Below are positions 1 through 64,000 of a stretch of 64,000 nucleotides of DNA, piece by piece (position 1 is the first letter of the stretch; the number at the start of each line of letters is the position of its first letter). The notes beneath the pieces were generated by a model. The model was not told where the DNA came from. It did not search any database and saw only the letters and a list, made by a program, of their open reading frames with translations. The stretch is from Candidatus Omnitrophota bacterium (GTDB lineage Bacteria > Omnitrophota > Gorgyraeia > Gygaellales > Profunditerraquicolaceae). Location of the stretch: assembly GCA_028712175.1 (NCBI GenBank), contig JAQTQQ010000001.1:96992-160991 (forward strand), written 5' to 3'. A program made the position numbers and the translations under genes.

Positions 1-1
1 G

Positions 2-334
2 GCTCCTACTACACTCTTGGGCCAGAAAACCTCTACTTCGCTTGAAGGCCGGGTAAAAGAAAAACACGGTTACCCATTAAAGATATCCGAGATGCTGGCT
101 ATTTTACCCGGGGTGTATTATATAGAAAGAGTTTCTTTAGACTCGGCTAGTGAAGTGTTAAAAGCTAAGCGCGCAATTAGACAGGCATTCAATAACCAGA
201 TAAACAATTTAGGGTTTTCTTTGGTTGAGGTGCTTTCTCCCTGTCCGACTTATTTTGGAAAAACTCCCAAGGAGGCGCTGGAGTGGGTAAAGCTTGTTAT
301 GCAAAAAGAATTTCCTTTAGGAAAGATTAAATGA
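2..334 (+). CDS. 2-oxoacid:ferredoxin oxidoreductase, beta (TPP-binding) subunit, C-terminal fragment (5' end outside window)
   Basis: Frame is open from the window start. The C-terminal motif 'EVLSPCPTYFGK' is typical of PorB/KorB-type beta subunits, and the gene is translationally coupled to the gamma subunit downstream. Confidence 0.55.
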   Translation, partial: APTTLLGQKTSTSLEGRVKEKHGYPLKISEMLAILPGVYYIERVSLDSASEVLKAKRAIRQAFNNQINNLGFSLVEVLSPCPTYFGKTPKEALEWVKLVMQKEFPLGKIK

Positions 335-867
335 CCGAGCAAATAATTATTGCCGGCAGCGGCGGCCAAGGGGTAATGCTTTTGGGCAAGGTTTTGGCTG
401 AGACAGCCATGTTCGAAGGTAAGCATGTTGCTTATTTGCCTGCCTATGGGCCAGAGGTACGCGGAGGTACAAGCCATTGCATGGTAAATATTTCGGATAA
501 GGAAATCGGCTCGCCTTATATAAGCAAAGCGGACACGCTTATAATTTTAAACAACCCCTCGTTAGAAAGATTTAAGGACAAGGTGAGGAGTGACGGCTTA
601 TTAATCCTTAATTCTTCTTTAGCCGAAATCCACGATTATGCTAAGATAAAAATATTCAGTTTTCCGTTTACCGATATCGCTATAAAATTAGGCAATATAA
701 AGGTAGCTAATATGGTGGCATTGGGGTGTTATTTGTCTGCTAAAAAAGTTATCAAGGCCGATGATGTGCTCAAGGTGTTTAAATTTATGGCGCCGGAGGG
801 CAACTTGAAAATTTTAGAAATAAATCAACGGGCATTAAAAGAAGGGATAGGATTAAATAATGGTTAG
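331..867 (+). CDS. 2-oxoacid:ferredoxin oxidoreductase gamma subunit
   Basis: 'IIIAGSGGQGVMLLGKVLA...AYLPAYGPEVRGG' is the classic pyruvate/ketoisovalerate oxidoreductase gamma-subunit signature. It overlaps the upstream gene by 4 nt. Confidence 0.75.
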   Translation: MTEQIIIAGSGGQGVMLLGKVLAETAMFEGKHVAYLPAYGPEVRGGTSHCMVNISDKEIGSPYISKADTLIILNNPSLERFKDKVRSDGLLILNSSLAEIHDYAKIKIFSFPFTDIAIKLGNIKVANMVALGCYLSAKKVIKADDVLKVFKFMAPEGNLKILEINQRALKEGIGLNNG

Positions 868-2173
868 GGTAAGATTTGCGCCAAGTCCGACGGGTAATTT
901 GCATATTGGCGGCGGCCGCACCGCATTGTTTAATTGGCTTTTTTCCCAGTCGCAAAAAGGGAAATTTATTCTAAGGATTGAGGATACAGATAAAGAACGT
1001 TCTAAGAAAGAATTTGTCGATGAAATACTCGGCAGCCTTCAATGGCTTGGGTTTAACTGGGATGAAATATATTATCAAAGTGAACGTTTCGAGGCCTACC
1101 GCATGTTTGCAGATAAATTGCTTGAAGCGGGCCTGGCTTATATTGAGAAATCTCCCGAGGGCAAAGAGGCAATAATTTATAAAGTCCCCGCACAGAAGAT
1201 AAAAGTCGATGATTTGATACGCGGGGAGATTGAATTTGACTCCAGTTTAATTAAGGACCAGGTTTTGATTAAATCCGACGGCACACCCACATATAATTTT
1301 GCCTGTGTTGTTGATGACGCCCAGATGAATATTACGCATATTATTCGAGGGGATGACCATATCTCTAATACTCCAAAACAGGTTCTTTTGTATAAAGCCC
1401 TGGGGTTTGAACTTCCGCTTTTTGCCCATCTCCCCTTGATTATGGGTGTAGACGGAGGAAGGCTTTCTAAAAGAACAGGGGCAACCGCGATAAGTGATTA
1501 CCGAAAAATGGGCTATTTACCCGAGGCTTTATTAAATTATCTCCTGCTTCTTAGCTGGTCTCCGGGAGAAAACCGCGAGCTTATTCCGGTAAAAGATGCG
1601 GTGAAATTATTTGATATAAAAAATATAAATAAGACATCAGCAACGTTCGATTTAAAAAAACTGGACTGGATAAATAACCAATATCTTAAAAACGCAGATC
1701 CGGAGCAATTGGCGGATGAGCTTATTCCGCTGCTTGAGGCAAGAAATTACATAAAGAAGGATAATTTTGACCGCAGGTATCTTCTGAGTTTGGTAAAATT
1801 ATTCCAGGCCCGCCTTGCGCGCCTGAATGATTTTGTAGATTGGGCGGATTTTTTCTTCCTTGATGAGCCGGTAATGGATGAGGCAGCGGTAAGAAAATAT
1901 CTGGATCCTTCCGGCCTGCCTGCCGGAAGGGACTTACCAGGAGAGCTCGGGGTTTTTGTTAAAAGGCTCGATAATCTGGTTGAGTTTAATGTTGCGAATA
2001 TTGAATCCAGCTTCAGGGAATTAGTGGTCGAGCTAGGTATCGAGGCTAAACAACTAATTCATCCCATACGCGTTGCCCTTACCGGCAAGACTATCGGGCC
2101 GGGATTATTTGAAGTAATTTATTATCTGGGGAAAGAAACTAGTAAAAAGAGGCTGTTAAAATGGGTAAAATAA
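860..2173 (+). CDS. gltX: glutamate--tRNA ligase (class I aaRS)
   Basis: HIGH motif 'PSPTGNLHIGG', KMSKS-like 'RLSKR', and 437 aa length. Confidence 0.9.
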   Translation: MVRVRFAPSPTGNLHIGGGRTALFNWLFSQSQKGKFILRIEDTDKERSKKEFVDEILGSLQWLGFNWDEIYYQSERFEAYRMFADKLLEAGLAYIEKSPEGKEAIIYKVPAQKIKVDDLIRGEIEFDSSLIKDQVLIKSDGTPTYNFACVVDDAQMNITHIIRGDDHISNTPKQVLLYKALGFELPLFAHLPLIMGVDGGRLSKRTGATAISDYRKMGYLPEALLNYLLLLSWSPGENRELIPVKDAVKLFDIKNINKTSATFDLKKLDWINNQYLKNADPEQLADELIPLLEARNYIKKDNFDRRYLLSLVKLFQARLARLNDFVDWADFFFLDEPVMDEAAVRKYLDPSGLPAGRDLPGELGVFVKRLDNLVEFNVANIESSFRELVVELGIEAKQLIHPIRVALTGKTIGPGLFEVIYYLGKETSKKRLLKWVK

Positions 2174-2637
2174 GAATTTATCTCCTTTGTTGCATTTTTT
2201 CCTTCTTCATGCAAAGTTTATGCCAGAGCGAAGTTATAACCCTTAAATCAGGGGAGAGGATAGAGGGTAAGATTGTTGAGCAAACAGATAAATATGTTAA
2301 ATTGGATTTTGAAGGTGCCCGGATAATATATTTAAAGGATGAAATCATTAATATCAGCCCGGCAGCTTCAAATGATCCTGCGCAGGCCCGGGCTCTTTAT
2401 AAGGCATATCCCGGCCAGCTTAATGTTTCTGTCAATAAGCCAAAAGAACCTAACCCTAAATACGGCGGGAAAAGGTATCAGAATGTACCGGAGCCTATTA
2501 CACAGGCAGTTGCTAATAATCAGCCTGCTATCCCTGTGCAAATCGAAGGTTTAGCTTCATCCGGGAATTATCAGGAGATGGTTAAGGCGGCTATCTTGGG
2601 ATTAGATGGCCTTAAGCTGCAAGAAGAGAAAAATTAA
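2161..2637 (+). CDS. hypothetical secreted protein
   Basis: N-terminal hydrophobic signal-like segment. It contains the small motif 'ITLKSGERIEGKIVEQTDKYVKLDF' that recurs at the C-terminus of the TPR protein at 16060..17571. Confidence 0.4.
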   Translation: MGKIRIYLLCCIFSFFMQSLCQSEVITLKSGERIEGKIVEQTDKYVKLDFEGARIIYLKDEIINISPAASNDPAQARALYKAYPGQLNVSVNKPKEPNPKYGGKRYQNVPEPITQAVANNQPAIPVQIEGLASSGNYQEMVKAAILGLDGLKLQEEKN

Positions 2638-2713
2638 CCGAAAATTATTTTTTTTGGCCCCTTGATATTAGCAGCGATTATATGTTATATTTATTTAGAA
2701 GTGTTAAGTTAAA

Positions 2714-2796
2714 AGGCAAGGGGTAAACTACCAGCGGGCAGGCAATGCCCAGCAATAAAAGCCAATAAAATTTCCCCTTGCCTTTTTATTTTTTTG
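2714..2796 (+). terminator. structured GC-rich element ending in a T-tract (terminator-like or small RNA) downstream of gltX operon
   Basis: The 10-bp arms AGGCAAGGGG (2714-2723) and CCCCTTGCCT (2774-2783) are followed by TTTTTATTTTTTT. Between them is an inner GC hairpin 'cagcgggcagg...cctgcccagc'-like segment, so the loop is long for a plain terminator. Confidence 0.4.
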
Positions 2797-2839
2797 ATAC
2801 TATAGTAACAGTTATAACCTATGTAACAAAGGGGGGCTG

Positions 2840-3025
2840 ATGTCCAAGAGAACTCTTTTAGCAATTTTTCTTTTTGTTTTTATTCTTTCAGCCAGCGGAT
2901 GTACTGTTGTTAAGGGTATAGGAGGCGCTGCCTGTGGATTAGGCAAGGGGGTAGCGGAAGGATTCAATGATGACGCAAACTTTATCAAAAAGGCTGATAG
3001 GTGGACGAAAGACAATCTTTGGTAA
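2840..3025 (+). CDS. small lipoprotein (61 aa)
   Basis: Signal peptide plus lipobox 'LSASGC', with a GGGGG RBS-like purine tract 6 nt upstream. Confidence 0.45.
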   Translation: MSKRTLLAIFLFVFILSASGCTVVKGIGGAACGLGKGVAEGFNDDANFIKKADRWTKDNLW

Positions 3026-3075
3026 TACCAGATTAGGAGCCAATTAATAATTGATTAGTTTTCTTTAGCAGAGTT

Positions 3076-3101
3076 AAGCCGGGCTTGCCCCGGCTTTTAT
3101 T
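3076..3101 (+). terminator. rho-independent terminator
   Basis: GCCGGG-CTTGC-CCCGGC hairpin (3078-3094) followed by TTTTATT. Confidence 0.6.
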
Positions 3102-3168
3102 CTAGCGATGTATTAGGCTTTACAGGTTTTCTAAAATCAGATATAATTATTCGCAAATTGCCTGCTAT

Positions 3169-3239
3169 TGCCCTGTCGTCTAATGGTAGGACACAAGATT
3201 CTGGATCTTGTTATCATGGTTCGAGTCCATGCGGGGCAG
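3169..3239 (+). tRNA. tRNA-Gln (anticodon CUG)
   Basis: Hand-folded cloverleaf. Acceptor stem is TGCCCTG/CGGGGCA with U1:A72 and discriminator G73, both Gln identity elements. D-stem is GTCT/GGAC. Anticodon stem is CAAGA/TCTTG with loop TTCTGGA, giving anticodon CTG. T-arm is CATGG-TTCGAGT-CCATG. CCA is not encoded. Confidence 0.8.
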
Positions 3240-3434
3240 TTAAGCCTGATGCGGCCCTAAGGGGCCTGCGCCAGGCTTATTTGTTTACGCATGGACTAGA
3301 ACCAAAGGGGGTGCGGGGGCCGCCCGCGCTTTCGGGGTGACACCCGCCACGCTTTTTGGCGGGGCCATAGGGGCAGAGCCCCTTTGGGGAGGAGCGATAG
3401 TGACGACTGGTTCGAGTCCATGCGGGGCAGTTAA
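3218..3434 (+). repeat. 27-bp direct repeat (tRNA-Gln 3' end duplicated 190 bp downstream) bracketing a terminator hairpin and a GC-rich structured segment
   Basis: 'tggttcgagtccatgcggggcagttaa' occurs at 3218-3244 and again exactly at 3408-3434. The intervening ~165 bp is far more GC-rich than the surrounding DNA. Confidence 0.7.
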
Positions 3435-3506
3435 TTTTTTTAGTCATTTGCAGCAATGCATCCAGAGAATTTTTGCATAAAACCGGGTAGCAGGAAAGGA
3501 GTGGTT

Positions 3507-3980
3507 ATGAGAATAATCTTGATTTTATTGCTTTACGCTCTTTTATTCAACACTTCATTATCCATGGCCAATGAAGAAGCTAATAAATTAGGAAATGAAG
3601 GCATTCTACTGATCCAGAAAGGAAAAATTGATGCAGGCCTGGATTTGATGAAGCAGGCCACTCAAATCTCTCCCGACGACGCTTCCTGGCATATGAATTA
3701 CGGAAGCATGCTTTTTACAAAAGGCCAGCAAATTTTTCAATCCGGCAATAAACAAGATGCCGATGGCGTATTAAAAGAGGCGGAAGAAGAGCTGTTGTTA
3801 GCGGTAGACCTATTTAAAACCAATGACTTTATGCTCATAAGCCAATGTTATTTTTTGATCGGAGACATCTATTTTTACGCCTATAGTAACAAAAACCAGG
3901 CAAAAATTTTTTATCAGAAGTCTTTAGGCTATTATCCGGAACATGGCGGCGCAATCGAAGCTATGAAACGGTATCAATAG
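3507..3980 (+). CDS. secreted TPR-like repeat protein
   Basis: The likely true start is the internal Met (MRIILILLLYALL...) because RBS GGAAAGGAG lies 7 nt upstream. It has a signal peptide and helical-repeat composition. Confidence 0.5.
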   Translation: MRIILILLLYALLFNTSLSMANEEANKLGNEGILLIQKGKIDAGLDLMKQATQISPDDASWHMNYGSMLFTKGQQIFQSGNKQDADGVLKEAEEELLLAVDLFKTNDFMLISQCYFLIGDIYFYAYSNKNQAKIFYQKSLGYYPEHGGAIEAMKRYQ

Positions 3981-4022
3981 GACTATATTTTAAGTTAAAG
4001 AAATTTATATCTAGTAAAATAT

Positions 4023-4283
4023 ATGGCGCAATCCAAGAAAGTTCAATCCTGGTATGTATATATTCTTAAGTGTAAGAATAGCAGCCTTTACACCGGTATA
4101 ACCAATAATTTACAGCGCAGGTTAAGCGTTCATCGTCAGGGTAAAGGTGCAAAATACACAAATTCCTTTGGAGTGCTTGGTATTGTTTACCGGAAGAAAT
4201 ATCCTACCAAACAAGAGGCACTTATGCAGGAAGCCCGGATCAAAAAGTTGACAAGAAAGGATAAACTCGCTTTGATCAAGTGA
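4023..4283 (+). CDS. GIY-YIG nuclease family protein (UPF0213-like)
   Basis: 'WYVYILKCKNSSLYTGITNNLQRRLSVHRQGKGAKYT' is a canonical GIY-YIG core, in an 86-aa protein. Confidence 0.7.
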   Translation: MAQSKKVQSWYVYILKCKNSSLYTGITNNLQRRLSVHRQGKGAKYTNSFGVLGIVYRKKYPTKQEALMQEARIKKLTRKDKLALIK

Positions 4284-4465
4284 GGCGGGTAGTTATTATA
4301 AATAAACCCCATATTCATTGCTGCTTCGTTGTTTAATTCCCGCCCCCAGAGCTATTTTGCCCAGATTAGAAAGCTTGTTTAATTTGAAGTTGCTTGTATA
4401 ATTAAAATTATAGGTTCTCCAGTTTAATCATATTTATATGTATTATTAGGTGAGGATAGTCTTAT

Positions 4466-5938
4466 ATGATACCGGTTGAGAATATTTTATTTTTGGTCGC
4501 TATATTGATTTTCTTAAGCGTTATTTCAAGCAAGCTTTCCGATAAGTTTGCCATTCCCGTATTGCTGATCTTTTTAACAATTGGGATACTCGCCGGTTCA
4601 GAAGGGCTGGGAGGGCTTTATTTTAACAATGCACAATTAGCCAAGTCTATCGGGATCGTTGCCCTTATTTTTATTATTTTCTCCGGAGGTTTCGATACAA
4701 ACTGGAAGGAGACAAGGTCGGTTGTCTGGCCGGGAATTATCCTTTCAACAGCAGGAGTTTTACTGACCGCAATAATAACCGGTTTTTTTGCCGTCTATAT
4801 TTTAAAATTTTCTTTATTGCAGGGCTTGCTTTTAGGTTCGATAGTTTCCTCAACCGACGCCGCAGCCGTATTCAGTATTTTGAGATCTAAAAGAATAAGC
4901 CTAAAAAAACCCCTGAAACAGTTGCTTGAGCTTGAATCTGGCAGCAACGATCCCATGGCGGTATTTTTGACCGTCGGTTTTATCAGCGTCTTGACGGTAA
5001 AAAACATGACTATTCTGGCTTTAATTCCCAGATTCATATTGGACATGGGGATGGGGGCTTTGACGGGGTATCTAATGGCGAAATTTATACTTTTCTTTAT
5101 CAAGCGCCTCAAGCTGGAATATGAAGGCCTGTATCCTGTAATAATGCTTTCCTTTGTCCTGATGACTTACACTGTAGCCGTTTTTTTAAAAGGCAACGGG
5201 ATTCTTGCGGTGTATATTACCGGATTAATGCTGGGGCAGGTGGATTTTCCGAATAAAAGGATGATTATGAGGTTTCATGACGGCCTGGCCTGGCTCATGC
5301 AGATTGTCATGTTTGTGACATTAGGTTTATTGGTTTTTCCTTCGCATATTGTCCCGTTTATAGGATCAGGTTTGTTGCTTACGCTTCTTCTCATGGTGGT
5401 TGCCCGGCCGGTTAGCGTATTCTTATGCCTTCTGCCGTTTAATATGACCATTCAGAAAAAGGCAATGGTTGCCTGGGTTGGCCTTAGGGGCTCGGTCCCT
5501 ATTATCCTGGCGACGTTTCCTTTTATGGCAGGTATACCGCAAGCAGGCACGATTTTTAATATCGTATTTTTTGTCGTTATTGCATCAGTTTTTATTCAAG
5601 GAACATCTATCCCGATAGTCTCGAGAATATTAAAACTGGATATTCCCTGGACCAATAAGATAAATTATCCCATTGAATTTGAAAAAACAAAGGCTGTCGA
5701 TGCGGATTTGGCAGATATTATTGTGCCTTATGATTCTGTGGCTGTGGGGAAAAGCTTAGGCGCTTTAAGCGTTCCCCAGAAGTGCCTGATTGTGCTTATT
5801 TCCCGCGAAGGTAGATTTGTTATACCATCAGGCTCTACTATTATAGAGGGCGGGGATGTTTTATTGGTTCTTGCCAATGAAGCCGATTTTTCTGCTTTCC
5901 AACAAACAGTCTCCCAGCTTAAGAACAAGGAAGATTAG
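4466..5938 (+). CDS. nhaP2: K+/H+ antiporter, NhaP2/CvrA-type (CPA1) with C-terminal TrkA-C domain
   Basis: N-terminus 'IPVLLIFLTIGILAGSEGLGG...GSIVSSTDAAAVFSIL' closely follows the CvrA/NhaP2 pattern. It has about 11 TM segments and a C-terminal regulatory domain. Confidence 0.7.
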   Translation: MIPVENILFLVAILIFLSVISSKLSDKFAIPVLLIFLTIGILAGSEGLGGLYFNNAQLAKSIGIVALIFIIFSGGFDTNWKETRSVVWPGIILSTAGVLLTAIITGFFAVYILKFSLLQGLLLGSIVSSTDAAAVFSILRSKRISLKKPLKQLLELESGSNDPMAVFLTVGFISVLTVKNMTILALIPRFILDMGMGALTGYLMAKFILFFIKRLKLEYEGLYPVIMLSFVLMTYTVAVFLKGNGILAVYITGLMLGQVDFPNKRMIMRFHDGLAWLMQIVMFVTLGLLVFPSHIVPFIGSGLLLTLLLMVVARPVSVFLCLLPFNMTIQKKAMVAWVGLRGSVPIILATFPFMAGIPQAGTIFNIVFFVVIASVFIQGTSIPIVSRILKLDIPWTNKINYPIEFEKTKAVDADLADIIVPYDSVAVGKSLGALSVPQKCLIVLISREGRFVIPSGSTIIEGGDVLLVLANEADFSAFQQTVSQLKNKED

Positions 5939-6019
5939 AGGTATTCTCCGCAGGTTCCCCGAAGAGTATCACTTGAGGTATTAATGAAAAGTAGTATAAT
6001 AAAAACATTAGGTCAATAA

Positions 6020-6072
6020 GCGGCCTGGGATCCATAAGCATTTCCAGTGGATTATTTAGATGACCGGGCCGC
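6020..6072 (+). promoter_or_regulatory. GC-rich imperfect hairpin in the nhaP2-otsA intergenic region
   Basis: A 9-bp stem GCGGCCTGG / CCGGGCCGC encloses a sub-hairpin GGATCCA...TGGATTA. Such a GC stem is unusual in this AT-rich genome. Confidence 0.3.
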
Positions 6073-6123
6073 CATCTTGCAAGAGTGACGCAGGATGGCA
6101 TTTTATTTTTAAGGGGGAAGTAG

Positions 6124-8358
6124 ATGAAAAGACTGCTTTTGTTTATTCTGCCGATTTTAATCATTGTCTCCGTTGCTTTTACGGTATTTGGGATTATCCA
6201 AATACGTTCCGAAGAAGAAAACCTTATGGATGACCTTAAAAGAAAGGCGAGGACGGTTGCAGAAAGCGTCGAATTATCTGCAAGATATGTGTTTATTAAT
6301 AACGATTTAAAATTAGCCAAAAGGCTGGTTGAGAGTTTTCAAAAAAGAGAACGGATGCAGGGGTGTGTTCTTTACGGCCAAGACGGCCAGGTTCTGGCCA
6401 TTACGGAACGCATATCAGATTTGATTCAGAAGGACAGGCCTTATCTAAAAGAAGTTTTAAATTCTAAGAATCCCCGCGGGGCAATAGAGAAATTTGGTGA
6501 TTATTCGGTATACAGTTATATCCTTCCGGTTCCAGGAGAGGATGGCGCCGTGTTGGGCATGGTAGAAATTATCTATGATACCTCCTATCTGTTTACTACT
6601 TTAGCCGAGCTATGGAAAAGGATAAGCATAACATTAATTGCTTTAATAGTGTTTATAGCTACAGTTGCTTTATTAATCCAAAGGCAGATTTTTATCCTGC
6701 CTGTACGCCGGCTTACCCAATGGTTTACGCATTTTCAAAAAGGGGAAATTGAAAAACTGAGGCCATTTGAAGAGAAAGGGGAGTTTGGCAAGTTCATAAG
6801 CGAGGTTGAGCAGGTCGCTTTAGGGTTAAGGGTCGCCAGAAAAGTTGTTACTGAAGAGGCGCATGTGCGTATTAAAGAAGAACTCTGGACGGAGAATAAA
6901 CTGCGCGATCTTATCCGCGCCAAATTAGGTGAAAATGCTTTTTTTGTGGTCTCTAACCGGGAGCCTTATATGCATGTTTTAGATGAGGTAACCGGTTTAC
7001 CTAAATGTACGCGCCCGGCAAGCGGAGTTGTTACCGCGATAGACCCGATTCTGCGCGCTTGTGGCGGGACATGGATTGCGCATGGAAGCACTGCAGCGGA
7101 TAAGAAGTTTGTTAATTCCAAGAACAAGCTTGGCGTTCCGCCAGAAGATAACCGTTATATCCTTAAAAGAGTATGGCTCACGAAAGAAGAAGAGGACGGT
7201 TATTACTATGGTTTTTCCAACGAAGGCCTCTGGCCGCTTTGCCATGTAACACATACCCGCCCAATATTCAGGGAAACTGACTGGCAGATGTATAAAAAAG
7301 TTAATCAGAAATTTGCCGATAGCGTATTAGAAGAGCTTCCGGCCAAAGATCCGTTTATTTTTATCCAAGACTATCATTTTACCCTGCTTGCCGCAATGAT
7401 TAAAGAACAAAGGCCCGATGCGAGAATAGCTTTATTCTGGCATATTCCTTGGCCTAACCCGGAAGTTTTTGCGATTTGCCCTTATCAGCAGGAGATACTC
7501 AACGGAATGCTTGCTTGCGACTTAATCGGATTTCATGTTCAGGTACATTGCAATAATTTTCTCGATACCGCAAACCGGCTGATTGAATGCCGCGTTGATA
7601 CGGAAAAATTCAGCGTAGTTAGGGCCAATAAGGAAACATCCATCAAGGCTTTTCCGATCAGCGTTGATGGTTATATGAAAGATAAAACAATACAATCCGA
7701 ATTTATGCAGGTAGATAAGATTAAGCAGGAATTCCAGTTAGAGGATAAAATAGTGGCGGTTGGAGTAGACAGAATCGATTATACAAAAGGGCTCATTGAA
7801 CGGGTCCTTGCCGTTGATAGATTTTTAGAGAAATACCCTGAATACAAGAATAAATTTGTATTTATTCAGTTAGCCGCCCCCAGCCGGACGCATATAAAAC
7901 GCTATCATGATCTAATCGGCGAACTTGATGAGCTGATAGAAAAAAAGAACTGGAAGCATTCCGAAGGGGCTTGGAAACCGATAATTTATTTAAAGAGGCA
8001 TTTTTCTCCGGAGGATATAAGCCCGTATTATTTGCTTGCGGATTTATGCATTGTCAGTTCCTTACACGACGGGATGAACTTGGTGGCTAAAGAATATGTT
8101 GCTTCAAATAGCGCTTTAAACGGCGTATTATTGCTCAGCCGTTTTACAGGTGCCGCCAAGGAATTAACCGATGCCGTGCAGATAAATCCGTATTCAATAG
8201 AAGAATTTGCCGATGCAATAAAGTTTGCCGTTGAAATGCCGCATGAAGAAAGAAAAAGACGCATGGAGAATATGCGCAAGATAATCACAGAAAATAATAT
8301 TTACCGCTGGGCCGGGGATATAATTACGGAATTAACCTCGATAAAGAAGGCTGTCTGA
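6124..8358 (+). CDS. otsA: trehalose-6-phosphate synthase (GT20) fused to N-terminal TM-sensor-TM-HAMP module
   Basis: The C-terminal 480 aa carry GT20/OtsA motifs 'VVSNREPY', 'GFSNEGLWPLCH', 'FIQDYHF', 'FWHIPWPNPEVF', 'GVDRIDYTKGL' and 'DGMNLVAKEYVA'. The N-terminal 260 aa are TM1, a ~150-aa periplasmic domain, TM2, and a HAMP-like 'ILPVRRLTQWF...EKGEFGKFISEVEQVALGL'. Confidence 0.85.
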   Translation: MKRLLLFILPILIIVSVAFTVFGIIQIRSEEENLMDDLKRKARTVAESVELSARYVFINNDLKLAKRLVESFQKRERMQGCVLYGQDGQVLAITERISDLIQKDRPYLKEVLNSKNPRGAIEKFGDYSVYSYILPVPGEDGAVLGMVEIIYDTSYLFTTLAELWKRISITLIALIVFIATVALLIQRQIFILPVRRLTQWFTHFQKGEIEKLRPFEEKGEFGKFISEVEQVALGLRVARKVVTEEAHVRIKEELWTENKLRDLIRAKLGENAFFVVSNREPYMHVLDEVTGLPKCTRPASGVVTAIDPILRACGGTWIAHGSTAADKKFVNSKNKLGVPPEDNRYILKRVWLTKEEEDGYYYGFSNEGLWPLCHVTHTRPIFRETDWQMYKKVNQKFADSVLEELPAKDPFIFIQDYHFTLLAAMIKEQRPDARIALFWHIPWPNPEVFAICPYQQEILNGMLACDLIGFHVQVHCNNFLDTANRLIECRVDTEKFSVVRANKETSIKAFPISVDGYMKDKTIQSEFMQVDKIKQEFQLEDKIVAVGVDRIDYTKGLIERVLAVDRFLEKYPEYKNKFVFIQLAAPSRTHIKRYHDLIGELDELIEKKNWKHSEGAWKPIIYLKRHFSPEDISPYYLLADLCIVSSLHDGMNLVAKEYVASNSALNGVLLLSRFTGAAKELTDAVQINPYSIEEFADAIKFAVEMPHEERKRRMENMRKIITENNIYRWAGDIITELTSIKKAV

Positions 8359-8360
8359 TT

Positions 8361-9158
8361 ATGAAGTACCTGTTTGGCCAACCTGCGAGAATAGAAAAAC
8401 TGTTAAATGGCAGGTTTGTTTTTATTTTACTGGATTATGACGGGACATTGGTTCCTATCGCAAAAACTCCCCAAAAGGCAGTTATTCCGGAAGGGACCAA
8501 AGAGTTGTTACGGAAACTATCCAAGAGGCAAGATCGTGCAATTGGCATTATTAGCGGTAGGGCGCTTGGGGACATAAAGAGAGCCGTAGGGATAAAAAGT
8601 ATTATTTATGCCGGTAACCATGGCTTGGAAATACAAGGCCCGGATATTAGAGCGCAGCGCCAGGTGTCTTTACGGATAAAGCCGGTTATGCGCGATATCG
8701 CCGCAGAATTGAGAAGGCGGCTTTTACCCGTAAAAGGGGTTTTGATAGAAGATAAAGGGCTGACCTTAAGTATTCACTATCGTTTGGTTAAGAAGAATGA
8801 TCTGCCGGTTTTTAAGAAAATTTTTTTCAAGACAAGCAACCCTTATATTCGTGCCGGAAAAATTAAGTTAAATTCCGGCAAGAAGGTTTATGAAATAAAG
8901 CCGCCGGTTAAATGGGACAAAGGAAAAATTGTTTTGTGGCTTGCGTCCAGGCGGCAATTTGCTTCAGGGGAAAATAGGGTTTTACTTGTTTATATCGGAG
9001 ATGACCTAACCGATGAAGATGCGTTTAAAGCCTTAAGCGGAAAAGGCCTAACGATATTTGTCGGAAAGCCGAGAAATTCCGCAGCGGATTATTACTTAAA
9101 AAACACAAAAGAAGTATTGGAGTTTTTGTATCTAATGCTTAAACTTAAGAAAAGATAA
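8361..9158 (+). CDS. otsB: trehalose-6-phosphate phosphatase (HAD family)
   Basis: HAD motif I 'ILLDYDGTL' and 'GDDLTDEDAF'. Its start overlaps the otsA stop. Confidence 0.8.
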   Translation: MKYLFGQPARIEKLLNGRFVFILLDYDGTLVPIAKTPQKAVIPEGTKELLRKLSKRQDRAIGIISGRALGDIKRAVGIKSIIYAGNHGLEIQGPDIRAQRQVSLRIKPVMRDIAAELRRRLLPVKGVLIEDKGLTLSIHYRLVKKNDLPVFKKIFFKTSNPYIRAGKIKLNSGKKVYEIKPPVKWDKGKIVLWLASRRQFASGENRVLLVYIGDDLTDEDAFKALSGKGLTIFVGKPRNSAADYYLKNTKEVLEFLYLMLKLKKR

Positions 9159-9161
9159 ATC

Positions 9162-9833
9162 ATGCCGGAATTAATAAAAGCAAAAGAACCGTTTACTTTT
9201 CGTACCAGACTGCATTTATCGGAGCTGACCGGTTTGCGGGCGACTACCTTAGGCCAGCTTCTGGACATTATCAGGAGTGTGCCGGGTTCTTGCATTTACC
9301 ACCATACGCATAGATTTCTACAGCAACATCAGTATCTTTCTCCGGAGCCTCCTAATGACTTTGCCTACTGGGTGACCGATATTCTCGGAGAGGACGAACT
9401 TGGAGAAATGCTGGTTAGTATCGATACAATGCAATATTCGGCTATTCGTGATTTACGGGAGAAGATTGCATCTACCATCGAGAACTATCTGAAAGATAAC
9501 CCGCTGGCTAAATTGAAATTTGCCCGTTCCGGGGAGGAGTTTCATTTTATCAAATCGGTTAGTTTTGTTTTATCAACAAATTATATTGCGCATGATTTAA
9601 ATGAATTTGCGCAGATTTTAAAAAAAGTGACCATAGACTCCATTTATTTTCATATTTTTGAAGCGCGCCTTAGGCTTGAGAAACAGACAAATGATTTTTC
9701 ATACTGGATAGAAAATTCTTTGGGGGACAAAGAGTTAGCGGGCAAGATTTCCGGTTTTGACCCATACACGCACGCCTTAGAGGATCTAAGGAATAAGCTT
9801 GTGCGTATGATTGAAAGAAAGATAGCTGGCTAA
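9162..9833 (+). CDS. hypothetical protein with internal duplication
   Basis: Two related ~70-aa repeats, 'NDFAYWVTDILGEDELGEM...AIRDLREKI' and 'NDFSYWIENSLGDKELAGK...ALEDLRNKL'. The gene is embedded between otsB and the treT-like gene. Confidence 0.4.
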   Translation: MPELIKAKEPFTFRTRLHLSELTGLRATTLGQLLDIIRSVPGSCIYHHTHRFLQQHQYLSPEPPNDFAYWVTDILGEDELGEMLVSIDTMQYSAIRDLREKIASTIENYLKDNPLAKLKFARSGEEFHFIKSVSFVLSTNYIAHDLNEFAQILKKVTIDSIYFHIFEARLRLEKQTNDFSYWIENSLGDKELAGKISGFDPYTHALEDLRNKLVRMIERKIAG

Positions 9834-11048
9834 ATGGCAAAAATAGAAGAATATATCCCTATCGTGGGCCAACCTATTGTTGATGATTTAAGGTTGCTTG
9901 GCGATAAATTAAAAGGAAAAGTTGTGCAGCATATAAATTCTACCCCCGTAGGCGGAGGGGTAGCGGAGATATTAAACCGCATGGTTCCGATGTTAAGGGA
10001 GCTCGGGGTAGATACTAAATGGGATGTAATAAAAGGCGGCGAGCAATTTTTTGAAGTGACAAAGAAATTCCATAATGCCCTGCACGGCAGAACTGAAGAA
10101 ATAAGCAGAAGGGATTTTGAAGTATTCATGGAAACAAGCCAGCAGAATATTGAAGATGTTGATACTTACGGAGATATTGTTTTTGTCCATGACCCCCAGC
10201 CGATAGCTTTAATAAAAAAGAAAGCAGGCAATAAATGGCTTTGGAGATGCCATATTGATGTATCTAACCCGAATGAGAAAGTCTGGGGTTTCCTTATGGA
10301 TTTTATCGTTAAATACGATTCGGCGGTATTTTCTGCTCCTGCTTTTTCGCGTAAATTGCCTATCAGGCAGTTTTTAATTTCTCCGTCCATAGATCCTCTT
10401 AGCGATAAAAATAAAGAATTGCCCGAAGAAATAATAGATTCGGTTTTAAGAAAATATGACATTAAGAAAGATAAACCGATAATCACCCAGATCTCCCGTT
10501 TTGACCGCCTTAAAGATCCCGTAGGCGTAATCGAGGCTTATCAGAAGGTAAAAAAATATAGCGATTGCCAGTTGATTTTGGCCGGAGGCACTGCTGAGGA
10601 TGACCCTGAAGGGTTTAAGGTTCTTGGAGAGGTAAAGGAGAAAGCCAAGGATGACCCCGATGTGCATATTTTGCTGTTATCTCAAAACGATATAGAGGTC
10701 AATGCTTTACAAAGGGCATCGGATGTAATCATCCAGAAATCTCTTAGGGAGGGGTTTGGTTTGACGGTTTCAGAGGCGCTCTGGAAAGCAAAGCCCGTTG
10801 TAGCTTCAAATGTCGGGGGCATTCCCCTGCAGATAAAACATAAATATTCGGGGTTATTGTGCCATTCTGTAGAAGGAGCGAGTTTTGCGATTAAGCAGCT
10901 TTTAAACAGCCCAGGGTATGCCAAAAGGCTGGGAGAGAACGGCAGAGAACATATAAAAAATAATTTTCTAATCACGCGGCATTTAAGGGATTATATGTTA
11001 TTATTTCTTTCTTTATATTACCCGGAAGACGTCGTTTATCTATACTAG
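9834..11048 (+). CDS. treT: GT4 glycosyltransferase, trehalose glycosyltransferring synthase (TreT)-like
   Basis: 'HINSTPVGGGVAEIL', 'FHNALHG', 'VHDPQPIAL', 'WLWRCHIDVS', 'SPSIDPLSDKN', 'KPIITQISRFDRLKDP' and 'QRASDVIIQKSLREGFGLTVSEALWK' match the TreT pattern as I recall it. The context is otsAB. Confidence 0.55.
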   Translation: MAKIEEYIPIVGQPIVDDLRLLGDKLKGKVVQHINSTPVGGGVAEILNRMVPMLRELGVDTKWDVIKGGEQFFEVTKKFHNALHGRTEEISRRDFEVFMETSQQNIEDVDTYGDIVFVHDPQPIALIKKKAGNKWLWRCHIDVSNPNEKVWGFLMDFIVKYDSAVFSAPAFSRKLPIRQFLISPSIDPLSDKNKELPEEIIDSVLRKYDIKKDKPIITQISRFDRLKDPVGVIEAYQKVKKYSDCQLILAGGTAEDDPEGFKVLGEVKEKAKDDPDVHILLLSQNDIEVNALQRASDVIIQKSLREGFGLTVSEALWKAKPVVASNVGGIPLQIKHKYSGLLCHSVEGASFAIKQLLNSPGYAKRLGENGREHIKNNFLITRHLRDYMLLFLSLYYPEDVVYLY

Positions 11049-11241
11049 TTTAATTTAGTAAAGGTTTTATCCATAGGCATTTTGTTGCGCCTCAAGCATT
11101 TGCAAGCCATCTTGCTAAAGAAAGCGGGATGGCGTTTTATTAAAGAACAGGGTTTGCTCGTTGCGATATTAAAATACTATTGAAGGTATTTCATTATGGG
11201 CTATAATAACTTATCAGCATAATAGACAGGAGGTTTTAGAT

Positions 11242-11874
11242 ATGTTTAATTTATTAATAAAGGGCGGATTGGTCATGATCCCGATAACCTTAGGGTCAAT
11301 TTTTGGCCTGGCGATAGTATTAGAGAGGCTTTGGGTTTTTAAAAGCTTGAAATCTATTGATAACCATGAATTTACACAGAAAATCTTTAGGGCGATAAAA
11401 GGCAATAAGCTTTCCGAAGCGCTCCAGATGTGCGAAAAGAATATTTTTTCGCCTCTAGCTGTAATCCTTAAAATAGGGATTGAAAGGAGATCCTTGTCTC
11501 CGGAAAGATTGGAAAAAGTGTTAGAGCAGGTGGGGAACAACCAAATTCATAGGCTGGAAAGATACCTTGGGTTTCTGGCTACCATCATTGCTATAGAGCC
11601 TTTGTTGGGTTTTCTGGGTACGATCACCGGGCTTATCCGGGCCTTTATGTCCTGGGAGCACGCCGGAGCCAATATCACCGTTAACGCGCTTGCCGGAGGT
11701 ATTTATGAGGCAATGATTACTACTGCCGCAGGGCTTACCGTGGCTATTCCGCTTTATCTTTTTTATAATTATTTTATTAACCATATAAAATATATTGCCA
11801 ATGATCTTAATAATTATTCTATCCAGTTAATAGAGATTATTTCCGAAGGGAAACAGGCAGAAACTAATAAATAA
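11242..11874 (+). CDS. MotA/TolQ/ExbB family proton-channel protein
   Basis: 210 aa with 3 TM segments and the conserved C-terminal TM pair. Confidence 0.7.
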   Translation: MFNLLIKGGLVMIPITLGSIFGLAIVLERLWVFKSLKSIDNHEFTQKIFRAIKGNKLSEALQMCEKNIFSPLAVILKIGIERRSLSPERLEKVLEQVGNNQIHRLERYLGFLATIIAIEPLLGFLGTITGLIRAFMSWEHAGANITVNALAGGIYEAMITTAAGLTVAIPLYLFYNYFINHIKYIANDLNNYSIQLIEIISEGKQAETNK

Positions 11875-11878
11875 AACA

Positions 11879-12298
11879 ATGAAAATTTCCGGTAAGCGTA
11901 ATTATATGCTAAGCCTTGAATCCGTAGTAATGACGGATATTGTGCTGAACATGTTTATTTTCTTTTTTATTTCTTTCAGCTTGCTTTATACCTTTGAACC
12001 TTTCCGGGCGCAAAAATTGGAAATAAAATTGCCGAAGGCGTCAAATACTACTCCTATAGGAGAAGAGGAACAGCTATCTGTTACTCTTACTAACGAAGGG
12101 GCACTTTATCTTGGCAAAGAATTAATTACTGTCAAAGACCTTCAAAACAGAATTTCCCTAAGGTATAAAAATAACCCACGGCTTAGCGTGGTATTGCGTG
12201 CAGACAGGCTTGTACGTTTTAAGCAGGTAGTAAATATTCTGGATATTTTAAGCGGTCTGGGTATAACCAGGCTTAATATCGCGGCTGTGCAAGAATAG
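11879..12298 (+). CDS. ExbD/TolR family biopolymer transport protein
   Basis: 139 aa with a single N-terminal TM and an ExbD-like periplasmic domain. It is coupled to the upstream gene. Confidence 0.7.
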   Translation: MKISGKRNYMLSLESVVMTDIVLNMFIFFFISFSLLYTFEPFRAQKLEIKLPKASNTTPIGEEEQLSVTLTNEGALYLGKELITVKDLQNRISLRYKNNPRLSVVLRADRLVRFKQVVNILDILSGLGITRLNIAAVQE

Positions 12299-12300
12299 CC

Positions 12301-12636
12301 TTAGCTGCCGGCTAAATTTAAATCAGCAAGGCGCTTGATTTTTAAGCCGCTTGTTCCGTCGTCATAGTAAGTGACTGTAACCGGGTCTGATTGCAGGATG
12401 TCGGATAGAGAAATTGAGTGAGTTCCTTTGCGCATAATTGAATCACTGGTAACCTTCAGGTTTATTTCATCGGCATTAATGCTAAAGTCGGGATAGAAAC
12501 GCACGGTAAGGGTTGAGCTGACCCAGTCTATGTCTACAACAATGCCGGATACAGTTTTTTCCTGCGTTACCTGCGCGGTTAAAGAGGCGGCAAAAAATAA
12601 AATTATCAGTAATAAGGCAGCACACCTTTTCTTCAT
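12301..12636 (-). CDS. small secreted hypothetical protein
   Basis: Signal peptide 'MKKRCAALLLIILFFAASLTAQ'. Confidence 0.4.
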   Translation of the reverse strand: MKKRCAALLLIILFFAASLTAQVTQEKTVSGIVVDIDWVSSTLTVRFYPDFSINADEINLKVTSDSIMRKGTHSISLSDILQSDPVTVTYYDDGTSGLKIKRLADLNLAGS

Positions 12637-12669
12637 AATAATATTATATTACATAAAATTAAAATTACT

Positions 12670-13431
12670 ATGAAAATTATAAAGCGTATAATCTTTATCC
12701 TTGGTATTTTGTCCCTAGTTATTGTTGTTTTGGTGTCTGCTGTTTTTTTTGTAGCCAAACATATCAGGATAAAGGATATAGTGGAAAATGAAATTGAGCG
12801 CAGCCTTGGTATTAATGTTACGATTGGGGAAATTTCATTTTCTCCGCTTTTGGTGCATATTGGGTTAAAAAGCGTTATTATTCATAACCCCGAAGGCTTT
12901 ATTGAGGACGAACTGGCTTATATAGAATACCTGCATTTTGTTTTTGACCCCATAGAAGTCCTTAGCAGGCCAAGGCCTAATATTTACCTTACGGCCATTG
13001 ATTTAAAACGCCTGAATATTATAAAAAATAAATCCGGGAAGATAAACTTAAAAGAGCTTACTCCTGTTAAAGGGAGCTCTTCTGCCGAGAATTCACAGGT
13101 GCCTTTTTATTTTGATGTTGTGGTTTTAAATGTCGGCGAAGTGCAGTATATAGACTATAGCGCCCCGGTTAAAAAGGTAACTAAATATAATATCGGTATA
13201 AAAGAAGCCGCGTTCGTCGGCCTGAAAGATGAAAATGCGGTTGTGAAGATGATTGTTTATAAAGCCATCCAGAATACAGATATCGGTAAACTCATTAATC
13301 TGACTGTAACCCCTGTTTTTTCAGCCATAAACGATACCGTGGACGCGGCTTGGAGTACAGCTAAAATTGGTTCAAAAGGAATCTGGCAGATCGGCACCAT
13401 GCCCATTAAACTGATTTTTGGGGATAAATAA
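12670..13431 (+). CDS. membrane-anchored hypothetical protein
   Basis: N-terminal TM helix followed by a beta-rich body. Confidence 0.4.
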   Translation: MKIIKRIIFILGILSLVIVVLVSAVFFVAKHIRIKDIVENEIERSLGINVTIGEISFSPLLVHIGLKSVIIHNPEGFIEDELAYIEYLHFVFDPIEVLSRPRPNIYLTAIDLKRLNIIKNKSGKINLKELTPVKGSSSAENSQVPFYFDVVVLNVGEVQYIDYSAPVKKVTKYNIGIKEAAFVGLKDENAVVKMIVYKAIQNTDIGKLINLTVTPVFSAINDTVDAAWSTAKIGSKGIWQIGTMPIKLIFGDK

Positions 13432-13454
13432 TAGAGGTAGAGGGAAATTTTAAG

Positions 13455-16025
13455 ATGTCAAATGAAACAAATCCCGCCAACATCCAGTGGCTTAGTGAAA
13501 AAGAAGCTTTAGAGAATTTAAAGAAATACGGCTACAACGAAATTCCTTCCCAAAAGAAACGCAATATCATTTTCATATTCTTGGGCGTAGTCAAAGAACC
13601 GATGCTGCTTTTATTAATCGCAGCCGGTTTAATTTACTTATTTTTAGGGGAAGCCTCAGATGCCCTGATGCTGCTTGCTTTTGTTTTGGTTGTAGTTGGC
13701 ATTACTTTTTACCAGGAAAGAAAAACCGAAAGGACTCTTGAGGCCTTAAGCGAACTTTCTAGCCCCAGGGCTTTGGTTATCCGTGACGGCATACAAAAAA
13801 GGATTGCCGGCCGCCAGGTGGCCAAGGATGATATTATTATCCTTAAAGAAGGGGACCGTATTCCCGCCGACGCCTTAGTTTTATCCTGCTCTAATTTATT
13901 AGTGGACGAATCTTTATTAACTGGTGAGTCTATGCCCGTGCGCAAATCTGAATCAAGTAAGGATGATCCGGATAATAGGCCCGGAGGGGATGATCTGCCC
14001 TTTGTTTATTCAGGGACATTGGTTGTGCAGGGCTGGGGTACAGCAAGAGTAATTTCTGTGGGCTCACAAACTGAAATGGGCAAAATCGGACGCGCCTTGA
14101 AGGGTATCTGCCAAGAGGATACTCTGCTACAGAAGGAAATAAGAAAAATTGTGCGTAATTTTTCTATTTTTGGGCTGACGCTTTGTTTGCTGGTTACGGT
14201 AATTTACGGTTTATCCCGGAGCGACTGGTTAAACGGGATACTCGCCGGCCTAACTTTGAGTATGGCTATGCTGCCAGAAGAATTTCCCTTAGTTTTAATT
14301 ATATTCCTCACTTTAGGGGCTTGGAGGATTTCTAAGAGCCATGTTCTTGCCAGGTCTACACCGGCTGTAGAGACTTTGGGTGCTGCCACCGTTTTGTGTA
14401 CAGATAAGACAGGTACGCTTACTTTAAATGCTATGCGTTTAGTTTCTCTTTGTGTCGACGGAAGTTTTTATGATCTTGAGGCAGAAGGCTGCGATATTTT
14501 ACCCGAGGCAGTGCATGATCTTATTGAATACGGTATTTTAGCCAGCCAGAAGGATCCATTTGACCCGATAGAAAAAGAAGTAAAACGCCTGGGCGAATTT
14601 TATCTGCTGGGTTCTGAACATATCCATAATAACTGGAAGATTATTAAGGAGTATCCATTATCAAGGCAGCTGCTTGCTTTGTCTCATGTTTGGGAGTCAC
14701 CGGATAAACTTAATTACGTTATTGCGGCTAAAGGGGCACCTGAAGCAATTGCTGATCTCTGTCATTTTAATAAGGAGCAGCATCTTGAATTGATTGAATG
14801 CATCGAAGGGATGACCAGGAAGGGTTTGCGTGTTTTAGGAGTGGCCAGGGCGACTTTCCGGAGAAAGGAATTGCCGGATTTACAGCATGATTTTATATTT
14901 AAGTTTGTGGGTTTGCTGGGATTTGTCGATCCGGTGCGGCCAGATGTTTCCTCCGCTATTAAAGAGGCTTATGAAGCAGGTATTCGCGTAGTTATGGTCA
15001 CCGGAGATTACCCGGGCACCGCTATTAATATTGCAAGAGAGATCGGTTTGAAAAATCCAGATGCTTGTATTACCGGTCCGGAGCTGGAAAATATGAGCCA
15101 TGCCTTGCTAAGAGAAAAAATAAAAACAATCAATATATTTGCCCGCGTGGTTCCTGAGCAGAAGCTGTTTATTGTTGATGCGCTTAAGGCTAATAGAGAA
15201 GTTGTAGCGATGACCGGAGACGGGGTTAATGACGCCCCGGCGTTAAAATCAGCCAATATCGGTATTGCTATGGGAGAGCGGGGGACAGATGTTGCGCGTG
15301 AGGCATCGGCGCTGGTTTTGCTCAATGATGATTTTTCTTCTATAGTGCAGGCGGTAAAAATCGGAAGGAGGATCTTTGATAACTTAAAAAAGGCAATCGC
15401 TTATATTTTTGCGATACATGTACCGATAGCTGGGATGTCATTTTTACCGGTTTTATTTAATTTACCGATTGCGTTGTTGCCTGCGCATATTGCTTTTCTA
15501 GAATTAATTATCGACCCTGCGTGTTCTACGGTTTTTGAGGCCTGTCCGGAAGAAAAAAACATTATGAACCGCCCTCCGCGTAATTTAGCCGAATCTTTGT
15601 TCGGGAAGAAAACTTTTATTTTTAGCCTTTTCCAAGGGTTGGGCATATTGACGGCTGTCTTTTTGGTATTTGTAATAGCGTTATATTTCAAGAAGGGGGA
15701 GCTGGAGGCGCGCACACTGTCTTTTGCAACTCTTGTGTTTGCGAATCTAATGTTAATTGTAACCAATCTTTCATGGTCTAAGAATTTAACAGGCATTATT
15801 AAACTGAAGAATAAAGCATTATGGCTGGTAGCCGCAGCAGCTGTAGGTGCCTTGTTTTTAGTTGTATATCTTCCGGCGCTGCGGAATCTTTTTCATTTCT
15901 CGGTTTTATCCGTGTTTGATTTATTTATTGCTTTTCTTTGCGGTACAATTAGCCTGTTGTGGTTCGAAGTTTTTAAGGCGCTTAAAAAGCAGGTAAGTAA
16001 CAAACCTATCAACCGGCCAATTTGA
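13455..16025 (+). CDS. cation-transporting P-type ATPase (type II, Ca2+/Mg2+-like)
   Basis: Phosphorylation motif 'DKTGTLT', 'KGAPE', and hinge 'MTGDGVNDAPALK'. 856 aa with 10 TM segments. Confidence 0.85.
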   Translation: MSNETNPANIQWLSEKEALENLKKYGYNEIPSQKKRNIIFIFLGVVKEPMLLLLIAAGLIYLFLGEASDALMLLAFVLVVVGITFYQERKTERTLEALSELSSPRALVIRDGIQKRIAGRQVAKDDIIILKEGDRIPADALVLSCSNLLVDESLLTGESMPVRKSESSKDDPDNRPGGDDLPFVYSGTLVVQGWGTARVISVGSQTEMGKIGRALKGICQEDTLLQKEIRKIVRNFSIFGLTLCLLVTVIYGLSRSDWLNGILAGLTLSMAMLPEEFPLVLIIFLTLGAWRISKSHVLARSTPAVETLGAATVLCTDKTGTLTLNAMRLVSLCVDGSFYDLEAEGCDILPEAVHDLIEYGILASQKDPFDPIEKEVKRLGEFYLLGSEHIHNNWKIIKEYPLSRQLLALSHVWESPDKLNYVIAAKGAPEAIADLCHFNKEQHLELIECIEGMTRKGLRVLGVARATFRRKELPDLQHDFIFKFVGLLGFVDPVRPDVSSAIKEAYEAGIRVVMVTGDYPGTAINIAREIGLKNPDACITGPELENMSHALLREKIKTINIFARVVPEQKLFIVDALKANREVVAMTGDGVNDAPALKSANIGIAMGERGTDVAREASALVLLNDDFSSIVQAVKIGRRIFDNLKKAIAYIFAIHVPIAGMSFLPVLFNLPIALLPAHIAFLELIIDPACSTVFEACPEEKNIMNRPPRNLAESLFGKKTFIFSLFQGLGILTAVFLVFVIALYFKKGELEARTLSFATLVFANLMLIVTNLSWSKNLTGIIKLKNKALWLVAAAAVGALFLVVYLPALRNLFHFSVLSVFDLFIAFLCGTISLLWFEVFKALKKQVSNKPINRPI

Positions 16026-16059
16026 TTGATATTAGAGACCCGTACTGTATAATAACTCT

Positions 16060-17571
16060 GTGATGCAGCCTTCTACAATAAAAAAAATAATCCAATTTTT
16101 AATCCTTTCGATCCTGTTAATATTCCTCACATTTCTTGGCAAGGATAAACTCGCCGCATTTTACTATAATCGCGGGTCTAGCTATTATGAAGCCAATTCA
16201 TACAAAATGGCCATAGATTCTTTTAATACTTCGCTCAAGCTTAAGCCCGGAGTTAGTAAAACCCATTATAGCCTTGGCAATGCTTATGATGCGGATAACC
16301 AGCCGTCTATGGCAATTGAGGAGTATAGGAAGTCAATTGAGCTTGATACTGCTTTTATCTGGGGGTATGAAGCATTAGTTGACGCCTATCTGAAACAAGG
16401 ATCTTATCAAAAAGCAATTGCTTTGCTAAAAGAGGCAAAACAGAGGCTTCCGGATAGCCGCGCGATAAAAGATTTAATAAATCTTACTTCCTTTAAACAG
16501 GTCGCCTTTTTTATAAAAAACGGGGTTGATGCATTTTCTTCCGGCAAGAAATCCGAGGGGTATGAATTATTAAATAAGGCATTAGCGATTAATCCGGATT
16601 TTGCCGTTACCTGCTACACTTTGGGGTATTTTTATTATACCGAGCGCAGATATGATGAAGCATTACATATGTTAAATAAAGCCAGTGTCCTAGACGGGGA
16701 ATTCCTCTTGACGCATAAGCTTTTGGGGGATATATATTTCGCAAAAAAAGAGTTCAATAAAGCCGTTGATGAATATAAAAAGGCGTTATTAATTAGTAAA
16801 GATGATCCGGTTATCCTGAATAATTTGGGCTTGTCTTTTATGAACATAGAAGATTATGCTCAGGCGGCGCGATTTTTAGAAAAGGCCGTAGAGCTATCTC
16901 CTCAGAACATAAATTTTCGCTATAGCCTGGCCAGCGTATACAGGGATGCCGGAAGGCTGCAGGAGAGCGTGTCAGAATATAAAAAAATAATTGCAGTGCA
17001 GCCGGATTTTCTTAATGTGCATAATGATTTAGCGGATATTTATAAGAAAAATGGGCAGCATAATGAGGCGTTTCAGGAATATAAAAAAGAAATTGATTTT
17101 TGCCAGGCAAAGCTTCTTAAATCCGCCGAAGACCCGATCATTTTAAATAGCATCGCTTATGCCTATTGCGGTATTGGCCAATGCGAAAAGGCAAAAGAGC
17201 TTATAAATAAAGCCCTAGAGGCCAAACCGGATTACCGCGAGGCGTATTTAACTCTAGCAACCATACAAAAGAGCCTTGGTGAATATCAAAGCGCGCTGGC
17301 AAGCCTGGAGGAGGCTAAAGGGCTATCAAATCTAAGGCAGATTTTTATCGAACAAAAAGCCGAGGACATAAAGGAAGAATTTAAGGCTATCAGCAGGGAA
17401 ATGAAGCTGCCTCCTGTGCATACGGTATACCTGAAAGCAGGACGGATTCTTGAGGGTATTATTGTATCCCAAACCCCGGAGAGGCTGACATTGGAAATGA
17501 ATATAGGCGATTCCACAGGCAGCGTCACATTTGCAAAAGACGATATTGAGCGCATAACTAGCAGAAAATAA
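16060..17571 (+). CDS. TPR-repeat protein with N-terminal membrane anchor
   Basis: Many 34-aa TPR units (e.g. 'YSLGNAYDADNQPSMAIEEYRKSIELD'). Confidence 0.6.
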   Translation: MMQPSTIKKIIQFLILSILLIFLTFLGKDKLAAFYYNRGSSYYEANSYKMAIDSFNTSLKLKPGVSKTHYSLGNAYDADNQPSMAIEEYRKSIELDTAFIWGYEALVDAYLKQGSYQKAIALLKEAKQRLPDSRAIKDLINLTSFKQVAFFIKNGVDAFSSGKKSEGYELLNKALAINPDFAVTCYTLGYFYYTERRYDEALHMLNKASVLDGEFLLTHKLLGDIYFAKKEFNKAVDEYKKALLISKDDPVILNNLGLSFMNIEDYAQAARFLEKAVELSPQNINFRYSLASVYRDAGRLQESVSEYKKIIAVQPDFLNVHNDLADIYKKNGQHNEAFQEYKKEIDFCQAKLLKSAEDPIILNSIAYAYCGIGQCEKAKELINKALEAKPDYREAYLTLATIQKSLGEYQSALASLEEAKGLSNLRQIFIEQKAEDIKEEFKAISREMKLPPVHTVYLKAGRILEGIIVSQTPERLTLEMNIGDSTGSVTFAKDDIERITSRK

Positions 17572-17626
17572 TATATAAATGATTTAATCCGGAGGATCCC
17601 TACAGCACCTGCCGAAAGGATACCTG

Positions 17627-18763
17627 ATGTTTTTTATTCTTATTATACTGATTTTTATCCGACCGCTTATTTCTTCGCTGGCATTTGCCTACCTAAATCT
17701 TCTTTATTCCGGAGGATTGTTAGTTTTTCTATTAGCATACGTTATTTATAAAAAACTGTCCTTTGTAATAATAAAAAACCTAATATTTCCCGCAGCCTTA
17801 TTCGTTACAACATTATTGATATCGTTGATTTTTTCTCAAAATCACGCCAATAGTTTATCCTGTTTTTATATGTATATAAGCGGGCTGCTTTTGTTTTTGG
17901 CAGCCGCTTCTTTGTCCGAAGAAGAGCAGCTATTTACTGTCCAGGCGATTACCCTTTGCGGCTTAGTTATCAGCCTTTTAGCAATATATCAATATTTATT
18001 TGGATTCAGCCATCTTGCGGCCTATCTCTCAAATGGCAATATTTCATTTCCCTTTGCTTTAGGTTACATAGAAAGCAGGAGGGTTTTCTTTCCTTTTCTT
18101 ATGCCCAGTATACTTGGCGGATACCTTGCGACAATACTGCCGCTGTTTTTTATTAATAAAAACCGTATTTGGCTTGTCCTTCCGCTATGCTTGGCTCTAA
18201 TTCTTACTAAATCTATCGGGGCATTCCTGAGTTTATTTCTCGCACTAATGGTTTATTTCTATCTGCAGGGCAGGTTTAAGAAAAGAAATATTATCTGCCT
18301 TTTAGTCATATTAATATTTTTGGCGGGCATCTTAATTTTACGCTCTATGACAGGAAGAGACAACACGCAGCCTATTTTTTCCGCAGTAATGAGATTTAGT
18401 TATTGGAGGGATACCTTGGAGCTTATTAAAACCCATCCCTGGGTAGGCGTAGGGCTGGGAAATTTTGATTTAAGGGCCAGCCGCTATGCACATAATTCTT
18501 ATCTGCAAATTTGGGCTGAAATGGGAATATTCGGTTTGCTTGCTTTTGCCTGGCTTGTGTATGCCGCGATGAAGACCGGGTTGCGTAATTTAAAACAATC
18601 GCTTAACAGGATTAAATATTTGGCGCTGTTTGCAGCGAGCCTTGTGTTTTTAACGCATAATTTTGTGGATTTTACTTTTTTTCTGCCTGAGGTATCCTTT
18701 GTTTGGTGGGTGATTTTAGGGTTAATCGTTTCAAGAGACAGCAATAAATTAGGGCAGAAGTAA
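17627..18763 (+). CDS. O-antigen ligase / O-antigen polymerase family membrane protein (Wzy_C domain)
   Basis: Polytopic protein with the Wzy_C-like loop 'RASRYAHNSYLQIWAEMGIFGL'. Confidence 0.6.
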   Translation: MFFILIILIFIRPLISSLAFAYLNLLYSGGLLVFLLAYVIYKKLSFVIIKNLIFPAALFVTTLLISLIFSQNHANSLSCFYMYISGLLLFLAAASLSEEEQLFTVQAITLCGLVISLLAIYQYLFGFSHLAAYLSNGNISFPFALGYIESRRVFFPFLMPSILGGYLATILPLFFINKNRIWLVLPLCLALILTKSIGAFLSLFLALMVYFYLQGRFKKRNIICLLVILIFLAGILILRSMTGRDNTQPIFSAVMRFSYWRDTLELIKTHPWVGVGLGNFDLRASRYAHNSYLQIWAEMGIFGLLAFAWLVYAAMKTGLRNLKQSLNRIKYLALFAASLVFLTHNFVDFTFFLPEVSFVWWVILGLIVSRDSNKLGQK

Positions 18764-18832
18764 AGGATTTCTTTAGCCGCATAAGTATGATAAAATTATC
18801 CAAGATTTATTCTTAATGAGCCCATTGAAATA

Positions 18833-19984
18833 ATGCCCAGAATTAACATCCTTTACCTCATTACTAAATTGGAATTAGGGGGTGCCCAAAAGCAATTATT
18901 AAGCTTAATTGCCAATTTAGATAGAGACAGGTTCAATATTTTTTTATTTACCGCCAAAGACGGATTATTGATTGAAGAGGCTTTAAGAATAAAGGGACCA
19001 GTTTTAAAAAGATCAAAATTTCTCTGCGGACCGGTTAATTTTCTGAAAGACATTCTCGTTTTCTTTGAAATTTACGGTTTCATTAAAAAAAACAGAATCC
19101 TCATAGTCCATACTCACAGTTCTAAAGCAGGAATTGTTGGTCGTTTTGCCGCTAAAGCAGCTAATGCGGCGGTCATTATTCATACTGTTCATGGCTGGAG
19201 CTTTCATGATTATCAGCCAAGGATGGTTAAAAATTTTTATATATTCTTAGAAAAGATTTGTGCTAAGTTTAGCAATAAAATAATTGTTGTCTCAAAGCAC
19301 GATAAGGAGAAGGGGTTAAAGAACCTGGTTGGATCAGAAGGCCAGTACATTATAATCAGGTATGGAATAAATATTAAAGAATTCAAGCCCGATATTGGGC
19401 GCATTTCAGCCAGACGGGCTTTAGGGCTGAATGAAACCGACCTTGTGGCGGGAACGGTTGCTTGTTTTAAGCCTCAAAAATCACCTTTAGACTTTATTAA
19501 TATAGCGGCTGGTATTAAAAAAGATTTACCGAATATTAAATTTATCATGGTAGGGGATGGGCTGTTGCATAAGGATGCGTTGCTCCTTTTAAAAAAGCTT
19601 AATTTGGAAAGGGAGTTTATTTTAACCGGCTGGCGCCATGATGTAGCCTCGATTTTGTCAGCTTTAGATGTTTTTGTTTTGACTTCATTGTGGGAAGGTT
19701 TACCGATAGCAGTTTTGGAGGCTATGGCCGCAAGGATCCCGGTGGTTGCCACTGATACTGGAGGGATAAGAGAGGTTATCGAAAACGGCAGAACGGGTTA
19801 TTTGGTTGCACCGGCCGATAAGCCCGCCTTGCAAAACCGGATAAAAGAATTGCTTAGCAATAAAGCCAGACGGGATGAATTTATAAAGCTGGCGGAAAAA
19901 AGGGTCAATGCCGAAGAATTTTTGATAAGTAAGATGGCCAAAGATACTCAAGAATTATACCTTAATTTAAGTGGAGGGGCTTAA
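18833..19984 (+). CDS. GT4 family glycosyltransferase
   Basis: GT-B retaining-transferase C-terminal motif 'EGLPIAVLEAMAARIPVVATDTGG'. Confidence 0.75.
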   Translation: MPRINILYLITKLELGGAQKQLLSLIANLDRDRFNIFLFTAKDGLLIEEALRIKGPVLKRSKFLCGPVNFLKDILVFFEIYGFIKKNRILIVHTHSSKAGIVGRFAAKAANAAVIIHTVHGWSFHDYQPRMVKNFYIFLEKICAKFSNKIIVVSKHDKEKGLKNLVGSEGQYIIIRYGINIKEFKPDIGRISARRALGLNETDLVAGTVACFKPQKSPLDFINIAAGIKKDLPNIKFIMVGDGLLHKDALLLLKKLNLEREFILTGWRHDVASILSALDVFVLTSLWEGLPIAVLEAMAARIPVVATDTGGIREVIENGRTGYLVAPADKPALQNRIKELLSNKARRDEFIKLAEKRVNAEEFLISKMAKDTQELYLNLSGGA

Positions 19985-19986
19985 AC

Positions 19987-20970
19987 ATGCTTAAATATGG
20001 AATTGTTTTTACCGCCGCTTTGATCTTTGGCATAGTTTTTACATTCTTATTGGCAAGGTATTCTTTAAAACATAAGATACTTAAAATCGAGTCTATTCCG
20101 TCGGTCGGAGGTTTGGGAATAGGTATGGCTTTTATTTTTTCTTTAGGTTTAGGCATATATGTATTCAATCTGGCTACAGCCAAGATGTTGGCGATAGCAG
20201 GCGCAGGCCTGCTTATGTTGGCCCTGGGGGTAATCGATGATTTAAAAGAATTATCGGTAGCGCAGAAATTCTTTGTGCAATCATGCTGCGCGGTTTTATT
20301 GATCATCTCCGGGGTAAGGACGGAAATTATGTATTTTGGTTTTTGGCCGAATGCCGTAATTACTTTCTTCTGGATATTGGGCATAACTAATGCATTTAAC
20401 CTGCTTGATATTATGGATGGTTTGGCCGCGGGGGTATCTCTTATTATAAGCAGCGCATTCCTATGGATAGGTTTATTTAACGCAGACCTGCAGGTGCAGG
20501 TTTTAAGCCTTATTCTCTGTGCTCTTAGCGCAGGTTTCCTCATTTTTAATATGCCACCGGCAAAGGTATATTTAGGTAATTCAGGCAGCCATTTTCTTGG
20601 CTTACTCATTGCTTCGCTTGCTTTGATTACGCATTATGCATCCAGTAGTAATGTATTTGCCCTGTTTAGCCCAATAATGATTGTCGGCCTGCCGGTAATG
20701 GATACAATATTGCTTATAATCTTCAGGATGATTAAAAATAAGCCCCCCTTTAATAAGAGCAGGGATCATCTTGCTTTAAAAATCGGAGCCTTGGGTTTTT
20801 CGCCGGTTAAGACAATTTTGATTATGTATTTATTAGGGGCTATTTTTGCTTCATGTGGGATTATTTTGACCCGGGTAAATAATATCTTTGGTGCAGTTAT
20901 CACCACCTCAATTTTTTTATTAAGCATAGGCATATTCTTTAGACTTGTAAAGATAGAGACAAATGGCTAA
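19987..20970 (+). CDS. polyprenyl-phosphate sugar-1-phosphate transferase (MraY/WecA family)
   Basis: 'NAFNLLDIMDGLAAG' DDxxD-type motif in an 11-TM protein. Confidence 0.8.
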   Translation: MLKYGIVFTAALIFGIVFTFLLARYSLKHKILKIESIPSVGGLGIGMAFIFSLGLGIYVFNLATAKMLAIAGAGLLMLALGVIDDLKELSVAQKFFVQSCCAVLLIISGVRTEIMYFGFWPNAVITFFWILGITNAFNLLDIMDGLAAGVSLIISSAFLWIGLFNADLQVQVLSLILCALSAGFLIFNMPPAKVYLGNSGSHFLGLLIASLALITHYASSSNVFALFSPIMIVGLPVMDTILLIIFRMIKNKPPFNKSRDHLALKIGALGFSPVKTILIMYLLGAIFASCGIILTRVNNIFGAVITTSIFLLSIGIFFRLVKIETNG

Positions 20971-22255
20971 GAAAATTATTATTTTAGGGGCCGGGCTCGC
21001 CGGCTTAAGCGCCGCCTGGCACCTTAAAAAGAAAGGGATACAAGCGACTGTCTTTGAGAAAGAAGCCATTGTCGGGGGGTTGTGCCGGACTAAGAAGGTC
21101 AATGGCTTTGTTTTTGATTATGACGGCCACCTTTTGCATTTTCAAAACAATTATGCATTGAAGTTGTCAAAGAGATTATTGAAAGGTAATTTGATCCGGC
21201 ATGAAAGAAAAGCATGGGTCAGCAATTTCGGTATTTTTAGCCGCTATCCGTTTCAGGCTAATCTTAACGCTTTACCTAAGCCGGTGGCCGAAGAGTGCTT
21301 GTGGGGTTTTGTGCGGGTATGTAATGCTAAACCCGCTATGCCCGGAGAGAATTTTCTAAAGTGGATAAATGCCACGTTCGGCCTGGGCATAGCCAAACAT
21401 TTTATGGTCCCTTATAATGAAAAATTCTGGGCAGTCCCTTTAAACCAGATGGTTTGTTCTCTGTGGGTCGAGAAATTTATTCCCCGGGTATATCTCTCTG
21501 ATATAGTTAATGGATTCCTTGAGGGCAGCTGCGATCATTTTGGTTATAATGCCTTTTTTTGGTATCCTAAAAAGGGCGGGATAATGCAGCTGCCATTGGC
21601 TTTTGAAGAAAGCATAGGAAAAATCTTTAAAAACAGCCGTATCAACCGCATAGACCTTGAAAAGAAAGAGATAACCATAAACGGGAAAGATAAAGAAAAA
21701 TACGATTCCTTAATTTTAACAATACCTTTGCCTGAATTGATTAAAATAGCCCGGCCTTTACCGCATAAAATACTGGCCTGCCTTAATAAGCTGCAATGGA
21801 ATTCTATTTATAACTTGAACCTTGGCGTAGAAGGAACCTGTCAGCCTGACAAGCACTGGGTATATTTCCCGCACAAGGAAACTGTTTTCTTTAGGGCAGG
21901 ATTCTTTCATAATTTTTCCCATGACCTTGCGCCAAAAGGGAAGAGCTCTTTATATGCGGAAGTTTCGTATTCAAGAAATAAGCCGATTAATAGAAAGAAT
22001 ATCGTAAAACATGTTTTAAGGGATTTGTATAAACTCGGAGTCATCACAAAGAAAAATAAAATATTAGTGACAGATGAAAATGACATAAAATACGGTTATC
22101 CGGTTTATAATCGTAATTATATAAGGGCAACCAGCGTAATTAAGGATTTTTTGTATTCTAACGGCGTGATTACCTGCGGCCGTTATGGTTCATGGAAATA
22201 TATGTCGATGGAAGACTCTATTCTTGATGGCAAAGAAGCAGCGGAGGTTTTTTAA
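20963..22255 (+). CDS. FAD-dependent oxidoreductase (amine-oxidase / UDP-galactopyranose-mutase-like fold)
   Basis: N-terminal dinucleotide-binding 'IIILGAGLAGLSAAWHL' plus 'GGLCRT'. 430 aa. Confidence 0.5.
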   Translation: MAKKIIILGAGLAGLSAAWHLKKKGIQATVFEKEAIVGGLCRTKKVNGFVFDYDGHLLHFQNNYALKLSKRLLKGNLIRHERKAWVSNFGIFSRYPFQANLNALPKPVAEECLWGFVRVCNAKPAMPGENFLKWINATFGLGIAKHFMVPYNEKFWAVPLNQMVCSLWVEKFIPRVYLSDIVNGFLEGSCDHFGYNAFFWYPKKGGIMQLPLAFEESIGKIFKNSRINRIDLEKKEITINGKDKEKYDSLILTIPLPELIKIARPLPHKILACLNKLQWNSIYNLNLGVEGTCQPDKHWVYFPHKETVFFRAGFFHNFSHDLAPKGKSSLYAEVSYSRNKPINRKNIVKHVLRDLYKLGVITKKNKILVTDENDIKYGYPVYNRNYIRATSVIKDFLYSNGVITCGRYGSWKYMSMEDSILDGKEAAEVF

Positions 22256-22259
22256 GGAG

Positions 22260-23036
22260 ATGCTTAAAAGAATAAAGAATATCTATTATTTTCGCCACAT
22301 CCTTTTTGATATGGCTATCAATCAATTAAAAGCTAAGTATGCCGGTTCGCGTTTTGGCATCTGGTGGGCGGTAATCGTCCCGTTGTTGCTTGCTTTAAGC
22401 ATAAATTTTGTCTTTCAGGTAATTTCTAAAATAGCAATACCGAATTACGCTTTTTTTGTATTATCCGGAATTATGCCGTGGCTTTTCTTTACCGGTGCCC
22501 TGACCGAGGTGAACAATTCATTTATAGCCAGCGCTTCCATATTAAAACAGAGTAGGTGCCCGCATGAATTTATACCACTTTCCCTTATTTTGGCCAACCT
22601 GCTTAATTTCTTAATCGGATTTATTTTTATCTTACCGCTGTTTATGGTGATTAAGCCGGCGATTTTGCTCGTGGTTGCTTATTTGTTTCTAATTATACTG
22701 CTTGAGACTTTTTTTATAATCGGATTAGGGTTAATTTTTGCGACCCTTAATGTATTTTTCAGGGATCTCTCTCATTTTCTATCTATCGGTTTTACCGTCT
22801 GGTTCTGGATTACTCCAATCTTTTATTCTTTGGATATGATCGATTTATCTTACCGTTGGGTTTGCTTTTTAAACCCGATGTCATACTTTGTTTCTTCCTA
22901 TCAAAGTATTTTATTCGAGGCAAAAGCCCCACTGCCTGCGGCTTTATGGGCTATGTTTGTTATTGCGGCCGTTTCTTGCCTGGCCGGGTATTTAATTTTT
23001 ATTAAAAATGAGCCGGAACTACTGAAAAGAATATGA
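22260..23036 (+). CDS. ABC-2 type polysaccharide export permease (Wzm/TagG-like)
   Basis: The ORF-track start (22185) overlaps the upstream gene, so I placed the start at the internal Met 22260 (the alternative is 22227). The protein has 6 TM segments, N-terminal 'RHILFDMAINQLKAKYAGSRFGIWWA', and is coupled to the Wzt-like ATPase. Confidence 0.65.
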   Translation: MLKRIKNIYYFRHILFDMAINQLKAKYAGSRFGIWWAVIVPLLLALSINFVFQVISKIAIPNYAFFVLSGIMPWLFFTGALTEVNNSFIASASILKQSRCPHEFIPLSLILANLLNFLIGFIFILPLFMVIKPAILLVVAYLFLIILLETFFIIGLGLIFATLNVFFRDLSHFLSIGFTVWFWITPIFYSLDMIDLSYRWVCFLNPMSYFVSSYQSILFEAKAPLPAALWAMFVIAAVSCLAGYLIFIKNEPELLKRI

Positions 23037-25765
23037 TCGCAATAAAATTCGACAATGTCTGGGAGAAATACCGGATTAAATTCATAAACGCAGGCAAGGT
23101 ATCATGGGAAGAGTTTTGGGCTTTAGAAGATATAAGTTTTCAGGTTGAAAGCGGGCAAGTGCTCGGGATAGTCGGCCAAAACGGGGCAGGTAAAAGCACT
23201 GTCCTAAAATTAATTGCCGGCATGCTTATCCCCGATAAGGGAAAGGTTTCTTTGACCGGCAAGGTTTCTACCCTTATGGAGCTGGGAGCAGGTTTTAATC
23301 CGGAATTGACCGGAAGAGAAAACGTTATTGTTAATTCAAAGATTTACGGATTGGATGAGAAATTACTGGATAGCCGGCTGCCCGAAATTGTAGAATTTGC
23401 CGGGTTAGGCAGGTTTATCGACGCTCCTATAAAATATTATTCGCAAGGGATGTATATGAGGCTGGCATTTGCTTTAGCCATATATGTCGAGCCGGACATC
23501 CTTCTTATTGACGATATCCTCGCCGTTGGGGATGAAGAGGCAAGGTTGCGTTGCTTAAAAAAGATATTCACCCTGAAAGAGAAAGGTAAAACCATAATTT
23601 TGGTGAGCCATGATATGGATATGATAAGAAAAATTTGCGACAGGGTCATTTTCTTAAAAAATGGAAAAGTTATCAATATAGGGGAGCCGGATAATATAAT
23701 TCCTTGTTATCTGGATAGTTTAGGAGATGCTAAAGGAATAGCATCCTTGAATAAAGGCCCGTTGCGCATGGCGTTTAATAATGGCAAGCTATCTTTTAGT
23801 TACGGCAATATTATGCTTACAAGGGGTATAAGTATTTATATGGCTGCCCTGTTAGCAGATTCTGGGCTTTGGCTCCCTTCGTTTAATCTTGAATGGGTTG
23901 TAAGAAATATGTCCGAAGATGCCCTGATTGTAGAGGGGAGAAATAAAGAAATTAATATTTCTCAATTATGGAGTTTTGATATTGGCGAAGATAATCTCCG
24001 TTGTCAGGTTAAGGTGGGCGGAAATGTTAAATCATTGCGTACAGACTTATTTTTAATCCAGGATTACATCGGCTGGTCGGATCTGTCCCGGCAGGAAAAT
24101 TTTGGCTCCTTTAATCATAAGTCAAGCTGGCAGGAGGTGCATACTAATAATGCAGAGCTTGGCCTTATAGGGCTGAGGCCTGCCGAGGATAAAACTAGTC
24201 TGCCGTTTTTATTATTTGAATTTGGAGAAAACGGCCGTTTTTTTAAGCTTTTTAATACCGGTTATGAGCAGGAGGCACGGGTTATCCAAGTCCCCTTGGC
24301 AGCGGATACTTATTCCATGACGATTAATTTTTTTCCGCAAGAAGATGGATTTAGGGCATCTCTTAATCGGATTAAAGCCCAGCTGGCTTTGACTCATCAG
24401 GCAGAAGCAGAGCGCCTTCAATTAGGGCAGACAATATCTTCGGGGCGTTTACGCATTTTTTGTGATCTTGGGGGGAAAACCATCAGGATTTATTTTAAAG
24501 ACAAAGAGATAACTTACGGTAACGGTCTACATGCGGTGTTTGATACCGCAGAAGGGCAATTTATTTTTAAAAATAGCCAATGGCAGGTAGATAAAATATC
24601 CGATAATGAAATGATCCTAAATTTAAATTGTCACATTTTATCGCTCTCTCAGGTTTGGTTGTTGCGGTGCAATAACGAGAATTCATTAAATATACAGGTA
24701 AAGGTAAGAAGCGATAAAGAAATTTTTTTGAGAGAACAGTTTTTGAAATTGGAGCTGGAGGATAAATATGAAAGCTGGCGGACTCCTTATGAAGAGGGGG
24801 TATTTTTAATTGAAAGGTATATTGATGGTATTGCGCCGATAAGGTTGAAAGATAGCAAAACTTGTCAGGTTATTTTGAGCCCTTCGGGAAACATTTTACC
24901 CAAATTATCCTTTAAATCATCCGGGCATAAAGATGACGGCATTTTGAGCCTTTATAAAAGTAAATCCGTCAAAGATATCTCGGTTAACCTTAATTTTTCC
25001 AGAATTATTCCTAACGGCCAAATTTCTTTGCCTGCCGGTGATTATCTTTATTTTGAAGGCGAAATTTTATTGAATAAGGATATTGTTGAGGCAGAAAAGA
25101 ATATTTTGTCAGAGCAGGTTAAAGTAAAAAGTAAAGAGCTGAAGCTGGTTTTCGACCGGGGCAGGGGCAGGATTTTTTGGGCCCAAAAAGAGCTGACCAG
25201 GGGCTTAAGCCTTTATACAAGCCTGCGCCATTCGGGGATTTGGTATGATTCTTATCAGGCCTTATGGAGTATAAATAAATCGGAAGATAGGTATTTTGAG
25301 GTTTACGGAGCCTGGCCATATATTCCGGTTTCGCAGCTTTGGCAGGTTTATATAGAAGATAATGTATTGCATTGGAAAGTGCAGTTAGATGTCCACCAGC
25401 CGGTTAATCTGGAAATAATGCAGGCAAATTTGATGCTTTCCTGCGAATACAAAAACTGGCAGGTAGCTGCCGGGCAATCCCCGAATATTTTTCCGGAAGA
25501 GTATACTCAAGATTATGATATTTTGCCTTTTCGTCTCTGGTATGGCAAGCCGGCAGAAGCCGGGCTTATCTTGATTGGTAACGGCGTGCCGCAGGTTAAA
25601 TTTTTATCGCAGACATCCGATGAGGCAATTAGGGGAATTATCGAGAACACTGACTACCTCTATCATGCCCGGCTCATGCAATATCAAAAAACCGGCACCA
25701 GTAAATTACCCGCAGGGTCGTATCCTTACTTTGACGGCATAATAAAAATCGGCAATGATAAATAA
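23033..25765 (+). CDS. Wzt/TagH-like ABC transporter ATP-binding protein with ~680-aa C-terminal extension of three repeated ~100-aa domains
   Basis: Walker A 'GQNGAGKST', signature 'YSQGMYMRLAF', Walker B 'ILLIDD' and H-loop 'VSHD'. The C-terminal extension holds three copies of a motif (.. LT.G.GL .. W..S .. Q.W ..) that also occurs at the N-terminus of the next protein. Confidence 0.75.
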   Translation: MIAIKFDNVWEKYRIKFINAGKVSWEEFWALEDISFQVESGQVLGIVGQNGAGKSTVLKLIAGMLIPDKGKVSLTGKVSTLMELGAGFNPELTGRENVIVNSKIYGLDEKLLDSRLPEIVEFAGLGRFIDAPIKYYSQGMYMRLAFALAIYVEPDILLIDDILAVGDEEARLRCLKKIFTLKEKGKTIILVSHDMDMIRKICDRVIFLKNGKVINIGEPDNIIPCYLDSLGDAKGIASLNKGPLRMAFNNGKLSFSYGNIMLTRGISIYMAALLADSGLWLPSFNLEWVVRNMSEDALIVEGRNKEINISQLWSFDIGEDNLRCQVKVGGNVKSLRTDLFLIQDYIGWSDLSRQENFGSFNHKSSWQEVHTNNAELGLIGLRPAEDKTSLPFLLFEFGENGRFFKLFNTGYEQEARVIQVPLAADTYSMTINFFPQEDGFRASLNRIKAQLALTHQAEAERLQLGQTISSGRLRIFCDLGGKTIRIYFKDKEITYGNGLHAVFDTAEGQFIFKNSQWQVDKISDNEMILNLNCHILSLSQVWLLRCNNENSLNIQVKVRSDKEIFLREQFLKLELEDKYESWRTPYEEGVFLIERYIDGIAPIRLKDSKTCQVILSPSGNILPKLSFKSSGHKDDGILSLYKSKSVKDISVNLNFSRIIPNGQISLPAGDYLYFEGEILLNKDIVEAEKNILSEQVKVKSKELKLVFDRGRGRIFWAQKELTRGLSLYTSLRHSGIWYDSYQALWSINKSEDRYFEVYGAWPYIPVSQLWQVYIEDNVLHWKVQLDVHQPVNLEIMQANLMLSCEYKNWQVAAGQSPNIFPEEYTQDYDILPFRLWYGKPAEAGLILIGNGVPQVKFLSQTSDEAIRGIIENTDYLYHARLMQYQKTGTSKLPAGSYPYFDGIIKIGNDK

Positions 25766-28700
25766 TTATTATAAATTTAAAGAACACCTGAGACGTAAAG
25801 GGCTGCTTTATGCCTTTTTAAGAGGGCTGAAATATTTTATTTTTCTCTTAAGGAGCTCTTGTAGAAAAAACAAAGTAAATTTTAATTTTATCGCCAAAGG
25901 CAAAACCAGTATTATCTGTACGGCGTCAGGTCTTAAGATTTTCTGGGGAAATAAGGAATTAACTTCCGGTATTGGGCTGCATTCGCTAGTAAATACTCTG
26001 GGCCTGTGGACGGATTCCGTTACAGCCAGCTGGCAGATTATCGAAAGAGGGCCCGATTATTTTATTCTCAAGGTTGTTTTTAAGGCTCTGCCCTTAAACC
26101 AGATCTGGAAGATTAAAATTGAAAAGCAGGAAAGGATATCGCTGGATATAGCTCTTGAGGTTGAAGAGGAATTAAATATTGATGAACTGCGCGTTATGGG
26201 TTTGGTTAGTAATAAATATAAAAGCTGGTTCTGTGATTATAAGCAGGGGGATTTTAGCCGCCTGGATGATAAATTTTCTGATGTATATTTTGGGAATTCT
26301 CCGGCCAGGCTAATCGGGGTAAGGTTTCCTTTAGGAGAACCGGGCTTTTTAAATGCTTTTAGTTTTGACTGTGACGATAAGGATTGGTTTGCCGTAATCC
26401 AAAATCCACCCTCATTTACTGACGCCCGCCTAGTCGGCGTAAGGAGAGTATATCCCGGAGAAAATATCCTGCGCCCGGGTATCTGCTATCAGATAATATC
26501 ATCCGGCCTTGATTTGTCCAAAGATGGCCAAGACTTGGATATTAAGGTAGAAAGCATAAGGCGAACTTCTTTGGCGCCTATCCTCGGCACGGAGCTTGAC
26601 AATCAAAAAAGAAAAACCAGGATTTTGCTCGTCAATTTACCCTGGCAGAAGAATGGTGTTTCAGGCGTGCGCGCAGGATCGCGCTGGCCGCACATAAAAG
26701 GCCGGCCCGAAGATAGCTATTTGCCATTTCCCTTCTTTTTAGCCTACGCTACCGCTTTATTACGTAGCCGGGATATTGAAGCAGTGATGATTGATGCTAT
26801 AGCAGAAGGCCTAAGTGAAGAAAAATTCCTGGAAATAGTTTTATCAACTAAGTTTGATTATCTGGTAACTGAAACATCGGTTCCGTCTTTTAATGATGAT
26901 CTGTGCCTCCTAGAGAAAATAGCTAAAGCAGGGGCTAATATAATTTTATGCGGTCCGAATTACGAAATATATAAACCGGAGTTTTTAAAAAACCATACTT
27001 TTATCCAATTTGTTTTATACGGTGAGTATGAATTTACGCTATTAGAGCTGGTTGAGTCATTAAGGGATAAAAAAACCCTTTCTTCGGTGGCCGGGTTGAT
27101 TTACAGAGACAATGGCTCGGTTCAGGTTAACTCAAAAAGAGAACCGTTTCCGTTGGATCTTTTGCCTTGGCCTTATAGGGAAGGCCTGCCTATGGATAAA
27201 TATCTGGATGCCCCCGGTCGAATGCCTTTGCCTAGCGTTCAGATGATCGCTTCCCGGGGATGCCCTTTTAGGTGTAAATTTTGCCTCTGGCCGCAGGTTG
27301 TCTATCAAGGGCATGATTACCGCGTAAGGAGCGTACAAGACGTTGTTAGCGAAATGCAATATTTGGTTGAGGAAAAAGGTTTTAGATCCGTCTATTTTGA
27401 TGATGATACCTTTAATATAGGTAAACAACGGATGCTGGATTTTTGCCGTCAGATTAAAGAGCGTAAATTAAATAAAGTGAAATGGGCAATAATGGCCCGG
27501 CCCGACCTTATGGATGAAGAAATACTGCAGAATATGAAGGATGCCGGTTTGTGGGCTGTTAAATATGGCGTCGAGTCAGCCGTGCAAAGTTTATTGGATA
27601 ATATAGATAAAGATATGGATTTAGAAAAAGCAAAAAGAATGATTGAGTTTTCTAAAAAAATCGGTCTTAAGGTCCATCTTACTTTTACTTTCGGCCTTCC
27701 GCAGGAAACAATGGAAACCATTCAGGAAACAATAGATTATGTTAAAAAGGCTGATCCATATTCGGCCCAGTTTTCTATCACAACACCGTTTCCCGGGACA
27801 GAATACTATAAATCCTTAGACGGCCGGGGGATGATCCTTTCTAAAGATTTCTCCGATTACGACGGCCAATTTAAAAGCGTAATTAAATTAGAGAATTTAA
27901 GCGCTGCGGAGTTAGAAAAGGGCAAAGATAAGGCAACGCAGGCCTGGCAGGATCATTTAAGGAGAAAGGACTTATGGCGCAATAACCTGATAAAGCTTTA
28001 TTCTTTGGCAAAAGAAAAAGGCTTATCTTATGCGCTAGGTAAAGGTTTGAGGTATTTTAGAAACTTTCTGTTTCCTTATCCTGCTACTGACAAAGATTGC
28101 CTGCATCCGATGAGCTATGATGATCTGATCAAGAAAGTAAACTTTGGTTTTACGGATATACTTCTTATACAGTGTCCGCCATGGGATATCTCAATGCCGC
28201 CTTTAGGGGTTGCCTACCTGTCCAGTTATTTAAAAGAACACGGATACAATGCTTCTGTATTTGACCTGAACATAGCTTTGTATAATTTAGCAGGCGATAA
28301 CGCAAAGCGGCTCTGGGAGCAAAAGAATTATGACAAGTGGATGAATACCGATTCTCTGGAAAACGCAAATAACCGGCTAAAAGACGAGGCGGGTATCCTG
28401 CTTACCAAATTATTAGCCAAAGCGGATATCGAATATATCGGCCTTTCCGTAAATCTAGCCGGAATCAGTATGGCCGCGGGGCTTATTAAGATAATAAAAT
28501 TGCAGAAACCCAGCTCTAAGATAATTCTGGGTGGATGGGGGTGTATTAATGAACACATGCGCGGCCTTTTCCCCGCCGGATTAGTCGATGTTTTTGTCGT
28601 GGGTGAAGGCGAAGCTACGCTGTTAGAGGTAATTGAAGTATTTAGGGGCCTCAAAAAAGAGAGCGATGTCCGCGGAGCAATATTTAATCACAGAATTTTA

Positions 28701-29540
28701 GCTGATTATTCTCCCCGGGAGCCAATCATGGATTTAAATGTTATCCCCTGGCCGACTTTTAAGGAATTTAATCTGCACTGTTACGGATCCAGGAGCCTGC
28801 CGATTTTTACAAGCAGGGGATGTATTGGCAGGTGTAGTTTTTGCAACGACTGGCCGAATTCTACGCCTTACCGAAGCCGCAGTGCGCGTTCTATAATGGA
28901 TGAAATTATTTATCATATAAAGAATAACCATACAAAAACATTTAGTTTTAAAGATTTGTTATGTAACGGCGATATTGGTAACCTTAATAAATTAGCCGAT
29001 TTAATTATCGCCTCGGGGATAAAAATTAACTGGGATTCTCAGGCAATCCCCCGCAAAGAAATGACCTATGAGCTACTCTTAAAATTAAAGCAATCAGGCT
29101 GCAGCACTTTGATATATGGCATAGAAAGTTTTTCCGATAATGTCCTAAAACTTATGCGCAAGATATTTACTTCTTCTGTTGCCGAAGACGTGCTTAAGGA
29201 TACCTGGAGGGCGGGGATCAAAAGCTGTATTAATATCATTGTGGGTTTTCCGGGCGAGACAGATGAAGATTTTCAAAGCACATTAAAGGCGATAAAAGAA
29301 AACAGGCAGTATATCGGACAAATTGGGGCAATTAGCGTATGCCTGGTTAACCACAACAGTGATTTAGAGAATAATCATCAGCGTTACAACCTGATCCTGC
29401 CAGGCGATACCAGGATCAGGGCGAAGGAGTGGAGGAGCAGCGACAATTTGAGCACCTATCAGTTAAGGCGGCAAAGGGCTGAACGGATTTTGTCCATGGC
29501 CAATGAAATCGGACTGAAATATGAAACTTTAACCATATAA
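25755..29540 (+). CDS. tandem double B12-binding radical SAM protein (1261 aa) with N-terminal Wzt-C-like domain
   Basis: There are two units. Unit 1 has B12-domain 'RILLVNLPWQ...' and radical-SAM Cys triad 'RGCPFRCKFC'. Unit 2 has 'ILLIQCPPWD...' and 'RGCIGRCSFC'. Both units begin with the related leader 'HLRRK.L......L....KGL.YA...GL.YF'. Confidence 0.75.
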   Translation: MINNYYKFKEHLRRKGLLYAFLRGLKYFIFLLRSSCRKNKVNFNFIAKGKTSIICTASGLKIFWGNKELTSGIGLHSLVNTLGLWTDSVTASWQIIERGPDYFILKVVFKALPLNQIWKIKIEKQERISLDIALEVEEELNIDELRVMGLVSNKYKSWFCDYKQGDFSRLDDKFSDVYFGNSPARLIGVRFPLGEPGFLNAFSFDCDDKDWFAVIQNPPSFTDARLVGVRRVYPGENILRPGICYQIISSGLDLSKDGQDLDIKVESIRRTSLAPILGTELDNQKRKTRILLVNLPWQKNGVSGVRAGSRWPHIKGRPEDSYLPFPFFLAYATALLRSRDIEAVMIDAIAEGLSEEKFLEIVLSTKFDYLVTETSVPSFNDDLCLLEKIAKAGANIILCGPNYEIYKPEFLKNHTFIQFVLYGEYEFTLLELVESLRDKKTLSSVAGLIYRDNGSVQVNSKREPFPLDLLPWPYREGLPMDKYLDAPGRMPLPSVQMIASRGCPFRCKFCLWPQVVYQGHDYRVRSVQDVVSEMQYLVEEKGFRSVYFDDDTFNIGKQRMLDFCRQIKERKLNKVKWAIMARPDLMDEEILQNMKDAGLWAVKYGVESAVQSLLDNIDKDMDLEKAKRMIEFSKKIGLKVHLTFTFGLPQETMETIQETIDYVKKADPYSAQFSITTPFPGTEYYKSLDGRGMILSKDFSDYDGQFKSVIKLENLSAAELEKGKDKATQAWQDHLRRKDLWRNNLIKLYSLAKEKGLSYALGKGLRYFRNFLFPYPATDKDCLHPMSYDDLIKKVNFGFTDILLIQCPPWDISMPPLGVAYLSSYLKEHGYNASVFDLNIALYNLAGDNAKRLWEQKNYDKWMNTDSLENANNRLKDEAGILLTKLLAKADIEYIGLSVNLAGISMAAGLIKIIKLQKPSSKIILGGWGCINEHMRGLFPAGLVDVFVVGEGEATLLEVIEVFRGLKKESDVRGAIFNHRILADYSPREPIMDLNVIPWPTFKEFNLHCYGSRSLPIFTSRGCIGRCSFCNDWPNSTPYRSRSARSIMDEIIYHIKNNHTKTFSFKDLLCNGDIGNLNKLADLIIASGIKINWDSQAIPRKEMTYELLLKLKQSGCSTLIYGIESFSDNVLKLMRKIFTSSVAEDVLKDTWRAGIKSCINIIVGFPGETDEDFQSTLKAIKENRQYIGQIGAISVCLVNHNSDLENNHQRYNLILPGDTRIRAKEWRSSDNLSTYQLRRQRAERILSMANEIGLKYETLTI

Positions 29541-29550
29541 ATTCATTACA

Positions 29551-30747
29551 ATGCCTAATATCGGTCCAGACGATTATTTGTTAAAGGATATTAAAAACGG
29601 TTTCCGTGCCTCTATGGGGCCGCAGATTGTTCAATTTGATATTACCAACAAGTGTAATAATAATTGTTTATGCTGCTGGAATAGGTCTCCTTTATTAGGG
29701 GAGCTTTCTATGGAGAGAAAAAAAGAAAATAACGAGGAGCTTAAATTTGAAGTCATAAGAAAGACATTGGAAGAATTGCGTCAGATGGGGACGAAAACTA
29801 TTTTTCTGGCAGGCGGAGGAGAGCCTTTTGCGCATCCGGACATTTTGAAAGTATTAAGGTGTATTAAAGAAAACAACATGCGCACTTTTATTAATACCAA
29901 CTTTACTCTCATAAACAAGGAAATAGCAAACCAGATAACCAAACTAAAGATCGACCATATTCACGTAAGCCTTCTGGCCGGTACAGCCAAGACTTATGCG
30001 GGGATTCATCCCAACAAAACAGAAGAAACGTTCCATCAAATTGTAAATTTACTGAAGTATATTTCTTCGCTCAAAGAGCAATCCGGACAGCATCTTTATA
30101 ATCCCTTGCCTCATATTAATTTATATTATGTAATCTTCAGTAAAAATTATAAAGAGATAGATAAAATGATTGATGTGGCTATAGAAACTAAGGCCGATAG
30201 TGTTGAATTTACGCCTGTCGATGTCATCCCGGGTTACACCGATTCACTGTTATTGGGCAAAAAAGAGTCAGAGCATGCTTTAAACATGCTGGATAAGCAG
30301 TCTTTAAGAATAGAGCAGTATAATATTCACGAGCCGGTTAAGATCAGTATTACCCAAAAGGAAAGTTTTATAAAAAGGATCAGTTCGCAAGAAGCCTTGT
30401 TGGGGAAATACGAATCGGATAAAGTTATAAATCAGCCTTGTTATGTGGGGTGGGTATTTGCCAGGATTAAGGCGGATGGCAGCGTGAACCCCTGTTTAAA
30501 AGCCCACAGGATATCCATCGGGAATATCCACGAAAAATCTTTTAAGGAAATCTGGAATAGCACTGAGGAACAACTATTTAGGGAAAAGGCGTTTACACAC
30601 AACCCAAATGACCCATATTTCAATTTAATCGGTAACGACGCTAATATAAATTTTGGATGTATTAAAAGCTGCGATAATATTCAGATTAATCAGGAGATGC
30701 ACGCTAAATACGCCGGATTATTGCAAAAAGATGACAATTCCGCTTAA
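29551..30747 (+). CDS. radical SAM/SPASM(twitch)-domain protein, paralog 1
   Basis: 'NKCNNNCLCCW' CxxxCxxC, 'GGGEPF', and C-terminal aux-cluster cysteines 'PCYVGWVFARIKADGSVNPC' and 'GCIKSCDN'. Confidence 0.75.
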   Translation: MPNIGPDDYLLKDIKNGFRASMGPQIVQFDITNKCNNNCLCCWNRSPLLGELSMERKKENNEELKFEVIRKTLEELRQMGTKTIFLAGGGEPFAHPDILKVLRCIKENNMRTFINTNFTLINKEIANQITKLKIDHIHVSLLAGTAKTYAGIHPNKTEETFHQIVNLLKYISSLKEQSGQHLYNPLPHINLYYVIFSKNYKEIDKMIDVAIETKADSVEFTPVDVIPGYTDSLLLGKKESEHALNMLDKQSLRIEQYNIHEPVKISITQKESFIKRISSQEALLGKYESDKVINQPCYVGWVFARIKADGSVNPCLKAHRISIGNIHEKSFKEIWNSTEEQLFREKAFTHNPNDPYFNLIGNDANINFGCIKSCDNIQINQEMHAKYAGLLQKDDNSA

Positions 30748-31933
30748 AAAAGATAAAACTGCGCTTAATAAATTGCTGATCGACGGAGTTTTGTCTTCCA
30801 AATCAGCCTTTATCGGCCCGGAAGTATTGCATATTGATTTAACTAATCAGTGCAATTTTAACTGTATTGCCTGCTGGTGCCGGTCTCCTCTGTTAACCGA
30901 CAAAGCCATGCCGGATTGGGAAAAAAAATTAACCTTACCTCTTGATATCATAAAAGGGGTTATTGACGATTTAGAACAAATAGGGGGGCTTAGGCAGGTT
31001 AAATTAGTGGGCGGAGGAGAGCCTTTTATGCATCCTAACGTATTAGAGATAGTCGAATATATAAAAAGCAAAGATAAAGAAATTGAAATAGATATAAATA
31101 CTAATTTTAGCCTTGTTGATAAAGAAACCGCAGAGAAATTATTGCATATAGGGGTGGATTCTTTGACTATAAGTATCTGGGCCGGGAGCGCTCCGGTTTA
31201 TGCATCGGTGCACCCCAATCAGAAAGAAGAAACTTTCTATAGGATTAAAGATATTATGCGGTTTATATATGAAAGAAAGAAAGCAAAAGGGCTGTCTGCC
31301 CCAAGAATTATAATTCATGATGTGATTTTCAATTTGAATTATAAAGATTTAGAAAATATGATTGAATTCGCTTTAGATGCAGGAGCTGATTCTGTCCAGG
31401 TTGTCCCTGTGGATCCTGTAAAAGACAGGACCGAGAGCCTATTGTTAAGCGGCACACAAAGAAAAGAGCTTCTTGAGATTATTAACAGGATTAACAGGTA
31501 TTATGACCCAAAGACATTCCGTTATATTACTCAGGATAAAAGGTCTGTAGTTTTATGCGATTTTAACAGTTTTATACGCCGCGTTGAGAGGCTCAATATT
31601 GCAAGCGGAGTGTATGATGAGCAGGTTGTTGAAGAAATTCCATGTTATGTAGGCTGGTTATTTGCGAGAATTATGGCTACGGGAAATGTTGTTCCTTGTT
31701 GTAAGGGCCATAGGATGACTATGGGCAATATCTATAAAAACAGATTTAAGGAGATTTGGCTTTCTCCCGTTTACGATGAATTCAGGAATAATGGTTTAAA
31801 GCTTTCTAAAAATCATCCTTATTTTTCCGTGATCGGCAATTCCGCTACGGCTAAGACAGGCTGCTATAATTGTGACAATCTTTGGCAGAATATGCCAATG
31901 CATAAACTGATGAATTTAAAGAAAATATCTTAA
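30731..31933 (+). CDS. radical SAM/SPASM-domain protein, paralog 2
   Basis: 'NQCNFNCIACW', 'GGGEPF', 'PCYVGWLFARIMATGNVVPCC', 'GCYNCDN'. The start is placed at the internal Met (30731) to minimise overlap. Confidence 0.7.
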   Translation: MTIPLKKDKTALNKLLIDGVLSSKSAFIGPEVLHIDLTNQCNFNCIACWCRSPLLTDKAMPDWEKKLTLPLDIIKGVIDDLEQIGGLRQVKLVGGGEPFMHPNVLEIVEYIKSKDKEIEIDINTNFSLVDKETAEKLLHIGVDSLTISIWAGSAPVYASVHPNQKEETFYRIKDIMRFIYERKKAKGLSAPRIIIHDVIFNLNYKDLENMIEFALDAGADSVQVVPVDPVKDRTESLLLSGTQRKELLEIINRINRYYDPKTFRYITQDKRSVVLCDFNSFIRRVERLNIASGVYDEQVVEEIPCYVGWLFARIMATGNVVPCCKGHRMTMGNIYKNRFKEIWLSPVYDEFRNNGLKLSKNHPYFSVIGNSATAKTGCYNCDNLWQNMPMHKLMNLKKIS

Positions 31934-31934
31934 T

Positions 31935-33086
31935 ATGATAAAAGGTTTGTTTTCTTTTAAAAAAGTTAAGGCTTGGGTTTTGAATTTAAAAGGCATATCC
32001 ACTAAGTGTTACGCTTATAAAGGCCCCGATTTGGTTCAGATCGATTGTACGGATAAGTGCAATAGCCGCTGCCTTGCCTGCTGGGTGCATTCTCCGTTAC
32101 TTAATAGTAAAGAAAATAAAGATTTTCTTGATATAGAGCCATCAATATTAAAACGTTTTATAAGGGAGGCTAAGAAATCCGGGACAAGGGAGGTTTGTTT
32201 CTCCGGAGGAGGGGAGCCGTTTTTATATGAACATATTTGGGAGATTTTAGAGTTTACGCAAAAAAACAGCATGCCTTTTCGTATAAATACAAACTTTACT
32301 TTATTAAGCAAAAGGGATATAAAAAGGCTGCTTTCTTATAATAAGCTGGCATCTTTGACGGTAAGCATTTGGGCTCCTGACGCCGGCTTGTATTCAGAAT
32401 TACACGGAAGAAATAAGGAATCTTTCGACAGCCTGATTTCTAACTTGCGGTTTCTTAATAAACTTAAAACCCCCAGATTAAATGTGATTGTTTATTCCGT
32501 GATGACCAGTATGAATTATTTTGCTTCAAAGGCTTTGACGAATTTAGCCAGGGAAACGGGTTGTAGCGGCATAGAGTTTGCGCTTATTGATGCTATACCC
32601 GCAAACACAGATTCACTGCTGCTTAATGAAAATCAGTTGAGTTACCTAAAAAGTGATTTTCTCGGATTAATCAGGCAGGCAGAAGATTTTGGCAAGGCAT
32701 TTAAAATAATTAACAAAGAATTATTTCTTAGAAGGTTGTCTTGCCCCGGGGCAAGCTGCGGAGAATATGATGCTTTTGTCGATAGGATACCCTGTTATTC
32801 AGGCTGGGTTTTTTTAAGGCTACGGGCAAACGGAGACCTGAACTCGTGCCTTAAATCTCATAAAATTCCCATCGGGAATATCTATAATGAAAGTTTTCTG
32901 TCTATCTGGAACAATGCATCGCAGCAGGAGTTTAGAAGGAAGTGTTTAGCCCTTCCGAAAGATAAAGAATATTTCAAAGTTTTTGGCAACGGAAATTCCG
33001 CAGGTATCGGTTGCAGGCGCTCATGTGATAATATATTTAGCAATGAGCATGCCGGAAGATTGGTCAAGTATTTAATTAAGTTATGA
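31935..33086 (+). CDS. radical SAM/SPASM-domain protein, paralog 3
   Basis: 'DKCNSRCLACW', 'GGGEPF', 'PCYSGWVFLRLRANGDLNSC', 'GCRRSCDN'. Confidence 0.75.
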   Translation: MIKGLFSFKKVKAWVLNLKGISTKCYAYKGPDLVQIDCTDKCNSRCLACWVHSPLLNSKENKDFLDIEPSILKRFIREAKKSGTREVCFSGGGEPFLYEHIWEILEFTQKNSMPFRINTNFTLLSKRDIKRLLSYNKLASLTVSIWAPDAGLYSELHGRNKESFDSLISNLRFLNKLKTPRLNVIVYSVMTSMNYFASKALTNLARETGCSGIEFALIDAIPANTDSLLLNENQLSYLKSDFLGLIRQAEDFGKAFKIINKELFLRRLSCPGASCGEYDAFVDRIPCYSGWVFLRLRANGDLNSCLKSHKIPIGNIYNESFLSIWNNASQQEFRRKCLALPKDKEYFKVFGNGNSAGIGCRRSCDNIFSNEHAGRLVKYLIKL

Positions 33087-33202
33087 AAAAAATAAGAAGA
33101 GCAGGCATCATATTATTACTTTTGTTGGTTGCGGCCGTCATGGATACTTTACTGTTTGTATTAAAGAAGGCAAAAGGCATCCGTTTTTTCCCGGGAGGAT
33201 AA
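33083..33202 (+). CDS. unannotated 39-aa hydrophobic peptide MKKIRRAGIILLLLLVAAVMDTLLFVLKKAKGIRFFPGG
   Basis: Its ATG overlaps the TGA of the third rSAM gene (ATGA overlap), and it ends at the RBS of the next GT gene. It is below the 60-aa ORF-track cutoff. Confidence 0.25.
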   Translation: MKKIRRAGIILLLLLVAAVMDTLLFVLKKAKGIRFFPGG

Positions 33203-33205
33203 AAT

Positions 33206-34705
33206 TTGAATATATTATTAATGCATCCTCATGATTTATATTCTTCCTCCGAGCCTTGGACGGTGCGCATAAAAAATATAGCTTGCCAGTTTGAAGCCAA
33301 AGGGCATTCGCTGAAGTTGGTTTATTTCCCTCTTGATAAACGGGATATCGGACACAGTTTTTTAAGCGATAATATTGAACTTATTGCTTTAGACAGAAGG
33401 TTAGGCATATTCAGGCTGTTTAGAAATATCCTGTCCGTGATGAGGCTATCCGCTTCATGCGATATAATACATTTTCAGAAATGTTATTATTATGTAGCGC
33501 TTCCGGCGCTGATTGCCGCATGGATTAAAAACAAACCGGTGCATTACGATTGGGACGATTGGGAGACAAAGATATTTTATTATTCAAATCCTTCCCAATT
33601 TCTTGTTGGCGGGTTTATCAATTTGTTCGAGAAATTAGTCCCCATGGCGGTAGATACAGTATCTGTTTCTAGCGGTTATCTTCGCCAAATCTGCCTTTTA
33701 AGGGGCGTGCTTAATAAAAATATCTTTTCTGCGCCGGTAGGCGCAAACTTGGAAGAGTTTTTTCCGGATCCGGATTCTAAGGGCAAGGTAAAGGGAAAAT
33801 ATGGAATAAATGGCCAGCTTGTTTTGTACGTAGGCCAGCTTCATGGCGGTCAATATGCCGAACTTTTTATAGCCGCAGCAGCAGATATTCTTAAAGAAAA
33901 TAAGCGGGATATATATTTTATGATTGTTGGCGACGGCTACCGGTTGAATGAATTAAAGCGCATAGCTTCGGATATGGGGCTGGGACCTCGTTTTATTTTT
34001 TCCGGGTTCATCCCTCATGAAAAGGTGCCTTCTTATATTAACGATGCCGATATCTGTGTGGCTTGTTTTGAAGACAATGCTATAACCAGGTGTAAAAGCC
34101 CTTTAAAAATCGCTGAATATTTAGCCTGTGCTAAAGCTATAGTTGCCAGCAATGTGGGAGAGGTCCGGAATATGGCAGGCGGGGTGGGAGTATTAACTGA
34201 ACCCGGTAATGTTTCTTCATTATCCGAGGGGATAAAGAGCTTATTGGATAACAAGGCGTTAAGGGATAGATTAGGCCATTATGCCCGCTTGAGGGCTGAA
34301 AGAAAATATAATTGGTTGGTTACGGCAGATAATATCCTGAGCGCATATACAGAAGCAATTAGGGTAAACGGAGATTGCAGCGGTTCTATCCAGCTTAATG
34401 GGAGGGGGAATATGGCGTATCCAGAGAAAACAGAGCATGGTTTTGATATTCTTACGGCAAGGGTTTTTTCGATAACCAGCCATGCGCCTGCCCCTTATAC
34501 TATTGAGGTTGAGCTTAGAAAACTTATCGGAGAGCGGCCAGACTCTTTAACGGTAGACCCGCGCTGCACTTTTTATAAGGACGATAAAGTCCCTAAAACA
34601 ATTAATATCGTTCAGCCCAAGGATATAATTGAAGTGACATATTTAGTTCATAATGGCATTAAAGTAGCTTTTAACATTATCGTCAGGCCGCCAAAGCCTT
34701 TCTGA
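33206..34705 (+). CDS. GT4 family glycosyltransferase with ~120-aa C-terminal extension
   Basis: TTG start with GGAGGA RBS 8 nt upstream (alternatively the ATG 27 nt later). GT-B motif 'SPLKIAEYLACAKAIVASNVGE'. Confidence 0.7.
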   Translation: MNILLMHPHDLYSSSEPWTVRIKNIACQFEAKGHSLKLVYFPLDKRDIGHSFLSDNIELIALDRRLGIFRLFRNILSVMRLSASCDIIHFQKCYYYVALPALIAAWIKNKPVHYDWDDWETKIFYYSNPSQFLVGGFINLFEKLVPMAVDTVSVSSGYLRQICLLRGVLNKNIFSAPVGANLEEFFPDPDSKGKVKGKYGINGQLVLYVGQLHGGQYAELFIAAAADILKENKRDIYFMIVGDGYRLNELKRIASDMGLGPRFIFSGFIPHEKVPSYINDADICVACFEDNAITRCKSPLKIAEYLACAKAIVASNVGEVRNMAGGVGVLTEPGNVSSLSEGIKSLLDNKALRDRLGHYARLRAERKYNWLVTADNILSAYTEAIRVNGDCSGSIQLNGRGNMAYPEKTEHGFDILTARVFSITSHAPAPYTIEVELRKLIGERPDSLTVDPRCTFYKDDKVPKTINIVQPKDIIEVTYLVHNGIKVAFNIIVRPPKPF

Positions 34706-34748
34706 CCCCGTCAGCTTTAAGTAAAAAGCGTTTCAAATTTGATTTAAG

Positions 34749-35852
34749 ATGAAAGTATTATTTTTTACACGCGAAGATAAGAATTTATCCGGAGCGCGCC
34801 TGAGGTGTTATGGCTTATCAGCGGAATTGAATAAATCCGGGATATGCTCCGAGGTTTTTTCTTTTGCTGAAGATCTTGGAGCTAAATGCGCCGAAAGAGA
34901 ATCCGAGATGGGCCTGGGAACAAAATTAAATTATAACCTGCGCGCATTTTGCAGTTTAAGAAAAAAAATAGATAGCGATACAGTGATCTTTATGCAGCGG
35001 CTTAATTACCACACCCTTGCCCCGTTTCTTATTTCCTGGCTGGGGAAAAGAAAATTTATTTTTGACTGCGATGATTGGAATATCCGCGAAGACCCTGTTT
35101 ACCGCTTTGGGTTTTATCCTTCTTCAAAAATGGAATATTTTACCGGAAGGCTGGCCGGCTATGCGCATGCCTGTATCGCGTCAAGCGTATTCCTAAAAGA
35201 ATATCTATCAAGATTTAGTAAAAATGTGCATTATCTGCCTACCGGGGTTGATACCCGTTTGTTTAGGCCGCCGGAAGCAGATAAAAAAAGTTCTCAATTG
35301 GTATTTTCATGGATAGGCACGGCTTATCATGCTCCAATGGGAGAAAACCTGAAGTTTCTTATCGATATCTTCTCATCTCTTATGCAGAAGCACAGTAATA
35401 TTTTTTTAAGTTTTGCCGGAGAGGGAAAATATTTTAACGCGGTTATGGGGCAGTTAGGTAATTTTAAATATAAGGATAGGGTTATAAACGAAGGGTGGAT
35501 ACCTCCTCAGAAAATCCCCGATTATCTCTCCAGGATTGATGTCGGGCTTCTGCCATTGATCCAAAATACCAAATTTAATATAGCCAAAAGCCCGACTAAG
35601 CTTTTTGAGTATATGTCCATGGCAAAACCTACTGTTTCAAGTGATATAGGAGAAGCACCGAGAATTATCCAGGATAACAAAAACGGTTTTTTAGCCGGGG
35701 ACAGGGAAGAGTTTATTGCCAAAATTGAAAGGTTAATTAATGAGCCTGCCTTAAGGAATCAAATGGGTGTTGCGGCGCGTGAAAGCATAGAGGAAAAATA
35801 TTCCTTGTCTGTTTTGGGTAAAGAACTGGCGGAGATTATAAGGAAAATCTAA
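34749..35852 (+). CDS. GT4 family glycosyltransferase
   Basis: 'SPTKLFEYMSMAKPTVSSDIGE' EX7E-like motif. Confidence 0.7.
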   Translation: MKVLFFTREDKNLSGARLRCYGLSAELNKSGICSEVFSFAEDLGAKCAERESEMGLGTKLNYNLRAFCSLRKKIDSDTVIFMQRLNYHTLAPFLISWLGKRKFIFDCDDWNIREDPVYRFGFYPSSKMEYFTGRLAGYAHACIASSVFLKEYLSRFSKNVHYLPTGVDTRLFRPPEADKKSSQLVFSWIGTAYHAPMGENLKFLIDIFSSLMQKHSNIFLSFAGEGKYFNAVMGQLGNFKYKDRVINEGWIPPQKIPDYLSRIDVGLLPLIQNTKFNIAKSPTKLFEYMSMAKPTVSSDIGEAPRIIQDNKNGFLAGDREEFIAKIERLINEPALRNQMGVAARESIEEKYSLSVLGKELAEIIRKI

Positions 35853-36715
35853 TGCCAAAAATTTCCGTTATTATTTTAACTTATAACTCCCGGGGCTGCA
35901 TTAAACCCTGCCTGGATTCTTTATTTGGTCAAAGGCATGAGGATGTTGAAGTGATTGTTGTTGATAACGGGTCAAACGACAGTACCTTAGATTTAATTAG
36001 AGGTAATTACCCCGGTTTAAGGATAATCGCAAACAAGGGTAATCTGGGGGCATCAAGAGGCAGAAACCAAGGAATTGAGGCTGCTTCGGGCGAATGGATC
36101 TTAACTCTAGATTGCGATGTGATATTAGAAGACGGTTTTATCAAAGAGGCCATGGAGCTTGCAAGTAGCCCGAGGGGAAGATTAGGAATTATCCAGCCGA
36201 AGATTTTATCTAAAAGCAAAAAAAAAATATATTCTTGCGGTATAGGCGTCTATTGGTTAAAAAGGTTCTATGACATCGGCCGAAATTCATCCGATGGCAA
36301 GATGTTTGGCCTGTCCTTTCCCGTTTTTGGGGCCTGTTGCGCAGCTGCCTTATATAGGCGTAAAATGCTGGATGACTTAAAAGACAGGTATGGTTATTTT
36401 GACGAAAGATTTTTTTTCCTTTTTGAGGATGCGGATTTATCATGGCGCGCCCAGAAAAAAGGCTGGATATGCATGTTTTATCCTAAAACAAAATGTTTCC
36501 ATGGCGGAAACAGTTCTTCTACGGACGGGCTAACCAGGCAGTTATTTAGTTTTCGCAACCGCCATCTGGCAATATTAAAAAATCAAAATCCCGTATTTGT
36601 CCTTTTAATGCTGCCCGCATATTTTATTTACGATATCCCGAGATTTTTGGTTTTGCTTGCGAAATTCAGGTTTAACTTTAAGAAATTCTACAATTTATAT
36701 CATGTTCAAGGTTAG
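35852..36715 (+). CDS. GT2 family glycosyltransferase
   Basis: 'ISVIILTYNS', 'VVDNGSND', 'DCDV' DxD, 'FFLFEDADLSWR'. Confidence 0.7.
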   Translation: MPKISVIILTYNSRGCIKPCLDSLFGQRHEDVEVIVVDNGSNDSTLDLIRGNYPGLRIIANKGNLGASRGRNQGIEAASGEWILTLDCDVILEDGFIKEAMELASSPRGRLGIIQPKILSKSKKKIYSCGIGVYWLKRFYDIGRNSSDGKMFGLSFPVFGACCAAALYRRKMLDDLKDRYGYFDERFFFLFEDADLSWRAQKKGWICMFYPKTKCFHGGNSSSTDGLTRQLFSFRNRHLAILKNQNPVFVLLMLPAYFIYDIPRFLVLLAKFRFNFKKFYNLYHVQG

Positions 36716-37622
36716 CGTAATAATCGTAACGATTGGAGCAAAAGACTATATTAAATCTTCCCTTGACTCCGTTTTTAAACAAACATCCCTTCCGCAGGAG
36801 GTTATTGTTATTGATAATTCCCTGAAACCGGAGTTAGGGTTGCAGATTAATAAATTATATCCTTTGGTTAAAGTGTATTCTGAGAAAGAAAATTTATTTT
36901 ATTCCCTTAGCTTGAACAAGGGGATAGATTCGACCCGCGGAGAATTTGTCCTCTGCCTTAACGATGATGTAGTTTTAGAGAGAGATTTCATTCAGGAAGC
37001 GCTAAAAGCTTTTCTTGTAAATAATAAGATAGGTTTGGTAGGCGGCAGGATGTTGCGCAGCAAAGGGGAAATTCTGGATTCAACCGGTTTATTTCTAACC
37101 CCTTGGCGTTCGGCAAAAGACAGAGGTTATGGCATGGCTTCATTAAATGTATTTGATGAGCCCGGTTTTATTTTTGGGGTAAATGGAGCGGCTGCTTTTT
37201 ATCGCAGGAAAATGCTGGAAGAGATTAAAGAAGGGGCAGATTATTTTGATTCCCGGTTCCGCATGTTTTATGAGGACATGGATATTTCCTGGCGGGCGAA
37301 TAAGAAAGGATGGCGTGCTTACTATTTTCCGTCTGCAGTAGCGCGCCATGTGCGCGGCGGATCATTCCGGCCCGATTGCGGTATAGATAAGGCTGTGGCA
37401 CGCAGGTACCTGGATGAACATCTGCACTATGAGTTAATCAAGAACAGGTATTTAACTATATTAAAAAATGAAACTTTTTCTGGTTTTATCCTGCATCTTC
37501 TGCCGGTTTTAATTTACGAACTGCATCTTTGGGCCTATATTTTATTTTTTCAGCCCAAGCTCATAAAGGTTGTTTTCGGTAATTTAAAGAAAATACTGAG
37601 TGAGCGTAAGAAAAGCTTTTGA
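36702..37622 (+). CDS. GT2 family glycosyltransferase
   Basis: 'VSVIIVT', 'VIDNS', 'NDDV', 'MFYEDMDISWR'. The start is placed at the internal Met (MFKVSV...). Confidence 0.7.
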   Translation: MFKVSVIIVTIGAKDYIKSSLDSVFKQTSLPQEVIVIDNSLKPELGLQINKLYPLVKVYSEKENLFYSLSLNKGIDSTRGEFVLCLNDDVVLERDFIQEALKAFLVNNKIGLVGGRMLRSKGEILDSTGLFLTPWRSAKDRGYGMASLNVFDEPGFIFGVNGAAAFYRRKMLEEIKEGADYFDSRFRMFYEDMDISWRANKKGWRAYYFPSAVARHVRGGSFRPDCGIDKAVARRYLDEHLHYELIKNRYLTILKNETFSGFILHLLPVLIYELHLWAYILFFQPKLIKVVFGNLKKILSERKKSF

Positions 37623-37662
37623 CAATTTTAAGTTATACTTTAAAATAGCAGTTGTAATTTAC

Positions 37663-37743
37663 GCGCGGGTGGTGAAATGGCAGACACGCAAGCATGAGGG
37701 GCTTGTGCCGAAAGGCTTGGGGGTTCAACTCCCCCCTCGCGCA
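37663..37743 (+). tRNA. tRNA-Leu (anticodon GAG)
   Basis: Acceptor stem GCGCGGG/CTCGCGC with discriminator A. Anticodon stem CAAGC/GCTTG with loop ATGAGGG, giving anticodon GAG. Long variable arm, and T-arm GGGGG-TTCAACT-CCCCC. Confidence 0.8.
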
Positions 37744-37752
37744 TAAAATATT

Positions 37753-38688
37753 TTAAGGTTTTTCCTGCCTTTTATCTTTGACGTAGTTACTCTTCTCCAT
37801 GCTTTTGGCAAGCTTCTTTAATTCTGCTCCGATCTCGCCAATTTGAGCGACATGTGTAATACTGCGCATCTCGTTGCTCACGACGCCTATGGATATTGAA
37901 AGAAGGGGGATTCTGTGAATTTTACTTTGGCGGTCGTATCCTACGATAAAACCGTTTTCCCTGTCTTCTTGGTTGTAGAATGATGGAGAGATTTTGTCAA
38001 AATCACGGATTATCTTTTCGCATATCTTATCTGTTGTCTCCGGGGTGGTGACGACAACAAAGTCGTCTCCTCCGATATGCCCAACGAAATCATTGCTTGA
38101 ACCGTATTCTTTTACAGCGCTAAGCAATATGCGGGCAGTTTCACGGATAACGTTATCCCCGCGTTCAAAACCGTATTTATCATTATAAGCCTTGAATTTA
38201 TCCAGGTCAGCATAGCAAACTGCATAAGGTTTTTTGCTTTCAACGCAATTTGAAAATTCGTTGAGTATTGCTACGTTTCCCGGCAACCGGGTAAGCGGGT
38301 TTGCTTCAAGGTCTCTTTGTGTGCGCCTTAATACCATGCGTATCCTCGCCAGGAGTTCTTTTGGTTCAAACGGCTTGACTACATAATCATCTGCGCCTGA
38401 GTCAATCCCGCTTATTTTATCGCTGACCTCTCCTTTTCCGGTAACCATAATTACGGGCAAATGCTGTAATAGTAAATCTTTTTTAACCAGATTGCACACC
38501 TGTCTGCCGTCCATCTTTGGCATTTTGTAGTCAAGGAGCGCAAGATCTAGCGCCTTAGATCGAATGATTTCCAGGGCTTCTTCTCCGTTAGAAGCTTCAA
38601 TCGTTTCATAGTTTTCTTCGGAGAGGGTAAGTTTGAGGATTTCTCTTATATCAGCATCATCATCAGCAATCAGTATTTTTATGCCCAT
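37753..38688 (-). CDS. response regulator: receiver domain + GGDEF-like domain (GGDDF variant)
   Basis: 'ILIADDDADIRE...LALLDYKMPKMDG' is the receiver domain. The C-terminal 'YADLDKFKAYNDKYGFERGDNVI...VGHIGGDDFVVV' is a GGDEF-type nucleotide cyclase core with D in place of the canonical E. Confidence 0.7.
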   Translation of the reverse strand: MGIKILIADDDADIREILKLTLSEENYETIEASNGEEALEIIRSKALDLALLDYKMPKMDGRQVCNLVKKDLLLQHLPVIMVTGKGEVSDKISGIDSGADDYVVKPFEPKELLARIRMVLRRTQRDLEANPLTRLPGNVAILNEFSNCVESKKPYAVCYADLDKFKAYNDKYGFERGDNVIRETARILLSAVKEYGSSNDFVGHIGGDDFVVVTTPETTDKICEKIIRDFDKISPSFYNQEDRENGFIVGYDRQSKIHRIPLLSISIGVVSNEMRSITHVAQIGEIGAELKKLAKSMEKSNYVKDKRQEKP

Positions 38689-38696
38689 AGTTTTAT

Positions 38697-40172
38697 TTAA
38701 GCAGCCTTAAGGGTAAAACTAAAAGTTGAGCCTTCGCCCAGCTTGCTCTTTACCCATATCCTTCCCCCGTGTGCTTCGATAATATGTTTAATCAGGGCAA
38801 GTCCAAGCCCGGTGCCTTTTACCTCCTGGTTAATTGTGTTATCTACGCGATAAAATTCTTCAAATAAATGTCCTTGCGCTTCTTCAGGGATCCCAAAACC
38901 GCTGTCTTTGACATCGATCTGGATTATTTTATTTAAACAGTTTGCATTTATATTAATTTTCCCGTTTTGAGGCGTAAATTTAAGTGCGTTACTGAGCAGA
39001 TTGATAAATACTCTTTCAATCTGGCTGCGGTCAGCCAGTATTTTCTGGCAGTTATCCGGTATATTATGCCCATAGCTTATATTTTTTGTTTTTAATTGCT
39101 CAAAGAGCAAGTCAAATATTTTATCGATAATAGCTTTTAAGTCCAGGCTTTCTAATTTCATATCTACTTTGCCGCTTTCGATGCGTGAAATATCCAGAAG
39201 GTCGTTTATCATATGAACGAGTTCATCGCTATGCCGGTTTATTTTTTCAAGTTTATTCCTTACGTCATCAGGCAGCGACCCAAGTTTCTCGCTAAGCAGT
39301 ATTGCGGCGTAACCTTTAATTGATGTAAGAGGGGTCCTTAATTCATGCGATACGCTTGAAATAAAATCGCTTTTACGTTTACTCATTTTTTTTACTTCTT
39401 CAAGCGCTCCGGTTAACTGGCGGGTTCTTTCTTCAACCTTCATTTCCAACTCCTGCTGTGATTTCCATGTTTTTTCAAAAAGCCGGGCATTGTCTAAGGT
39501 TTGAGCAATTTGATTAGAAAGGATACTGATGAATTCCTGGTCTCCCTTGGTTACCGGGGTTTCAATGTTTTGCGTGCCGACGAAAATAAAACCTTTATCC
39601 CCTTCCTGAGTCAATACCGGACAGATGATAAATGAATGCGTCTGAAAGAGCTGGTCAACTTTGTCTTTTGGCAGAAAGCTTTCCGGCAGGCTCGCGGAGG
39701 AGGCGGTCCGGCCGTTTTCAATTAAATCCAAGAAATAATCTTTCTTGGTGTTGATTTCGATCCTTATCTTTTCAGATGTGTCTTGGTTATACCCGACGCT
39801 TAAATACAGGCGGAATTCTCTTTCAAAGTTCTTCCACAAAAATGCCAGCGATTTTTCAAATCCCAGTTCCTCCAGGTATTTATAGTCTATTTTATTGAAT
39901 ATTTGTTTTTCTTCTAGGGTGGTGTTGATCTCTTGTGATAATTTTTGCAGGGCATCAAGCCCGGCGATTTTTTTATCCAGCTCTTCCTGGGTTTTGTTTA
40001 GCTCTATATCCGTGCGCATGATTAGTTTTGCCTGTTCATCCATTTCTTCAAGCGAAAAGTTTAATGCCGCTATTTTCCCGCCCAATTCTTTTAAACGCTG
40101 CATTTTATAAAATAAGGATAAAGCCAATACAATTATAATTGTGCAGGTGCCGAGAAATATAAAGGGAAACAT
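38697..40172 (-). CDS. sensor histidine kinase
   Basis: N-terminal TM, coiled coil, H-box 'VSHELRTPLTSIKGY', and HATPase 'GTGLGLALIKHIIEAHGGRIWV'. Confidence 0.8.
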   Translation of the reverse strand: MFPFIFLGTCTIIIVLALSLFYKMQRLKELGGKIAALNFSLEEMDEQAKLIMRTDIELNKTQEELDKKIAGLDALQKLSQEINTTLEEKQIFNKIDYKYLEELGFEKSLAFLWKNFEREFRLYLSVGYNQDTSEKIRIEINTKKDYFLDLIENGRTASSASLPESFLPKDKVDQLFQTHSFIICPVLTQEGDKGFIFVGTQNIETPVTKGDQEFISILSNQIAQTLDNARLFEKTWKSQQELEMKVEERTRQLTGALEEVKKMSKRKSDFISSVSHELRTPLTSIKGYAAILLSEKLGSLPDDVRNKLEKINRHSDELVHMINDLLDISRIESGKVDMKLESLDLKAIIDKIFDLLFEQLKTKNISYGHNIPDNCQKILADRSQIERVFINLLSNALKFTPQNGKININANCLNKIIQIDVKDSGFGIPEEAQGHLFEEFYRVDNTINQEVKGTGLGLALIKHIIEAHGGRIWVKSKLGEGSTFSFTLKAA

Positions 40173-41396
40173 TTATTGGTCTCCTATGGCTAAGATGTTA
40201 ATGCTTTGGTTGTGAAAATAGGTTTGGCCCAAGTAATTTATGGATGTAAGGGGGGCCTGTTCACCGTTAGTGTATATGCCTATTATCGGGGTATTCTCTC
40301 CAAAGGCATCTTTGATTACGGCAAGTTCCCTTTCATACTGCCTGCCCAGAAGAAAAAATCTTGCAGCTGAATTGAAAACCAAAACAAACTTTATTTTTTG
40401 ATTTCTCATGTTGCGTTTCGCTTCTTGGCAGGCGCTGATTGCTGCGGCTAACCGGGATTCTTCGGTACTGATCATCAATCTGATTTTGCTGCCCCGGGGA
40501 ACATCCCCTTGGGTAACAAGCGCCCCGTCGTCTTTTATGGAAACAATATTACGCAGCAGGTATTCTTTTTCCCCCTGCAGATAAATCCCTATAGGGTAAA
40601 ATATGGATATGCGCCGCAATTCTTTGGCTAATTCAAGTGTGCCTTTGGCAAAATAATCTTCATAAAGTTTCACCGCAGGTTCGCCATCGATCTCTTGAAT
40701 AACATTGCTATTGGATTCGGTAGCCAAGCGCATTTTGCCCAAAGGTTTCCACCCGTGTTTTGTTCCGAACCCGAAATTAAATTTCCCCCCAAAAAGTATT
40801 CCGCAACAAGAATCATTCAGCAGCTCATTGTTAAAATATTGAAAAGCCTTTTGGTTGACGAAATTATCTCCGCCGCTGGCTCCAATTAAAGGAAAGCTTT
40901 TCCCCAAGTCCTCCTGGATCCCGTTGATTAGATTAACTCCCTCGGTAATTAATCTATCTGAAAGAATTATGGTCAGGCTTCTGTGTACTTCTTTAAAACC
41001 ATACAGTAATTTTCTGCCCAGTTCTTTTCCGGACAAAAATGAATTCTCCCTGTTTATATCTTTAACCGCCGCGGTATTAAAAAAAGTTTGCTGGCTTAAA
41101 CTTAGCAAAAGCACGGAGATTCCGTATTTGAATATGCCGCCGCTGGTAATAATCCCCGAACTATTACAGCCGAGTACGGGGACTTCTCCCAGAAGATTAT
41201 TGGCAGTTTTTAGAACCAAAGAATGTGCAAATTCTGCGGAAGTGAATATCAGCGCGAGGCTGGCAGGTGCGCTTCTTAATCCGATTATAGCCTGGCCTAC
41301 TGCTTCATTAGCGGCTTGAACATGCTCTTTGATTTGGCTAAAACCAAAACTTACATTCATGTACGCCAGTATATAACGCAAATATACGAGGGTCAA
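40173..41396 (-). CDS. putative sensory protein (FIST-like), first gene of the FIST-HK-RR operon
   Basis: About 400 aa, soluble, with mixed alpha/beta character, immediately upstream of and coupled to the kinase. The FIST assignment is from memory of the architecture only and needs an HMM check. Confidence 0.35.
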   Translation of the reverse strand: MTLVYLRYILAYMNVSFGFSQIKEHVQAANEAVGQAIIGLRSAPASLALIFTSAEFAHSLVLKTANNLLGEVPVLGCNSSGIITSGGIFKYGISVLLLSLSQQTFFNTAAVKDINRENSFLSGKELGRKLLYGFKEVHRSLTIILSDRLITEGVNLINGIQEDLGKSFPLIGASGGDNFVNQKAFQYFNNELLNDSCCGILFGGKFNFGFGTKHGWKPLGKMRLATESNSNVIQEIDGEPAVKLYEDYFAKGTLELAKELRRISIFYPIGIYLQGEKEYLLRNIVSIKDDGALVTQGDVPRGSKIRLMISTEESRLAAAISACQEAKRNMRNQKIKFVLVFNSAARFFLLGRQYERELAVIKDAFGENTPIIGIYTNGEQAPLTSINYLGQTYFHNQSINILAIGDQ

Positions 41397-41448
41397 TAAT
41401 TTTATTGACTAAAAAGGCTTATATAGTAGAATAACATTCAAATCATCC

Positions 41449-41523
41449 GGCCCCATCGTCTAGCCTGGTCCAGGACGTCAGGTTCTCAGCCTGTAAACAC
41501 GAGTTCAAATCTCGTTGGGGCTA
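41449..41523 (+). tRNA. tRNA-Glu (anticodon CUC)
   Basis: D-arm 'TCGTCTAGCCTGGTCCAGGAC' is nearly identical to the bacterial tRNA-Glu D-arm. Anticodon loop is TTCTCAG, the T-arm is CGAG-TTCAAAT-CTCG, and the acceptor stem has a G1:U72 wobble. Confidence 0.65.
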
Positions 41524-41598
41524 TTAAGTCCTTCGGTTCCCCGCCACAAAACGTGGCGGGTCCGTCAAGAACTGTGGCGGAAAATCCGGTTGGGGCTA
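41513..41598 (+). repeat. 11-12 bp direct repeat of tRNA-Glu 3' end (GGTTGGGGCTA) bracketing an 8-bp GC hairpin CCCGCCAC-aaaac-GTGGCGGG
   Basis: 'cgttggggcta' occurs at 41513-41523 and 'ggttggggcta' at 41588-41598. A perfect hairpin lies between them at ~41537-41557. Confidence 0.45.
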
Positions 41599-41687
41599 CT
41601 GATTTTAGAGGGATATTAACTTGCAGCAGAAGTTAAGTTGACCGTCGTAACTTGATTAAGGGCGTACGGCTATAATTACCCGCTAAA

Positions 41688-43508
41688 ATGAAAATAAAAT
41701 TTAAGGATTGGTGCACATTTATAATCCTTGCCATACTCTGTTTTGGCCTTTGGTACAAGCTGGAGTATCCCCGTTTTGCTTTCGTAGACCTTTCCTTTAA
41801 TAAACAACAAGCATTATCAGAATCCGAAAATTACCTTAAGTCCAAAGGCGTGGATACAAATAAATACGCCCGGGCAGTTATTTTTGATTCAGATGAAAGA
41901 TTTAACCGGTATTTTCAGCATACCGCGGGGTTAAAGGCAGAAGAAGAATTTATTAAACAGCATGATTTTGATCTATTTCGTTGGATGGTTAGGTTTTTTA
42001 AAGAATCCCAGAAGGAGGAATATCTGGTTTACCTCAGCCCCCGGACGGGCAAGGTTATTAGGTTTATGCATTTGATTGAGGATGTTGAGCCCAGGGCCGA
42101 TTTAGGGAAGGAGGCCTCTAGACAGACAGCGGAATCGTTTTTAAGAGACAATTTCGGAGCTGATTTAAAGAATTATGATTTTCATGAAGAAAAAATCAAA
42201 CGCTATGAGAATAGGATAGAGTATGTTTTCTCTTGGGAGAAGAAAGGCGTGTATATCCCCTGGAAGGCGCATCAGGGAGGGGCAAAGCTGCTTACGGAAG
42301 TTACGGTTTCCGGACACAAGATCAGGGAATTTTACAAAAACAAATTTGATTTACCGGAGGGTTTCGTAAGGTATGTGGAAAAACAATTTGTCTTAGGAGC
42401 ATATCTCTACAGCATTTTTTACATTATCATTTTTATATTGTTAGCCTGGTCAGTTAATATTGTATTAAGAAGAAGGCAGGATATTGTTCCGCGCCTGACC
42501 AAAAAATGGTTTTATTATGCCGCTTGTTTTCTGCTGGTTATTAATACGGCAGATTTTATTAATAATTTACAGAATGTATTTATGGCTTATCCGACTAGCG
42601 CGCGATTAAGTTCTTTTATCGGCCTGGCATTTACCAGGTGGTTATTTAATACGGGGTTTTTGATAATCGGTTTTATCATGCCTGGTATTGCCGGAGAAAC
42701 TCTTTGCAGTGAGGTTTTTCCGGAAAAAAAATACAATACTTTTCTGTCTTATATCAAATCTAGTTTTTTTAACCGGACTTTAACCCGCTCTGTAATATTG
42801 GGTTACCTGATTTGGGTAATTATGCTGGGGCTGCAGGCAGTTGTATTTTACAACGGGCAAAAGTATTTAGGCGTCTGGCGGGAATGGTATACCATGACTT
42901 ATTTCTCTTCTTCTTATGTGCCTTTATTCAGCGCTTTTGTCATTGGCGCCAGCGCCAGCTTAAATGAAGAGATTAATTTTAGGCTCTTTGGGATCAGTTT
43001 AGCTAAAAAATATCTTAGGAATTCAATTTTAGCGGTTATATTGGCTTCGGTAGTCTGGGGGATGGGCCATACGATGTATGCAATATTCCCGGTATGGTTT
43101 CGCATAGTCGAAATTAGCTTAATCGGATTATTTTATGGATTCATATTTATACGTTTCGGGATCATACCTTTACTTGTCGCGCATTATTTGTTCGACGTAT
43201 TTTTGTGCAGCGCCGCTTATCTTTTAGGCAAAAGCAGCCTGTATTTATTCTATACTTCAGTGGGGTTATTGGCTATCCCCTTATTTTTAGCCATCCTCGC
43301 ATATTTTACCAACAAAAGCCAGATAGATAAACCGCTCCGCAATACCCTGGATGAGGTTCAAGTATATAACCTTGGCGTGCTGGTTACATTTGTATCGGCA
43401 AAAAGATCCCAAGGTTGTTCTATCGAATCTATAAAGAATGAGCTTATCAGGCATAACTGGGACCATCTGTTGGTTGGCCTGGCGATCAAAGAAGTTTTTA
43501 AAGAATAG
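41688..43508 (+). CDS. CPBP-family (CAAX/Abi) intramembrane metalloprotease with ~230-aa N-terminal extracytoplasmic domain
   Basis: CPBP motifs 'NEEINFRLFG' (EExxxR), 'WGMGHTMY' (FxxxH-like) and 'VAHYLFDVF' (HxxxD). It is polytopic, with a TM after residue ~10 and then a soluble domain. Confidence 0.6.
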   Translation: MKIKFKDWCTFIILAILCFGLWYKLEYPRFAFVDLSFNKQQALSESENYLKSKGVDTNKYARAVIFDSDERFNRYFQHTAGLKAEEEFIKQHDFDLFRWMVRFFKESQKEEYLVYLSPRTGKVIRFMHLIEDVEPRADLGKEASRQTAESFLRDNFGADLKNYDFHEEKIKRYENRIEYVFSWEKKGVYIPWKAHQGGAKLLTEVTVSGHKIREFYKNKFDLPEGFVRYVEKQFVLGAYLYSIFYIIIFILLAWSVNIVLRRRQDIVPRLTKKWFYYAACFLLVINTADFINNLQNVFMAYPTSARLSSFIGLAFTRWLFNTGFLIIGFIMPGIAGETLCSEVFPEKKYNTFLSYIKSSFFNRTLTRSVILGYLIWVIMLGLQAVVFYNGQKYLGVWREWYTMTYFSSSYVPLFSAFVIGASASLNEEINFRLFGISLAKKYLRNSILAVILASVVWGMGHTMYAIFPVWFRIVEISLIGLFYGFIFIRFGIIPLLVAHYLFDVFLCSAAYLLGKSSLYLFYTSVGLLAIPLFLAILAYFTNKSQIDKPLRNTLDEVQVYNLGVLVTFVSAKRSQGCSIESIKNELIRHNWDHLLVGLAIKEVFKE

Positions 43509-43534
43509 GCGCGCATATTTACCTTAAAATGGTA

Positions 43535-43564
43535 TTGACTCCCCAGCACAAGGATGCTATAAAT
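43535..43564 (+). promoter_or_regulatory. sigma70-like promoter (TTGACT-17-TATAAAT)
   Basis: -35 TTGACT at 43535-40, a 17-nt spacer, and -10 TATAAAT at 43558-64, upstream of the small membrane protein, PPIase and tad genes. Confidence 0.4.
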
Positions 43565-43674
43565 ATTAACAGCTTATGTTGTTGTCGCGCACAATGTTTA
43601 AAAAGCGGGTTAATAAAATTTTCCTTGCATTTTGGGTATCTTTATAATATTATAAAAAAAACAAGGAGGATAGG

Positions 43675-43917
43675 ATGCGAAAATATTTAAATTTCTTAAA
43701 AGGTTCCAGCTTAGTGATTAAGGTTGCTGCCTGGATTTCTTTATTTTTTGGCATTGTCGGCTCGGTCCCCTTATTGTTAGGTAGGGTCCCGAATAATCCG
43801 CGTTGGGCGGGGCTTGTCGTTCTGCTGTTTTATTCTTTTATGTTTTTCTTTTTCTTTCTGGTCGCCAAAATATCCGATATTTTAATTCAGATAATTAACG
43901 AAACGCATAAAGATTGA
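43675..43917 (+). CDS. small membrane protein (2 TM)
   Basis: 80 aa with RBS AAGGAGGA 6 nt upstream. Confidence 0.45.
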   Translation: MRKYLNFLKGSSLVIKVAAWISLFFGIVGSVPLLLGRVPNNPRWAGLVVLLFYSFMFFFFFLVAKISDILIQIINETHKD

Positions 43918-44858
43918 TTTTCCATGCAGCCAAGGAGGCAACAGTGAAGAGTAAATTAATTTTGCTTATTATTGCAAGTTTGTTTTTTGGCGGCATTTTA
44001 GGATGTGATAAATTCTTCCCTGTTGCCGGGAGCAAAAAGGTATCAGAGGCAAAACCCGCTGTTACAAACCTTCCTGCAAAAGGGGCCCTGATTGCCAAGG
44101 TCAACAATATTTCTATTGGCTTGGAGGACCTGAATGAAGATATAGCTATTTATAACGCCAACGTACCTGAAGAGCGGCCTGAACTAAAAATTGTTACTAA
44201 GGAGCAAAAGGTAAATTACCTGAAAAACGAAACTATCCGTCGGGCTCTGCTTTACCAGCATGCCCTGGATAAAGGTTTGGACCGTAATGATGAAGTTAAG
44301 CAGGCAATCGAAAAAAACAAACGGGACTTAATGGTTATACAGGATATCAAGGATATTACCAAAGGCATTACCGTGAGCTCTAAAGAGGTCGAAGATTATT
44401 ACAATACTTATAAAGAACAGCTTAAGGAGCCTGAAGAGAGGGAGATTTCCGAGATTGTCGTTGGCAGCGAGCAGGAGGCAAGGGATATATTAATTCAGCT
44501 TTTGCAGGGCGCGGATTTTGCTACTCTGGCCAGATCTAGCTCTAAAGTTTCCAGCGCTAAGGATGGGGGTAAGCTGGGTTTCATGCAGAAGGGTAAGAAA
44601 TCTGCGCAATTTGATGCCGCAGCTTTTTCTGAAACTTTAGATGTGGGAAAGATTAGCAGTGTATTTAAAACCCCCGACGGTTATAGCATAATTAAACTTG
44701 AATCTAAGCGTGGCGGTAAGCAAAAGCCGTTAAGCGAAATGTGGGATGACATTAATCGAGGGCTTGTTTTCTTAAAGCAGCAGCAGGCAGTTGAAGACCT
44801 GATTGGTAAGCTTTCCCGGGATGCTAAAATCGAGGTATTTGAAGGGGAGATAAAATAA
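43914..44858 (+). CDS. parvulin-type peptidyl-prolyl cis-trans isomerase (SurA/PrsA-like), lipoprotein
   Basis: Signal peptide plus 'GGILGC' lipobox, SurA-like N-terminal chaperone region, and PpiC domain 'DGGKLGFMQKGKKSAQFDAAAFS...GYSIIK'. Its stop overlaps the cpaB start. Confidence 0.7.
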   Translation: MIFHAAKEATVKSKLILLIIASLFFGGILGCDKFFPVAGSKKVSEAKPAVTNLPAKGALIAKVNNISIGLEDLNEDIAIYNANVPEERPELKIVTKEQKVNYLKNETIRRALLYQHALDKGLDRNDEVKQAIEKNKRDLMVIQDIKDITKGITVSSKEVEDYYNTYKEQLKEPEEREISEIVVGSEQEARDILIQLLQGADFATLARSSSKVSSAKDGGKLGFMQKGKKSAQFDAAAFSETLDVGKISSVFKTPDGYSIIKLESKRGGKQKPLSEMWDDINRGLVFLKQQQAVEDLIGKLSRDAKIEVFEGEIK

Positions 44859-45760
44859 TGGTTATCGACAAGCAGAAACTTATTTTAGGAGCAGGAATAT
44901 TTTTAGCTATAATGGCCGCTATAATGCTGCAAATGTTCATTAAACAGCAGCAGCAGCTTGCTAATGAGAAGGCCAGGGCGGCGATTGCTAATTTGCAGTC
45001 TAACCAGACAGCTGTCTTGGTAGCCAAACAAGATATACCGCAGGGCTTGCTTATTGAGCCGGAAATGTTTGAAACATCGATTGTCCCGAATAAATTTGTT
45101 CAACCGCAGGCAGTAACATCTTTAGATAGGATTGCCGGCATGATTACGGTTGCCCCTATTGCAAAAGGCGAGCAGATAAGCCTCTCAAAGCTTGTTAGCG
45201 ATCAAAGGGCAGCCGGCGGGAATCTTGCCGGAGTGACCCCTTCCGGCAAGCGGGCGATTACTATTATTGCAGATAGCATTGCTTCTTTGTCCGGGATGGT
45301 CAGGCCTGGGGATTATGTAGACGTGCTTGCCATTATTCAGGTCCCCGCGCAAAATCAGGACGGGAAATTAATCAATCAAACTGCGGTTGTGCCTTTGTTT
45401 CAGAATGTTTTAGTTTTGGCTGTAGGGCAAAATACCGGCGCCTTAGCCGGTGTGTCAGGCAGGTATTCAGAGCCTTCCCCTAGCAGCAATAACGAGAACA
45501 ATCTTATTACTTTAGCATTAGGTCCAAATGAATCAAATTTAATTGCTTTTGTCCAGGAACAGGGTAGAATGCGTTTGGTTATGCGTTCTCCGGCCGATGC
45601 CAAGGTTGAGCCGATGGCTCCGGTCAGTTGGGATAATCTATTCCAGTATATTATGCCGCAGAAGGACGATGTTGGGCCGGATGTTACGCCGGTAGATACA
45701 ACGGAATATGTAGAGGTTTTACGCGGATTAAATAAGGCAAAGGTTCCTTTATCAAAATAA
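44858..45760 (+). CDS. cpaB: Flp pilus assembly protein CpaB/RcpC (SAF domain)
   Basis: N-terminal TM, a SAF-like segment 'LVAKQDIPQGLLIEPEMFE', and a beta-rich C-terminus. Its position is immediately upstream of the secretin. Confidence 0.6.
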   Translation: MVIDKQKLILGAGIFLAIMAAIMLQMFIKQQQQLANEKARAAIANLQSNQTAVLVAKQDIPQGLLIEPEMFETSIVPNKFVQPQAVTSLDRIAGMITVAPIAKGEQISLSKLVSDQRAAGGNLAGVTPSGKRAITIIADSIASLSGMVRPGDYVDVLAIIQVPAQNQDGKLINQTAVVPLFQNVLVLAVGQNTGALAGVSGRYSEPSPSSNNENNLITLALGPNESNLIAFVQEQGRMRLVMRSPADAKVEPMAPVSWDNLFQYIMPQKDDVGPDVTPVDTTEYVEVLRGLNKAKVPLSK

Positions 45761-45821
45761 AACAGGCAAGAGTTGAGGCCGCGGGGGTTTAGCCTTCGAT
45801 TGCCAAAGCCTAAGGAGAAAA

Positions 45822-47414
45822 ATGAGAAAGTTATTTTTTGGCCTAATATGTATTGCTACTTTCATAATTACCCTGCCTTTTAAGGGTTATTCCATTGAAG
45901 ATCTTGCAGAAGAGATGAGGCTTTATGTCGGACATCCACAAACGATTTCCATAAATTCTCCAAAAAGAGTCGCAGTTGGAAATCCTCTGGTGGCCGATGT
46001 CGTTAATATCAGTAAAACCGAACTGTCAATTGACCCCAAGGCGGCAGGAAGCACGACGCTGATCATTTGGGATAATTTCGGCGAGCAATCTTATCGCCTG
46101 AATGTATTTACCGAAGATATGAGCATTATTAAGCGGCGCGTCGATAACATGCTTTCTTCATTAAATCTACCGGGAGTTTATACCAAAGCAGAGGATGAAG
46201 AGGCTAAGGTGTTGCTTTTAGGGACCGTTAAATCCGCAAAAGATAAAGGCAGAATTACTGCCGCTTTGGATCAGATAAAGGATAAAATAATAGACCTGGT
46301 TATGGTAAAAGAAGAAGAGTCGCTTATAGAGATCGATGTTCAGGTTATTGAGATTAATAAAGGTTCCCAGGATGTTTTGGGTTTTACCTGGCCCGGTTCA
46401 GTGAATTTAACCGAAGTCGGTTCCCCCGGGATTCAAGCCGCAGGTACTACATGGGGTAAGTTATTTAAGGTAGCTAATGAAACCCGCGCCGCTTTTACTT
46501 TAAAATTAGATGCCTTAATACAGGAAGGCAAAGCGCGTATTCTTTCTCGTCCGCGAGTCTCCTGTCAGAGCGGTAAAGAAGCTAAACTTGTCGTCGGAGG
46601 AGAGGTCCCGGTTTTAAGCGGGACAGTAAGCCCCGGAGGAACTACGGGTACCCCCGGCGCGACTACGAGCGGCTCAGTTGAATATAAAGAATATGGTATT
46701 ATTTTGAATGTTAAACCACTGCTTGAAGATAACGGACGTATTCATCTCGGACTTGATGTTACAGTCAGTGAAGTCGGTGATCAAGTGCAGACGGATTATG
46801 CCTTGGCATATAGAATGACTAAGCGTACGGCTACAACCGAACTTTTACTTGATGATGGGCAGACTATGGCCATAGGCGGTTTAATTAAACAGAAGAAATC
46901 GGAGGATGTAAGAAGAGTGCCGTGGCTTTCCAATATCCCAGTTGTGGGTGCAATATTTAAGCAGAGGACTAAGGCTTCCGGGTGGGATTCAGATCTTAGC
47001 GAAATCAATGATATTGAGCTTTTTATTACATTGACTCCGCGCGTGGTCAGCCAGATAAAACCGCAGGAGGAATCAAGGCCTAAGATTGCCAAAATTACTG
47101 CTCCAAACTATGATAATATCAAGGATCCGGTTTTGAGGTATTCAAAACTGGTGCAGCAAAAAGTTCTAAATGCGCTTGTTTATCCTCCGGCCGCAAAGGC
47201 CGCCGGATTTCAGGGAACCGTGAAACTAAGCCTTAAGCTTTCGCCGCAAGGTGAACTTTTGGAATCGAAATTAAAGGAAACTTCAAGTTACCGGGTGCTG
47301 GATGATGCTGCGCTCCAAAAAGCCCAAGACACTTCCCCTTATCCGCCTTTTCCTCCTGACATAAAGGAGCAAGAAATTTGGGTGGATATTCCTATAACTT
47401 ATCAATTGGAATAA
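45822..47414 (+). CDS. cpaC: Tad/type II secretin (CpaC/RcpA-like) fused to C-terminal TonB_C domain
   Basis: Secretin core 'LLDDGQTMAIGGLIKQKKSEDVRRVPWLSNIPVVGAIFK'. The C-terminal ~90 aa 'VLNALVYPPAAKAAGFQGTVKLSLKLSPQGELLES...WVDIPITYQL' is a TonB C-terminal fold signature. Confidence 0.7.
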   Translation: MRKLFFGLICIATFIITLPFKGYSIEDLAEEMRLYVGHPQTISINSPKRVAVGNPLVADVVNISKTELSIDPKAAGSTTLIIWDNFGEQSYRLNVFTEDMSIIKRRVDNMLSSLNLPGVYTKAEDEEAKVLLLGTVKSAKDKGRITAALDQIKDKIIDLVMVKEEESLIEIDVQVIEINKGSQDVLGFTWPGSVNLTEVGSPGIQAAGTTWGKLFKVANETRAAFTLKLDALIQEGKARILSRPRVSCQSGKEAKLVVGGEVPVLSGTVSPGGTTGTPGATTSGSVEYKEYGIILNVKPLLEDNGRIHLGLDVTVSEVGDQVQTDYALAYRMTKRTATTELLLDDGQTMAIGGLIKQKKSEDVRRVPWLSNIPVVGAIFKQRTKASGWDSDLSEINDIELFITLTPRVVSQIKPQEESRPKIAKITAPNYDNIKDPVLRYSKLVQQKVLNALVYPPAAKAAGFQGTVKLSLKLSPQGELLESKLKETSSYRVLDDAALQKAQDTSPYPPFPPDIKEQEIWVDIPITYQLE

Positions 47415-47415
47415 G

Positions 47416-49575
47416 ATGGCAAAAATAATAGTAATATTTAGCACAAAAGGCGGTGTCGGAAAAACGCTTATTGCTGCTAATTTAGCCGTATCTTTGACCA
47501 GAGAAGGCAAGCGCGTCTGTGTAGTAGATTTAGATACGCAGGTAGTAGGAGATATGGCGCATATGCTGGGTTTGAGCCCGCAGAAGTGTATAGCGGACTT
47601 GATGAGTTTTATGAGCAAGCAGCCCCAGTTGACTAAGAAGCAAGATTTTATAATTCAAACCAAATTTAATAATGTAGATTTCCTCGCCGGCGTACTTAAG
47701 CCGCAGCAATCCGGGTATCTCTACGCGGAAAAACTCCCCGAAATATTTGCCTTCTTAGATAAAGACTATGATTATATTGTTGTGGATGTGGGCAAGAGTT
47801 TTAGCGATATATTTCTTGCTGCATTAAGCCAGGCTAACCTCATACTTTTGGTCGCTACCCCGGATGTGCTTTCCGTGTATCAAACTAAGTGGGCTTTAGA
47901 TACTTTACTGTTTCTGCATTTTCCCCTGAATATGATTAAGCTTGTGCTTAACAGGGCGGAATCCTTATCCAGTATCAGTTGGCAGGAGATTAGGGTAAAT
48001 CTTCCCGTGGATATAATTGCCAAGGTCCCTTCTGAAGGCAAGTTGGTTAATCAGGCGGTTAATCTTGGTGTGCCCATAGCTATTAATGCCCCTCGCTCTA
48101 AGATCGCCTTAGTTCTATCTGAGCTTGCAGCCCTTTTAATCGAAGGTAAGGCGCTTTATATGGAACGCAAGAATATCGATCAGATCAAGATTAAAGAGGT
48201 GGCACTTGAGAAATCCGGGCAGTTCTGGGAGTCTCAGGATTTAAAAGAATCCGTGCTTGAGCCTGATAGTTCAGAAGATAAAGACGAGATATTGATACTC
48301 AAGCGCCGAATACACAGCCGCCTTTTGGATAGCATGAACATAAAGAGGTTGGACCTTAAAATATTCAGCGACCGCAAAAAAGCCAGGGATCTAAAAGAAA
48401 GGGCGGGAGTTATTGTAAGCAATCTTTTAGTGGAGGAGGCAGGGAGCTTTATTCCTTCCCAGGAAATAAGAAGAAAGCTGATCAAAGAAATCCTGGATGA
48501 AGCTTTGGGCCTTGGGCCTTTAGAGGATTTATTGGCAGACCCGGATATTACCGATATCATGGTTAATAATAAAGATGAAATTTATGTTGAGCGGTTTGGA
48601 CTAATCGAGCTTACCAGCAAGAAATTCATTTCTAATGATCAGGTCCGCACGATAATCGAACGCATTATCGCTCCTATCGGAAGGCGTATTGATGAATCCG
48701 TGCCTATGGTTGATGCCCGTCTTGGCGACGGATCGCGCGTCAACGCAATTATATCTCCTGTATCGTTAACCGGGCCGACTTTAACTATCAGAAAATTCCG
48801 CAAAGAAAGATACAAAACAAATGATTTGCTTAATTTAGGCGCCTTAACTCAGGGGATATCCGATTTTATTAGGGCTTGTGTGTTGTGCCGCAAAAATATG
48901 ATTGTTTCCGGTGGCACAGGTTCAGGAAAAACCACGATGTTAAACGCGCTTTCAGAATATATTCCTGAAGGAGAAAGGATTATAACCTTAGAGGATGCCG
49001 CGGAATTGAAATTGAACCAAAGGCACTGGATAAGGTTGGAATCTCGTCCTCCGAATATAGAAGGTAAAGGCAGTCTTATGATCAGGGACCTTTTCCGTAA
49101 TACCCTGCGTATGCGCCCGGATAGAATTATCGTCGGAGAATGCCGCGGTACCGAATCTTTAGATATGCTTCAAGCCATGAATACCGGGCATGACGGCTCT
49201 ATGACCACCGTTCACGCAAATTCTACCACGGATGTTTTATCCCGGCTTGATTCGATGATTCTTATGTCCGGAATTGAGCTTCCTGCCAGGGCTATACGTG
49301 AGATGGTTGCTTCCGCAGTTGATATAATTGTGCACACCGCAAGGCTTTCCGACGGTTCGCGAAAAATTATGTCCATCGCGGAAATATCAGGGATGAAAGA
49401 TGAGATGCATATAAATTTAAACGAAGTATTCATTTTTAAGCAAACCGGAGTAGATCCTAAAGGCAAGGTTCAGGGGTATTTTACTGCTACCGGTTATAAG
49501 CCTTCATTTTTGGATGAAATCCGCGTGCGCGGAATATCCCTTTCAGAAGATATATTTATACCCACCAAGCCGTAA
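47416..49575 (+). CDS. fused CpaE/TadZ-like ParA-family ATPase + CpaF/TadA secretion ATPase
   Basis: N-terminal deviant Walker A 'FSTKGGVGKT' (MinD/ParA-like CpaE). C-terminal 'GGTGSGKTT', Asp box, and 'MNTGHDGSMTTVHAN' (TadA/VirB11-like hexameric ATPase). Confidence 0.8.
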   Translation: MAKIIVIFSTKGGVGKTLIAANLAVSLTREGKRVCVVDLDTQVVGDMAHMLGLSPQKCIADLMSFMSKQPQLTKKQDFIIQTKFNNVDFLAGVLKPQQSGYLYAEKLPEIFAFLDKDYDYIVVDVGKSFSDIFLAALSQANLILLVATPDVLSVYQTKWALDTLLFLHFPLNMIKLVLNRAESLSSISWQEIRVNLPVDIIAKVPSEGKLVNQAVNLGVPIAINAPRSKIALVLSELAALLIEGKALYMERKNIDQIKIKEVALEKSGQFWESQDLKESVLEPDSSEDKDEILILKRRIHSRLLDSMNIKRLDLKIFSDRKKARDLKERAGVIVSNLLVEEAGSFIPSQEIRRKLIKEILDEALGLGPLEDLLADPDITDIMVNNKDEIYVERFGLIELTSKKFISNDQVRTIIERIIAPIGRRIDESVPMVDARLGDGSRVNAIISPVSLTGPTLTIRKFRKERYKTNDLLNLGALTQGISDFIRACVLCRKNMIVSGGTGSGKTTMLNALSEYIPEGERIITLEDAAELKLNQRHWIRLESRPPNIEGKGSLMIRDLFRNTLRMRPDRIIVGECRGTESLDMLQAMNTGHDGSMTTVHANSTTDVLSRLDSMILMSGIELPARAIREMVASAVDIIVHTARLSDGSRKIMSIAEISGMKDEMHINLNEVFIFKQTGVDPKGKVQGYFTATGYKPSFLDEIRVRGISLSEDIFIPTKP

Positions 49576-49587
49576 GAAACTTAAAAA

Positions 49588-49932
49588 ATGCGTTTAATCA
49601 ATACAACTAAGAATACTGTCTTGGCAGAAAACGTATTTCTGGCAAATAAGTCCTTATCAAGGATTAAGGGTTTGCTGGGGAAAAAGGTTTTTTTGCCTGA
49701 TCAAGCGATAATCCTTGATCCTTGTAATTCGGTGCATACTTTTTTTATGCATTTTGCGATAGATGTGATTTTCGTGGATAGGAATTATAAGGTTGTTAAG
49801 ATATTGCCCAAGCTTAGCCCAAATAGGATAACTTCCGTATATTGGCATTCTAGTAAGGTTATTGAATTACCTGCCGGAAGCTTAAGCCTCACCAATACCC
49901 AAGATCAAGATCAACTGCAGTTAATAAAGTAA
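49588..49932 (+). CDS. DUF192 family protein
   Basis: 'GLLGKKVFLPDQAIILDPCNSVHTFFMHFAIDVIFVD' matches the COG1430/DUF192 core. Confidence 0.6.
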   Translation: MRLINTTKNTVLAENVFLANKSLSRIKGLLGKKVFLPDQAIILDPCNSVHTFFMHFAIDVIFVDRNYKVVKILPKLSPNRITSVYWHSSKVIELPAGSLSLTNTQDQDQLQLIK

Positions 49933-50016
49933 TTTTACTTTTCTGTCCAATCTGACTTGACAAAATAATGAATAAGAGTTATATTTATACGTAGAAATGT
50001 CCAATCTGGAGGTTTC

Positions 50017-52155
50017 ATGGGGGTAGTTCATAAACTCAAGCCCGAAGTTATTAAGTTTATTGTTGAGAACAAGCAGAATGATCCTTCCTTGAGCTGCCGT
50101 GCTTTAACGCAGCTAGTTTTCGATAAACTTCAAATCAAGCTTTCAAAATCAAGCGCCAACGCTATTATTAAGGAAAATAATTTGAGCATGCCTATTGGCA
50201 GAAGGCAAAAGCATAAAAAAAAGAAATTCAATATGCCTATTTTACCGGTTATTGAAGGAACTAAAGCAATCACCTTGGTTGCTGGGGAGGGAAAAGTGAA
50301 AGCGGAGAGTGCTTCCGAGGAGAAACGGATTAAAGAAGCAGAGGAATGGGCTATGAAATTACAGATCGATGAAAGGGCTAAAGCTGAAGAAAGATTGAGG
50401 CTGCAAAAACAAAAATCTGAAAATGAAGATATCAAGAAGAAGGCTGAAGAAGCAGAATTAAGGTTTCTTATGGAAGAAGCTGCTAAGCTTAATGCGCAAA
50501 AGGAAGCTGAAAAACTTGCAGAAGCAAAAGCCGCCGAGGAAGTTCAGCGAAAAGCAGAGCAGGAAAGGCTGGCTAAGCTTGCCGCCGAGGAAGCTGAAAA
50601 ACTTGCAAAAGCGAAAGCCGCCGAGGAAGTTCAGCGAAAAGCAGAGCAGGAAAGGCTGGCAAATGTTTCCGAAGATGACGCCAGAGAACCTGATGAAGAG
50701 AATGCTGCTCAGGAAGCAGCGTTAAGAGCTGAAAAAGAAAGATGGGCCAGGCTCGCGGAGGAAGAGCTTAAGGCTAGGCAGAAACAGGAAAAAGAAGAAG
50801 TGGTTTTAAAGAAAGAGGATTTTGCTCCTTCTGGCCAATTCAGCCAGAATAAGCTTTGTTCAGGTTTAATATTTTTTAAAGCGCTCGATTGTTTAATGGG
50901 ATGCAGTAAAGAAATTAATGCGGCAATTTGTAAAGAGTTGGGCCAGCCCCCGGATGATTTTTTAAATCTTACGGAGACGTTAATATTCAGGTCTTTATTC
51001 GATAATGATAATATCCCCGAGTTTTGGGGCCTAATCGCTAAGCCATACCCCCGGGAAAAACTTGATAATTATTCTGCGCAAGTCCGGCAAATTAAGAATA
51101 TACAACCGGATATTGTAAAAATTATCTCTGCTGCTTTTACCGAAGCCCGGGGGGCAAAAGTGCATCTTGCCGACGGAGATATTATTAATTTGGACGGACA
51201 ATTACATTCTACATGGCCTACCAAGAATATCCCGTATGATTTTTCAAGCTCTATATATGAACTGAAGAACAACTTAAACAAATATTTTACCCTTGGCCAG
51301 CCTTTAGTTTTATTTTCTGCCGGAGGCTATGATATACCTTCAAAAGATTTCTTTGGCCTGCTTTTAAATGGCAGTTCAGCAGGTAAATGCCCGGCCAACG
51401 TAACTTTGTTCGGCAATAACTTAGAGGAGCTCCAAAGCATGCCCTTAAATGATAGAAAAAAATTATCACTAATTTTTGGGCTTTGGCCTTGGCAGTTTAC
51501 AAGCAGCAGGAAGGTAAAAAAGATCGGAGATTTTGAGTTAAAACACATAGAGGCGATAAATCAGGATCTGTACCTGGCGGAAGTCGAAATTGACCTTTTA
51601 CGGGCGGCTTTAAATCAATCTATAACTTTAAAAGGCTGTGCCGTAAAAACAGCTCAGGCTGAGAAGATTCGTATGGTCATACTTAGCAGTGATCCACAGC
51701 CGCTGGATTTGGCTCAACTGGCAGAGGCATATCTGGGGTGCTGGCCTAATTTTGAGGAGGCATTTCATGATTTTAGCCGTAAAATCGAGCTTTTTGCCTA
51801 TAATAACAACACGCAAAAGTTTTTTCCTAAAGACAGCTTTGAGGCTAAATTAATGGAGCCGGGCGTGGAATTGGAGAAGATCTTCGTAACTTATATTAAA
51901 ATGCTGGAAACTTATCTGCGCTGGCATTTTTTCCCGGCAGAGTATAGGGAAAAAGATAATCTTGCAACTAGCGACTTATTTTACGGCCTTCCGTTAAAGC
52001 TTGAAGTTGGGCAAAGCGGAGTAGTTGTTAAGGTTGAGGTGGCTAAAGAATACCAGTTTTTAAAGGATCTGGAATATCTTATCTGCCGCTTGAATGAAAG
52101 GCAGATAAGATTAACTAATAGCAGGCGCCTATGTTTTGAAAACGCTTTCAAATAG
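50017..52155 (+). CDS. large hypothetical protein: N-terminal basic/HTH-like region, ~250-aa charged coiled coil with tandem repeat, ~430-aa C-terminal domain
   Basis: Tandem KAEQERLAKLAAEEAEKLAKAKAAEEVQR repeats. It sits inside the tad locus between DUF192 and the pilin array. Confidence 0.45.
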   Translation: MGVVHKLKPEVIKFIVENKQNDPSLSCRALTQLVFDKLQIKLSKSSANAIIKENNLSMPIGRRQKHKKKKFNMPILPVIEGTKAITLVAGEGKVKAESASEEKRIKEAEEWAMKLQIDERAKAEERLRLQKQKSENEDIKKKAEEAELRFLMEEAAKLNAQKEAEKLAEAKAAEEVQRKAEQERLAKLAAEEAEKLAKAKAAEEVQRKAEQERLANVSEDDAREPDEENAAQEAALRAEKERWARLAEEELKARQKQEKEEVVLKKEDFAPSGQFSQNKLCSGLIFFKALDCLMGCSKEINAAICKELGQPPDDFLNLTETLIFRSLFDNDNIPEFWGLIAKPYPREKLDNYSAQVRQIKNIQPDIVKIISAAFTEARGAKVHLADGDIINLDGQLHSTWPTKNIPYDFSSSIYELKNNLNKYFTLGQPLVLFSAGGYDIPSKDFFGLLLNGSSAGKCPANVTLFGNNLEELQSMPLNDRKKLSLIFGLWPWQFTSSRKVKKIGDFELKHIEAINQDLYLAEVEIDLLRAALNQSITLKGCAVKTAQAEKIRMVILSSDPQPLDLAQLAEAYLGCWPNFEEAFHDFSRKIELFAYNNNTQKFFPKDSFEAKLMEPGVELEKIFVTYIKMLETYLRWHFFPAEYREKDNLATSDLFYGLPLKLEVGQSGVVVKVEVAKEYQFLKDLEYLICRLNERQIRLTNSRRLCFENAFK
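50503..50660 (+). repeat. two near-identical 71-bp direct repeats (period 87 bp) inside the coiled-coil gene
   Basis: 'gaagctgaaaaacttgca...gcagagcaggaaaggctggc' at 50503-50573 and at 50590-50660, differing by 2 nt. Confidence 0.7.
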
Positions 52156-52168
52156 CGAGTAATTAACC

Positions 52169-52197
52169 TTGATTGTTTTATTTTCAAATGGTATATT
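52169..52197 (+). promoter_or_regulatory. sigma70-like promoter (TTGATT-17-TATATT) upstream of the Flp pilin array
   Basis: -35 at 52169-74, a 17-nt spacer, and -10 at 52192-97, with a ~120-nt leader to the first pilin ATG. Confidence 0.45.
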
Positions 52198-52318
52198 TAG
52201 GTAGATTATGAGCGATAATTTTAGTATTGCAAATTGATTAAAACTGCAGATAGCCGGCTCATGCAGGTAAGAGTAATTTATTTTTTGCGCTGGCAGGATA
52301 AAAAGAATTCTGGATAAA

Positions 52319-52450
52319 ATGATTTTAAGGGCCGGATACATTAAAGGACAAAGCTTTCTGGAATATACCATGTTGGTTCTCGTCGTCACTGCGGCGCTTG
52401 TTGCGATGACTGTTTATATTCAGCGCGCGATGCATGCCTATGTGGGTTAG
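52319..52450 (+). CDS. flp: Flp-family pilin (43 aa), not in ORF track
   Basis: MILRAGYIKGQSFLEYTMLVLVVTAALVAMTVYIQRAMHAYVG carries the Flp prepilin motif G-QSFL-EY followed by a hydrophobic helix. Confidence 0.65.
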   Translation: MILRAGYIKGQSFLEYTMLVLVVTAALVAMTVYIQRAMHAYVG

Positions 52451-52495
52451 AGTATTTTTGATAATTGTTCCGGCAAGAAAAAGAGTTTTATTAAA

Positions 52496-52657
52496 ATGAT
52501 TTTAAGATCCGCAAAAGGGCAAAGTTTAATTGAATATGGGATATTGGTACTTATCGTCACTGCGGCGCTTATTGCGATGACTGTTTATTTGTACCGTTCA
52601 TCAAACGCCCGCGTTAGGCGCAGCATAGATGAATTAAATTATTACAGATCAGATTAA
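52496..52657 (+). CDS. flp: Flp-family pilin (53 aa), not in ORF track
   Basis: MILRSAKGQSLIEYGILVLIVTAALIAMTVYLYRSSNARVRRSIDELNYYRSD. Confidence 0.65.
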   Translation: MILRSAKGQSLIEYGILVLIVTAALIAMTVYLYRSSNARVRRSIDELNYYRSD

Positions 52658-52675
52658 CACTAGAAGGAGGGGAAG

Positions 52676-52843
52676 ATGAAAAAGTTCAGGAAGGGGCAGA
52701 GTACACTGGAGTATGTAATAATTTTGGCGGCGGTAGTGGGTGCGATTATTGCTGTGGGGATAATGCTTAAACCGAAGTTGATAAACTCATACGATAATTT
52801 ATCTACTACAATGCAAAATAAAGTAGGCGAAGTTACTTTTTAA
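52676..52843 (+). CDS. flp: Flp-family pilin (55 aa), not in ORF track
   Basis: MKKFRKGQSTLEYVIILAAVVGAIIAVGIMLKPKLINSYDNLSTTMQNKVGEVTF, with RBS GAAGGAGGGG upstream. Confidence 0.7.
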   Translation: MKKFRKGQSTLEYVIILAAVVGAIIAVGIMLKPKLINSYDNLSTTMQNKVGEVTF

Positions 52844-52855
52844 GGAGGTGAAAGA

Positions 52856-53185
52856 ATGTTAAGGCTATTGAGAAAAGGACAGAGCACAGCAGAGTACGCA
52901 ATTGTGATTGGTTTAGTTATTGCCGCGGCGGTGGCGATGCAGGTTTATGTGAAGCGCAGTATTCAGGGCAAAATGAAAGATGCCGTAGACACTAATGATC
53001 CTGCCGCAACATTTTTGGTAACCCAACAGTATGAACCGCTATATCAGACCACAACTAATATGACATCAACCAGAGACGGTACTGAAGTAGCCACGACTAA
53101 ACAGGGCGGAGGCGTAACCAGGCAAATTAGCGGGCAGGATATAAGCAGTAGAACAGGTAAAACAAATATTTCAGCAGCTAATTAG
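52856..53185 (+). CDS. Flp-like pilin with ~70-aa C-terminal extension (109 aa)
   Basis: 'LRKGQSTAEYAIVIGLVIAAAVAM', a Thr-rich tail, and RBS AAGGAGGTG. Confidence 0.6.
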   Translation: MLRLLRKGQSTAEYAIVIGLVIAAAVAMQVYVKRSIQGKMKDAVDTNDPAATFLVTQQYEPLYQTTTNMTSTRDGTEVATTKQGGGVTRQISGQDISSRTGKTNISAAN

Positions 53186-53222
53186 TAGGTTAAAGTAGCG
53201 ATAAGTTTATTTAAATCAGGAG

Positions 53223-53537
53223 GTGAATATGTTGCGCGCAAGATCAAGAGGGCAGACTACCCTTGAAGTAGTTATTTTGATCGGTTTTGTTGTAGCGGCG
53301 TTAATTGCTATGGGCGTGTATATGAAAAGAGGTATTCAGGGAAGGCTTAGGGATTCGACGGACCAGATCGGGGAACAATATTCTGCGGGGTATACTACCG
53401 GAACATATACGACAAAGACTGAAATGACCCAAGTTGAAAACATGAGTGCGGGTGGTGCTATTGAGACAAATATTACCCGTAATAGGCAGACAAAAACCGG
53501 TTCTGAAACCGTATCGGATTTTACTCCGGGGTACTAA
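53223..53537 (+). CDS. Flp-like pilin with C-terminal extension (104 aa)
   Basis: 'RSRGQTTLEVVILIGFVVAALIAM' with RBS AGGAGGTG. Confidence 0.55.
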   Translation: MNMLRARSRGQTTLEVVILIGFVVAALIAMGVYMKRGIQGRLRDSTDQIGEQYSAGYTTGTYTTKTEMTQVENMSAGGAIETNITRNRQTKTGSETVSDFTPGY

Positions 53538-54157
53538 TGAGGCGAGGGCAATCGACCCTAGATTATGTTTTTTTGATTGGAGTAGCGGCTGCTGGACTTA
53601 TTGTTATGCTAGTCTATGTCAGCCGCGGGCTTCAAGGGAGTGTGCGCGATAAAGCCGACCAGCTAAGCGCTTGGCAGTATGAACCGGGCAATACGACCAT
53701 ACATAACAGGCAGACTAAAATAGCAGATTCTGATTCTGAATCCGGCAGCAGTACTACTGTTACTTATGGTAATTTAAATGAACCGAATACAGCTTTAGAA
53801 GAAATATTAGAAGAGATTGAAGAAAAACAGAAAGAAATAATAGAGCTTAAAAAGGAGTGGGAAGAAACACTGGTTAAAGAAGCTAAAAGCGAAGCGAAAT
53901 CTGTCAGGGATGGCGATTTGGACTGGCCCGGCCCTCCTGAAGACGGAGAGTTCGCAATTGTAACCAAAGAGCTGCAGAAGGCAAACGAGGAATTAGGGGA
54001 ACTGCTTGAAGAGGCAGATTTATTGGAAGAAGCCTGGAAGAAAAGGAAAATTACTCCAGATGTTACAGGTGAAACGCATAGCTTTAGCAAGGAAGAAGGT
54101 ACAAAATCAGATTCTAAATGGCAAATTGATGAAGCTATAGGCACTTTGATAAAATGA
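53537..54157 (+). CDS. Flp-like pilin with long acidic coiled-coil tail (206 aa)
   Basis: 'MRRGQSTLDYVFLIGVAAAGLIVM', then a Ser/Thr stretch and 'EEILEEIEEKQKEIIELKKEWEE...LLEEADLLEEAWKK'. Confidence 0.5.
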   Translation: MRRGQSTLDYVFLIGVAAAGLIVMLVYVSRGLQGSVRDKADQLSAWQYEPGNTTIHNRQTKIADSDSESGSSTTVTYGNLNEPNTALEEILEEIEEKQKEIIELKKEWEETLVKEAKSEAKSVRDGDLDWPGPPEDGEFAIVTKELQKANEELGELLEEADLLEEAWKKRKITPDVTGETHSFSKEEGTKSDSKWQIDEAIGTLIK

Positions 54158-54447
54158 CATTACGCAGAGGGCAAAATTTAATAGATTTAGCCTTGCTTAT
54201 CGGCTTGGTGGGGCTGGTAGTTATCGGGATGGAAGTTTATGTCAGGCGCGGTGTGCAGGGCAAGATTAAAGATGTTACCGATTATATTACGGAAACCACG
54301 CGCCAGGCGGTAGAAGATCCTAAGATGGTCAGTTCAACCACGCTTAACTTAGATTCATCGATGGAGTATAAAGAGCTTACTAAGGGCGCAAGAAGTTTAA
54401 AGGGCAGGGAGGATTCGGTTTCTGTTTATAATCAGCGCAGCGAGTAG
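54154..54447 (+). CDS. Flp-like pilin with C-terminal extension (97 aa)
   Basis: 'LRRGQNLIDLALLIGLVGLVVIGM'. Confidence 0.5.
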   Translation: MTLRRGQNLIDLALLIGLVGLVVIGMEVYVRRGVQGKIKDVTDYITETTRQAVEDPKMVSSTTLNLDSSMEYKELTKGARSLKGREDSVSVYNQRSE

Positions 54448-54517
54448 GATCTGATAAGGTTAGCTTAGGAGGTATTATTTTCTAAGGCAGAGCAGATTAG
54501 TAAGGAGATATTGAGAA

Positions 54518-55147
54518 ATGTTAAGAGACCGCAAAGCCCAAGCAGTTTTAGAATTAGCTATATTGGGCTCTTTGCTTATTATGGCGTTCTCTATCGCGAT
54601 AAAATACGGCGAACAGTATAACCGCGAGCAATCTTATATGCAGCAGACTTTCCGCGGTAATTTGAAGATGGCAAGAAAAGCCTTGGGCTCTACTTCCTAT
54701 GGGACCACGGATTTTCGCAGAAGTTCTAACATGATTGATCCTATGGAATTAGGGGAGTTACAGCAATTCGGCAGCTCTAATCAGGTGCTTTGGACGCATG
54801 GCAAAAAAGACCCGGCTACTGATGAGCCCTATGAGGCAAAAGGTTATTACCGGTTTAACCGGGGTGCAATACTTGAAGTTGCTTTGGGCCCAGCCCCATA
54901 CAATACATCTGTAACGCTTAGCTCCCATGTTACTACCTCTCCGCATAATGAAACCCGGTATTATAAAGACACAGAGGCGGGCCGTAGCAGCAGTACTAAA
55001 TGGATGGATGCCACAGATACTATTACTGCCAGTATGCCTTTTGCCGGCACAACTGTTTCGTTAAGTTCGGATCCATTCCACGATGAATTAGGCGAGGGTG
55101 GTTTTTATAAAAGCGGTGGTATAAAGCGTACAAAGACTTTAGAATGA
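54518..55147 (+). CDS. TadE-like pseudopilin
   Basis: 'RKAQAVLELAILGSLLIMAFSIAIKYGEQ' TadE-type N-terminus. 209 aa. Confidence 0.5.
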   Translation: MLRDRKAQAVLELAILGSLLIMAFSIAIKYGEQYNREQSYMQQTFRGNLKMARKALGSTSYGTTDFRRSSNMIDPMELGELQQFGSSNQVLWTHGKKDPATDEPYEAKGYYRFNRGAILEVALGPAPYNTSVTLSSHVTTSPHNETRYYKDTEAGRSSSTKWMDATDTITASMPFAGTTVSLSSDPFHDELGEGGFYKSGGIKRTKTLE

Positions 55148-55386
55148 TAAAGAAAGCCCAGGCAACATTAGAATTTTCTTTGGTTTTAATCATAGCTGTA
55201 GGCCTAATTGCGGGGTTTTATGTCATGGCCAGATGGGTAGCTGGGCATATCCCTAACCGCCAAGATTCATATGATCTTAGCCGGAAAGACGCAGGGCAGA
55301 AATCTTCTCCGGGCCAGCCTGAAAGAGTTTATGAAGCTTCAGTTTTTGCTGATTCGGCTGATTGGATCTATTTATTTAGAAAATAG
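55144..55386 (+). CDS. TadE/TadF-like pseudopilin (short)
   Basis: 'KKAQATLEFSLVLIIAVGLIAGFYVMARW'. Confidence 0.45.
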   Translation: MIKKAQATLEFSLVLIIAVGLIAGFYVMARWVAGHIPNRQDSYDLSRKDAGQKSSPGQPERVYEASVFADSADWIYLFRK

Positions 55387-55399
55387 TTGAGGAGATAAA

Positions 55400-56968
55400 T
55401 TGCCTTTGTGCCATCGTAATAAAAATATTCATTCCAAAGTAAGAAAAAAGCTCTCCGGACAGATTTTCCCTTTTTTACTCGTGGGCATAGTTGCTTTACT
55501 TGCCGTTGCCCTTTCTGCCCAAGGTATGTTTAGTTCTGCGAAAACCAGAACCTGCGCGGATAATGCCGCGGACGCCGGGTCTTTAGCTACTGCCTCCATT
55601 CTCGCCGGAGCTTTTAATGAATTATGCTTAAGGAATGAAGAAATGTGGGATTATTACGAGTTGGACCTAGAGTATTACCGGACCATGTACGCCTTGGCAG
55701 ATACTTATTTAACCGACGCAGATACCTTTAGCGTGGCTGCAAAAAATACAGCGTCAGCCGCATTACCCAATATTCGTGACGGAGGGTGCGAAACATGGAC
55801 CTGGCAGAAAGATGCTTCCCTGCAGAATTATAATCCCGACGGAGAAATTAATTCAGCTGCGGAATATGCCCTTGAGGCGGCAAAATGCGTCGGGGCTGTC
55901 GAAGTCCTTAATCTCTATATGCTGTTCCTTACGGATAATTATAAATATAATCAGACTGAAAATTATTGCCGCGCCCTTGATTTTATGAATTCAGTTTTTA
56001 CTATGAATGATTATTTTACAGACGCTAAGTCGGTAGGCTTAAAATATGCTTTTAATAACAGCTGTCAAGGCAGCGATGCCCTAAGTTTTTGGTTGGGAAC
56101 CGGCGGATTTAAAGACGGCACAACTTGGCCTCCCGGGGCCGATACCAGCCCGAACGGCTGCGGTATTACTGTTACCGTAGACTTACCGGCGTTAAAGTCT
56201 TTCGAGGTTGAGCATACTTTATGGAATTATCCCCATATAAAGACCCTTACTTATGCCGGTGTTACTTGTGACCCGGATCTTGAAATTCCAAGCTATTCTT
56301 TTCCAAATGATCCTTTTAACGTTGAAGGCGCATACCGTTTAAAAGAAATCTATAAGCTTTTTTATCTGGCTTTAAAAACAGCCGCAGCCAATGGCATGGT
56401 CATTTATAACTATACTGACGGTGCCCGCATGGTGCATGATACCTGCCATGATGAATTTGGTAATCCTTATAACTGCAATGAACATTGTAATAAGGAGGAG
56501 GATATTGCCACCGCGCGTTCTTTAGTGGAACCTTTGCGTTCATACCAATCATGCCTAATTAATGCATTAAATAATCTTAACTCTGGTGGCGGGGGAGTTT
56601 TATCGATCCATAATTTAAAGGAGCTCAATTTTGCTATTTATAATAATGTTTGGAAAAGCATATCGGCTTCATTGTTCTCAAGTAAAACCTGCGAGGATGT
56701 TAAAGTCCCCGGTGACCAAGACGAAGCTGGGCCTTGGCCGGGGCTGATGATTACCAAAATTGACGAGGTTAAGCTTACCTGGGCGGACTGGGTTACTAAT
56801 TGTACGGTAGTAGTATTTTGCAGGCATACAGATGAACGTACAGGCAGGGTTACTGTTAACAAGGTTACCGCTTTTAGCCAGGCTGAATTTAATGTCGATA
56901 ATCTCGGGGTATTGAGGACTTTTACAGATTTGTTTGATACACAAATTAAAGAAGCAAGAATATTTTAA
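55400..56968 (+). CDS. TadG-like pilus assembly/tip protein (Cys-rich, 522 aa)
   Basis: N-terminal 'GQIFPFLLVGIVALLAVALSAQGMF' Tad-like anchor followed by a large Cys-rich extracellular domain. Confidence 0.45.
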   Translation: MPLCHRNKNIHSKVRKKLSGQIFPFLLVGIVALLAVALSAQGMFSSAKTRTCADNAADAGSLATASILAGAFNELCLRNEEMWDYYELDLEYYRTMYALADTYLTDADTFSVAAKNTASAALPNIRDGGCETWTWQKDASLQNYNPDGEINSAAEYALEAAKCVGAVEVLNLYMLFLTDNYKYNQTENYCRALDFMNSVFTMNDYFTDAKSVGLKYAFNNSCQGSDALSFWLGTGGFKDGTTWPPGADTSPNGCGITVTVDLPALKSFEVEHTLWNYPHIKTLTYAGVTCDPDLEIPSYSFPNDPFNVEGAYRLKEIYKLFYLALKTAAANGMVIYNYTDGARMVHDTCHDEFGNPYNCNEHCNKEEDIATARSLVEPLRSYQSCLINALNNLNSGGGGVLSIHNLKELNFAIYNNVWKSISASLFSSKTCEDVKVPGDQDEAGPWPGLMITKIDEVKLTWADWVTNCTVVVFCRHTDERTGRVTVNKVTAFSQAEFNVDNLGVLRTFTDLFDTQIKEARIF

Positions 56969-57015
56969 AGAATAAGAATTTATTTAAACATTTCTAAAAT
57001 AATACTAAAAAGGCT

Positions 57016-57846
57016 GTGAGTATGATTTTTAAAATAAAAACCATATCCTCTGTGCTGTTTTTTGCAACATTTGGTCTTATCTCCGTTCTTTGCGCCTCTG
57101 ATTTAGGCGTACCCTTACCGAAAGACGCCGTAAAGATCCTGGAAAAAACCAGTAATTTTGGTCCGGTGAAATCATTTACGGAAGTTTATAAAACTTCTTT
57201 GAATAAAGCCAAGGTCATTTCGTTTTATAAGAAAGAGATGGCCAGGTCAGGATGGAAGCAAAAAGAGGAAGGGATTTTTATAAAAGATAAATTTATTGCA
57301 GTTGTTGTTTGCCGCTCCTCAAAGGACAAACAGGGCCAGGTAGAGTTTACAGTTACAATCAGCAATATCCCTTCCAAGGAAGAATTTTTGTTGATGCGCA
57401 AGGAGAAGCCTGATAAATTAAGTTATATGCCTATTTACCCGGGCAGCGTGCAGCTTTCTATTGTAAACCTGCCCGCAGGAATAGCCGGCGCTTATGAAAC
57501 AGAAAATAGCATCGAAGATGTTGTTTTTTTCTATAAAACTGGTATGCTAAATTATGGCTGGACCTTTGATAATGAGAAGTTTGTTCAGAGCAAGGATGAG
57601 CCCGTTGATTGCCCAAGTTGCCGGAAATTGCCCGGCTTCTTAAACGTCGCGAATAAGCCGAAAATAACCAGTAAAACAAGAAAAATTACCTTGATTTTCC
57701 GTAGAAAGAAATCAGAAACTTGCGTAATTACCGTAACCGAAGTTTCATCGCAACAGGGCAAAACCGCTAAAACGAAGATTACGGATTCACCGAGGAAAAC
57801 CACTATTCTCACTAGCTATCATGCGTATAAAAGTAACAGGCCATAA
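57016..57846 (+). CDS. secreted hypothetical protein in tad locus
   Basis: Signal peptide 'MSMIFKIKTISSVLFFATFGLISVLCASD'. Confidence 0.4.
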   Translation: MSMIFKIKTISSVLFFATFGLISVLCASDLGVPLPKDAVKILEKTSNFGPVKSFTEVYKTSLNKAKVISFYKKEMARSGWKQKEEGIFIKDKFIAVVVCRSSKDKQGQVEFTVTISNIPSKEEFLLMRKEKPDKLSYMPIYPGSVQLSIVNLPAGIAGAYETENSIEDVVFFYKTGMLNYGWTFDNEKFVQSKDEPVDCPSCRKLPGFLNVANKPKITSKTRKITLIFRRKKSETCVITVTEVSSQQGKTAKTKITDSPRKTTILTSYHAYKSNRP

Positions 57847-57997
57847 GGCCCAATCGACAATAGAATATATTGCGGTAATCATCGTGATTATTGCCGTTTT
57901 TATCTTTGCCGGAGTTTATTATCAGCGTAGCCTGCAGGGTAAGTACCGTCAGGCAGGCGATGCTATCGGCGGTGGCGAACAGTACACTCCTCGTTAA
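57821..57997 (+). CDS. flp: Flp-family pilin (58 aa), not in ORF track
   Basis: MRIKVTGHKAQSTIEYIAVIIVIIAVFIFAGVYYQRSLQGKYRQAGDAIGGGEQYTPR. It overlaps the 3' end of the upstream gene. Confidence 0.55.
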   Translation: MRIKVTGHKAQSTIEYIAVIIVIIAVFIFAGVYYQRSLQGKYRQAGDAIGGGEQYTPR

Positions 57998-58013
57998 ACA
58001 ATAACGGAGAAAT

Positions 58014-58859
58014 ATGATTATCTTGCTTAATATCCTTCTTTTATGTTCAGTTATCCTGCTCTCTTTCAGCCTTTTGCCTGTTATTATGCAGAAGATTCAG
58101 TCCTGGCAGCAGAAGAAAGAGGCTGTATTTGCTAAAGAAATGGATAAGATGTTCTATGACAAAAGCCCTAAAAGCATTGTTATGCTCTATTTTATCCTTC
58201 CCTTGATTTTTGGCCCAGCTGGTTATTTTCTTACACAATCCCATATCGTTATGATTATCGGTGCGTTTATTGGCGTAGCTATCCCTAATTTTATTTTAAA
58301 GGCCCGCTATAAAACCAGGATCCGCAAGTTCAATGACCAGCTTTTGGACGCCATTAATATGCTTTCCAGCTGTATAAAAGGGGGTTTAAGCCTTTTGCAG
58401 GGGCTAGAAGTGCTGGTTGAGGAGATGCCTGCGCCAATGAGCCAGGAGCTGGGTTTGGTGGTTAGGGAGAATAGAATGGGCATTCCGTTAGAAGAGTGCC
58501 TGAACCGCTTGGATAAACGTATGGCTCTTGATGAGCTTAGTTTGGTGGTTAATGCCCTTATGGTTGCCCGCGAAACAGGCGGTGAACTGCCTAAAGTTTT
58601 TAGCCGCCTAACCGTTACGATTAGAGATAATCGCAAATTAAGGGAGAGTATCAAGACACTTACTTTGCAGGGTAGAATGCAGGGCGTAATTATGTCATTT
58701 TTGCCGATTGTATTTGTGGCTTGGGTCCTCTCGGTGAATAAGCATCATTTTGATATTATGCTCACCGATGATTTTGGCAGGATGCTTTTAATTATAGCAG
58801 TGATACTGCAGGCTGTCGGCATGCTGTTGATTAAAATATTTAGTACAATCGAAATATAA
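58014..58859 (+). CDS. tadB: Flp pilus assembly protein TadB (T2SS-F domain)
   Basis: Polytopic protein with a T2SSF-like cytoplasmic domain 'LLDAINMLSSCIKGGLSLLQGLEV'. Confidence 0.7.
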   Translation: MIILLNILLLCSVILLSFSLLPVIMQKIQSWQQKKEAVFAKEMDKMFYDKSPKSIVMLYFILPLIFGPAGYFLTQSHIVMIIGAFIGVAIPNFILKARYKTRIRKFNDQLLDAINMLSSCIKGGLSLLQGLEVLVEEMPAPMSQELGLVVRENRMGIPLEECLNRLDKRMALDELSLVVNALMVARETGGELPKVFSRLTVTIRDNRKLRESIKTLTLQGRMQGVIMSFLPIVFVAWVLSVNKHHFDIMLTDDFGRMLLIIAVILQAVGMLLIKIFSTIEI

Positions 58860-58860
58860 T

Positions 58861-59715
58861 ATGGAAATAGCTATATACGGTTTTGCCATTGGTTCAATTA
58901 TCCTGGTACTCTGGGGGATTGTTTTTACGCAAGCCAGTTCGCTTTCGCGTATCCCCAAGGATGCTACAGACGTTAAATTCCAAAAACCAAAATTTGATTT
59001 TGCTGATCTTTTCCCGACTGGGGCATTTTTGGAAAAGTCCGGTATGGCAAGTAGCCTTAAGAAGTCCCTGGATACTGCGCATATCAATATGTCTCCCGGC
59101 GCATTTTTTAACCTAAAGCTGCTTTTATGCGGTTTACTGGTGGTTCTGGTAATATCATTGACCGGTACAGTCAATCCCCTAATAGTAATAATTTTTATTA
59201 TACTAGGGTATATTATCCCGGATTTTTATTTAAAACGTAAAGTTGCCAGGCGTAAATACCTTATTGCGCGCAGGCTTCCGGAAACAGTAGACCTTTTGGG
59301 TCTGTGTATAGAAGCAGGGCTAGATTTTGTAAATGCCGTGAAATGGGTAATTGACAGGACTCCTCATACCCCGATGACCGAGGAACTTGCTTTTGTTGTT
59401 GAAGAGATAAAATGGGGTAAACCGCGTATCCAGGCGTTAAAAGATATGTCGCGGAGGCTGGAGATATCCGAGATAACCTCTTTTGTTCAGACGATTATCC
59501 AAGCAGAACGCATGGGTACTCCGGTAGCTGAGGCATTTGCTATACTTTCCGAAGATGCACGTGCTCAAAGGTTTCACCGCGGCGAGAGGACCGCTTTACA
59601 GGCGCCTATCAAAATCCTCCTGCCTCTCATTTTCTTTATTATGCCAGTAATTGGTATTATTGTCGGTGGCCCCATATTGCTTACTTTTATGAAAGGCGGC
59701 CTTACCGGTTTCTAA
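58861..59715 (+). CDS. tadC: Flp pilus assembly protein TadC (T2SS-F domain)
   Basis: 'LPETVDLLGLCIEAGLDFVNAVKWV' T2SSF motif. It is a paralog of the preceding gene. Confidence 0.7.
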   Translation: MEIAIYGFAIGSIILVLWGIVFTQASSLSRIPKDATDVKFQKPKFDFADLFPTGAFLEKSGMASSLKKSLDTAHINMSPGAFFNLKLLLCGLLVVLVISLTGTVNPLIVIIFIILGYIIPDFYLKRKVARRKYLIARRLPETVDLLGLCIEAGLDFVNAVKWVIDRTPHTPMTEELAFVVEEIKWGKPRIQALKDMSRRLEISEITSFVQTIIQAERMGTPVAEAFAILSEDARAQRFHRGERTALQAPIKILLPLIFFIMPVIGIIVGGPILLTFMKGGLTGF

Positions 59716-59734
59716 ATAAATTGCAAGGCTAAAA

Positions 59735-59776
59735 AGGGGCGTTTCCCTCTTGAAATCAGGGAAACGCCCCTTTTTG
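59735..59776 (+). terminator. strong rho-independent terminator ending the tad operon
   Basis: 14-bp perfect stem AGGGGCGTTTCCCT / AGGGAAACGCCCCT, followed by TTTTTGT. Confidence 0.8.
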
Positions 59777-59845
59777 TCTTTAACGTCCTATTTTGATTTT
59801 TTGGGATTTTAAGGTGCAATGTTTTCCTATTAATAACAAAATTAT

Positions 59846-60632
59846 CAGAAAATGGGGTCAGAATTATTTTTCGTTAGAAATCTCCTCCTTTTACGTCTCT
59901 TGTAATAAGGAGGGATGTTCTGTGGCTCGAAGACTGCGCTTATTTATAGCCGGCATGCCGTATCATATTATTCAGCGGGGCAATAATAGAATCCCCGTTT
60001 TTTTAAATGGAGACGATTACTCTTTCTTCTTAGAGGTTCTTCGGGAAGCAAAGATTAAGTACCCCTGCCGGATTTATGGCTATTGCCTGATGGCTAACCA
60101 TTTCCACCTGCTTATTGAGCCGATACAGAAAAAAGAAAATATTAGCCTATTAATAAAGCTGCTGGGAGCAAAATACGTGCGCTATTTTAACAAAAGGTAT
60201 AAGCGTTCAGGTACACTTTGGGAGGGGCGTTTTAGGGGCTCTTTGGTTGATAAAGAAGCATATTTTCTAATTTGTCTACGATATATCGAAATGAATCCTG
60301 TAAGGGCAAATATCTCTTGCCTTCCAGAATTATACCCTTGGTCAAGCTATAGGTTTAGGGCTTTTGGTCAAAAAAGCAACATCCTTGAACTGGATCCTTG
60401 GTACGATAGTCTGGGTTATAGCCTTGAGGAGCGGCAGGTTAAATATCGTCAATTTTTCCAGAGCTTATTACCAGAAGCCACGTTGAAACTTATCAGAGAA
60501 ATGACTAATAAAAATGGTATAGTGGGAGATGTTGATTTTAAAGCCTACATAGAACACCTTACTCTTAGGAAGGTTTCGATTGGGCCGATTGGTAGACCAA
60601 GGAGCGGAAAATAATTCTGACCCCATTTTCTG
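59846..60632 (+). mobile_element. RAYT / IS200-like element bounded by 25-bp inverted repeats
   Basis: Left IR CAGAAAATGGGGTCAGAATTATTTT at 59846-59870. Its exact reverse complement lies at 60608-60632 and overlaps the transposase stop. A 7-bp hairpin CCTCCTT / AAGGAGG (59884-59913) sequesters the SD, as in IS200. Confidence 0.65.
59922..60614 (+). CDS. REP-associated tyrosine transposase (RAYT) / IS200-IS605 TnpA-like Y1 HUH transposase
   Basis: GTG start 8 nt after AAGGAGGG. HUH motif 'ANHFHLLIEP', then 'WEGRFRGSLVDKEAYFLICLRYIEMNPVRA...PELYPWSSY'. The ORF-track N-terminal extension (59793-) covers the IR and is not coding. Confidence 0.75.
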   Translation: MARRLRLFIAGMPYHIIQRGNNRIPVFLNGDDYSFFLEVLREAKIKYPCRIYGYCLMANHFHLLIEPIQKKENISLLIKLLGAKYVRYFNKRYKRSGTLWEGRFRGSLVDKEAYFLICLRYIEMNPVRANISCLPELYPWSSYRFRAFGQKSNILELDPWYDSLGYSLEERQVKYRQFFQSLLPEATLKLIREMTNKNGIVGDVDFKAYIEHLTLRKVSIGPIGRPRSGK

Positions 60633-60893
60633 CAATCTAATTATTGTCCAATCTATAAGCTGGTCTATTATTATTGTCCACTCTGATTGGAGATTTGTCC
60701 AAACAGATTCAAAATAAATAATATGAAAGGATAGTGGATCATTTGTCTGTGAAAATAGGAGGAAAACGTTCCCTTTTCTAAAATTAACGCATTTTCTGGT
60801 TAAAAATAGTACTGTTCTTATGTGTGGAAAGGGGGCCGATATTTGAAGTATTTTTAGAGAAAGAAAGCGTTAACAAAATAGACAATATTTTAC

Positions 60894-60922
60894 TTGACAG
60901 CGTCTATCTCAGGTGGTATATT
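60894..60922 (+). promoter_or_regulatory. near-consensus sigma70 promoter (TTGACA-17-TATATT)
   Basis: -35 TTGACA at 60894-99, a 17-nt spacer, and -10 TATATT at 60917-22, about 270 nt upstream of the large ORF. Confidence 0.5.
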
Positions 60923-61192
60923 TGATTGTAAGTTGAAGCAAAGAAAAGGTAAACTTAGAGTAATCTAAGGACACAAAGCCACGGGTCCTAAAATCAAAAG
61001 GAGTTTCTAAGGATAGCCGGGTTGCCAGAACCGACGAGAGTTGGAATTGACGACTCGGTTTTTATTTATAATCTTAATAAGAGTTTTTAAAAAGATTTTA
61101 AAAAGACCCTTATGAAAAGAATGATTAAAAATCTAGAAGATCTTGGGGCAAGGGGAAGTATTTATTTTTTACTTAACTTAATTAGATAAAAA

Positions 61193-64000
61193 ATGAATAT
61201 ACAAGAGCAACAGACAGAAGCCAGGATTGAGCAACCAAAAAAAGAGTTCAAGTCAAATTTTAAGACTTGGATTCGCGTGGTTGCTTTTATTCTTTTAGCT
61301 GTCTTTTTGCCAGAACAGGTTGCCCAAGCTGCTGAATATGACTGGAGCGTTATTTGGAATAAGCCTGCTGCAGGCAGTATCGCTCCCAGGTACCTCAAGG
61401 ATATTAACAATATTGATACTGCTTTAACTATCCGTAACATTCTTAAAGATATAGCCAATAAACCAATAAACGCAATCAAGGTTTCGTCCAATCTGACTAT
61501 AAATCTAGATAAGCCTTTGAGAATGTCCAATCAGAGAATTAATGAAATTACTGAGTGGCTAAAAGGAAGGCCTTGCGGATCAAAAGCTCTTTATGACTAT
61601 TTGAACCATTCCGGGGTTAAAGCTGCTGAAGGGGATATCGCAATTATGGCTTTAACTGTTGATATCCTCAATGATGTGGTCAGACCGGAAGGTAGGCCTG
61701 AAGTCATTAAAAGCTCTTTGTATGCCCTTTCTGAAGCAGCTAAATTTTTCAAAGTCAATTTATTTCCGGTTAAGGTTGATTCTAGCATTGATCTTTCCAG
61801 CCTCACCCCATTTATCGCGCATTTTAAAAATGAACATTATGTTTTAGTTACGCGCGTAAGCGAAGATAAGATTTATTATAATCAGGATCACCGTGAGGAA
61901 TTTTTACCAAAAGATACATTTTTAGCCAAGTTTAGCGGTTATGCTTTAACTAATATATTACCGGCAAATCTGAAAGTTTTATCCCCGGCTGAAAGCAAAA
62001 AGATCTTGGGCGCCAGGTTAGATGATGGATCCGGAAGATATCCATCGCGTACTCCTTCTGCTCCGCCACCCACTACTCGCACTAATAGCTGGGTTAGTTA
62101 TCTGCCTTCCAGGCAGACCTATGGCCCGCAAACCTCTGTCAGGCAGGTAACAACTGTTCGGCCGACCACTATGGATACTTCATCAGGCGCGGGGGCTTGG
62201 GTTCCACCGGCAGGATCAGGTTCAGGGGTCACTATACAGTTCCGTACACCTGCAGGCAACGCACCGGTGAATTATACTTTTACATACGGTGGCGTAGTCC
62301 AGAGAGATGCTAATGACAGGCTTTACGTAAATGGCACGGATAGATTTGGTAAGGCTTTCCAGCTCTATCTCTCTGATGCGTCCAGAAGATCAGGTTCGGT
62401 TGTTGCAGGGCAGGATTTGGGCCAAACACAGGTTCGTGTTGTAGATACTTCTAGGAGGTTTGGAGAGGATCCGGGGACGGTTTTGGATTATCAAATTAGA
62501 AGCGTTGAAACAGGGAAATGGGTTCCTTTGCCCAGTTCCCATTCGATTTCTGAATTAATTGGGAACCGTACCCCCGGAGCACACGCTGAGACTGTGCGTA
62601 ATATTAATCCTACCGGAACATTGGGGTATAGTGACAGGCTATATGCGACTCTTATTAGCGGTACTTCCAGCAGCGGCTATTCAAACAGGGCACCTTTTCT
62701 TCTTACCGTCTTTCCGAATTTTAATGCCAGTTCCAACACTTTAAGTCTTGGATTAAGTTCATACTTTATTCCCGGGCAATTTTACGTCAATCGATCATCA
62801 GGAAGCCCTGCCCGTGTTATAGACAGGGCAATAAATAACAACGTATTGATAAAGCATATTCCTCAAGCACAGATGTATCAGGCTGCCAGAGAAATTAACT
62901 CCAGATTAGCAGCTTCCGGATCGCAGGCATATTGGGCCGTTCATTCTTCATATAACAATATGGGAGCAAGTATTTCTATTGCGGCTTCGCCTACCTTATC
63001 CATGGCATCGTTCCAGAGCTTACAGCCTTCTTCGCTCCAGGATTTACAGCCTATACTTTATGTGGTTCAGACAAATCAGCGCGGTATAGTGCCATCATAT
63101 ACAGGTTTTGCCGATTTACGCCAAGTGCCTTCTTTAACGAAAATTATGGAGCCAGCTGTTATTTTAGACGGCAACCAACAGCTCTTAGGCTATACCGGCC
63201 CCGATAAACTTATGTACTCTGCTACTATAAATGGACATGGTTTAGGATTGGTTTCGCCATTCGTCAATTTGGATTGGTCTGAGCGCGGTGGCTTACAGCC
63301 GGTATTTGAAAATGCCCGCTTTAGTGTCGTCGGAGATGCTTTAAACCCCGCAGGCTTCGGCACCTTAAGGGTGGGCGTAGACTTGACACAGGTTGATTTA
63401 ACAAAAAGCCCTACCCAGTTTCATGTCGGGTTAAGTTCAAACACCATAACCGGTTTTATCCCGGATTTTGCTCCGGATGAGGCATCTTTAAGGAATGTGC
63501 CTGTTGCCTTAAATATGTATTCAGGCTTAGAGACTTCGGGTATGTTGAGTACTGATCTTAACAGCCAAGGAACCCGTTACTGGAAAGTTGAGGATACCAG
63601 AATTACCGGATTTTCCAATATACGTTCCTGGTCAGGGATAATAGATTTAGCCCAGTGGTCGCTTGAGCCTAAACAAACGGAGCTGACCTTAAATATGCAA
63701 AATGTCCATTTGGTAGCCGGGCCAAAAGGTTCCAATCTGCCATTTGCTAAAGATGTCTTCATGCCTGCGAATGTGGCCATCTACGCTACTCCTACACAAT
63801 CGCATTTTGAGCGCTACGGAAGCGCAAATTATATTGGTTTAGCCGGCGGCGCGCAAATGAGCTTTACTACCAATGCTTCAAGCCTGGACCTTCTTAATGT
63901 AAATATTACTTTAAATAATACTTTAAGCGGGCAAGAACATACTTTTAACGGAATGGGCCAGGCGTGGCACCAAGTTTCTCTTGCAAACCTCTCAACTCCC
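61193..64000 (+). CDS. large membrane-anchored/secreted protein with C39-like papain-fold cysteine peptidase domain, Pro/Thr linker and large beta-rich domain (3' end outside window)
   Basis: I translated the + frame by hand from ATG 61193 to the window end (>935 codons) without meeting a stop. N-terminal 25 aa, then TM 'WIRVVAFILLAVFLPEQVAQA', a Cys motif 'GRPCGSKALYDYL', and a His motif 'NEHYVLVT'. It is absent from the ORF track because it has no in-window stop. Confidence 0.7.
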   Translation, partial: MNIQEQQTEARIEQPKKEFKSNFKTWIRVVAFILLAVFLPEQVAQAAEYDWSVIWNKPAAGSIAPRYLKDINNIDTALTIRNILKDIANKPINAIKVSSNLTINLDKPLRMSNQRINEITEWLKGRPCGSKALYDYLNHSGVKAAEGDIAIMALTVDILNDVVRPEGRPEVIKSSLYALSEAAKFFKVNLFPVKVDSSIDLSSLTPFIAHFKNEHYVLVTRVSEDKIYYNQDHREEFLPKDTFLAKFSGYALTNILPANLKVLSPAESKKILGARLDDGSGRYPSRTPSAPPPTTRTNSWVSYLPSRQTYGPQTSVRQVTTVRPTTMDTSSGAGAWVPPAGSGSGVTIQFRTPAGNAPVNYTFTYGGVVQRDANDRLYVNGTDRFGKAFQLYLSDASRRSGSVVAGQDLGQTQVRVVDTSRRFGEDPGTVLDYQIRSVETGKWVPLPSSHSISELIGNRTPGAHAETVRNINPTGTLGYSDRLYATLISGTSSSGYSNRAPFLLTVFPNFNASSNTLSLGLSSYFIPGQFYVNRSSGSPARVIDRAINNNVLIKHIPQAQMYQAAREINSRLAASGSQAYWAVHSSYNNMGASISIAASPTLSMASFQSLQPSSLQDLQPILYVVQTNQRGIVPSYTGFADLRQVPSLTKIMEPAVILDGNQQLLGYTGPDKLMYSATINGHGLGLVSPFVNLDWSERGGLQPVFENARFSVVGDALNPAGFGTLRVGVDLTQVDLTKSPTQFHVGLSSNTITGFIPDFAPDEASLRNVPVALNMYSGLETSGMLSTDLNSQGTRYWKVEDTRITGFSNIRSWSGIIDLAQWSLEPKQTELTLNMQNVHLVAGPKGSNLPFAKDVFMPANVAIYATPTQSHFERYGSANYIGLAGGAQMSFTTNASSLDLLNVNITLNNTLSGQEHTFNGMGQAWHQVSLANLSTP

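Follow-up and report, generated by a model that had tools for sequence, protein, structure and literature searches.

The open reading frame at 6124..8358 on the plus strand of the window (the whole stretch of 64,000 nucleotides analysed here, from a Candidatus Omnitrophota bacterium) begins with ATG and encodes a protein of 744 amino acids, in which a transmembrane sensor with a HAMP domain is fused to a GT20 trehalose-6-phosphate synthase, exactly the fused frame that the original prediction had placed there. We regard this architecture, its homology and its conservation as practically certain, and we consider it fairly probable that the protein is a receptor crossing the inner membrane twice, with an enzyme as its output, and that it gates the synthesis of trehalose-6-phosphate (T6P) on an envelope or osmotic signal. 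The arrangement is common in Omnitrophota and undescribed in the searchable literature: searches for a Cache/HAMP-GT20 fusion, DUF5752 and OrfY found no description, in agreement with the earlier view that a HAMP joined to a metabolic glycosyltransferase is unusual. Papers on Omnitrophota go no further than noting that trehalose can be synthesised (PMC8542988).

The protein is already covered by a database entry, P0094, 100% identical to it over the whole frame and labelled only as a trehalose-6-phosphate synthase (title, 'MAG: trehalose-6-phosphate synthase [Candidatus Omnitrophica bacterium]'). Full-length relatives formed more than 120 clusters of 741–770 aa (plus one of 733 aa and one of 864 aa), with 74–85% identity from end to end. 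The original prediction had described the fusion as in frame and had proposed to look for it in relatives; the N-terminal module and GT20 were found contiguous and in frame in 75/75 related loci that extend far enough, derived from different assemblies and phyla. The module is present in at least 258 species genomes, the majority of them from Omnitrophota, the family members found being uncultured MAGs throughout, and the fusion is nearly universal among the sampled Omnitrophota operons. Given the identical database protein, the full-length clusters and the in-frame loci, chance or an assembly chimera is excluded as its source. Regarding the start codon, a Shine-Dalgarno (SD) sequence, AAGGGGG, was read at 6111..6117 (+), separated by 6 nt from the ATG (6124). 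A start at a methionine just before GT20 had been named as what would speak against the fusion; the sole methionine near GT20, M283, lies within the domain and has no SD. Because of the strong SD and of this location of the next candidate, Met1 is the true start.

Hydropathy analysis (Kyte-Doolittle, 19-residue window) revealed only two peaks of membrane grade. The first one, TM1, at residues ~4-26 (6133..6201, +; hydropathy up to 2.98), agrees with the predicted ~5-25 and lies within a continuous helix, residues 2-59, in the AF2 models (pLDDT 82–84). The second, TM2 (peak of 2.98), had also been anticipated, at ~175-195; its existence was borne out, and its position moved about 8 residues nearer to the N-terminus, to ~167-187 (6622..6684, +), within an AF2 helix (154-205) that runs unbroken through the membrane into the first HAMP helix (AS1). 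The order of elements along the models is TM1 and stalk, 5-stranded alpha/beta unit, TM2-AS1, connector, AS2, linker helix and GT-B.

Residues ~27-166 (6202..6621, +), between the two TM helices, make up an extracytoplasmic domain of ~140 aa, close to the ~150 aa foreseen, consisting in the models of a stalk helix and then the 5-stranded alpha/beta unit. Its predicted fold, with a long N-terminal helix, a PAS-like five-stranded sheet and flanking helices, corresponds to a single-Cache/PDC domain, and the question of whether the periplasmic part is Cache/CHASE-like was answered in this sense by AF2 secondary structure and Foldseek. The latter matched the sensor domains of WalK, CitA, KinD, DcuS and DctB, with E values down to 4.5e-7 and target TM-scores of 0.7–0.76 (4ywz of WalK, E = 4.5e-7, TMt 0.71; 2j80 of CitA, TMt 0.74), and aligned the entire TM-sensor-TM-HAMP part with the WalK model over 260 columns (E = 2.7e-11). 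A PDB profile match to 5is1 was also obtained, and the NCBIfam HK_WalK match was limited to the N-terminal residues 5-245. In Pfam, the window protein stayed under the gathering scores of sCache_3_2 (PF17203; 17.1 vs. 28.4 bits) and dCache_3 (17.0 vs. 25.7 bits), and 32/41 relatives matched sCache_3_2 at E <= 0.1, the best at 2.5e-6.

Within this periplasmic domain, 33/140 positions are conserved at >=95%. Conserved polar and aromatic residues (R75, E76, R77, Q79, C81, Y84, T94, R96, Y130, Y132, E148, D152-Y155) lie on the predicted sheet strands, and those of RERxQGC, YSY and DTSY belong to the GT20-fusion family and are absent from the homologous kinases. As they are not common to the kinases, these residues point to a dedicated ligand or interface.

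The HAMP-like segment of the original prediction (ILPVRRLTQWF...VALGL, residues 191-235), directly C-terminal to TM2, is part of a divergent HAMP domain at residues ~188-240 (6685..6843, +), with AS1 at 190-206, the connector at 207-219 and AS2 at 220-240. Two amphipathic helices with a connector of about 14 residues start straight after the end of TM2 (~187). The Pfam scan that was to find HAMP and GT20 in one protein gave the GT20 half (PF00982, E = 2.9e-120), whereas PF00672 had no match in the window protein at E <= 1 over its whole length or at E <= 10 for the isolated 71-aa segment. The homology itself stood, being established by profile-profile matches to kinases, Pfam matches in relatives and the WalK fold match. 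By hhalign, the segment aligned column-for-column over residues 186-237 with HAMP histidine kinases (99.75% probability, E = 2.6e-27), Pfam recognising residues 186-245 of these reference kinases as HAMP (E values between 2.6e-7 and 1.3e-15), and BLASTP matched the kinases P0300 and P0332 at 2e-12 and 7e-15. Among relatives, PF00672 was matched by 21/41 at E <= 0.1, with a best value of ~2e-6 (2.2e-6); the GT20 fusion P0308 reached 26.5 bits, above the gathering score of 25 bits, and the consensus of the fusion family 21.1 bits. Weak profile matches were also found to the Af1503 HAMP structures (residues 191-238).

The invariant HAMP residues of the kinases coincide with P193, L197, G207, E220 and L235 and include the canonical signalling residues, these being the proline in AS1, the glycine at its end and the glutamate at the start of AS2. 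Heptad a/d cores could be followed through AS1 (190/194/197/201/204) and AS2 (221/224/228/231/235/238). Mean column conservation reached 0.86 in AS1 and 0.89 in AS2, compared with 0.84 in GT20 and 0.78 in the periplasmic domain, making HAMP the best-conserved part of the N-terminus, with helices that match the catalytic domain; the whole N-terminal module showed 59–84% identity, vs. 41–61% for OtsB. The HAMP of the window protein is divergent but genuine. A degenerate HAMP could also be a purely structural dimerisation element, a possibility that speaks against a regulatory reading.

Between HAMP and enzyme, a conserved helical linker was recognised at residues 241-272 (6844..6939, +) from AF2 models and conservation. 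It consists of an extension of AS2 to ~249-253 and a helix at 257-268, with the invariant pattern W255-T256-x2-K259-L260-x2-L263-x2-A266-x2-G269 and 10/32 positions conserved at >=95%. In the models, it leads straight into beta-strand 1 of GT20, the helix ending 4 residues before that strand and 11 residues before the arginine of the SNR motif, R279, which corresponds to the acceptor-phosphate ligand R9 of E. coli OtsA. Classical OtsA lacks this linker, its alignment to the fusion protein beginning at ~residue 265.

The GT20 domain, OtsA-like and located at residues 273-738 (6940..8337, +), is complete, as had been predicted, with PF00982 matching at 402.6 bits (cut-off, 32.5) over profile positions 3-472 of 473, an alignment over the full GT20 length with OtsA of M. 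thermoresistibile (structure 5jij; E = 1e-80) and GT-B secondary structure in the AF2 models. Residue alignment to 5jij showed intact motifs VSNREP, YYGFSNEGLWPLCH, QDYHF, FWHIPWP, GVDRIDYTKG, APSR and HDGMNLVAKEYV, in keeping with the conserved OtsA set (SNR, GFSNxxLWPLxH, DYH, HIPxP, GVDRxDYxKG, PSR, DGMNLVAKEY), and 237/466 positions of the domain are conserved at >=95% in the family. The domain is in all likelihood catalytically competent. TIGR02400 was the top single-function GT20 model, with GgpS TIGR02398 behind at 312 bits; since its OtsA equivalog cut-off was missed (423.4 vs. 564.85 bits), the exact substrates can only be inferred, and the motifs together with the neighbouring OtsB suggest those of a trehalose-6-phosphate synthase.

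The fusion otsA heads a tight operon, otsA-otsB-orfY(DUF5752)-treT. The trehalose-6-phosphate phosphatase gene otsB (8361..9158, +; Trehalose_PPase, E = 9e-42; TIGR00685, 175.2 bits vs. a cut-off of 68.05) starts after a gap of 2 nt and is downstream of otsA in 65/80 related loci. It is followed by a gene for a putative regulator of the DUF5752/OrfY-like type (9162..9833, +; DUF5752, E = 6e-69; E = 1.3e-23 to the T. tenax PDB entry 4cso, 'OrfY protein, transcription factor'), present in 62/80 loci, and by treT (9834..11048, +), coding for a trehalose glycosyltransferring synthase (TreT_GT1, E = 6e-55, plus Glycos_transf_1; NF041139, 382 bits, under cut-off), a second trehalose route found in 61/80 loci. 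An MscS channel gene adjoins in 34/80 related loci and is absent from the operon of this window. Upstream, the window carries a Na+/H+ exchanger gene with a TrkA_C domain, and no matching exchanger was found next to otsA in any of the 80 related loci. No periplasmic partner gene was conserved in the operon across these loci.

Concerning the function of the fusion, the N-terminal module was probably taken over from sensor histidine kinases of an sCache-HAMP lineage, with GT20 in place of the HisKA/HATPase output. The protein would dimerise through its TM and HAMP helices, like HAMP receptors, and a signal at the Cache domain or the membrane would alter the packing of HAMP; through the linker, the binding of the acceptor, the closure of the lobes or the oligomeric state of GT20 could then change, T6P synthesis would be switched post-translationally, and OtsB would convert T6P into trehalose. 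We lean towards a sensor module that regulates catalysis. As to the more specific proposal, that HAMP allosterically gates a metabolic GT-B enzyme and that an osmotic or ligand stimulus switches trehalose synthesis in seconds, without transcription or phosphorelay, our judgement is evenly divided. The outputs of HAMP are normally helical and dimeric, and we know of no precedent for the control by HAMP of a GT-B enzyme with its active site inside one chain, for which reasons the coupling step from HAMP to GT20 is speculative. Hyperosmotic or ionic/envelope stress is the favoured class of stimulus. That the cue is osmotic is held tentatively, the link being circumstantial because MscS is absent from the operon of the window; it is plausible, and consistent with the context, that the synthesis of a compatible solute is controlled directly and possibly by osmolarity.

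The alternative that survives best is that of an enzyme resembling a chemoreceptor, in which the Cache domain binds a specific extracellular small molecule (for instance a sugar or organic acid, or a metabolite derived from host or prey) and the cue is chemical, not osmotic. This is a variant of the receptor reading with another stimulus. CitA, DcuS, DctB and KinD are among the structural matches, and such single-Cache/PDC domains bind carboxylates; the conserved polar and aromatic residues on the sheet strands are, in addition, specific to the family. The operon partners, namely MscS in 34/80 loci and the trehalose routes, speak instead for osmotic physiology, and we judge a chemical cue possible, though doubtful.

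A passive membrane anchor or dimerisation scaffold, holding an OtsA dimer at the membrane or by MscS with no signal, and with Cache and HAMP as structural relics, seems to us unlikely, slightly more so than a chemical cue. It would agree with a HAMP too divergent for Pfam in the window protein, with the sub-threshold Cache matches and with the lack of a known ligand for this Cache domain; to our knowledge, several Cache-type sensor domains, including that of WalK, the best fold match, have no established small-molecule ligand. However, a folded periplasmic domain of 140 aa with 33 near-invariant positions is not needed for tethering, and, in at least 258 species, conservation of the HAMP helices equals that of the catalytic domain, with their canonical proline, glycine and glutamate kept and with a nearly invariant linker helix behind them.

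Signalling from the inside out, with GT20 sensing a sugar nucleotide or T6P and transmitting outwards through HAMP to a periplasmic partner, is very improbable. HAMP can transmit in both directions, as in LapD, and the extracellular domain of WalK, the best structural match, acts through partner proteins; against this, the catalytic motifs are all intact, otsB lies 2 nt downstream, which makes an enzymatic role the simplest one, and the operon holds no conserved periplasmic partner gene. Finally, an annotation artefact, that is, a soluble OtsA starting near GT20 behind a separate gene, a pseudogene or a chimera, found no support and is refuted by the frame open from Met1 with its strong SD, the position of M283 inside GT20 without an SD, the more than 120 independent full-length clusters and the in-frame junction in 75/75 loci, leaving it with a negligible chance.

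Comparison with known systems places the receptor-like input of the fusion protein closest to the TM-sCache-TM-HAMP histidine kinases of the WalK/YycG type (P0274, P0300, P0305, P0306, P0332), whose input module is homologous and collinear. These kinases end in HisKA and HATPase_c, whereas the fusion protein ends in GT20, without phosphorelay or response regulator. No Pfam matches to HisKA/DHp or HATPase_c were found in it, GT20 filling the output position; it is no kinase, sharing with the sensor kinases the input module alone. HAMP-coupled transmembrane enzymes with direct output are known in class III adenylyl cyclases (M. tuberculosis Rv3645), HAMP-GGDEF cyclases and HAMP-PP2C phosphatases. 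They are likewise one-protein receptors, with HAMP between membrane and catalytic domain, and the signal would act directly on activity in both cases. Their catalytic domains, in contrast, produce second messengers or target signalling proteins, with active sites at a helix-fed dimer interface, whereas the fusion protein carries a GT-B enzyme of primary metabolism that produces a compatible-solute precursor at a single-chain active site.

On the side of the enzyme, classical soluble OtsA (E. coli 1gz5/1uqt; M. thermoresistibile 5jij) is alike over the full length of GT20 and in its motifs but lacks the N-terminal extension; mycobacterial OtsA is reportedly regulated by soluble metabolites. Control of GT20 enzymes through the N-terminus is known from the autoinhibitory N-terminus of plant TPS1 and from the yeast TPS complex, and the Synechocystis GT20 enzyme GgpS is activated by salt. 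These systems share with the fusion a GT20 governed by an N-terminal extension or by ionic conditions; unlike it, they are soluble, have no TM/HAMP signalling and show no sequence relation to its N-terminus. The msc-gt-tpsp operon of Thermoproteus tenax with its TPSP-GT trehalose synthase complex, for which a model of osmotic stress with activation of TPS at the protein level was proposed (Zaparty et al. 2013, PMC3634074), is similar in this protein-level control, in the clustering with an MscS-type channel (34/80 loci here), and in having an OrfY-like protein and TreT. There, a soluble glycosyltransferase partner activates a TPS-TPP fusion, with no membrane sensor or HAMP (PMC3634074).

The family is large, with hundreds of protein clusters in addition to the species genomes counted above, and because its members are annotated only as "trehalose-6-phosphate synthase", their regulatory half has been invisible in genome interpretations of this uncultured phylum. 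If the receptor reading is true, the protein would stand for a new class of transmembrane receptors that work as single proteins, widening the output repertoire of HAMP beyond signalling domains and into primary metabolism. In textbooks, the partners to which HAMP receptors relay signals are kinases, the tips of chemoreceptors and cyclases that make second messengers. Coupling of HAMP to a glycosyltransferase of central stress metabolism would show the same relay driving a structurally unrelated GT-B enzyme, raising the question of how a four-helix bundle controls a Rossmann enzyme of two lobes. Direct control by a sensor in the membrane would, moreover, be rare for the synthesis of compatible solutes, as distinct from their uptake, and the protein would provide a testable protein-level osmosensor of solute synthesis beside the osmosensing transporters. 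In practice, a modular receptor-enzyme chimera with an easy assay (UDP release, trehalose) could serve studies of HAMP signalling and possibly as a biosensor scaffold.

In relation to expression of the operon, a promoter-like TTGAGG-16-TATAAT is present at 5973..6000 (+), a consensus match only, the number of promoter-like sites in the region not being above chance. Immediately before the SD, a leader hairpin (10-bp stem, 9-nt loop) with a U-run is located at 6071..6109 (+; leader fold z = -3.09), which may either terminate the upstream gene or act as an attenuator in the leader. No riboswitch or known RNA was detected in the leader, as Rfam at E <= 0.1 over 3000-13000 gave only a tRNA. A further hairpin, terminator-like, of 11 pairs with a T-rich tail, follows treT at 11106..11143 (+). 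The possibility that these two hairpins are copies of a repeated element was rejected, their common 10-mer not being enriched in the window (6 matches vs. 4 expected); the operon likely ends at the hairpin behind treT.

The open reading frame proposed at 6124-8358 of the forward strand was found at exactly those coordinates and encodes a protein of 744 aa. Its start codon at 6124 is well supported, as an AAGGGGG Shine-Dalgarno sequence lies at 6111-6117, 6 nt 5' of the ATG. A start just before that domain was ruled out, since M283, the sole methionine near it, is located inside GT20 and lacks a Shine-Dalgarno sequence. A Kyte-Doolittle scan of the fusion protein (19-residue window) showed membrane-grade peaks at two sites only, residues ~4-26 and ~167-187; thus, TM1 and the loop of ~140 aa between the helices are as originally predicted, and TM2 is present too, but about 8 residues more N-terminal than the 175-195 assigned to it.

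Residues 273-738 matched Pfam Glyco_transf_20 (E = 2.9e-120) over profile positions 3-472 of 473, and this domain aligned end to end with the OtsA structure of M. thermoresistibile (5jij, E = 1e-80), as well as with further OtsA structures. In these alignments, all the substrate-binding motifs were intact (VSNREP, YYGFSNEGLWPLCH, QDYHF, FWHIPWP, GVDRIDYTKG, APSR, and HDGMNLVAKEYV), so that full profile coverage and motifs bear out the claim of a complete OtsA catalytic domain fused in frame. The protein missed the NCBIfam OtsA equivalog cut-off (423 vs 565 bits). As OtsA was nevertheless the best-scoring single-function model (423 bits, with 312 bits for glucosylglycerol-phosphate synthase), and as the gene 2 nt downstream encodes a trehalose-6-phosphate phosphatase scoring above threshold, the product is, judging from sequence, most likely trehalose-6-phosphate.

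The HAMP segment of the original prediction gave a mixed outcome. A direct Pfam scan of the protein found no HAMP match, either in the whole protein (E <= 1) or in the isolated segment (E <= 10); residues 31-163 gave sCache_3_2, dCache_3, and CHASE8 matches, all of them sub-threshold, and in NCBIfam residues 5-245 weakly matched the WalK N-terminus. Taken by itself, the Pfam result would refute the HAMP segment by the note's own criterion, but four stronger lines of evidence overturn it, and the HAMP assignment stands on family, profile, and structure comparisons. Among 41 homologous N-termini (47-75% identical) scanned with Pfam, 21 matched PF00672 (best 2.2e-6), 32 sCache_3_2, and 30 dCache_1; the family consensus scored 21.1 bits for PF00672 vs a cut-off of 25 bits, which one divergent GT20 fusion, P0308, exceeded with 26.5 bits. 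When the N-terminal module by itself was used as a profile against a representative library of 1.84 billion proteins, it recovered 1,938 clusters (305 with E <= 1e-10), including true sensor kinases (P0274, P0300, P0306, and P0332). In these four, Pfam finds a significant HAMP (E between 1e-11 and 1e-15) where they align to window-protein residues ~186-245, and HisKA and HATPase_c follow. In BLASTP, residues 2-253 aligned with two of the kinases collinearly throughout (E = 2e-12 and 7e-15), and a profile-profile comparison of module and kinases reached 99.75% probability (E = 2.6e-27, 242 columns), with P193, L197, G207, E220, and L235 identical at the invariant HAMP positions of the kinases. 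Hydrophobic positions follow the 3-4 heptad spacing in both HAMP helices, AS1 (190/194/197/201/204) and AS2 (221/224/228/231/235/238/241), and the spacing extends past AS2 to about residue 254.

AlphaFold2 models of the full-length protein (pLDDT 81.9) and of its N-terminal 272 aa (pLDDT 83.7) presented a helix comprising TM1 and a stalk (residues 2-59), an alpha/beta unit of five strands (79-152), a continuous helix from TM2 into AS1 (154-205), a HAMP connector of 14 residues, a helix formed by AS2 and its extension (220-249/253), a linker helix (257-268), and finally the GT-B fold. With Foldseek, the N-terminal model matched the entire TM-sensor-TM-HAMP part of WalK (E = 2.7e-11, 260 columns) and, among extracellular Cache/PDC domains, those of WalK, KinD, CitA, DcuS, and DctB (target TM-scores reaching 0.76), which fits a Cache-like fold of the periplasmic domain. 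We conclude that the N-terminal part is an input module descended from histidine kinases, made up of a single Cache domain, two TM helices, and a HAMP, and its HAMP is, by sequence, a divergent one, especially in the window copy, where ELGKL has become EFGKF. This input module is common to WalK-type kinases, but Pfam finds HisKA and HATPase missing from the fusion protein, which is therefore not a kinase.

The fusion is widespread among relatives. An identical protein (P0094) is present in public databases, together with over 120 clusters, almost all with lengths of 741-770 aa and 74-85% identical over their full length. One genome was scanned for each GTDB species, and the module was encoded in at least 258 species, nearly all Omnitrophota (some of which bear a placeholder "Planctomycetales" label), with a few bins labelled Elusimicrobiota or Spirochaetes; the more divergent fusions include one Acidobacteriota MAG, and all members come from uncultured organisms. 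Of the 80 best loci, 75 extended far enough, and in every one of them module and GT20 were contiguous within a single reading frame, so the same fusion does recur in relatives. When the 150 nearest representatives of the module at 50% identity were examined, 58 ran on for at least 60 aa past it, carrying as outputs GT20 (32), kinase-like (7), or unclassified (19) sequences. One divergent GT20 fusion, P0223 (913 aa, Logan assembly), has ~160 extra residues N-terminal to the module with an SMP_2-like match, which suggests more architectural variants.

Across 70 full-length orthologues, the mean majority-residue frequency was 0.89 for AS2, 0.86 for AS1, 0.84 for GT20, 0.79 for both TM1 and the HAMP connector, 0.78 for both the periplasmic domain and the linker (residues 241-272), and 0.71 for TM2, with 33 of 140 periplasmic and 10 of 32 linker positions conserved at 95% or more. 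HAMP and linker are under strong purifying selection, and the sensor module is better kept (59-84% identity) than OtsB (41-61%). The main rival explanation, that the module is a passive anchor with a dimerisation role, is made less likely by this conservation pattern. Near-invariant periplasmic residues were F72, R75-E76-R77, Q79-G80-C81, Y84, T94, R96, Y130-S131-Y132, P135, G145, E148, D152-T153-S154-Y155, and W164; since most of them are absent from the homologous kinases, they suggest a putative ligand site or interface peculiar to the fusion family. Cys81 (codon 6364-6366, motif RERxQGC), the single cysteine of the periplasmic domain (6202-6621), was invariant in two of three family alignments, with conservation of 90% or more in the remaining one; the homologous kinase sensors lack it, and it may have a part in sensing a ligand or redox state.

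The gene thus encodes a membrane receptor with an intact enzyme as its output, within an operon devoted to trehalose. In the mechanism that we propose, the protein would form dimers by way of its TM and HAMP helices, HAMP packing would shift in response to a stimulus acting at the Cache domain or within the membrane, and the AS2 extension and near-invariant linker helix would relay the change to the GT20 N-lobe, altering acceptor binding, lobe closure, or oligomerisation. The C-terminal end of the linker helix (255-268, conserved residues W255, T256, K259, L260, L263, A266, and G269) lies 4 residues ahead of beta1 and 11 ahead of R279 in the SNR motif; R279 corresponds to the acceptor-phosphate ligand R9 of E. 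coli OtsA. The operon partners favour hyperosmotic or ionic stress as the class of stimulus; a specific ligand, considering the family-specific conserved pocket residues, is equally open.

HAMP adenylyl cyclases and HAMP-GGDEF proteins would share this working principle by analogy, and we classify the fusion as a HAMP receptor whose class of output is new. Like OtsA, it belongs to the GT20 enzymes, but it has a transmembrane sensor, which to our knowledge no characterised OtsA carries; no description of such a fusion was found in the literature searched, as distinct from architecture databases. The sequences themselves are already public, with fragments occasionally annotated automatically as "cache domain-containing protein" or "membrane protein affecting hemolysin expression"; what makes the fusion notable is its unrecognised regulatory half and the puzzle of how HAMP couples to a GT-B enzyme.

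The sensor-otsA gene (6124-8358) is the first of its operon, followed by otsB (8361-9158, after 2 nt), a DUF5752 gene (9162-9833, after 3 nt), and treT (9834-11048, without gap), an order that recurs in 61 or more of 80 loci. PDB 4cso, "OrfY protein, transcription factor", is a homologue of the DUF5752 protein (E = 1.3e-23), and a literature search on DUF5752 or OrfY found no paper; the DUF5752-TreT pair is very strongly conserved (57-88% identity, 61-62 of 80 loci), more than OtsB. In addition, 34 of 80 related loci (e.g., L010, 8250-9302, and L030, 4948-5994) have a gene for an MscS-type mechanosensitive channel beside otsA, placed ahead of otsB in ~16 of them and immediately upstream of otsA in ~18; the operon in the window has none. 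This clustering parallels the T. tenax msc-gt-tpsp operon, for which protein-level TPS activation and an osmotic-stress model were proposed (PMC3634074). A CPA1-type Na+/H+ exchanger gene with a C-terminal TrkA_C (4466-5938) lies directly upstream on the same strand, an arrangement not conserved beside otsA in the 80 related loci.

By consensus match only, a promoter-like site precedes the operon (5973-6000) and a strong, terminator-like hairpin follows treT (11106-11133). Another hairpin (6071-6109), with a 10-bp stem and a U-run, lies directly 5' of the otsA Shine-Dalgarno sequence, in a 131-nt leader that folds better than its shuffles (z = -3.09), and its 5' arm, GCCATCTTGC, recurs unchanged as the 5' arm of the hairpin after treT. 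This 10-mer was not enriched within the window, and no Rfam family matched; the leader hairpin could act either as an attenuator or to terminate the exchanger gene upstream. Ion-transport genes lie downstream of the operon (11242-16025); they encode a MotA/ExbB-family protein, a DUF748-like protein, and a P-type cation-transporting ATPase (856 aa). Finally, upstream of the exchanger gene, a tRNA gene (3169-3239) and a stand-alone GIY-YIG nuclease-domain ORF of 86 aa (4023-4283) were found, and GC content dips to 0.37-0.39 around 3500-5000.

Follow-up and report, generated by a model that had tools for sequence, protein, structure and literature searches.

Radical-SAM (rSAM) enzymes form part of a glycan export locus in a Candidatus Omnitrophota MAG. 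Within the 64,000-nucleotide stretch of DNA analysed here (the window), six genes in 22260-33202, all of them ORFs on the + strand, encode in order a Wzm-like permease, a 910-aa Wzt-like ATPase, a 1261-aa double rSAM protein and three small rSAM paralogues, SP1, SP2 and SP3. We read them as belonging to a Wzm/Wzt-dependent pathway by which a diderm Omnitrophota bacterium makes surface glycan, with a built-in cytoplasmic rSAM tailoring module, and give this reading a probability of roughly 55%. Gene content, conservation as a unit, domain fusions and a shared domain with its fold are established here and there is good support for tying the rSAM enzymes to glycan export, while the chemistry is something that we infer. 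No account of this arrangement was found in the literature searched.

A first-pass annotation had placed a same-strand block between WecA-like and GT4 genes on one side and four glycosyltransferases on the other, and both ORFs and Pfam matches confirm this. It had counted seven genes, but only six lie within 22260-33202; a seventh, the FAD gene resembling UDP-galactopyranose mutase (UGM), would be coupled to them but lies just outside. The six genes meet at junctions of -4, -11, +10, -17 (with SP2 starting at ATG 30731) and +1 nt. Around them lie genes for a WecA-like initiating transferase and a UGM homologue and seven genes for glycosyltransferases or ligases. Pfam assigns the upstream side to Wzy_C, GT4, Glycos_transf_4 (WecA-like) and an FAD protein; downstream follow GT1, GT1, GT2 and GT2, then a tRNA-Leu. 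The locus comprises:

17627..18763, +, Wzy_C family membrane protein, O-antigen ligase/polymerase-like (PF04932, 73 bits)
18833..19984, +, GT4-family (GT-B fold) glycosyltransferase (Glycos_transf_1, 131 bits; Glyco_transf_4)
19987..20970, +, polyprenyl-phosphate HexNAc-1-phosphate transferase (WecA/MraY family), initiating enzyme (PF00953, 118 bits)
20963..22255, +, FAD enzyme, eukaryote-type UGM homologue (Amino_oxidase, NAD_binding_8)
22260..23036, +, Wzm-like ABC-2 permease (PF01061, ABC2_membrane, E 5e-13); the ORF opens at 22185, ATG 22260 being the likely start
23033..25765, +, 910-aa Wzt-like ATPase (ABC_tran at residues 31-161, 79 bits)
23033..23737, +, its Wzt/TagH-like ABC nucleotide-binding domain (NBD), residues 1-235
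23747..25759, +, its three tandem copies of the domain Ndom (residues 239-419, 468-683 and 699-909)
25755..29540, +, 1261-aa protein (two Radical_SAM stretches and B12-binding)
25755..25874, +, its N-terminal helical hairpin (helices 2-15 and 17-38 in the AF2 model)
25875..26624, +, its Ndom, a galactose-mutarotase-like beta-supersandwich and putative glycan-recognition domain
26625..28064, +, its first class-B-type rSAM domain, B12a, HpnJ/AprD4-like (motif CPFRCKFC)
28152..29540, +, its second class-B rSAM domain, B12b, methylase-like (motif CIGRCSFC)
29551..30747, +, SP1, rSAM enzyme with a single-cluster (Twitch-like) auxiliary domain (Radical_SAM, SPASM)
30731..31933, +, SP2, paralogue of SP1 (Radical_SAM, SPASM; 37% identity to SP1); the ORF opens at TTG 30653, ATG 30731 being the likely start
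31935..33086, +, SP3, paralogue of both (Radical_SAM, SPASM; 36% to SP1, 33% to SP2)
33206..34705, +, GT-B glycosyltransferase GT1b (Glycos_transf_1, 85 bits)
34749..35852, +, second GT-B glycosyltransferase, GT1c (Glyco_trans_1_4, Glycos_transf_1)
35852..37622, +, two GT2-family glycosyltransferases, 35852-36715 and 36657-37622 (Glycos_transf_2, 105 and 75 bits)
37663-37743, tRNA-Leu, end of the locus

Exporter and enzymes share a domain. Pfam search of residues ~236-910 of the ATPase gave zero matches. An HMM made from the N-terminal domains of rSAM enzymes, however, matches three stretches of the Wzt protein (E 2e-17 to 2e-26), in agreement with BLASTP of the tail against the N-terminal domain of the 1261-aa protein (E 5e-9 to 3e-15). 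The repeat tail noticed in the first pass is indeed present, as three tandem copies in 675 aa of the same domain, Ndom, that occupies residues ~41-290 of the 1261-aa protein. Identity of the tail with Wzt_C (PF14524) was rejected; Pfam search did not detect that family and the fold differs. Ndom spans ~230 aa with a carbohydrate-binding-type fold, and just 574 cluster representatives carry it among the 1.84e9 proteins searched. Each of 120 Wzt homologues has 2-5 copies, and one protein has eight. Its fusion partners comprise B12a, B12b, the SP enzymes, Wzt and a GT-C (PMT_2) glycosyltransferase, and what unites them is glycan, not enzyme chemistry. A Trp/Tyr/Phe-rich signature (W85, W93, Q116, W118, Y155, W158, F167) is conserved in enzyme and Wzt copies, which share 20-23% identity, so that their ligand need not be the same. 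Fold and fusion partners suggest that Ndom is a glycan-binding element, although it could alternatively serve protein-protein docking. In archaeal loci the Wzt protein bears the canonical glycan-binding Wzt_C where Ndom would be, which is consistent with Ndom being a functional substitute of Wzt_C.

The locus recurs as a unit. Orthologues with identical gene order and 45-77% identity occur in many independent metagenomes, and synteny was seen across 85 loci and across dozens of species-level genomes. Two relatives, L001 (55% identity) and L002 (48%), share the order WecA, UGM, ABC-2 permease, Wzt with Ndom tail, Ndom-B12a-B12b, three SP genes and two GT1 genes. Among Omnitrophota-type loci, Wzm and Wzt lie immediately 5' of the rSAM genes in 39 of the 45 with enough flank, the Wzt-Ndom fusion is found in 34/45, at least one SP paralogue in 45/46 and any glycosyltransferase in 37/46. 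SP units number 1-7 per locus. Versions labelled as DPANN archaea keep B12a/B12b, SP genes and GT1b, with Wzm/Wzt in 4/8. GT1b is the commonest gene after the rSAM block in relatives, with an orthologue in 31/46 Omnitrophota-type and 5/6 archaeal loci with sufficient downstream flank, and GT1c is kept behind it in L001, L002, L007, L020 and others. Upstream, the GT4 gene has an orthologue at the equivalent position in L001, the WecA-like gene is kept in L001, L002 and L087 (its product scores 93 bits against NCBIfam ECA_wecA, under the cut-off of 326), and the UGM homologue is found in half (19/38) of those Omnitrophota-type loci whose upstream flank reaches 8 kb or more. The Wzy_C protein, an accessory component of the locus, is also present in L030, L035, L057, L058 and L088.

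Fusions point the same way. The rSAM domains are joined to one another in the orders Ndom-B12a-B12b-SP, Ndom-B12a-SP-B12b and Ndom-B12a-SP, to GT1 in P0454, P0483 and L014 (807 aa) and to GT2 in L042, and one 1856-aa protein in a WecA/UGM/ABC2 locus combines an ABC NBD, five Ndom copies and an rSAM domain. The assignment of the rSAM genes to the Wzm/Wzt glycan locus thus stands on conserved synteny, fusions and shared domain, and relatives retain the block as a unit. That an unrelated rSAM operon came to lie beside a glycan-export operon by chance, for which it can be said only that anaerobes commonly have genes of either type, is already refuted by these fusions (NBD-rSAM and GT-rSAM directly) and by the synteny, and is further opposed by genes that overlap or nearly touch and by the Ndom common to transporter and enzymes.

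The hairpin that opens the 1261-aa protein has near-invariant residues (K7, H11, G16, Y19, R23, G24, Y27, F30), and its motif KGLxYAxxRGLKYF, read by eye, reappears behind the first rSAM domain at residues ~756-773. Both rSAM domains are class-B-like, as first annotated, and 29% identical, but Pfam matches B12-binding in the second only (residues 888-959). B12a is class-B-like in that it aligns over its full length with the models of HpnJ and BchE, and its cobalamin use is uncertain. HpnJ matches at 255 bits over profile positions 18-430 of 472 and BchE is second at 150 bits; the HpnJ score (255-330 bits) compares with a family cut-off of 577.6. The nearest solved structure is AprD4 (PDB 6fd2, E 4e-26). 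B12b has as top matches the RiPP C-methyltransferase family TIGR03975, PhpK and the CysS structure (PDB 9n1b, E 5e-11). As the NCBIfam scores all lie far under family cut-offs, no reaction can be transferred. The B12-dependent C-methylation first suggested for this protein would suit only B12b, which looks methylase-like; B12a is nearest to the sugar-rearranging non-methylases HpnJ and AprD4.

SP1, SP2 and SP3 are paralogues (33-37% pairwise identity) with Pfam SPASM matches, as had been described, but not full SPASM enzymes. SP1 conserves C35/C39/C42 and C297/C315/C370/C374; since the paralogues keep just four extra cysteines, they have one auxiliary cluster, Twitch-like and not of the 7-Cys SPASM type. 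The top PDB matches of the SP profile include BlsE, BtrN and DesII, and the proposed likeness to BtrN holds at family level and in the cysteine pattern, and no further.

From family knowledge, the WecA-like enzyme would load HexNAc-1-phosphate onto polyprenyl phosphate, the GT-B and GT2 transferases would lengthen the chain, and the UGM homologue may supply a furanose donor. Comparative evidence suggests that the five rSAM domains remodel sugar residues of the lipid-linked glycan prior to export: B12a might rearrange a sugar by radical chemistry, contract its ring or dehydrate it, B12b might C-methylate, and the three SP enzymes might oxidise, epimerise or decarboxylate in the way that BtrN, DesII and BlsE act on sugars. 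The single Ndom would recruit the enzyme to the chain, much as an RRE does for peptide-modifying rSAM enzymes, and the 2-5 copies on the ATPase would keep the chain at the exporter. With Ndom on both sides, modification may be coupled to export, by analogy with WbdD and the Wzt-CBM of E. coli O9a. The substrate level (polymer rather than monomer), every reaction type and the binding function of Ndom are here what we infer.

The E. coli O9a/O8 polymannan system likewise uses Wzm/Wzt to export a cytoplasm-made polyprenyl-linked glycan, with a WecA-type initiator, a tailoring gene beside the transporter and an ATPase with a non-catalytic C-terminal module. There, however, Wzt carries a single Wzt_C module in place of tandem mutarotase-fold domains, tailoring falls to the WbdD kinase/methyltransferase and not to radical-SAM proteins, and only in the present system is the binding-type domain also on the tailoring enzymes. 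Chain-length control by capping would be an analogy for the present locus, as would the Wzt readout of a cap proposed in the first pass. Galactan pathways (Klebsiella O1/O2 D-galactan; mycobacterial galactan) also combine a WecA-family initiator, a pyranose-furanose mutase and Wzm/Wzt. The top NCBIfam match of our permease is the galactan export permease Wzm/RfbD (under cut-off), and the NBD scores 186-192 bits against TagH and 150 bits against galactan Wzt, all under cut-offs. Unlike the present locus, these pathways lack rSAM enzymes and their Wzt bears no repeat tail, and our mutase is of eukaryote type (PDB 4dsg, UDP-galactopyranose mutase, E 5e-49, residues 3-427), not bacterial Glf (3gf4, E 1e-4).

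The chemistry could instead act on monomers, the rSAM enzymes making an unusual nucleotide-sugar or polyprenyl-phospho-sugar donor that the glycosyltransferases incorporate, with Ndom as a metabolon scaffold at the transporter; we put this at perhaps one chance in five. Tailoring of aminoglycoside and nucleoside sugars (AprD4, BtrN, DesII, BlsE; GenK-type class-B methylases) similarly combines B12-domain and Twitch/SPASM rSAM enzymes, and the four-cysteine auxiliary site of the SP enzymes resembles that of BtrN. The characterised sugar-acting relatives DesII, BlsE, BtrN and AprD4 all use small molecules (PMC9204698). These are soluble substrates of antibiotic pathways, whereas our genes, alike in sequence at family level only, lie in a cell-envelope glycan export locus with a recognition domain. 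An Aminicenantes genome has a minimal B12a and SP pair adjoining an NAD-dependent sugar epimerase/dehydratase, with no transporter or glycosyltransferase within 10 kb, so that the pair is not strictly dependent on an export context; GT-rSAM fusions would equally fit donor channelling. A carbohydrate-binding-type domain in 2-5 copies (eight in one protein) on the ATPase nevertheless suits a polymer better, as does Ndom on a GT-C enzyme, because GT-C enzymes use already-assembled glycans, and among the relatives compared the block shows no conserved gene for a nucleotidyltransferase or for sugar activation.

We think it rather improbable that a glycolipid head group is remodelled to a carbocyclic or rearranged form and flipped by the ABC-2 transporter, with no long polymer. 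HpnJ is by far the top family for B12a, aligned over almost its entire model, yet at less than half of its cut-off. Radical ring contraction of a lipid-anchored hexose has been proposed both for HpnJ, where it concerns the glucosamine of a hopanoid, and for Cds (PMC9204698, PMC13459092), in hopanoid cyclitol ethers and calditol, respectively (PMC13459092; bioRxiv 10.1101/2023.10.20.563219). B12a differs in being fused to Ndom and a second class-B domain and in always having Twitch-type partners and usually Wzm/Wzt; hopanoid or tetraether genes were not found within the window. Archaea of the DPANN group lack LPS, and the occurrence of the system in genomes so labelled favours a glycolipid, as does the lipid synthase GDGT-MAS/Tes among SP relatives. 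Against it, 5-7 glycosyltransferases, a WecA-like initiator and a Wzy_C protein imply a multi-sugar chain on a polyprenyl carrier, and the tandem array on Wzt ranges from 2 to 8 copies.

Peptide or protein maturation, in which a ribosomal peptide or surface protein would be the substrate of SP enzymes and B12 methylases, to be exported by the ABC-2 transporter and glycosylated by the transferases, is very unlikely. SuiB, anSME, PqqE and PoyC are peptide- or protein-modifying enzymes. The fold neighbours of SP1 (AF2 model, pLDDT 93) are mostly of this kind (SuiB, anSME, PqqE, SkfB) and equally near as sugar-acting ones (TM-scores 0.43-0.59, query-normalised), the top B12b family is a RiPP model, and PMT_2 genes occur in some related loci. 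RiPP systems with RRE-bearing SPASM enzymes (PqqE/PqqD, SuiB) also have several rSAM paralogues able to bear a recruiting domain, an ABC exporter alongside and a variable number of maturases. However, no gap within the block exceeds 10 nt and that at its end measures 119 nt, too little for a precursor-peptide gene, and a small ORF conserved beside the block was not found in relatives, nor RRE, peptidase or LanB/C-type domains in Pfam/NCBIfam searches of the block. The transporter is of the Wzm/Wzt/TagGH type, and the recruiting domain is a carbohydrate-binding-type beta-supersandwich and not a winged-helix RRE.

Tailoring of a surface glycan is our preferred reading. The recurrence of this arrangement across the phylum suggests that in Omnitrophota radical enzymes remodel surface glycans before export.

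The putative glycan-modification system is encoded by six plus-strand open reading frames and flanked on both sides by glycan genes.

Genes of the block and its flanks (window positions)
Upstream flank: Wzy_C protein, GT4 transferase, Glycos_transf_4 initiator (WecA/MraY family) and FAD protein (Pfam)
20963-22255: the FAD protein, a full-length homologue of eukaryote-type UDP-galactopyranose mutase (UGM; PDB 4dsg, E 5e-49, residues 3-427)
22185-33086 (+): block of six open reading frames (ORF calling)
22260 (+): likely ATG start of the ABC-2 (Wzm-like) permease, as in the first-pass annotation (ABC2_membrane PF01061, E 5e-13)
Within the block: Wzt-like ABC ATPase, 910 aa (ABC_tran PF00005 at residues 31-161, E 8e-22)
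Within the block: 1261-aa protein with two Radical_SAM stretches and a B12-binding match (Pfam)
Within the block: SP1, SP2 and SP3, small paralogous radical-SAM (rSAM) enzymes of 398, 426 and 383 aa as open reading frames (SP2 about 400 aa from ATG 30731), each with Radical_SAM and SPASM matches (Pfam)
Downstream flank: two GT-B and two GT2 transferases (Pfam), the locus ending at a tRNA-Leu gene

The block genes are tightly coupled, because their junctions span only -17 to +10 nt (-4, -11, +10, -17 and +1 nt in order); permease and ATPase are encoded by separate, adjoining genes that overlap by 4 nt. The first-pass annotation had counted seven genes in this interval, which holds six. The initiating transferase scores 118 bits against PF00953 and 93 bits against the WecA equivalog, whose cut-off of 326 it does not reach. 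Three GT-B and two GT2 genes encode the cytoplasmic glycosyltransferases of the locus. The FAD protein has an N-terminal FAD-binding fold (NAD_binding_8, E 9e-16) and only remote similarity to bacterial Glf. Judged by sequence, an ABC-2 exporter, a WecA-type initiator and cytoplasmic glycosyltransferases would by definition make the block and its flanks an ABC-transporter-dependent glycan system. A scan for promoters and terminators between 17.5 and 37.5 kb gave counts at or below shuffle expectation. The downstream GT-B transferase at 33206-34705 (+) is 499 aa long, against about 389 aa for its orthologues in the related loci L001, L002 and L004, and has a C-terminal extension of about 110 aa without a Pfam match.

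The outlying window genes are unrelated, comprising trehalose synthesis, a P-type ATPase, a Tad-type pilus cluster and, on the opposite strand, two-component and FIST genes. In the Tad/Flp-like cluster, a secretin with a C-terminal TonB_C domain (45822-47414, +) and, as the next gene, a ParA/MinD-like ATPase fused to a T2SSE ATPase (47416-49575, +) both look unusual, and a 712-aa open reading frame at 50017-52155 (+) has no Pfam match at E<=1e-4. The trehalose cluster (6124-11048, +) holds a GT20 trehalose-6-P synthase with a long N-terminal extension, a phosphatase, a DUF5752 gene and a TreT-like glycosyltransferase.

The Wzt-like ATPase consists of a TagH/Wzt-like nucleotide-binding domain (NBD) and a 675-residue tail in which Pfam has no match. 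Three places in this tail match residues 41-290 of the 1261-aa protein (BLASTP E 5e-9 to 3e-15). The common domain (Ndom) was modelled as an HMM on the N-terminal domains of 109 enzyme homologues; this HMM detects it in 120/120 retrieved Wzt homologues as 2-5 tandem copies each, and the length of these homologues grows by about 230 aa per copy (about 690, 920, 1140 and 1380 aa). The sharing of a domain between transporter and enzymes, which had been proposed from the first reading of the sequence, is therefore real by both BLASTP and HMM.

AlphaFold2 models the enzyme copy of Ndom as a beta-supersandwich (pLDDT 87), and because of this modelled fold Ndom is not Wzt_C (PF14524), the feature of the capped-chain Wzm/Wzt subclass, which is absent from the window Wzt. 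Assignment of the tail to Wzt_C was accordingly rejected, there being no PF14524 match at E<=0.01 and a different, mutarotase-like supersandwich fold. Residues T70, G74, W85, W93, Q116, W118, Y155, W158 and F167 are conserved in enzyme and Wzt copies alike. As the sandwich has no conserved histidine, mutarotase catalysis by Ndom is unlikely. Searched against 1.84 billion proteins, a profile of the four window copies retrieved no more than 574 cluster representatives; Ndom is a narrow domain, specific to this system. The 1261-aa protein also carries a helix motif, KGLxYAxxRGLKYFxxFL, which precedes Ndom (residues 15-32, window 25797-25850) and recurs after the first rSAM domain (residues ~756-773, window ~28020-28073); homologues of about 790 aa have it at both termini. 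A docking helix is one possible role, an amphipathic membrane anchor another.

The two rSAM domains of the 1261-aa protein, B12a and B12b, are of class-B type, share 29% identity and carry the CX3CX2C cluster motif as CPFRCKFC and CIGRCSFC, respectively. In B12a (residues ~291-770), C503, C507 and C510 are invariant across 32 homologues. Nearly the whole HpnJ model aligns to this domain at 255 bits, followed by BchE at 150, both below cut-off, and among solved structures the diol dehydratase AprD4 is closest (6fd2, E 4e-26). For HpnJ, the proposed reaction is contraction of a hopanoid's glucosamine ring to a cyclitol ether (PMC9204698, PMC13459092). Assignment of B12a to the HpnJ equivalog (TIGR03471) was rejected, since the domain alone scores 255 bits and the whole protein 330 against a cut-off of 577.6. 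B12b (residues ~800-1261) is methylase-like, with similarity to TIGR03975, PhpK and CysS (9n1b, E 5e-11). The description of the protein as a dual B12 enzyme is a convenience, for Pfam supports putative B12 binding in B12b only, which has the one match to the B12-binding model PF02310 (38 bits, residues 888-959); B12a aligns to the HpnJ and BchE models across their N-terminal part and has no match to the Pfam model there. In one homologue, P0062 (1236 aa), an intein (PF14528/PF14890) splits the B12a radical-SAM domain, the flanking halves being 60% and 51% identical to B12a.

SP1-3 are 33-37% identical to one another. Their SPASM label stands as far as the auxiliary-cluster domain PF13186 is concerned (46, 44 and 35 bits against a cut-off of 21.5) and fails on the seven-cysteine motif: beyond CX3CX2C, alignments of 71 and 57 homologues conserve only C297, C315, C370 and C374. 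Four extra cysteines point to one auxiliary cluster, as in Twitch enzymes, and not to the two of SPASM proper. A PDB search with the SP1 sequence alone gave no match at E<=1e-3, and a 36-sequence profile retrieved BlsE, SkfB, MoaA, BtrN, DesII and GDGT-MAS (E 1e-16 to 1e-11), with the BtrN Twitch region aligned to profile positions 295-366. The SP1 model is confident (pLDDT 93), its Foldseek neighbours are at family level only (closest TM-scores about 0.53-0.59), and sugar-acting relatives could not be separated from peptide-acting ones by this search. In the related locus L002, a flavodoxin-like gene (Flavodoxin_2/FMN_red, 16497-17069) that is absent from the window lies between the second and third SP genes; its product could plausibly supply electrons to the rSAM clusters.

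Conservation of the block was examined in a scan of species-representative genomes, which found relatives encoded in 479 stretches. The 80 best loci are mostly from Omnitrophota; among these 80 there are also MAGs labelled 'uncultured Planctomycetia', Woesearchaeota and other archaeal-labelled MAGs, and single records of Aminicenantes, Patescibacteria and Caldisericota. L001 and L002 (55% and 48% identity) keep the gene order of the window, with WecA-like, UGM-like, ABC2 and Ndom-tailed Wzt genes, then a gene for Ndom, B12a and B12b, three SP genes and two GT1 genes; a third relative encodes the two B12 domains as separate genes. For a census, open reading frames were called in every locus and sorted into classes by using the window proteins as seeds; the denominators are those loci with enough flank on the relevant side.

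Census of related loci (Omnitrophota-type; archaeal-labelled)
Wzm and Wzt upstream: 39/45; 4/8
Wzt fused to Ndom: 34/45; 0/8
At least one SP gene: 45/46; 6/6
B12b present: 33/46; 5/6
Any glycosyltransferase: 37/46; 5/6
Ndom anywhere in the locus: 64/67; 0/14

The number of SP units per Omnitrophota-type locus ranges from 1 to 7, most commonly 3-4. The rSAM block also occurs in DPANN/Woesearchaeota-labelled genomes, including the complete CP010425. In the homologous locus L005, from a MAG labelled Nitrososphaeria, the stretch 16737-20484 (-) encodes a Wzt with canonical Wzt_C (PF14524) and, adjacent to the SP genes, a further Wzt_C protein of 395 aa. As a possible refutation of the unit we considered L061 (9881-12827, Aminicenantes CP070825), a bare pair of B12a and SP with no transporter or glycosyltransferase within 10 kb, which adjoins an NAD-dependent sugar epimerase/dehydratase gene and two spermidine synthase genes; it is an exception, not the rule. 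Sulfatase-fold (LtaS/EptA-like) domains, one fused to GT2, flank two of the related loci (L001 19849-23825; L002 1111-2643), as do PAPS-reductase/CysN-like genes, which suggests that the same glycan may bear phospho- or sulfo-substituents.

Domain fusions join these components further. Ndom, B12a, B12b and SP occur in the orders Ndom-B12a-B12b-SP, Ndom-B12a-SP-B12b and Ndom-B12a-SP; Ndom is also joined to B12b or SP enzymes, and glycosyltransferases are fused to rSAM enzymes as GT1-SP and GT2-SP. The 1856-aa protein P0263 (L087 3516-9086) combines an ABC NBD, five Ndom copies and a Twitch-type rSAM domain, and its gene directly follows WecA-like, UGM-like and ABC2 genes. Two GT-C (PMT_2) glycosyltransferases, P0346 (L088 104-4513) and P0323, carry four Ndom copies; the P0346 gene has Wzy_C, GT2 and BacA genes as neighbours, and its MAG also contains the rSAM locus L072. 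From these GT-C fusions, Ndom may be at work on the periplasmic side too.

Together, fusions and synteny establish, at the level of sequence, that the rSAM enzymes, the glycosyltransferases and the Wzm/Wzt exporter act in one predicted pathway. The coupling of rSAM chemistry to glycan export put forward in the first-pass annotation is thus well supported by comparative genomics. Ndom is carried by three kinds of rSAM enzyme, the exporter ATPase and a GT-C transferase, and the sole thing common to all of these carriers is the glycan. Because of this, and of the modelled fold, the most economical reading is that Ndom is a putative glycan-recognition domain. On the enzymes it would recruit the catalyst to the lipid-linked chain; arrayed on Wzt, it would keep the chain bound at the exporter. 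We propose this arrangement, Ndom on enzymes together with an Ndom array on Wzt, as a parallel to the pairing of WbdD with the Wzt CBM, whose logic is established for E. coli O9a.

Our overall model is that the rSAM enzymes tailor a lipid-linked glycan before its export by Wzm/Wzt, with Ndom as the recognition element, and we would give it a probability of roughly 0.55. Going only by the nearest characterised relatives, B12a would carry out a radical rearrangement, ring contraction or dehydration, B12b a C-methylation, and the Twitch enzymes SP1-3 an oxidation, epimerisation or decarboxylation; these specific reactions and a 'cap-reading' role are offered as hypotheses. A bolder reading, which we think somewhat less likely than not, is that Omnitrophota and some DPANN-labelled archaea remodel assembled, exported surface glycans by radical chemistry on the lipid-linked chain, Ndom both recruiting the rSAM enzymes and serving as an export checkpoint on Wzt. 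The reactions could then include contraction of a sugar ring to a carbocycle, deoxygenation, C-methylation and epimerisation, and the supersandwich would be a so far undescribed 'glycan recognition element', the carbohydrate counterpart of the RRE of RiPP systems.

The same enzymes might instead act at the level of precursors, with Ndom as a scaffold, which we think unlikely. Remodelling of a glycolipid head group in the manner of HpnJ or Cds appears more doubtful still: HpnJ is the best-scoring model for B12a, but the window domain differs from it in its score, which is below cut-off, and in its gene context, as no shc, hpnH, hpnI or hpnK domains of hopanoid biosynthesis occur among the window ORFs scanned. 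There is very little to recommend maturation of a peptide or protein. RiPP clusters have a precursor gene beside the maturases, whereas the gaps of <=10 nt inside the block leave no room for one; no small open reading frame is conserved in L001, L002, L004 and L005, and RRE and peptidase domains were looked for and none found. Chance adjacency of rSAM and glycan-export genes is negligibly probable beside the recurrent fusions and synteny.

Known targets of radical-SAM tailoring are small-molecule sugars, lipids and peptides. Such tailoring of exported cell-surface polysaccharides is not known in the literature searched, and neither rSAM genes in Wzm/Wzt loci nor this Omnitrophota system are described there (subscription-only papers lie outside it); matches from the Xanthomonas literature were of terms in unrelated contexts and held nothing relevant. 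We would class the locus as a glycan pathway of the Wzm/Wzt kind with two novel features, a putative radical-SAM tailoring module so far undescribed and, on Wzt, a putative substrate-recognition array of a new type. Should the post-assembly reading of chains prove true, it would be the first radical-SAM tailoring of a polysaccharide, and Ndom a new class of Wzt substrate-recognition module. Ndom offers a concrete handle on how ABC exporters select finished chains, and a search key for glycan-modifying rSAM enzymes in metagenomes.

If the module acts on the glycan, anaerobes would gain an oxygen-independent route to deoxy, C-methyl, epimerised and carbocyclic residues in their envelope polymers, with linkages that could withstand glycosidases and acid. 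Among the Omnitrophota loci sampled the system is near-universal, and the number of rSAM paralogues, from 1 to 7 per locus, varies much as a serotype locus does. It therefore probably shapes the surface of this widespread, uncultured and partly host-dependent phylum.

Follow-up and report, generated by a model that had tools for sequence, protein, structure and literature searches.

A domain family on a Wzt-type exporter ATPase and on radical-SAM enzymes of Omnitrophota suggests that both hold the same sugar polymer

The ABC-transporter-dependent export of glycans, in which the ATPase Wzt carries a substrate-recognition domain, is a textbook mechanism. To our knowledge, the jelly-roll domain Wzt_C is the only characterised domain family at the substrate-recognition position of Wzt. 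The locus described here, which lies in a window of 64,000 nucleotides (the whole stretch of DNA that was analysed) from a bacterium of the Omnitrophota, raises the question of what a different domain, here called D, does when it occurs three times behind the ABC domain of a Wzt protein and once more near the N-terminus of the radical-SAM enzyme encoded by the next gene.

The gene cluster and its two D-bearing proteins

The product of wzt (23033..25765) is a Wzt-type polysaccharide ABC exporter ATPase, as indicated by its ABC domain and by the adjoining Wzm in a glycan-assembly cluster (Table 1). Its best match in the PDB is the Wzt of A. aeolicus (8dku/7k2t, E = 1e-63), which aligns with query residues 14-242 only; the comparison with TarH/TagH gives E = 1e-47 to 1e-53. 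The position of wzm is unchanged in all related loci, and the order of the genes for the GT4, the WecA-like transferase and the FAD oxidase is kept in most of them. The three SPASM genes are kept in L001 and L007 and correspond to a single fused protein in L003. The three SPASM enzymes and the FAD oxidase score below the cut-off of every curated NCBIfam family.

The radical-SAM gene begins within wzt, and the two genes share 11 nt. The two-helix motif at the N-terminus of its product, in which helix 2 is amphipathic, is kept in the orthologues. The enzyme fits the B12-binding-domain radical-SAM type, with a CxxxCxxC core after a Rossmann/B12-binding-like domain. Its best Pfam B12-binding stretch is in module B, which is a separate gene of 487 aa in other genomes (split in L001 and L006). 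In structural comparison, module A is closest to AprD4, a cobalamin-independent diol dehydratase. The best curated family match of the enzyme is HpnJ, a non-methylase (PMC9204698), with 330 bits, which is below every curated cut-off. The enzymes of the AprD4/HpnJ/GenK type are also radical-SAM proteins with an N-terminal B12-binding-like domain, and the known ones have sugar substrates (PMC9204698), but they act on small glycosides and have no carbohydrate-binding-like module, whereas the substrate of the present enzyme is presumed to be a lipid-linked polysaccharide.

Table 1. Features of the locus (positions in the window)
Feature	Position	Strand	Support
Wzy_C/O-antigen-ligase-like, GT4, WecA-like polyprenyl-phosphate sugar-1-phosphate transferase, FAD amine-oxidase-like	17627..22255	+	Pfam, NCBIfam
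Wzm, ABC-2 permease partner of Wzt	22185..23036	+	Pfam ABC2_membrane E = 4.8e-13
Wzt nucleotide-binding domain and hinge (residues 1-237)	23033..23743	+	Pfam ABC_tran E = 7.8e-22
D copy 1 (Wzt residues 238-462), class c1	23744..24418	+	domain HMM E = 1e-87
D copy 2 (Wzt residues 467-692), class c-mid	24431..25108	+	domain HMM E = 1e-100
D copy 3 (Wzt residues 697-910), class c-last	25121..25762	+	domain HMM E = 2e-93
Radical-SAM protein, whole gene	25755..29540	+	
Conserved two-helix segment (radical-SAM residues 1-36)	25755..25862	+	predicted helices 2-15, 17-36
D copy of the radical-SAM enzyme (residues 44-265), class R	25884..26549	+	
Radical-SAM module A (Rossmann/B12-like + rSAM core, residues ~289-745)	26619..27989	+	
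Radical-SAM module B (B12-binding + rSAM core, residues ~790-1261)	28122..29540	+	Pfam B12-binding 888-959, second Radical_SAM stretch
Three SPASM-type radical-SAM genes	29551..30747, 30653..31933, 31935..33086	+	Pfam Radical_SAM + SPASM
Glycosyltransferases, two GT1-type and two GT2-type	33206..37622	+	Pfam

Extent, homology and predicted fold of domain D

The earlier note had proposed that one domain is common to Wzt, in three copies, and to the N-terminus of the radical-SAM protein. Homology of the four segments is confirmed, and the strings quoted as examples are present where they had been placed. Pairwise BLASTP with composition-based statistics (E 1e-10 to 1e-16) aligns residues 46-229 of the radical-SAM protein with Wzt 239-420 (E = 4e-10), residues 46-186 with Wzt 468-605 (E = 1e-14) and residues 61-158 with Wzt 713-809 (E = 1e-16). 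Within Wzt, BLASTP matches copy 3 with copy 1 (E = 2e-11) and with copy 2 (E = 1e-11, 219 columns), the weakest pair being copies 1 and 2 (E = 1e-3). The profile alignment that had been suggested as a check finds the segments significantly related: between the profiles of the positional classes hhalign gives 99.5-100% probability and E values from 1e-22 to 1e-47 over 165-212 columns (E = 2e-40 for c-mid against c-last). A chance or compositional resemblance, of the kind that a generic repeat pattern could produce, has the low pairwise identity of the copies (24-31%) as the sole point in its favour. Its probability is close to nil: it is refuted by pairwise E values down to 1e-16, by profile-profile values down to 1e-47 and by the database profile search, with 584 proteins at E <= 1e-10, and it is further opposed by a confident shared predicted fold. 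Moreover, among all six-frame ORFs of the window the domain HMM matches Wzt and the radical-SAM protein only (E > 1 for the others), and the motif is thus not a generic or low-complexity one. The size of the repeat had been underestimated: the unit is ~215-225 aa long, and the segments of ~100 aa first described are the N-terminal halves of D, which are better conserved than the rest of the unit.

The Wzt copies are non-equivalent members of distinct, old positional classes, and the copy of the enzyme constitutes a separate subfamily, also old, at about the same distance from each of them. Its mean distances to the Wzt classes are 0.845-0.908, and it has 11-15 of the 35 signature positions in common with each class. 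With distances and signature positions about equal for all classes, the enzyme D has no twin among the Wzt copies. Therefore, identical ligand specificity is not to be inferred from the sequences.

The likeness to the Wzt domain of E. coli O9a that had been suggested for the module did not hold. Pfam searches give no match to Wzt_C (PF14524) at E <= 1 in Wzt or in any of 52 D copies, and the alignment with A. aeolicus Wzt ends at residue 242. The profile built from the 52 sequences finds 0 matches in the PDB at E <= 10. Septin CDC3, which came up with a four-sequence profile (E = 0.003), was rejected as spurious because it is absent with the 52-sequence profile.

The structure model and its structural neighbours indicate that D is all-β and of a carbohydrate-type fold, but this is a galactose-mutarotase-like β-supersandwich and not a jelly roll of ~150 aa. 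Domains of this fold are found in aldose 1-epimerases, as GH2/GH15/GH36/GH38/GH97 and polysaccharide lyase accessory domains, in OpgG/OpgD and in YidC (P1). According to the model, the fold class of D is thus typical of carbohydrate-binding or carbohydrate-processing proteins. However, D has 5-12% sequence identity to these neighbours and no sequence-level match, is shorter than the mutarotases and is devoid of conserved catalytic residues. The neighbours also include the YidC P1 domain and a chlorovirus capsid protein, which are not known as sugar binders, and this counts against a role of D in sugar binding.

That D is itself an enzyme acting on the polymer (mutarotase/epimerase-like, hydrolase or lyase) is very improbable. 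The residues conserved family-wide are T70, G74, W85, S88, W93, Q116, W118, Y155, W158 and F167. The family alignment contains no conserved Asp, Glu or His, which argues against catalysis, and the catalytic His/Glu of aldose 1-epimerases are missing from its conserved columns. In addition, D has ~215 aa compared to ~290-340 aa for mutarotases, its identity to the mutarotase-like neighbours is 7-12%, and catalytic domains do not typically occur as tandem arrays of 2-8 divergent copies. The predicted structure supports a discrete fold on flexible tethers for the D of the enzyme: the linkers at 34-42 and 278-285 are modelled with low confidence, and the pTM is 0.63 despite a pLDDT of 88.

Spread of the family and conservation of the gene pair

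An exhaustive profile search finds the D family in 679 representative proteins, and all the carriers with a source name are from Omnitrophota. D is a previously undescribed domain family, so far seen only in Omnitrophota-type genomes. A word-indexed search with the enzyme D alone returned one fragment only; this reflects the sensitivity limit of the index and not rarity, because the exhaustive search gave 679 proteins. The earlier note had asked whether the domain ever occurs outside Wzt, and it does: besides Wzt proteins with 2-8 copies, it is present on radical-SAM enzymes of the type described here (among the 120 best homologues, 118 retain the N-terminal D), on SPASM radical-SAM enzymes, on GT-C (PMT_2) glycosyltransferases and in membrane-anchored D-D proteins, where it lies behind an N-terminal signal-anchor-like segment. 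Fusions of the type Wzt-D5-radical-SAM also exist, and in L010 a radical-SAM enzyme is fused to Wzt.

The pairing of the domain on Wzt and on the radical-SAM enzyme is conserved across many genomes. When loci are collected from the Wzt side, 8 out of 10 independent ones have D on the radical-SAM enzyme that adjoins wzt or on an enzyme-Wzt fusion; from the enzyme side, a multi-D Wzt is encoded immediately upstream in 16 of the 18 species loci (3-6 D where complete). The wzt/D-radical-SAM gene pair is thus conserved in most loci examined. In the L005/L011 subgroup Wzt has three D copies and there is no D-bearing enzyme within 10 kb. The comparison of related loci reveals no obvious relation between the number of D copies in Wzt and the number of radical-SAM genes per cluster.

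A shared glycan-binding module

The occurrence of D on the exporter and on enzymes suggests that both hold the same sugar polymer. The reading we prefer, to which we give a probability of about 0.5, is that D is a non-catalytic glycan-binding module which tethers the exporter and the tailoring enzymes to one lipid-linked polymer. Homology of the copies, predicted fold class, range of architectures and gene linkage are the observations from which we infer that D binds carbohydrate and gives exporter and enzymes one substrate. The cluster would build a polyprenyl-phosphate-linked polysaccharide in the cytoplasm, with a WecA-like initiator and GT4, GT2 and GT1 transferases; the set of radical-SAM enzymes would tailor it and Wzm/Wzt would export it. 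The single D of the first tailoring enzyme, on its flexible linkers, may keep the polymer near the sugar-modifying radical-SAM active site, and the three non-equivalent copies of Wzt, right after the nucleotide-binding domain, may catch the same polymer and pass it to the channel. The array occupies the place of the cap-binding domain in classical Wzt proteins. In related genomes, D would be attached to further enzymes acting on the polymer. Two observations speak against a shared polymer: the enzyme D is about equally distant from every Wzt copy, and in the L005/L011 subgroup no D-bearing enzyme lies within 10 kb.

Export is gated by a cap in E. coli O9a, K. pneumoniae O12 and A. aeolicus, where a domain appended to Wzt makes it cap-dependent (PMC9445017, PMC11231755). 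By analogy, and in line with the earlier note, in which the enzyme makes the export signal, the D-bearing radical-SAM enzyme could install a terminator at the non-reducing end of the chain, and the D copies of Wzt could recognise this cap. The first copy begins right after the hinge, at the site of the canonical cap-binding domain, the two genes are closely linked and in many cases overlap, and the fusion in L010 joins a radical-SAM enzyme to Wzt itself. Nevertheless, this reading is rather unlikely: D shares neither homology nor fold with the known cap-binding domains, 2-8 copies in distinct old positional classes are needless for a single cap, and the analysis revealed neither a coiled-coil ruler nor a terminator architecture. 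The clusters, with five or more radical-SAM modules each, and the presence of D on GT-C enzymes suggest instead tailoring along the chain or in several steps. General binding of the polymer fits the copy number and the D domains of SPASM, GT-C and anchored proteins at least as well as the reading of a cap.

The D modules of enzymes and Wzt could also bind one another instead of the glycan and so assemble a membrane-associated complex for tailoring and export. The classical cap-binding domains of Wzt dimerise (PMC9445017) and multiprotein complexes take part in glycan assembly by ABC-transporter pathways (PMC11231755); overlapping genes are consistent with co-assembly, and physical proximity, as the Wzt-D5-radical-SAM fusion shows, is either tolerated or favoured. 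Such docking is nonetheless doubtful: by analogy, the D of GT-C and signal-anchor proteins would be on the periplasmic side and thus remote from Wzt, carbohydrate-active proteins are the characteristic carriers of the fold, and the Wzt proteins of L005/L011 have no D-bearing partner nearby.

A more elaborate version of glycan binding, which we consider speculative, is that a single family of glycan readers sits on the writers (the radical-SAM enzymes), on the exporter and on post-export enzymes. Each D of Wzt would then read a different feature of the polymer, and export would occur only after several marks, such as C-methyl, deoxy or ring-rearranged sugars, had been added, as at a multi-mark checkpoint. 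If true, this would be a polysaccharide chemistry of which no description was found in the literature searched.

D resembles Wzt_C (PF14524; E. coli O9a, R. terrigena/K. pneumoniae O12, A. aeolicus) in being all-β, in its place directly after the nucleotide-binding domain of Wzt, in its ABC-transporter-dependent glycan pathway and in a plausible role in selecting the polymer for export (PMC9445017, PMC11231755). However, Wzt_C is a single jelly roll of ~150 aa with C-terminal strand exchange, whereas D is a supersandwich of ~215 aa without sequence relationship to it, forms 2-8 tandem non-equivalent copies and belongs to a family also found on tailoring enzymes. In K. pneumoniae O7 the terminator ORF6, which modifies the chain in an ABC-transporter-dependent pathway, likewise has a putative carbohydrate-binding module (PMC11231755). 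It is the one report of this kind in the literature searched, a single and unexplored prediction of an Ig-like CBM that was not reported to be homologous to a Wzt domain, unlike D, whose family is on both enzyme and exporter in a pairing conserved in many genomes. The literature searched contains no precedent for radical-SAM enzymes with Wzt or ABC-transporter-dependent polysaccharides, and no description of the supersandwich fold on a cytoplasmic exporter ATPase or on radical-SAM enzymes.

D is a second, unrelated domain family at the position of Wzt_C, multiplied up to eight-fold and shared with the presumed polymer-tailoring enzymes, and it merits a family definition of its own. If D binds glycan, it would be a new family of glycan-binding modules and a handle on an undiscovered polysaccharide of an uncultivated phylum, and many orphan radical-SAM enzymes could be assigned a substrate, as they would then act on polysaccharide.

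The exporter ATPase and its radical-SAM neighbor

The genes around the wzt/radical-SAM pair form a glycan-assembly cluster. Its 5' part encodes, in order, a TPR protein, a Wzy_C/O-antigen-ligase-like protein, a GT4 glycosyltransferase, a WecA-like polyprenyl-phosphate sugar-phosphate transferase and an FAD amine-oxidase-like protein; Wzm, Wzt, the double radical-SAM protein, three SPASM radical-SAM proteins, two GT1-type and two GT2-type transferases follow. The two genes of the pair overlap, with the start codon of the radical-SAM gene 11 nt before the end of wzt. No Pfam family matches residues ~238-910 of Wzt or residues 1-300 of the radical-SAM protein. Database records list proteins identical to both, derived from a metagenome-assembled genome of Candidatus Omnitrophica.

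The earlier note described a repeat of ~100 aa, present three times on Wzt and once on the enzyme. The repeat is indeed shared: the N-terminal region of the enzyme matches the three Wzt segments with E = 4e-10, 1e-14 and 1e-16, and these match one another with E = 1e-3 to 1e-11. The length, however, has to be revised, since the alignments span up to 219 columns. The unit (hereafter D) is therefore ~215-225 aa long, and the segments first noticed are its better-conserved N-terminal halves. Profile-profile comparison of the positional classes (copies grouped by their place within Wzt, those of the enzyme forming their own class) gives 99.5-100% probability and E-values of 1e-22 to 1e-47, and a domain HMM run against every reading frame of the window finds D nowhere except in these two proteins. 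The four segments are thus related, and do not reflect a generic pattern.

The nearest relative of a Wzt copy is the same-position copy in other Wzt proteins. Copy 1 of the three-copy Wzt groups with copy 1 of the four-copy Wzt, the middle copy of the former with copy 3 of the latter, and the last copies form one group, while copy 2 of the four-copy Wzt is a class of its own. The enzyme copies are a separate class (within-class distance 0.57, against 0.845-0.908 to every Wzt class), whose signature has 11-15 of 35 positions in common with each Wzt class. Hence the copies are old and non-equivalent, and that of the enzyme is no recent duplicate of any Wzt copy. Among enzyme orthologues, identity to the window protein is 39% in D, compared to 61% in the catalytic core.

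Features of the window and of related loci (L numbers) in other genomes
Feature	Locus	Nucleotides	Strand	Residues	Remarks
Trehalose gene set	window	6124..11048			upstream of the cluster; GT20 (OtsA-like) with ~270-aa N-terminal extension, trehalose phosphatase, DUF5752, TreT-like trehalose synthase
Wzt-type ABC ATPase	window	23033..25765	+	910 aa	Pfam: nucleotide-binding domain only, 31-161
D copies of Wzt	window			238-462, 467-692, 697-910	
Double radical-SAM protein	window	25755..29540	+	1261 aa	Pfam: two Radical_SAM stretches, B12-binding/Radical_SAM_N2 regions
N-terminal helix motif	window	25764..25850		4-32	
D of the enzyme	window			~44-265	
Junction motif	window	~27987..28079		~745-775	
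Second SPASM radical-SAM ORF	window	30653..31933		426 aa	TTG start as listed; 95 nt overlap with preceding gene
Secretin ORF	window	45822..47414		530 aa	single ORF, secretin (PF00263) + C-terminal TonB_C, an unusual combination; 3' of it, ParA/MinD-like ATPase domain fused to T2SSE secretion ATPase
Split double radical-SAM protein	L001	13419..17232		787 aa + 487 aa	separate genes
SPASM fusion	L003	15815..19669		1284 aa	counterpart of the three SPASM genes of the window
Giant gene (part)	L003	1..1966		45,887 aa	~8 kb upstream of the Wzm/Wzt cluster
GT2-radical-SAM fusion	L005	12719..14608			divergent subgroup; directly after wzt
GT2-radical-SAM fusion	L011	12716..14596			divergent subgroup; directly after wzt

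The second SPASM ORF probably starts further downstream than listed; its L001 orthologue has 418 aa. The giant L003 protein is among those of Omnitrophota discussed in bioRxiv 10.64898/2026.06.07.730766.

Predicted fold of D and layout of the enzyme

D is predicted to be all-beta, a galactose-mutarotase-like supersandwich. This fold class, labelled "glycoside hydrolase-type carbohydrate-binding" in InterPro, is typical of carbohydrate-active proteins. The family-wide signature consists of T70, G74, W85, S88, W93, Q116, W118, Y155, W158 and F167 (enzyme numbering). It includes no acidic residue or histidine conserved across the D copies; that D itself is catalytic is unlikely.

The known cap-binding domain of Wzt is a jelly-roll dimer which recognizes terminal methyl, methyl-phosphate or Kdo caps (PMC9445017, PMC11231755). 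D differs from it in both family and predicted fold. No Pfam family consistently matches any of 52 D copies, no PDB sequence matches their profile at E <= 10, and the alignment of A. aeolicus Wzt with the full-length window Wzt (E = 1e-63) is confined to residues 14-242, leaving the A. aeolicus carbohydrate-binding domain outside; D is thus no relative of that domain. The beta-sandwich resembling a carbohydrate-binding module, predicted earlier by analogy with E. coli O9a, was right in spirit, but fold and family are other than the analogy implied. The accompanying proposal, in which the enzyme would make a terminal cap for Wzt to read, is consistent with the data, yet we consider it rather improbable.

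A structure model of enzyme residues 1-780 (pLDDT 88, pTM 0.63) has low-confidence linkers at 34-42 and 278-285. The predicted arrangement is that of beads on a string (two N-terminal helices, D, a helix and the catalytic module), and in the model D is flexibly tethered to the enzyme. A sugar is a plausible substrate. The N-terminal motif NYxKFKxHLxxxGxxYAxxRGxKYxxFL, conserved in D-radical-SAM orthologues, forms two predicted helices, the second amphipathic, and in the window protein a resembling motif (GLSYALGKGLRYFRNFLF) lies at the junction of the two radical-SAM modules; a role at the membrane interface or in docking is possible for this helical motif. As the table illustrates, the radical-SAM battery has undergone gene fusion and fission; in L006, D-B12-rSAM is fused with a SPASM module.

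Conservation of the pair and distribution of D

The genes of the D-bearing exporter and enzyme are tightly linked. Among ten independent loci collected from Wzt homologues (the window, L001, L003, L005, L006, L007, L008, L010, L011, L012), the radical-SAM gene directly 3' of wzt bears D in seven. That enzyme carries two D in L008 and L012, a further radical-SAM enzyme has a C-terminal D in L003 and L008, and a radical-SAM enzyme is fused to Wzt in L010. In L005 and L011, no enzyme within 10 kb carries D, and at least six more radical-SAM genes lie downstream of the GT2-radical-SAM fusion. In a second sampling, which took the D of the enzyme as its starting point and covered GTDB species genomes, a multi-D ORF (3-6 copies where complete) lies immediately upstream in 16 of 18 loci. 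It has the Wzt nucleotide-binding domain wherever its start is inside the locus, and in most cases it overlaps the enzyme start. Of the two exceptions, one lacks upstream DNA, while in the other another radical-SAM gene occupies this place.

In an exhaustive HMMER search, 679 of 1.84 billion representative proteins carry D at E <= 1e-3 (584 at E <= 1e-10). The majority of the best 150 of these 679 are Wzt proteins with 2-8 copies. The question whether D ever occurs beyond Wzt proteins is answered by the other carriers: the same best 150 include Wzt-D-SPASM radical-SAM fusions (P0068, P0190), proteins with 2-4 D plus a SPASM radical-SAM enzyme (P0090, P0159, P0170, P0174), one ordered B12-radical-SAM, D, SPASM radical-SAM, D (P0144), and eight GT-C (PMT_2) membrane glycosyltransferases with 2-4 C-terminal D. 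Two stand-alone proteins of ~490 aa (P0184, P0195) begin with a hydrophobic segment resembling a signal anchor and continue with two D, a layout which suggests that D also works outside the cytoplasm. The main alternative for the role of D, that D binds D and so assembles a complex, is likewise rather improbable, and the presence of D on proteins that probably expose it to the periplasm weakens it.

With residues 1-780 of the window's enzyme as query, 563 proteins score E <= 1e-20; exactly one N-terminal D is present in 118 of the best 120 of these. All matches with a named source are from Candidatus Omnitrophica/Omnitrophota. The pair also occurs in records titled "uncultured Planctomycetia/Planctomycetales" or "Mariniplasma sp." (L014, L015, L017, L020, L023, L025, L026, L030); either these are mislabelled or the family has a wider range. 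One homologue (P0235, 1236 aa) matches PF14528 and PF14890, families of the LAGLIDADG/intein type, and may thus contain an inserted intein.

Proposed role of D

Substrate recognition by a Wzt-appended domain is known (PMC9445017, PMC11231755). What is new is the D family itself, absent from Pfam and PDB, its predicted fold in an exporter/radical-SAM context, its expansion to several copies that fall into conserved positional classes, and its presence on both exporter and tailoring enzymes. In the literature searched, the only precedent for an enzyme that modifies the chain and bears a carbohydrate-binding module is K. pneumoniae O7 ORF6, whose Ig-like module is an unexplored prediction; other terminators are reported to lack such a module (PMC11231755). 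No report tying radical-SAM enzymes to Wzm/Wzt pathways was found in the same literature.

One domain family is common to the exporter ATPase, tailoring enzymes and GT-C transferases that belong to a single type of glycan cluster. We infer, with a probability of about one half, that D is a glycan-binding domain which aids the enzyme and loads the exporter. D would bind the lipid-linked polymer as it is being made. In the enzyme, it would raise the local substrate concentration for the radical-SAM active site; in Wzt, the array of non-equivalent copies, placed where classical transporters have their cap reader, would capture the polymer so that it can be loaded into the channel.
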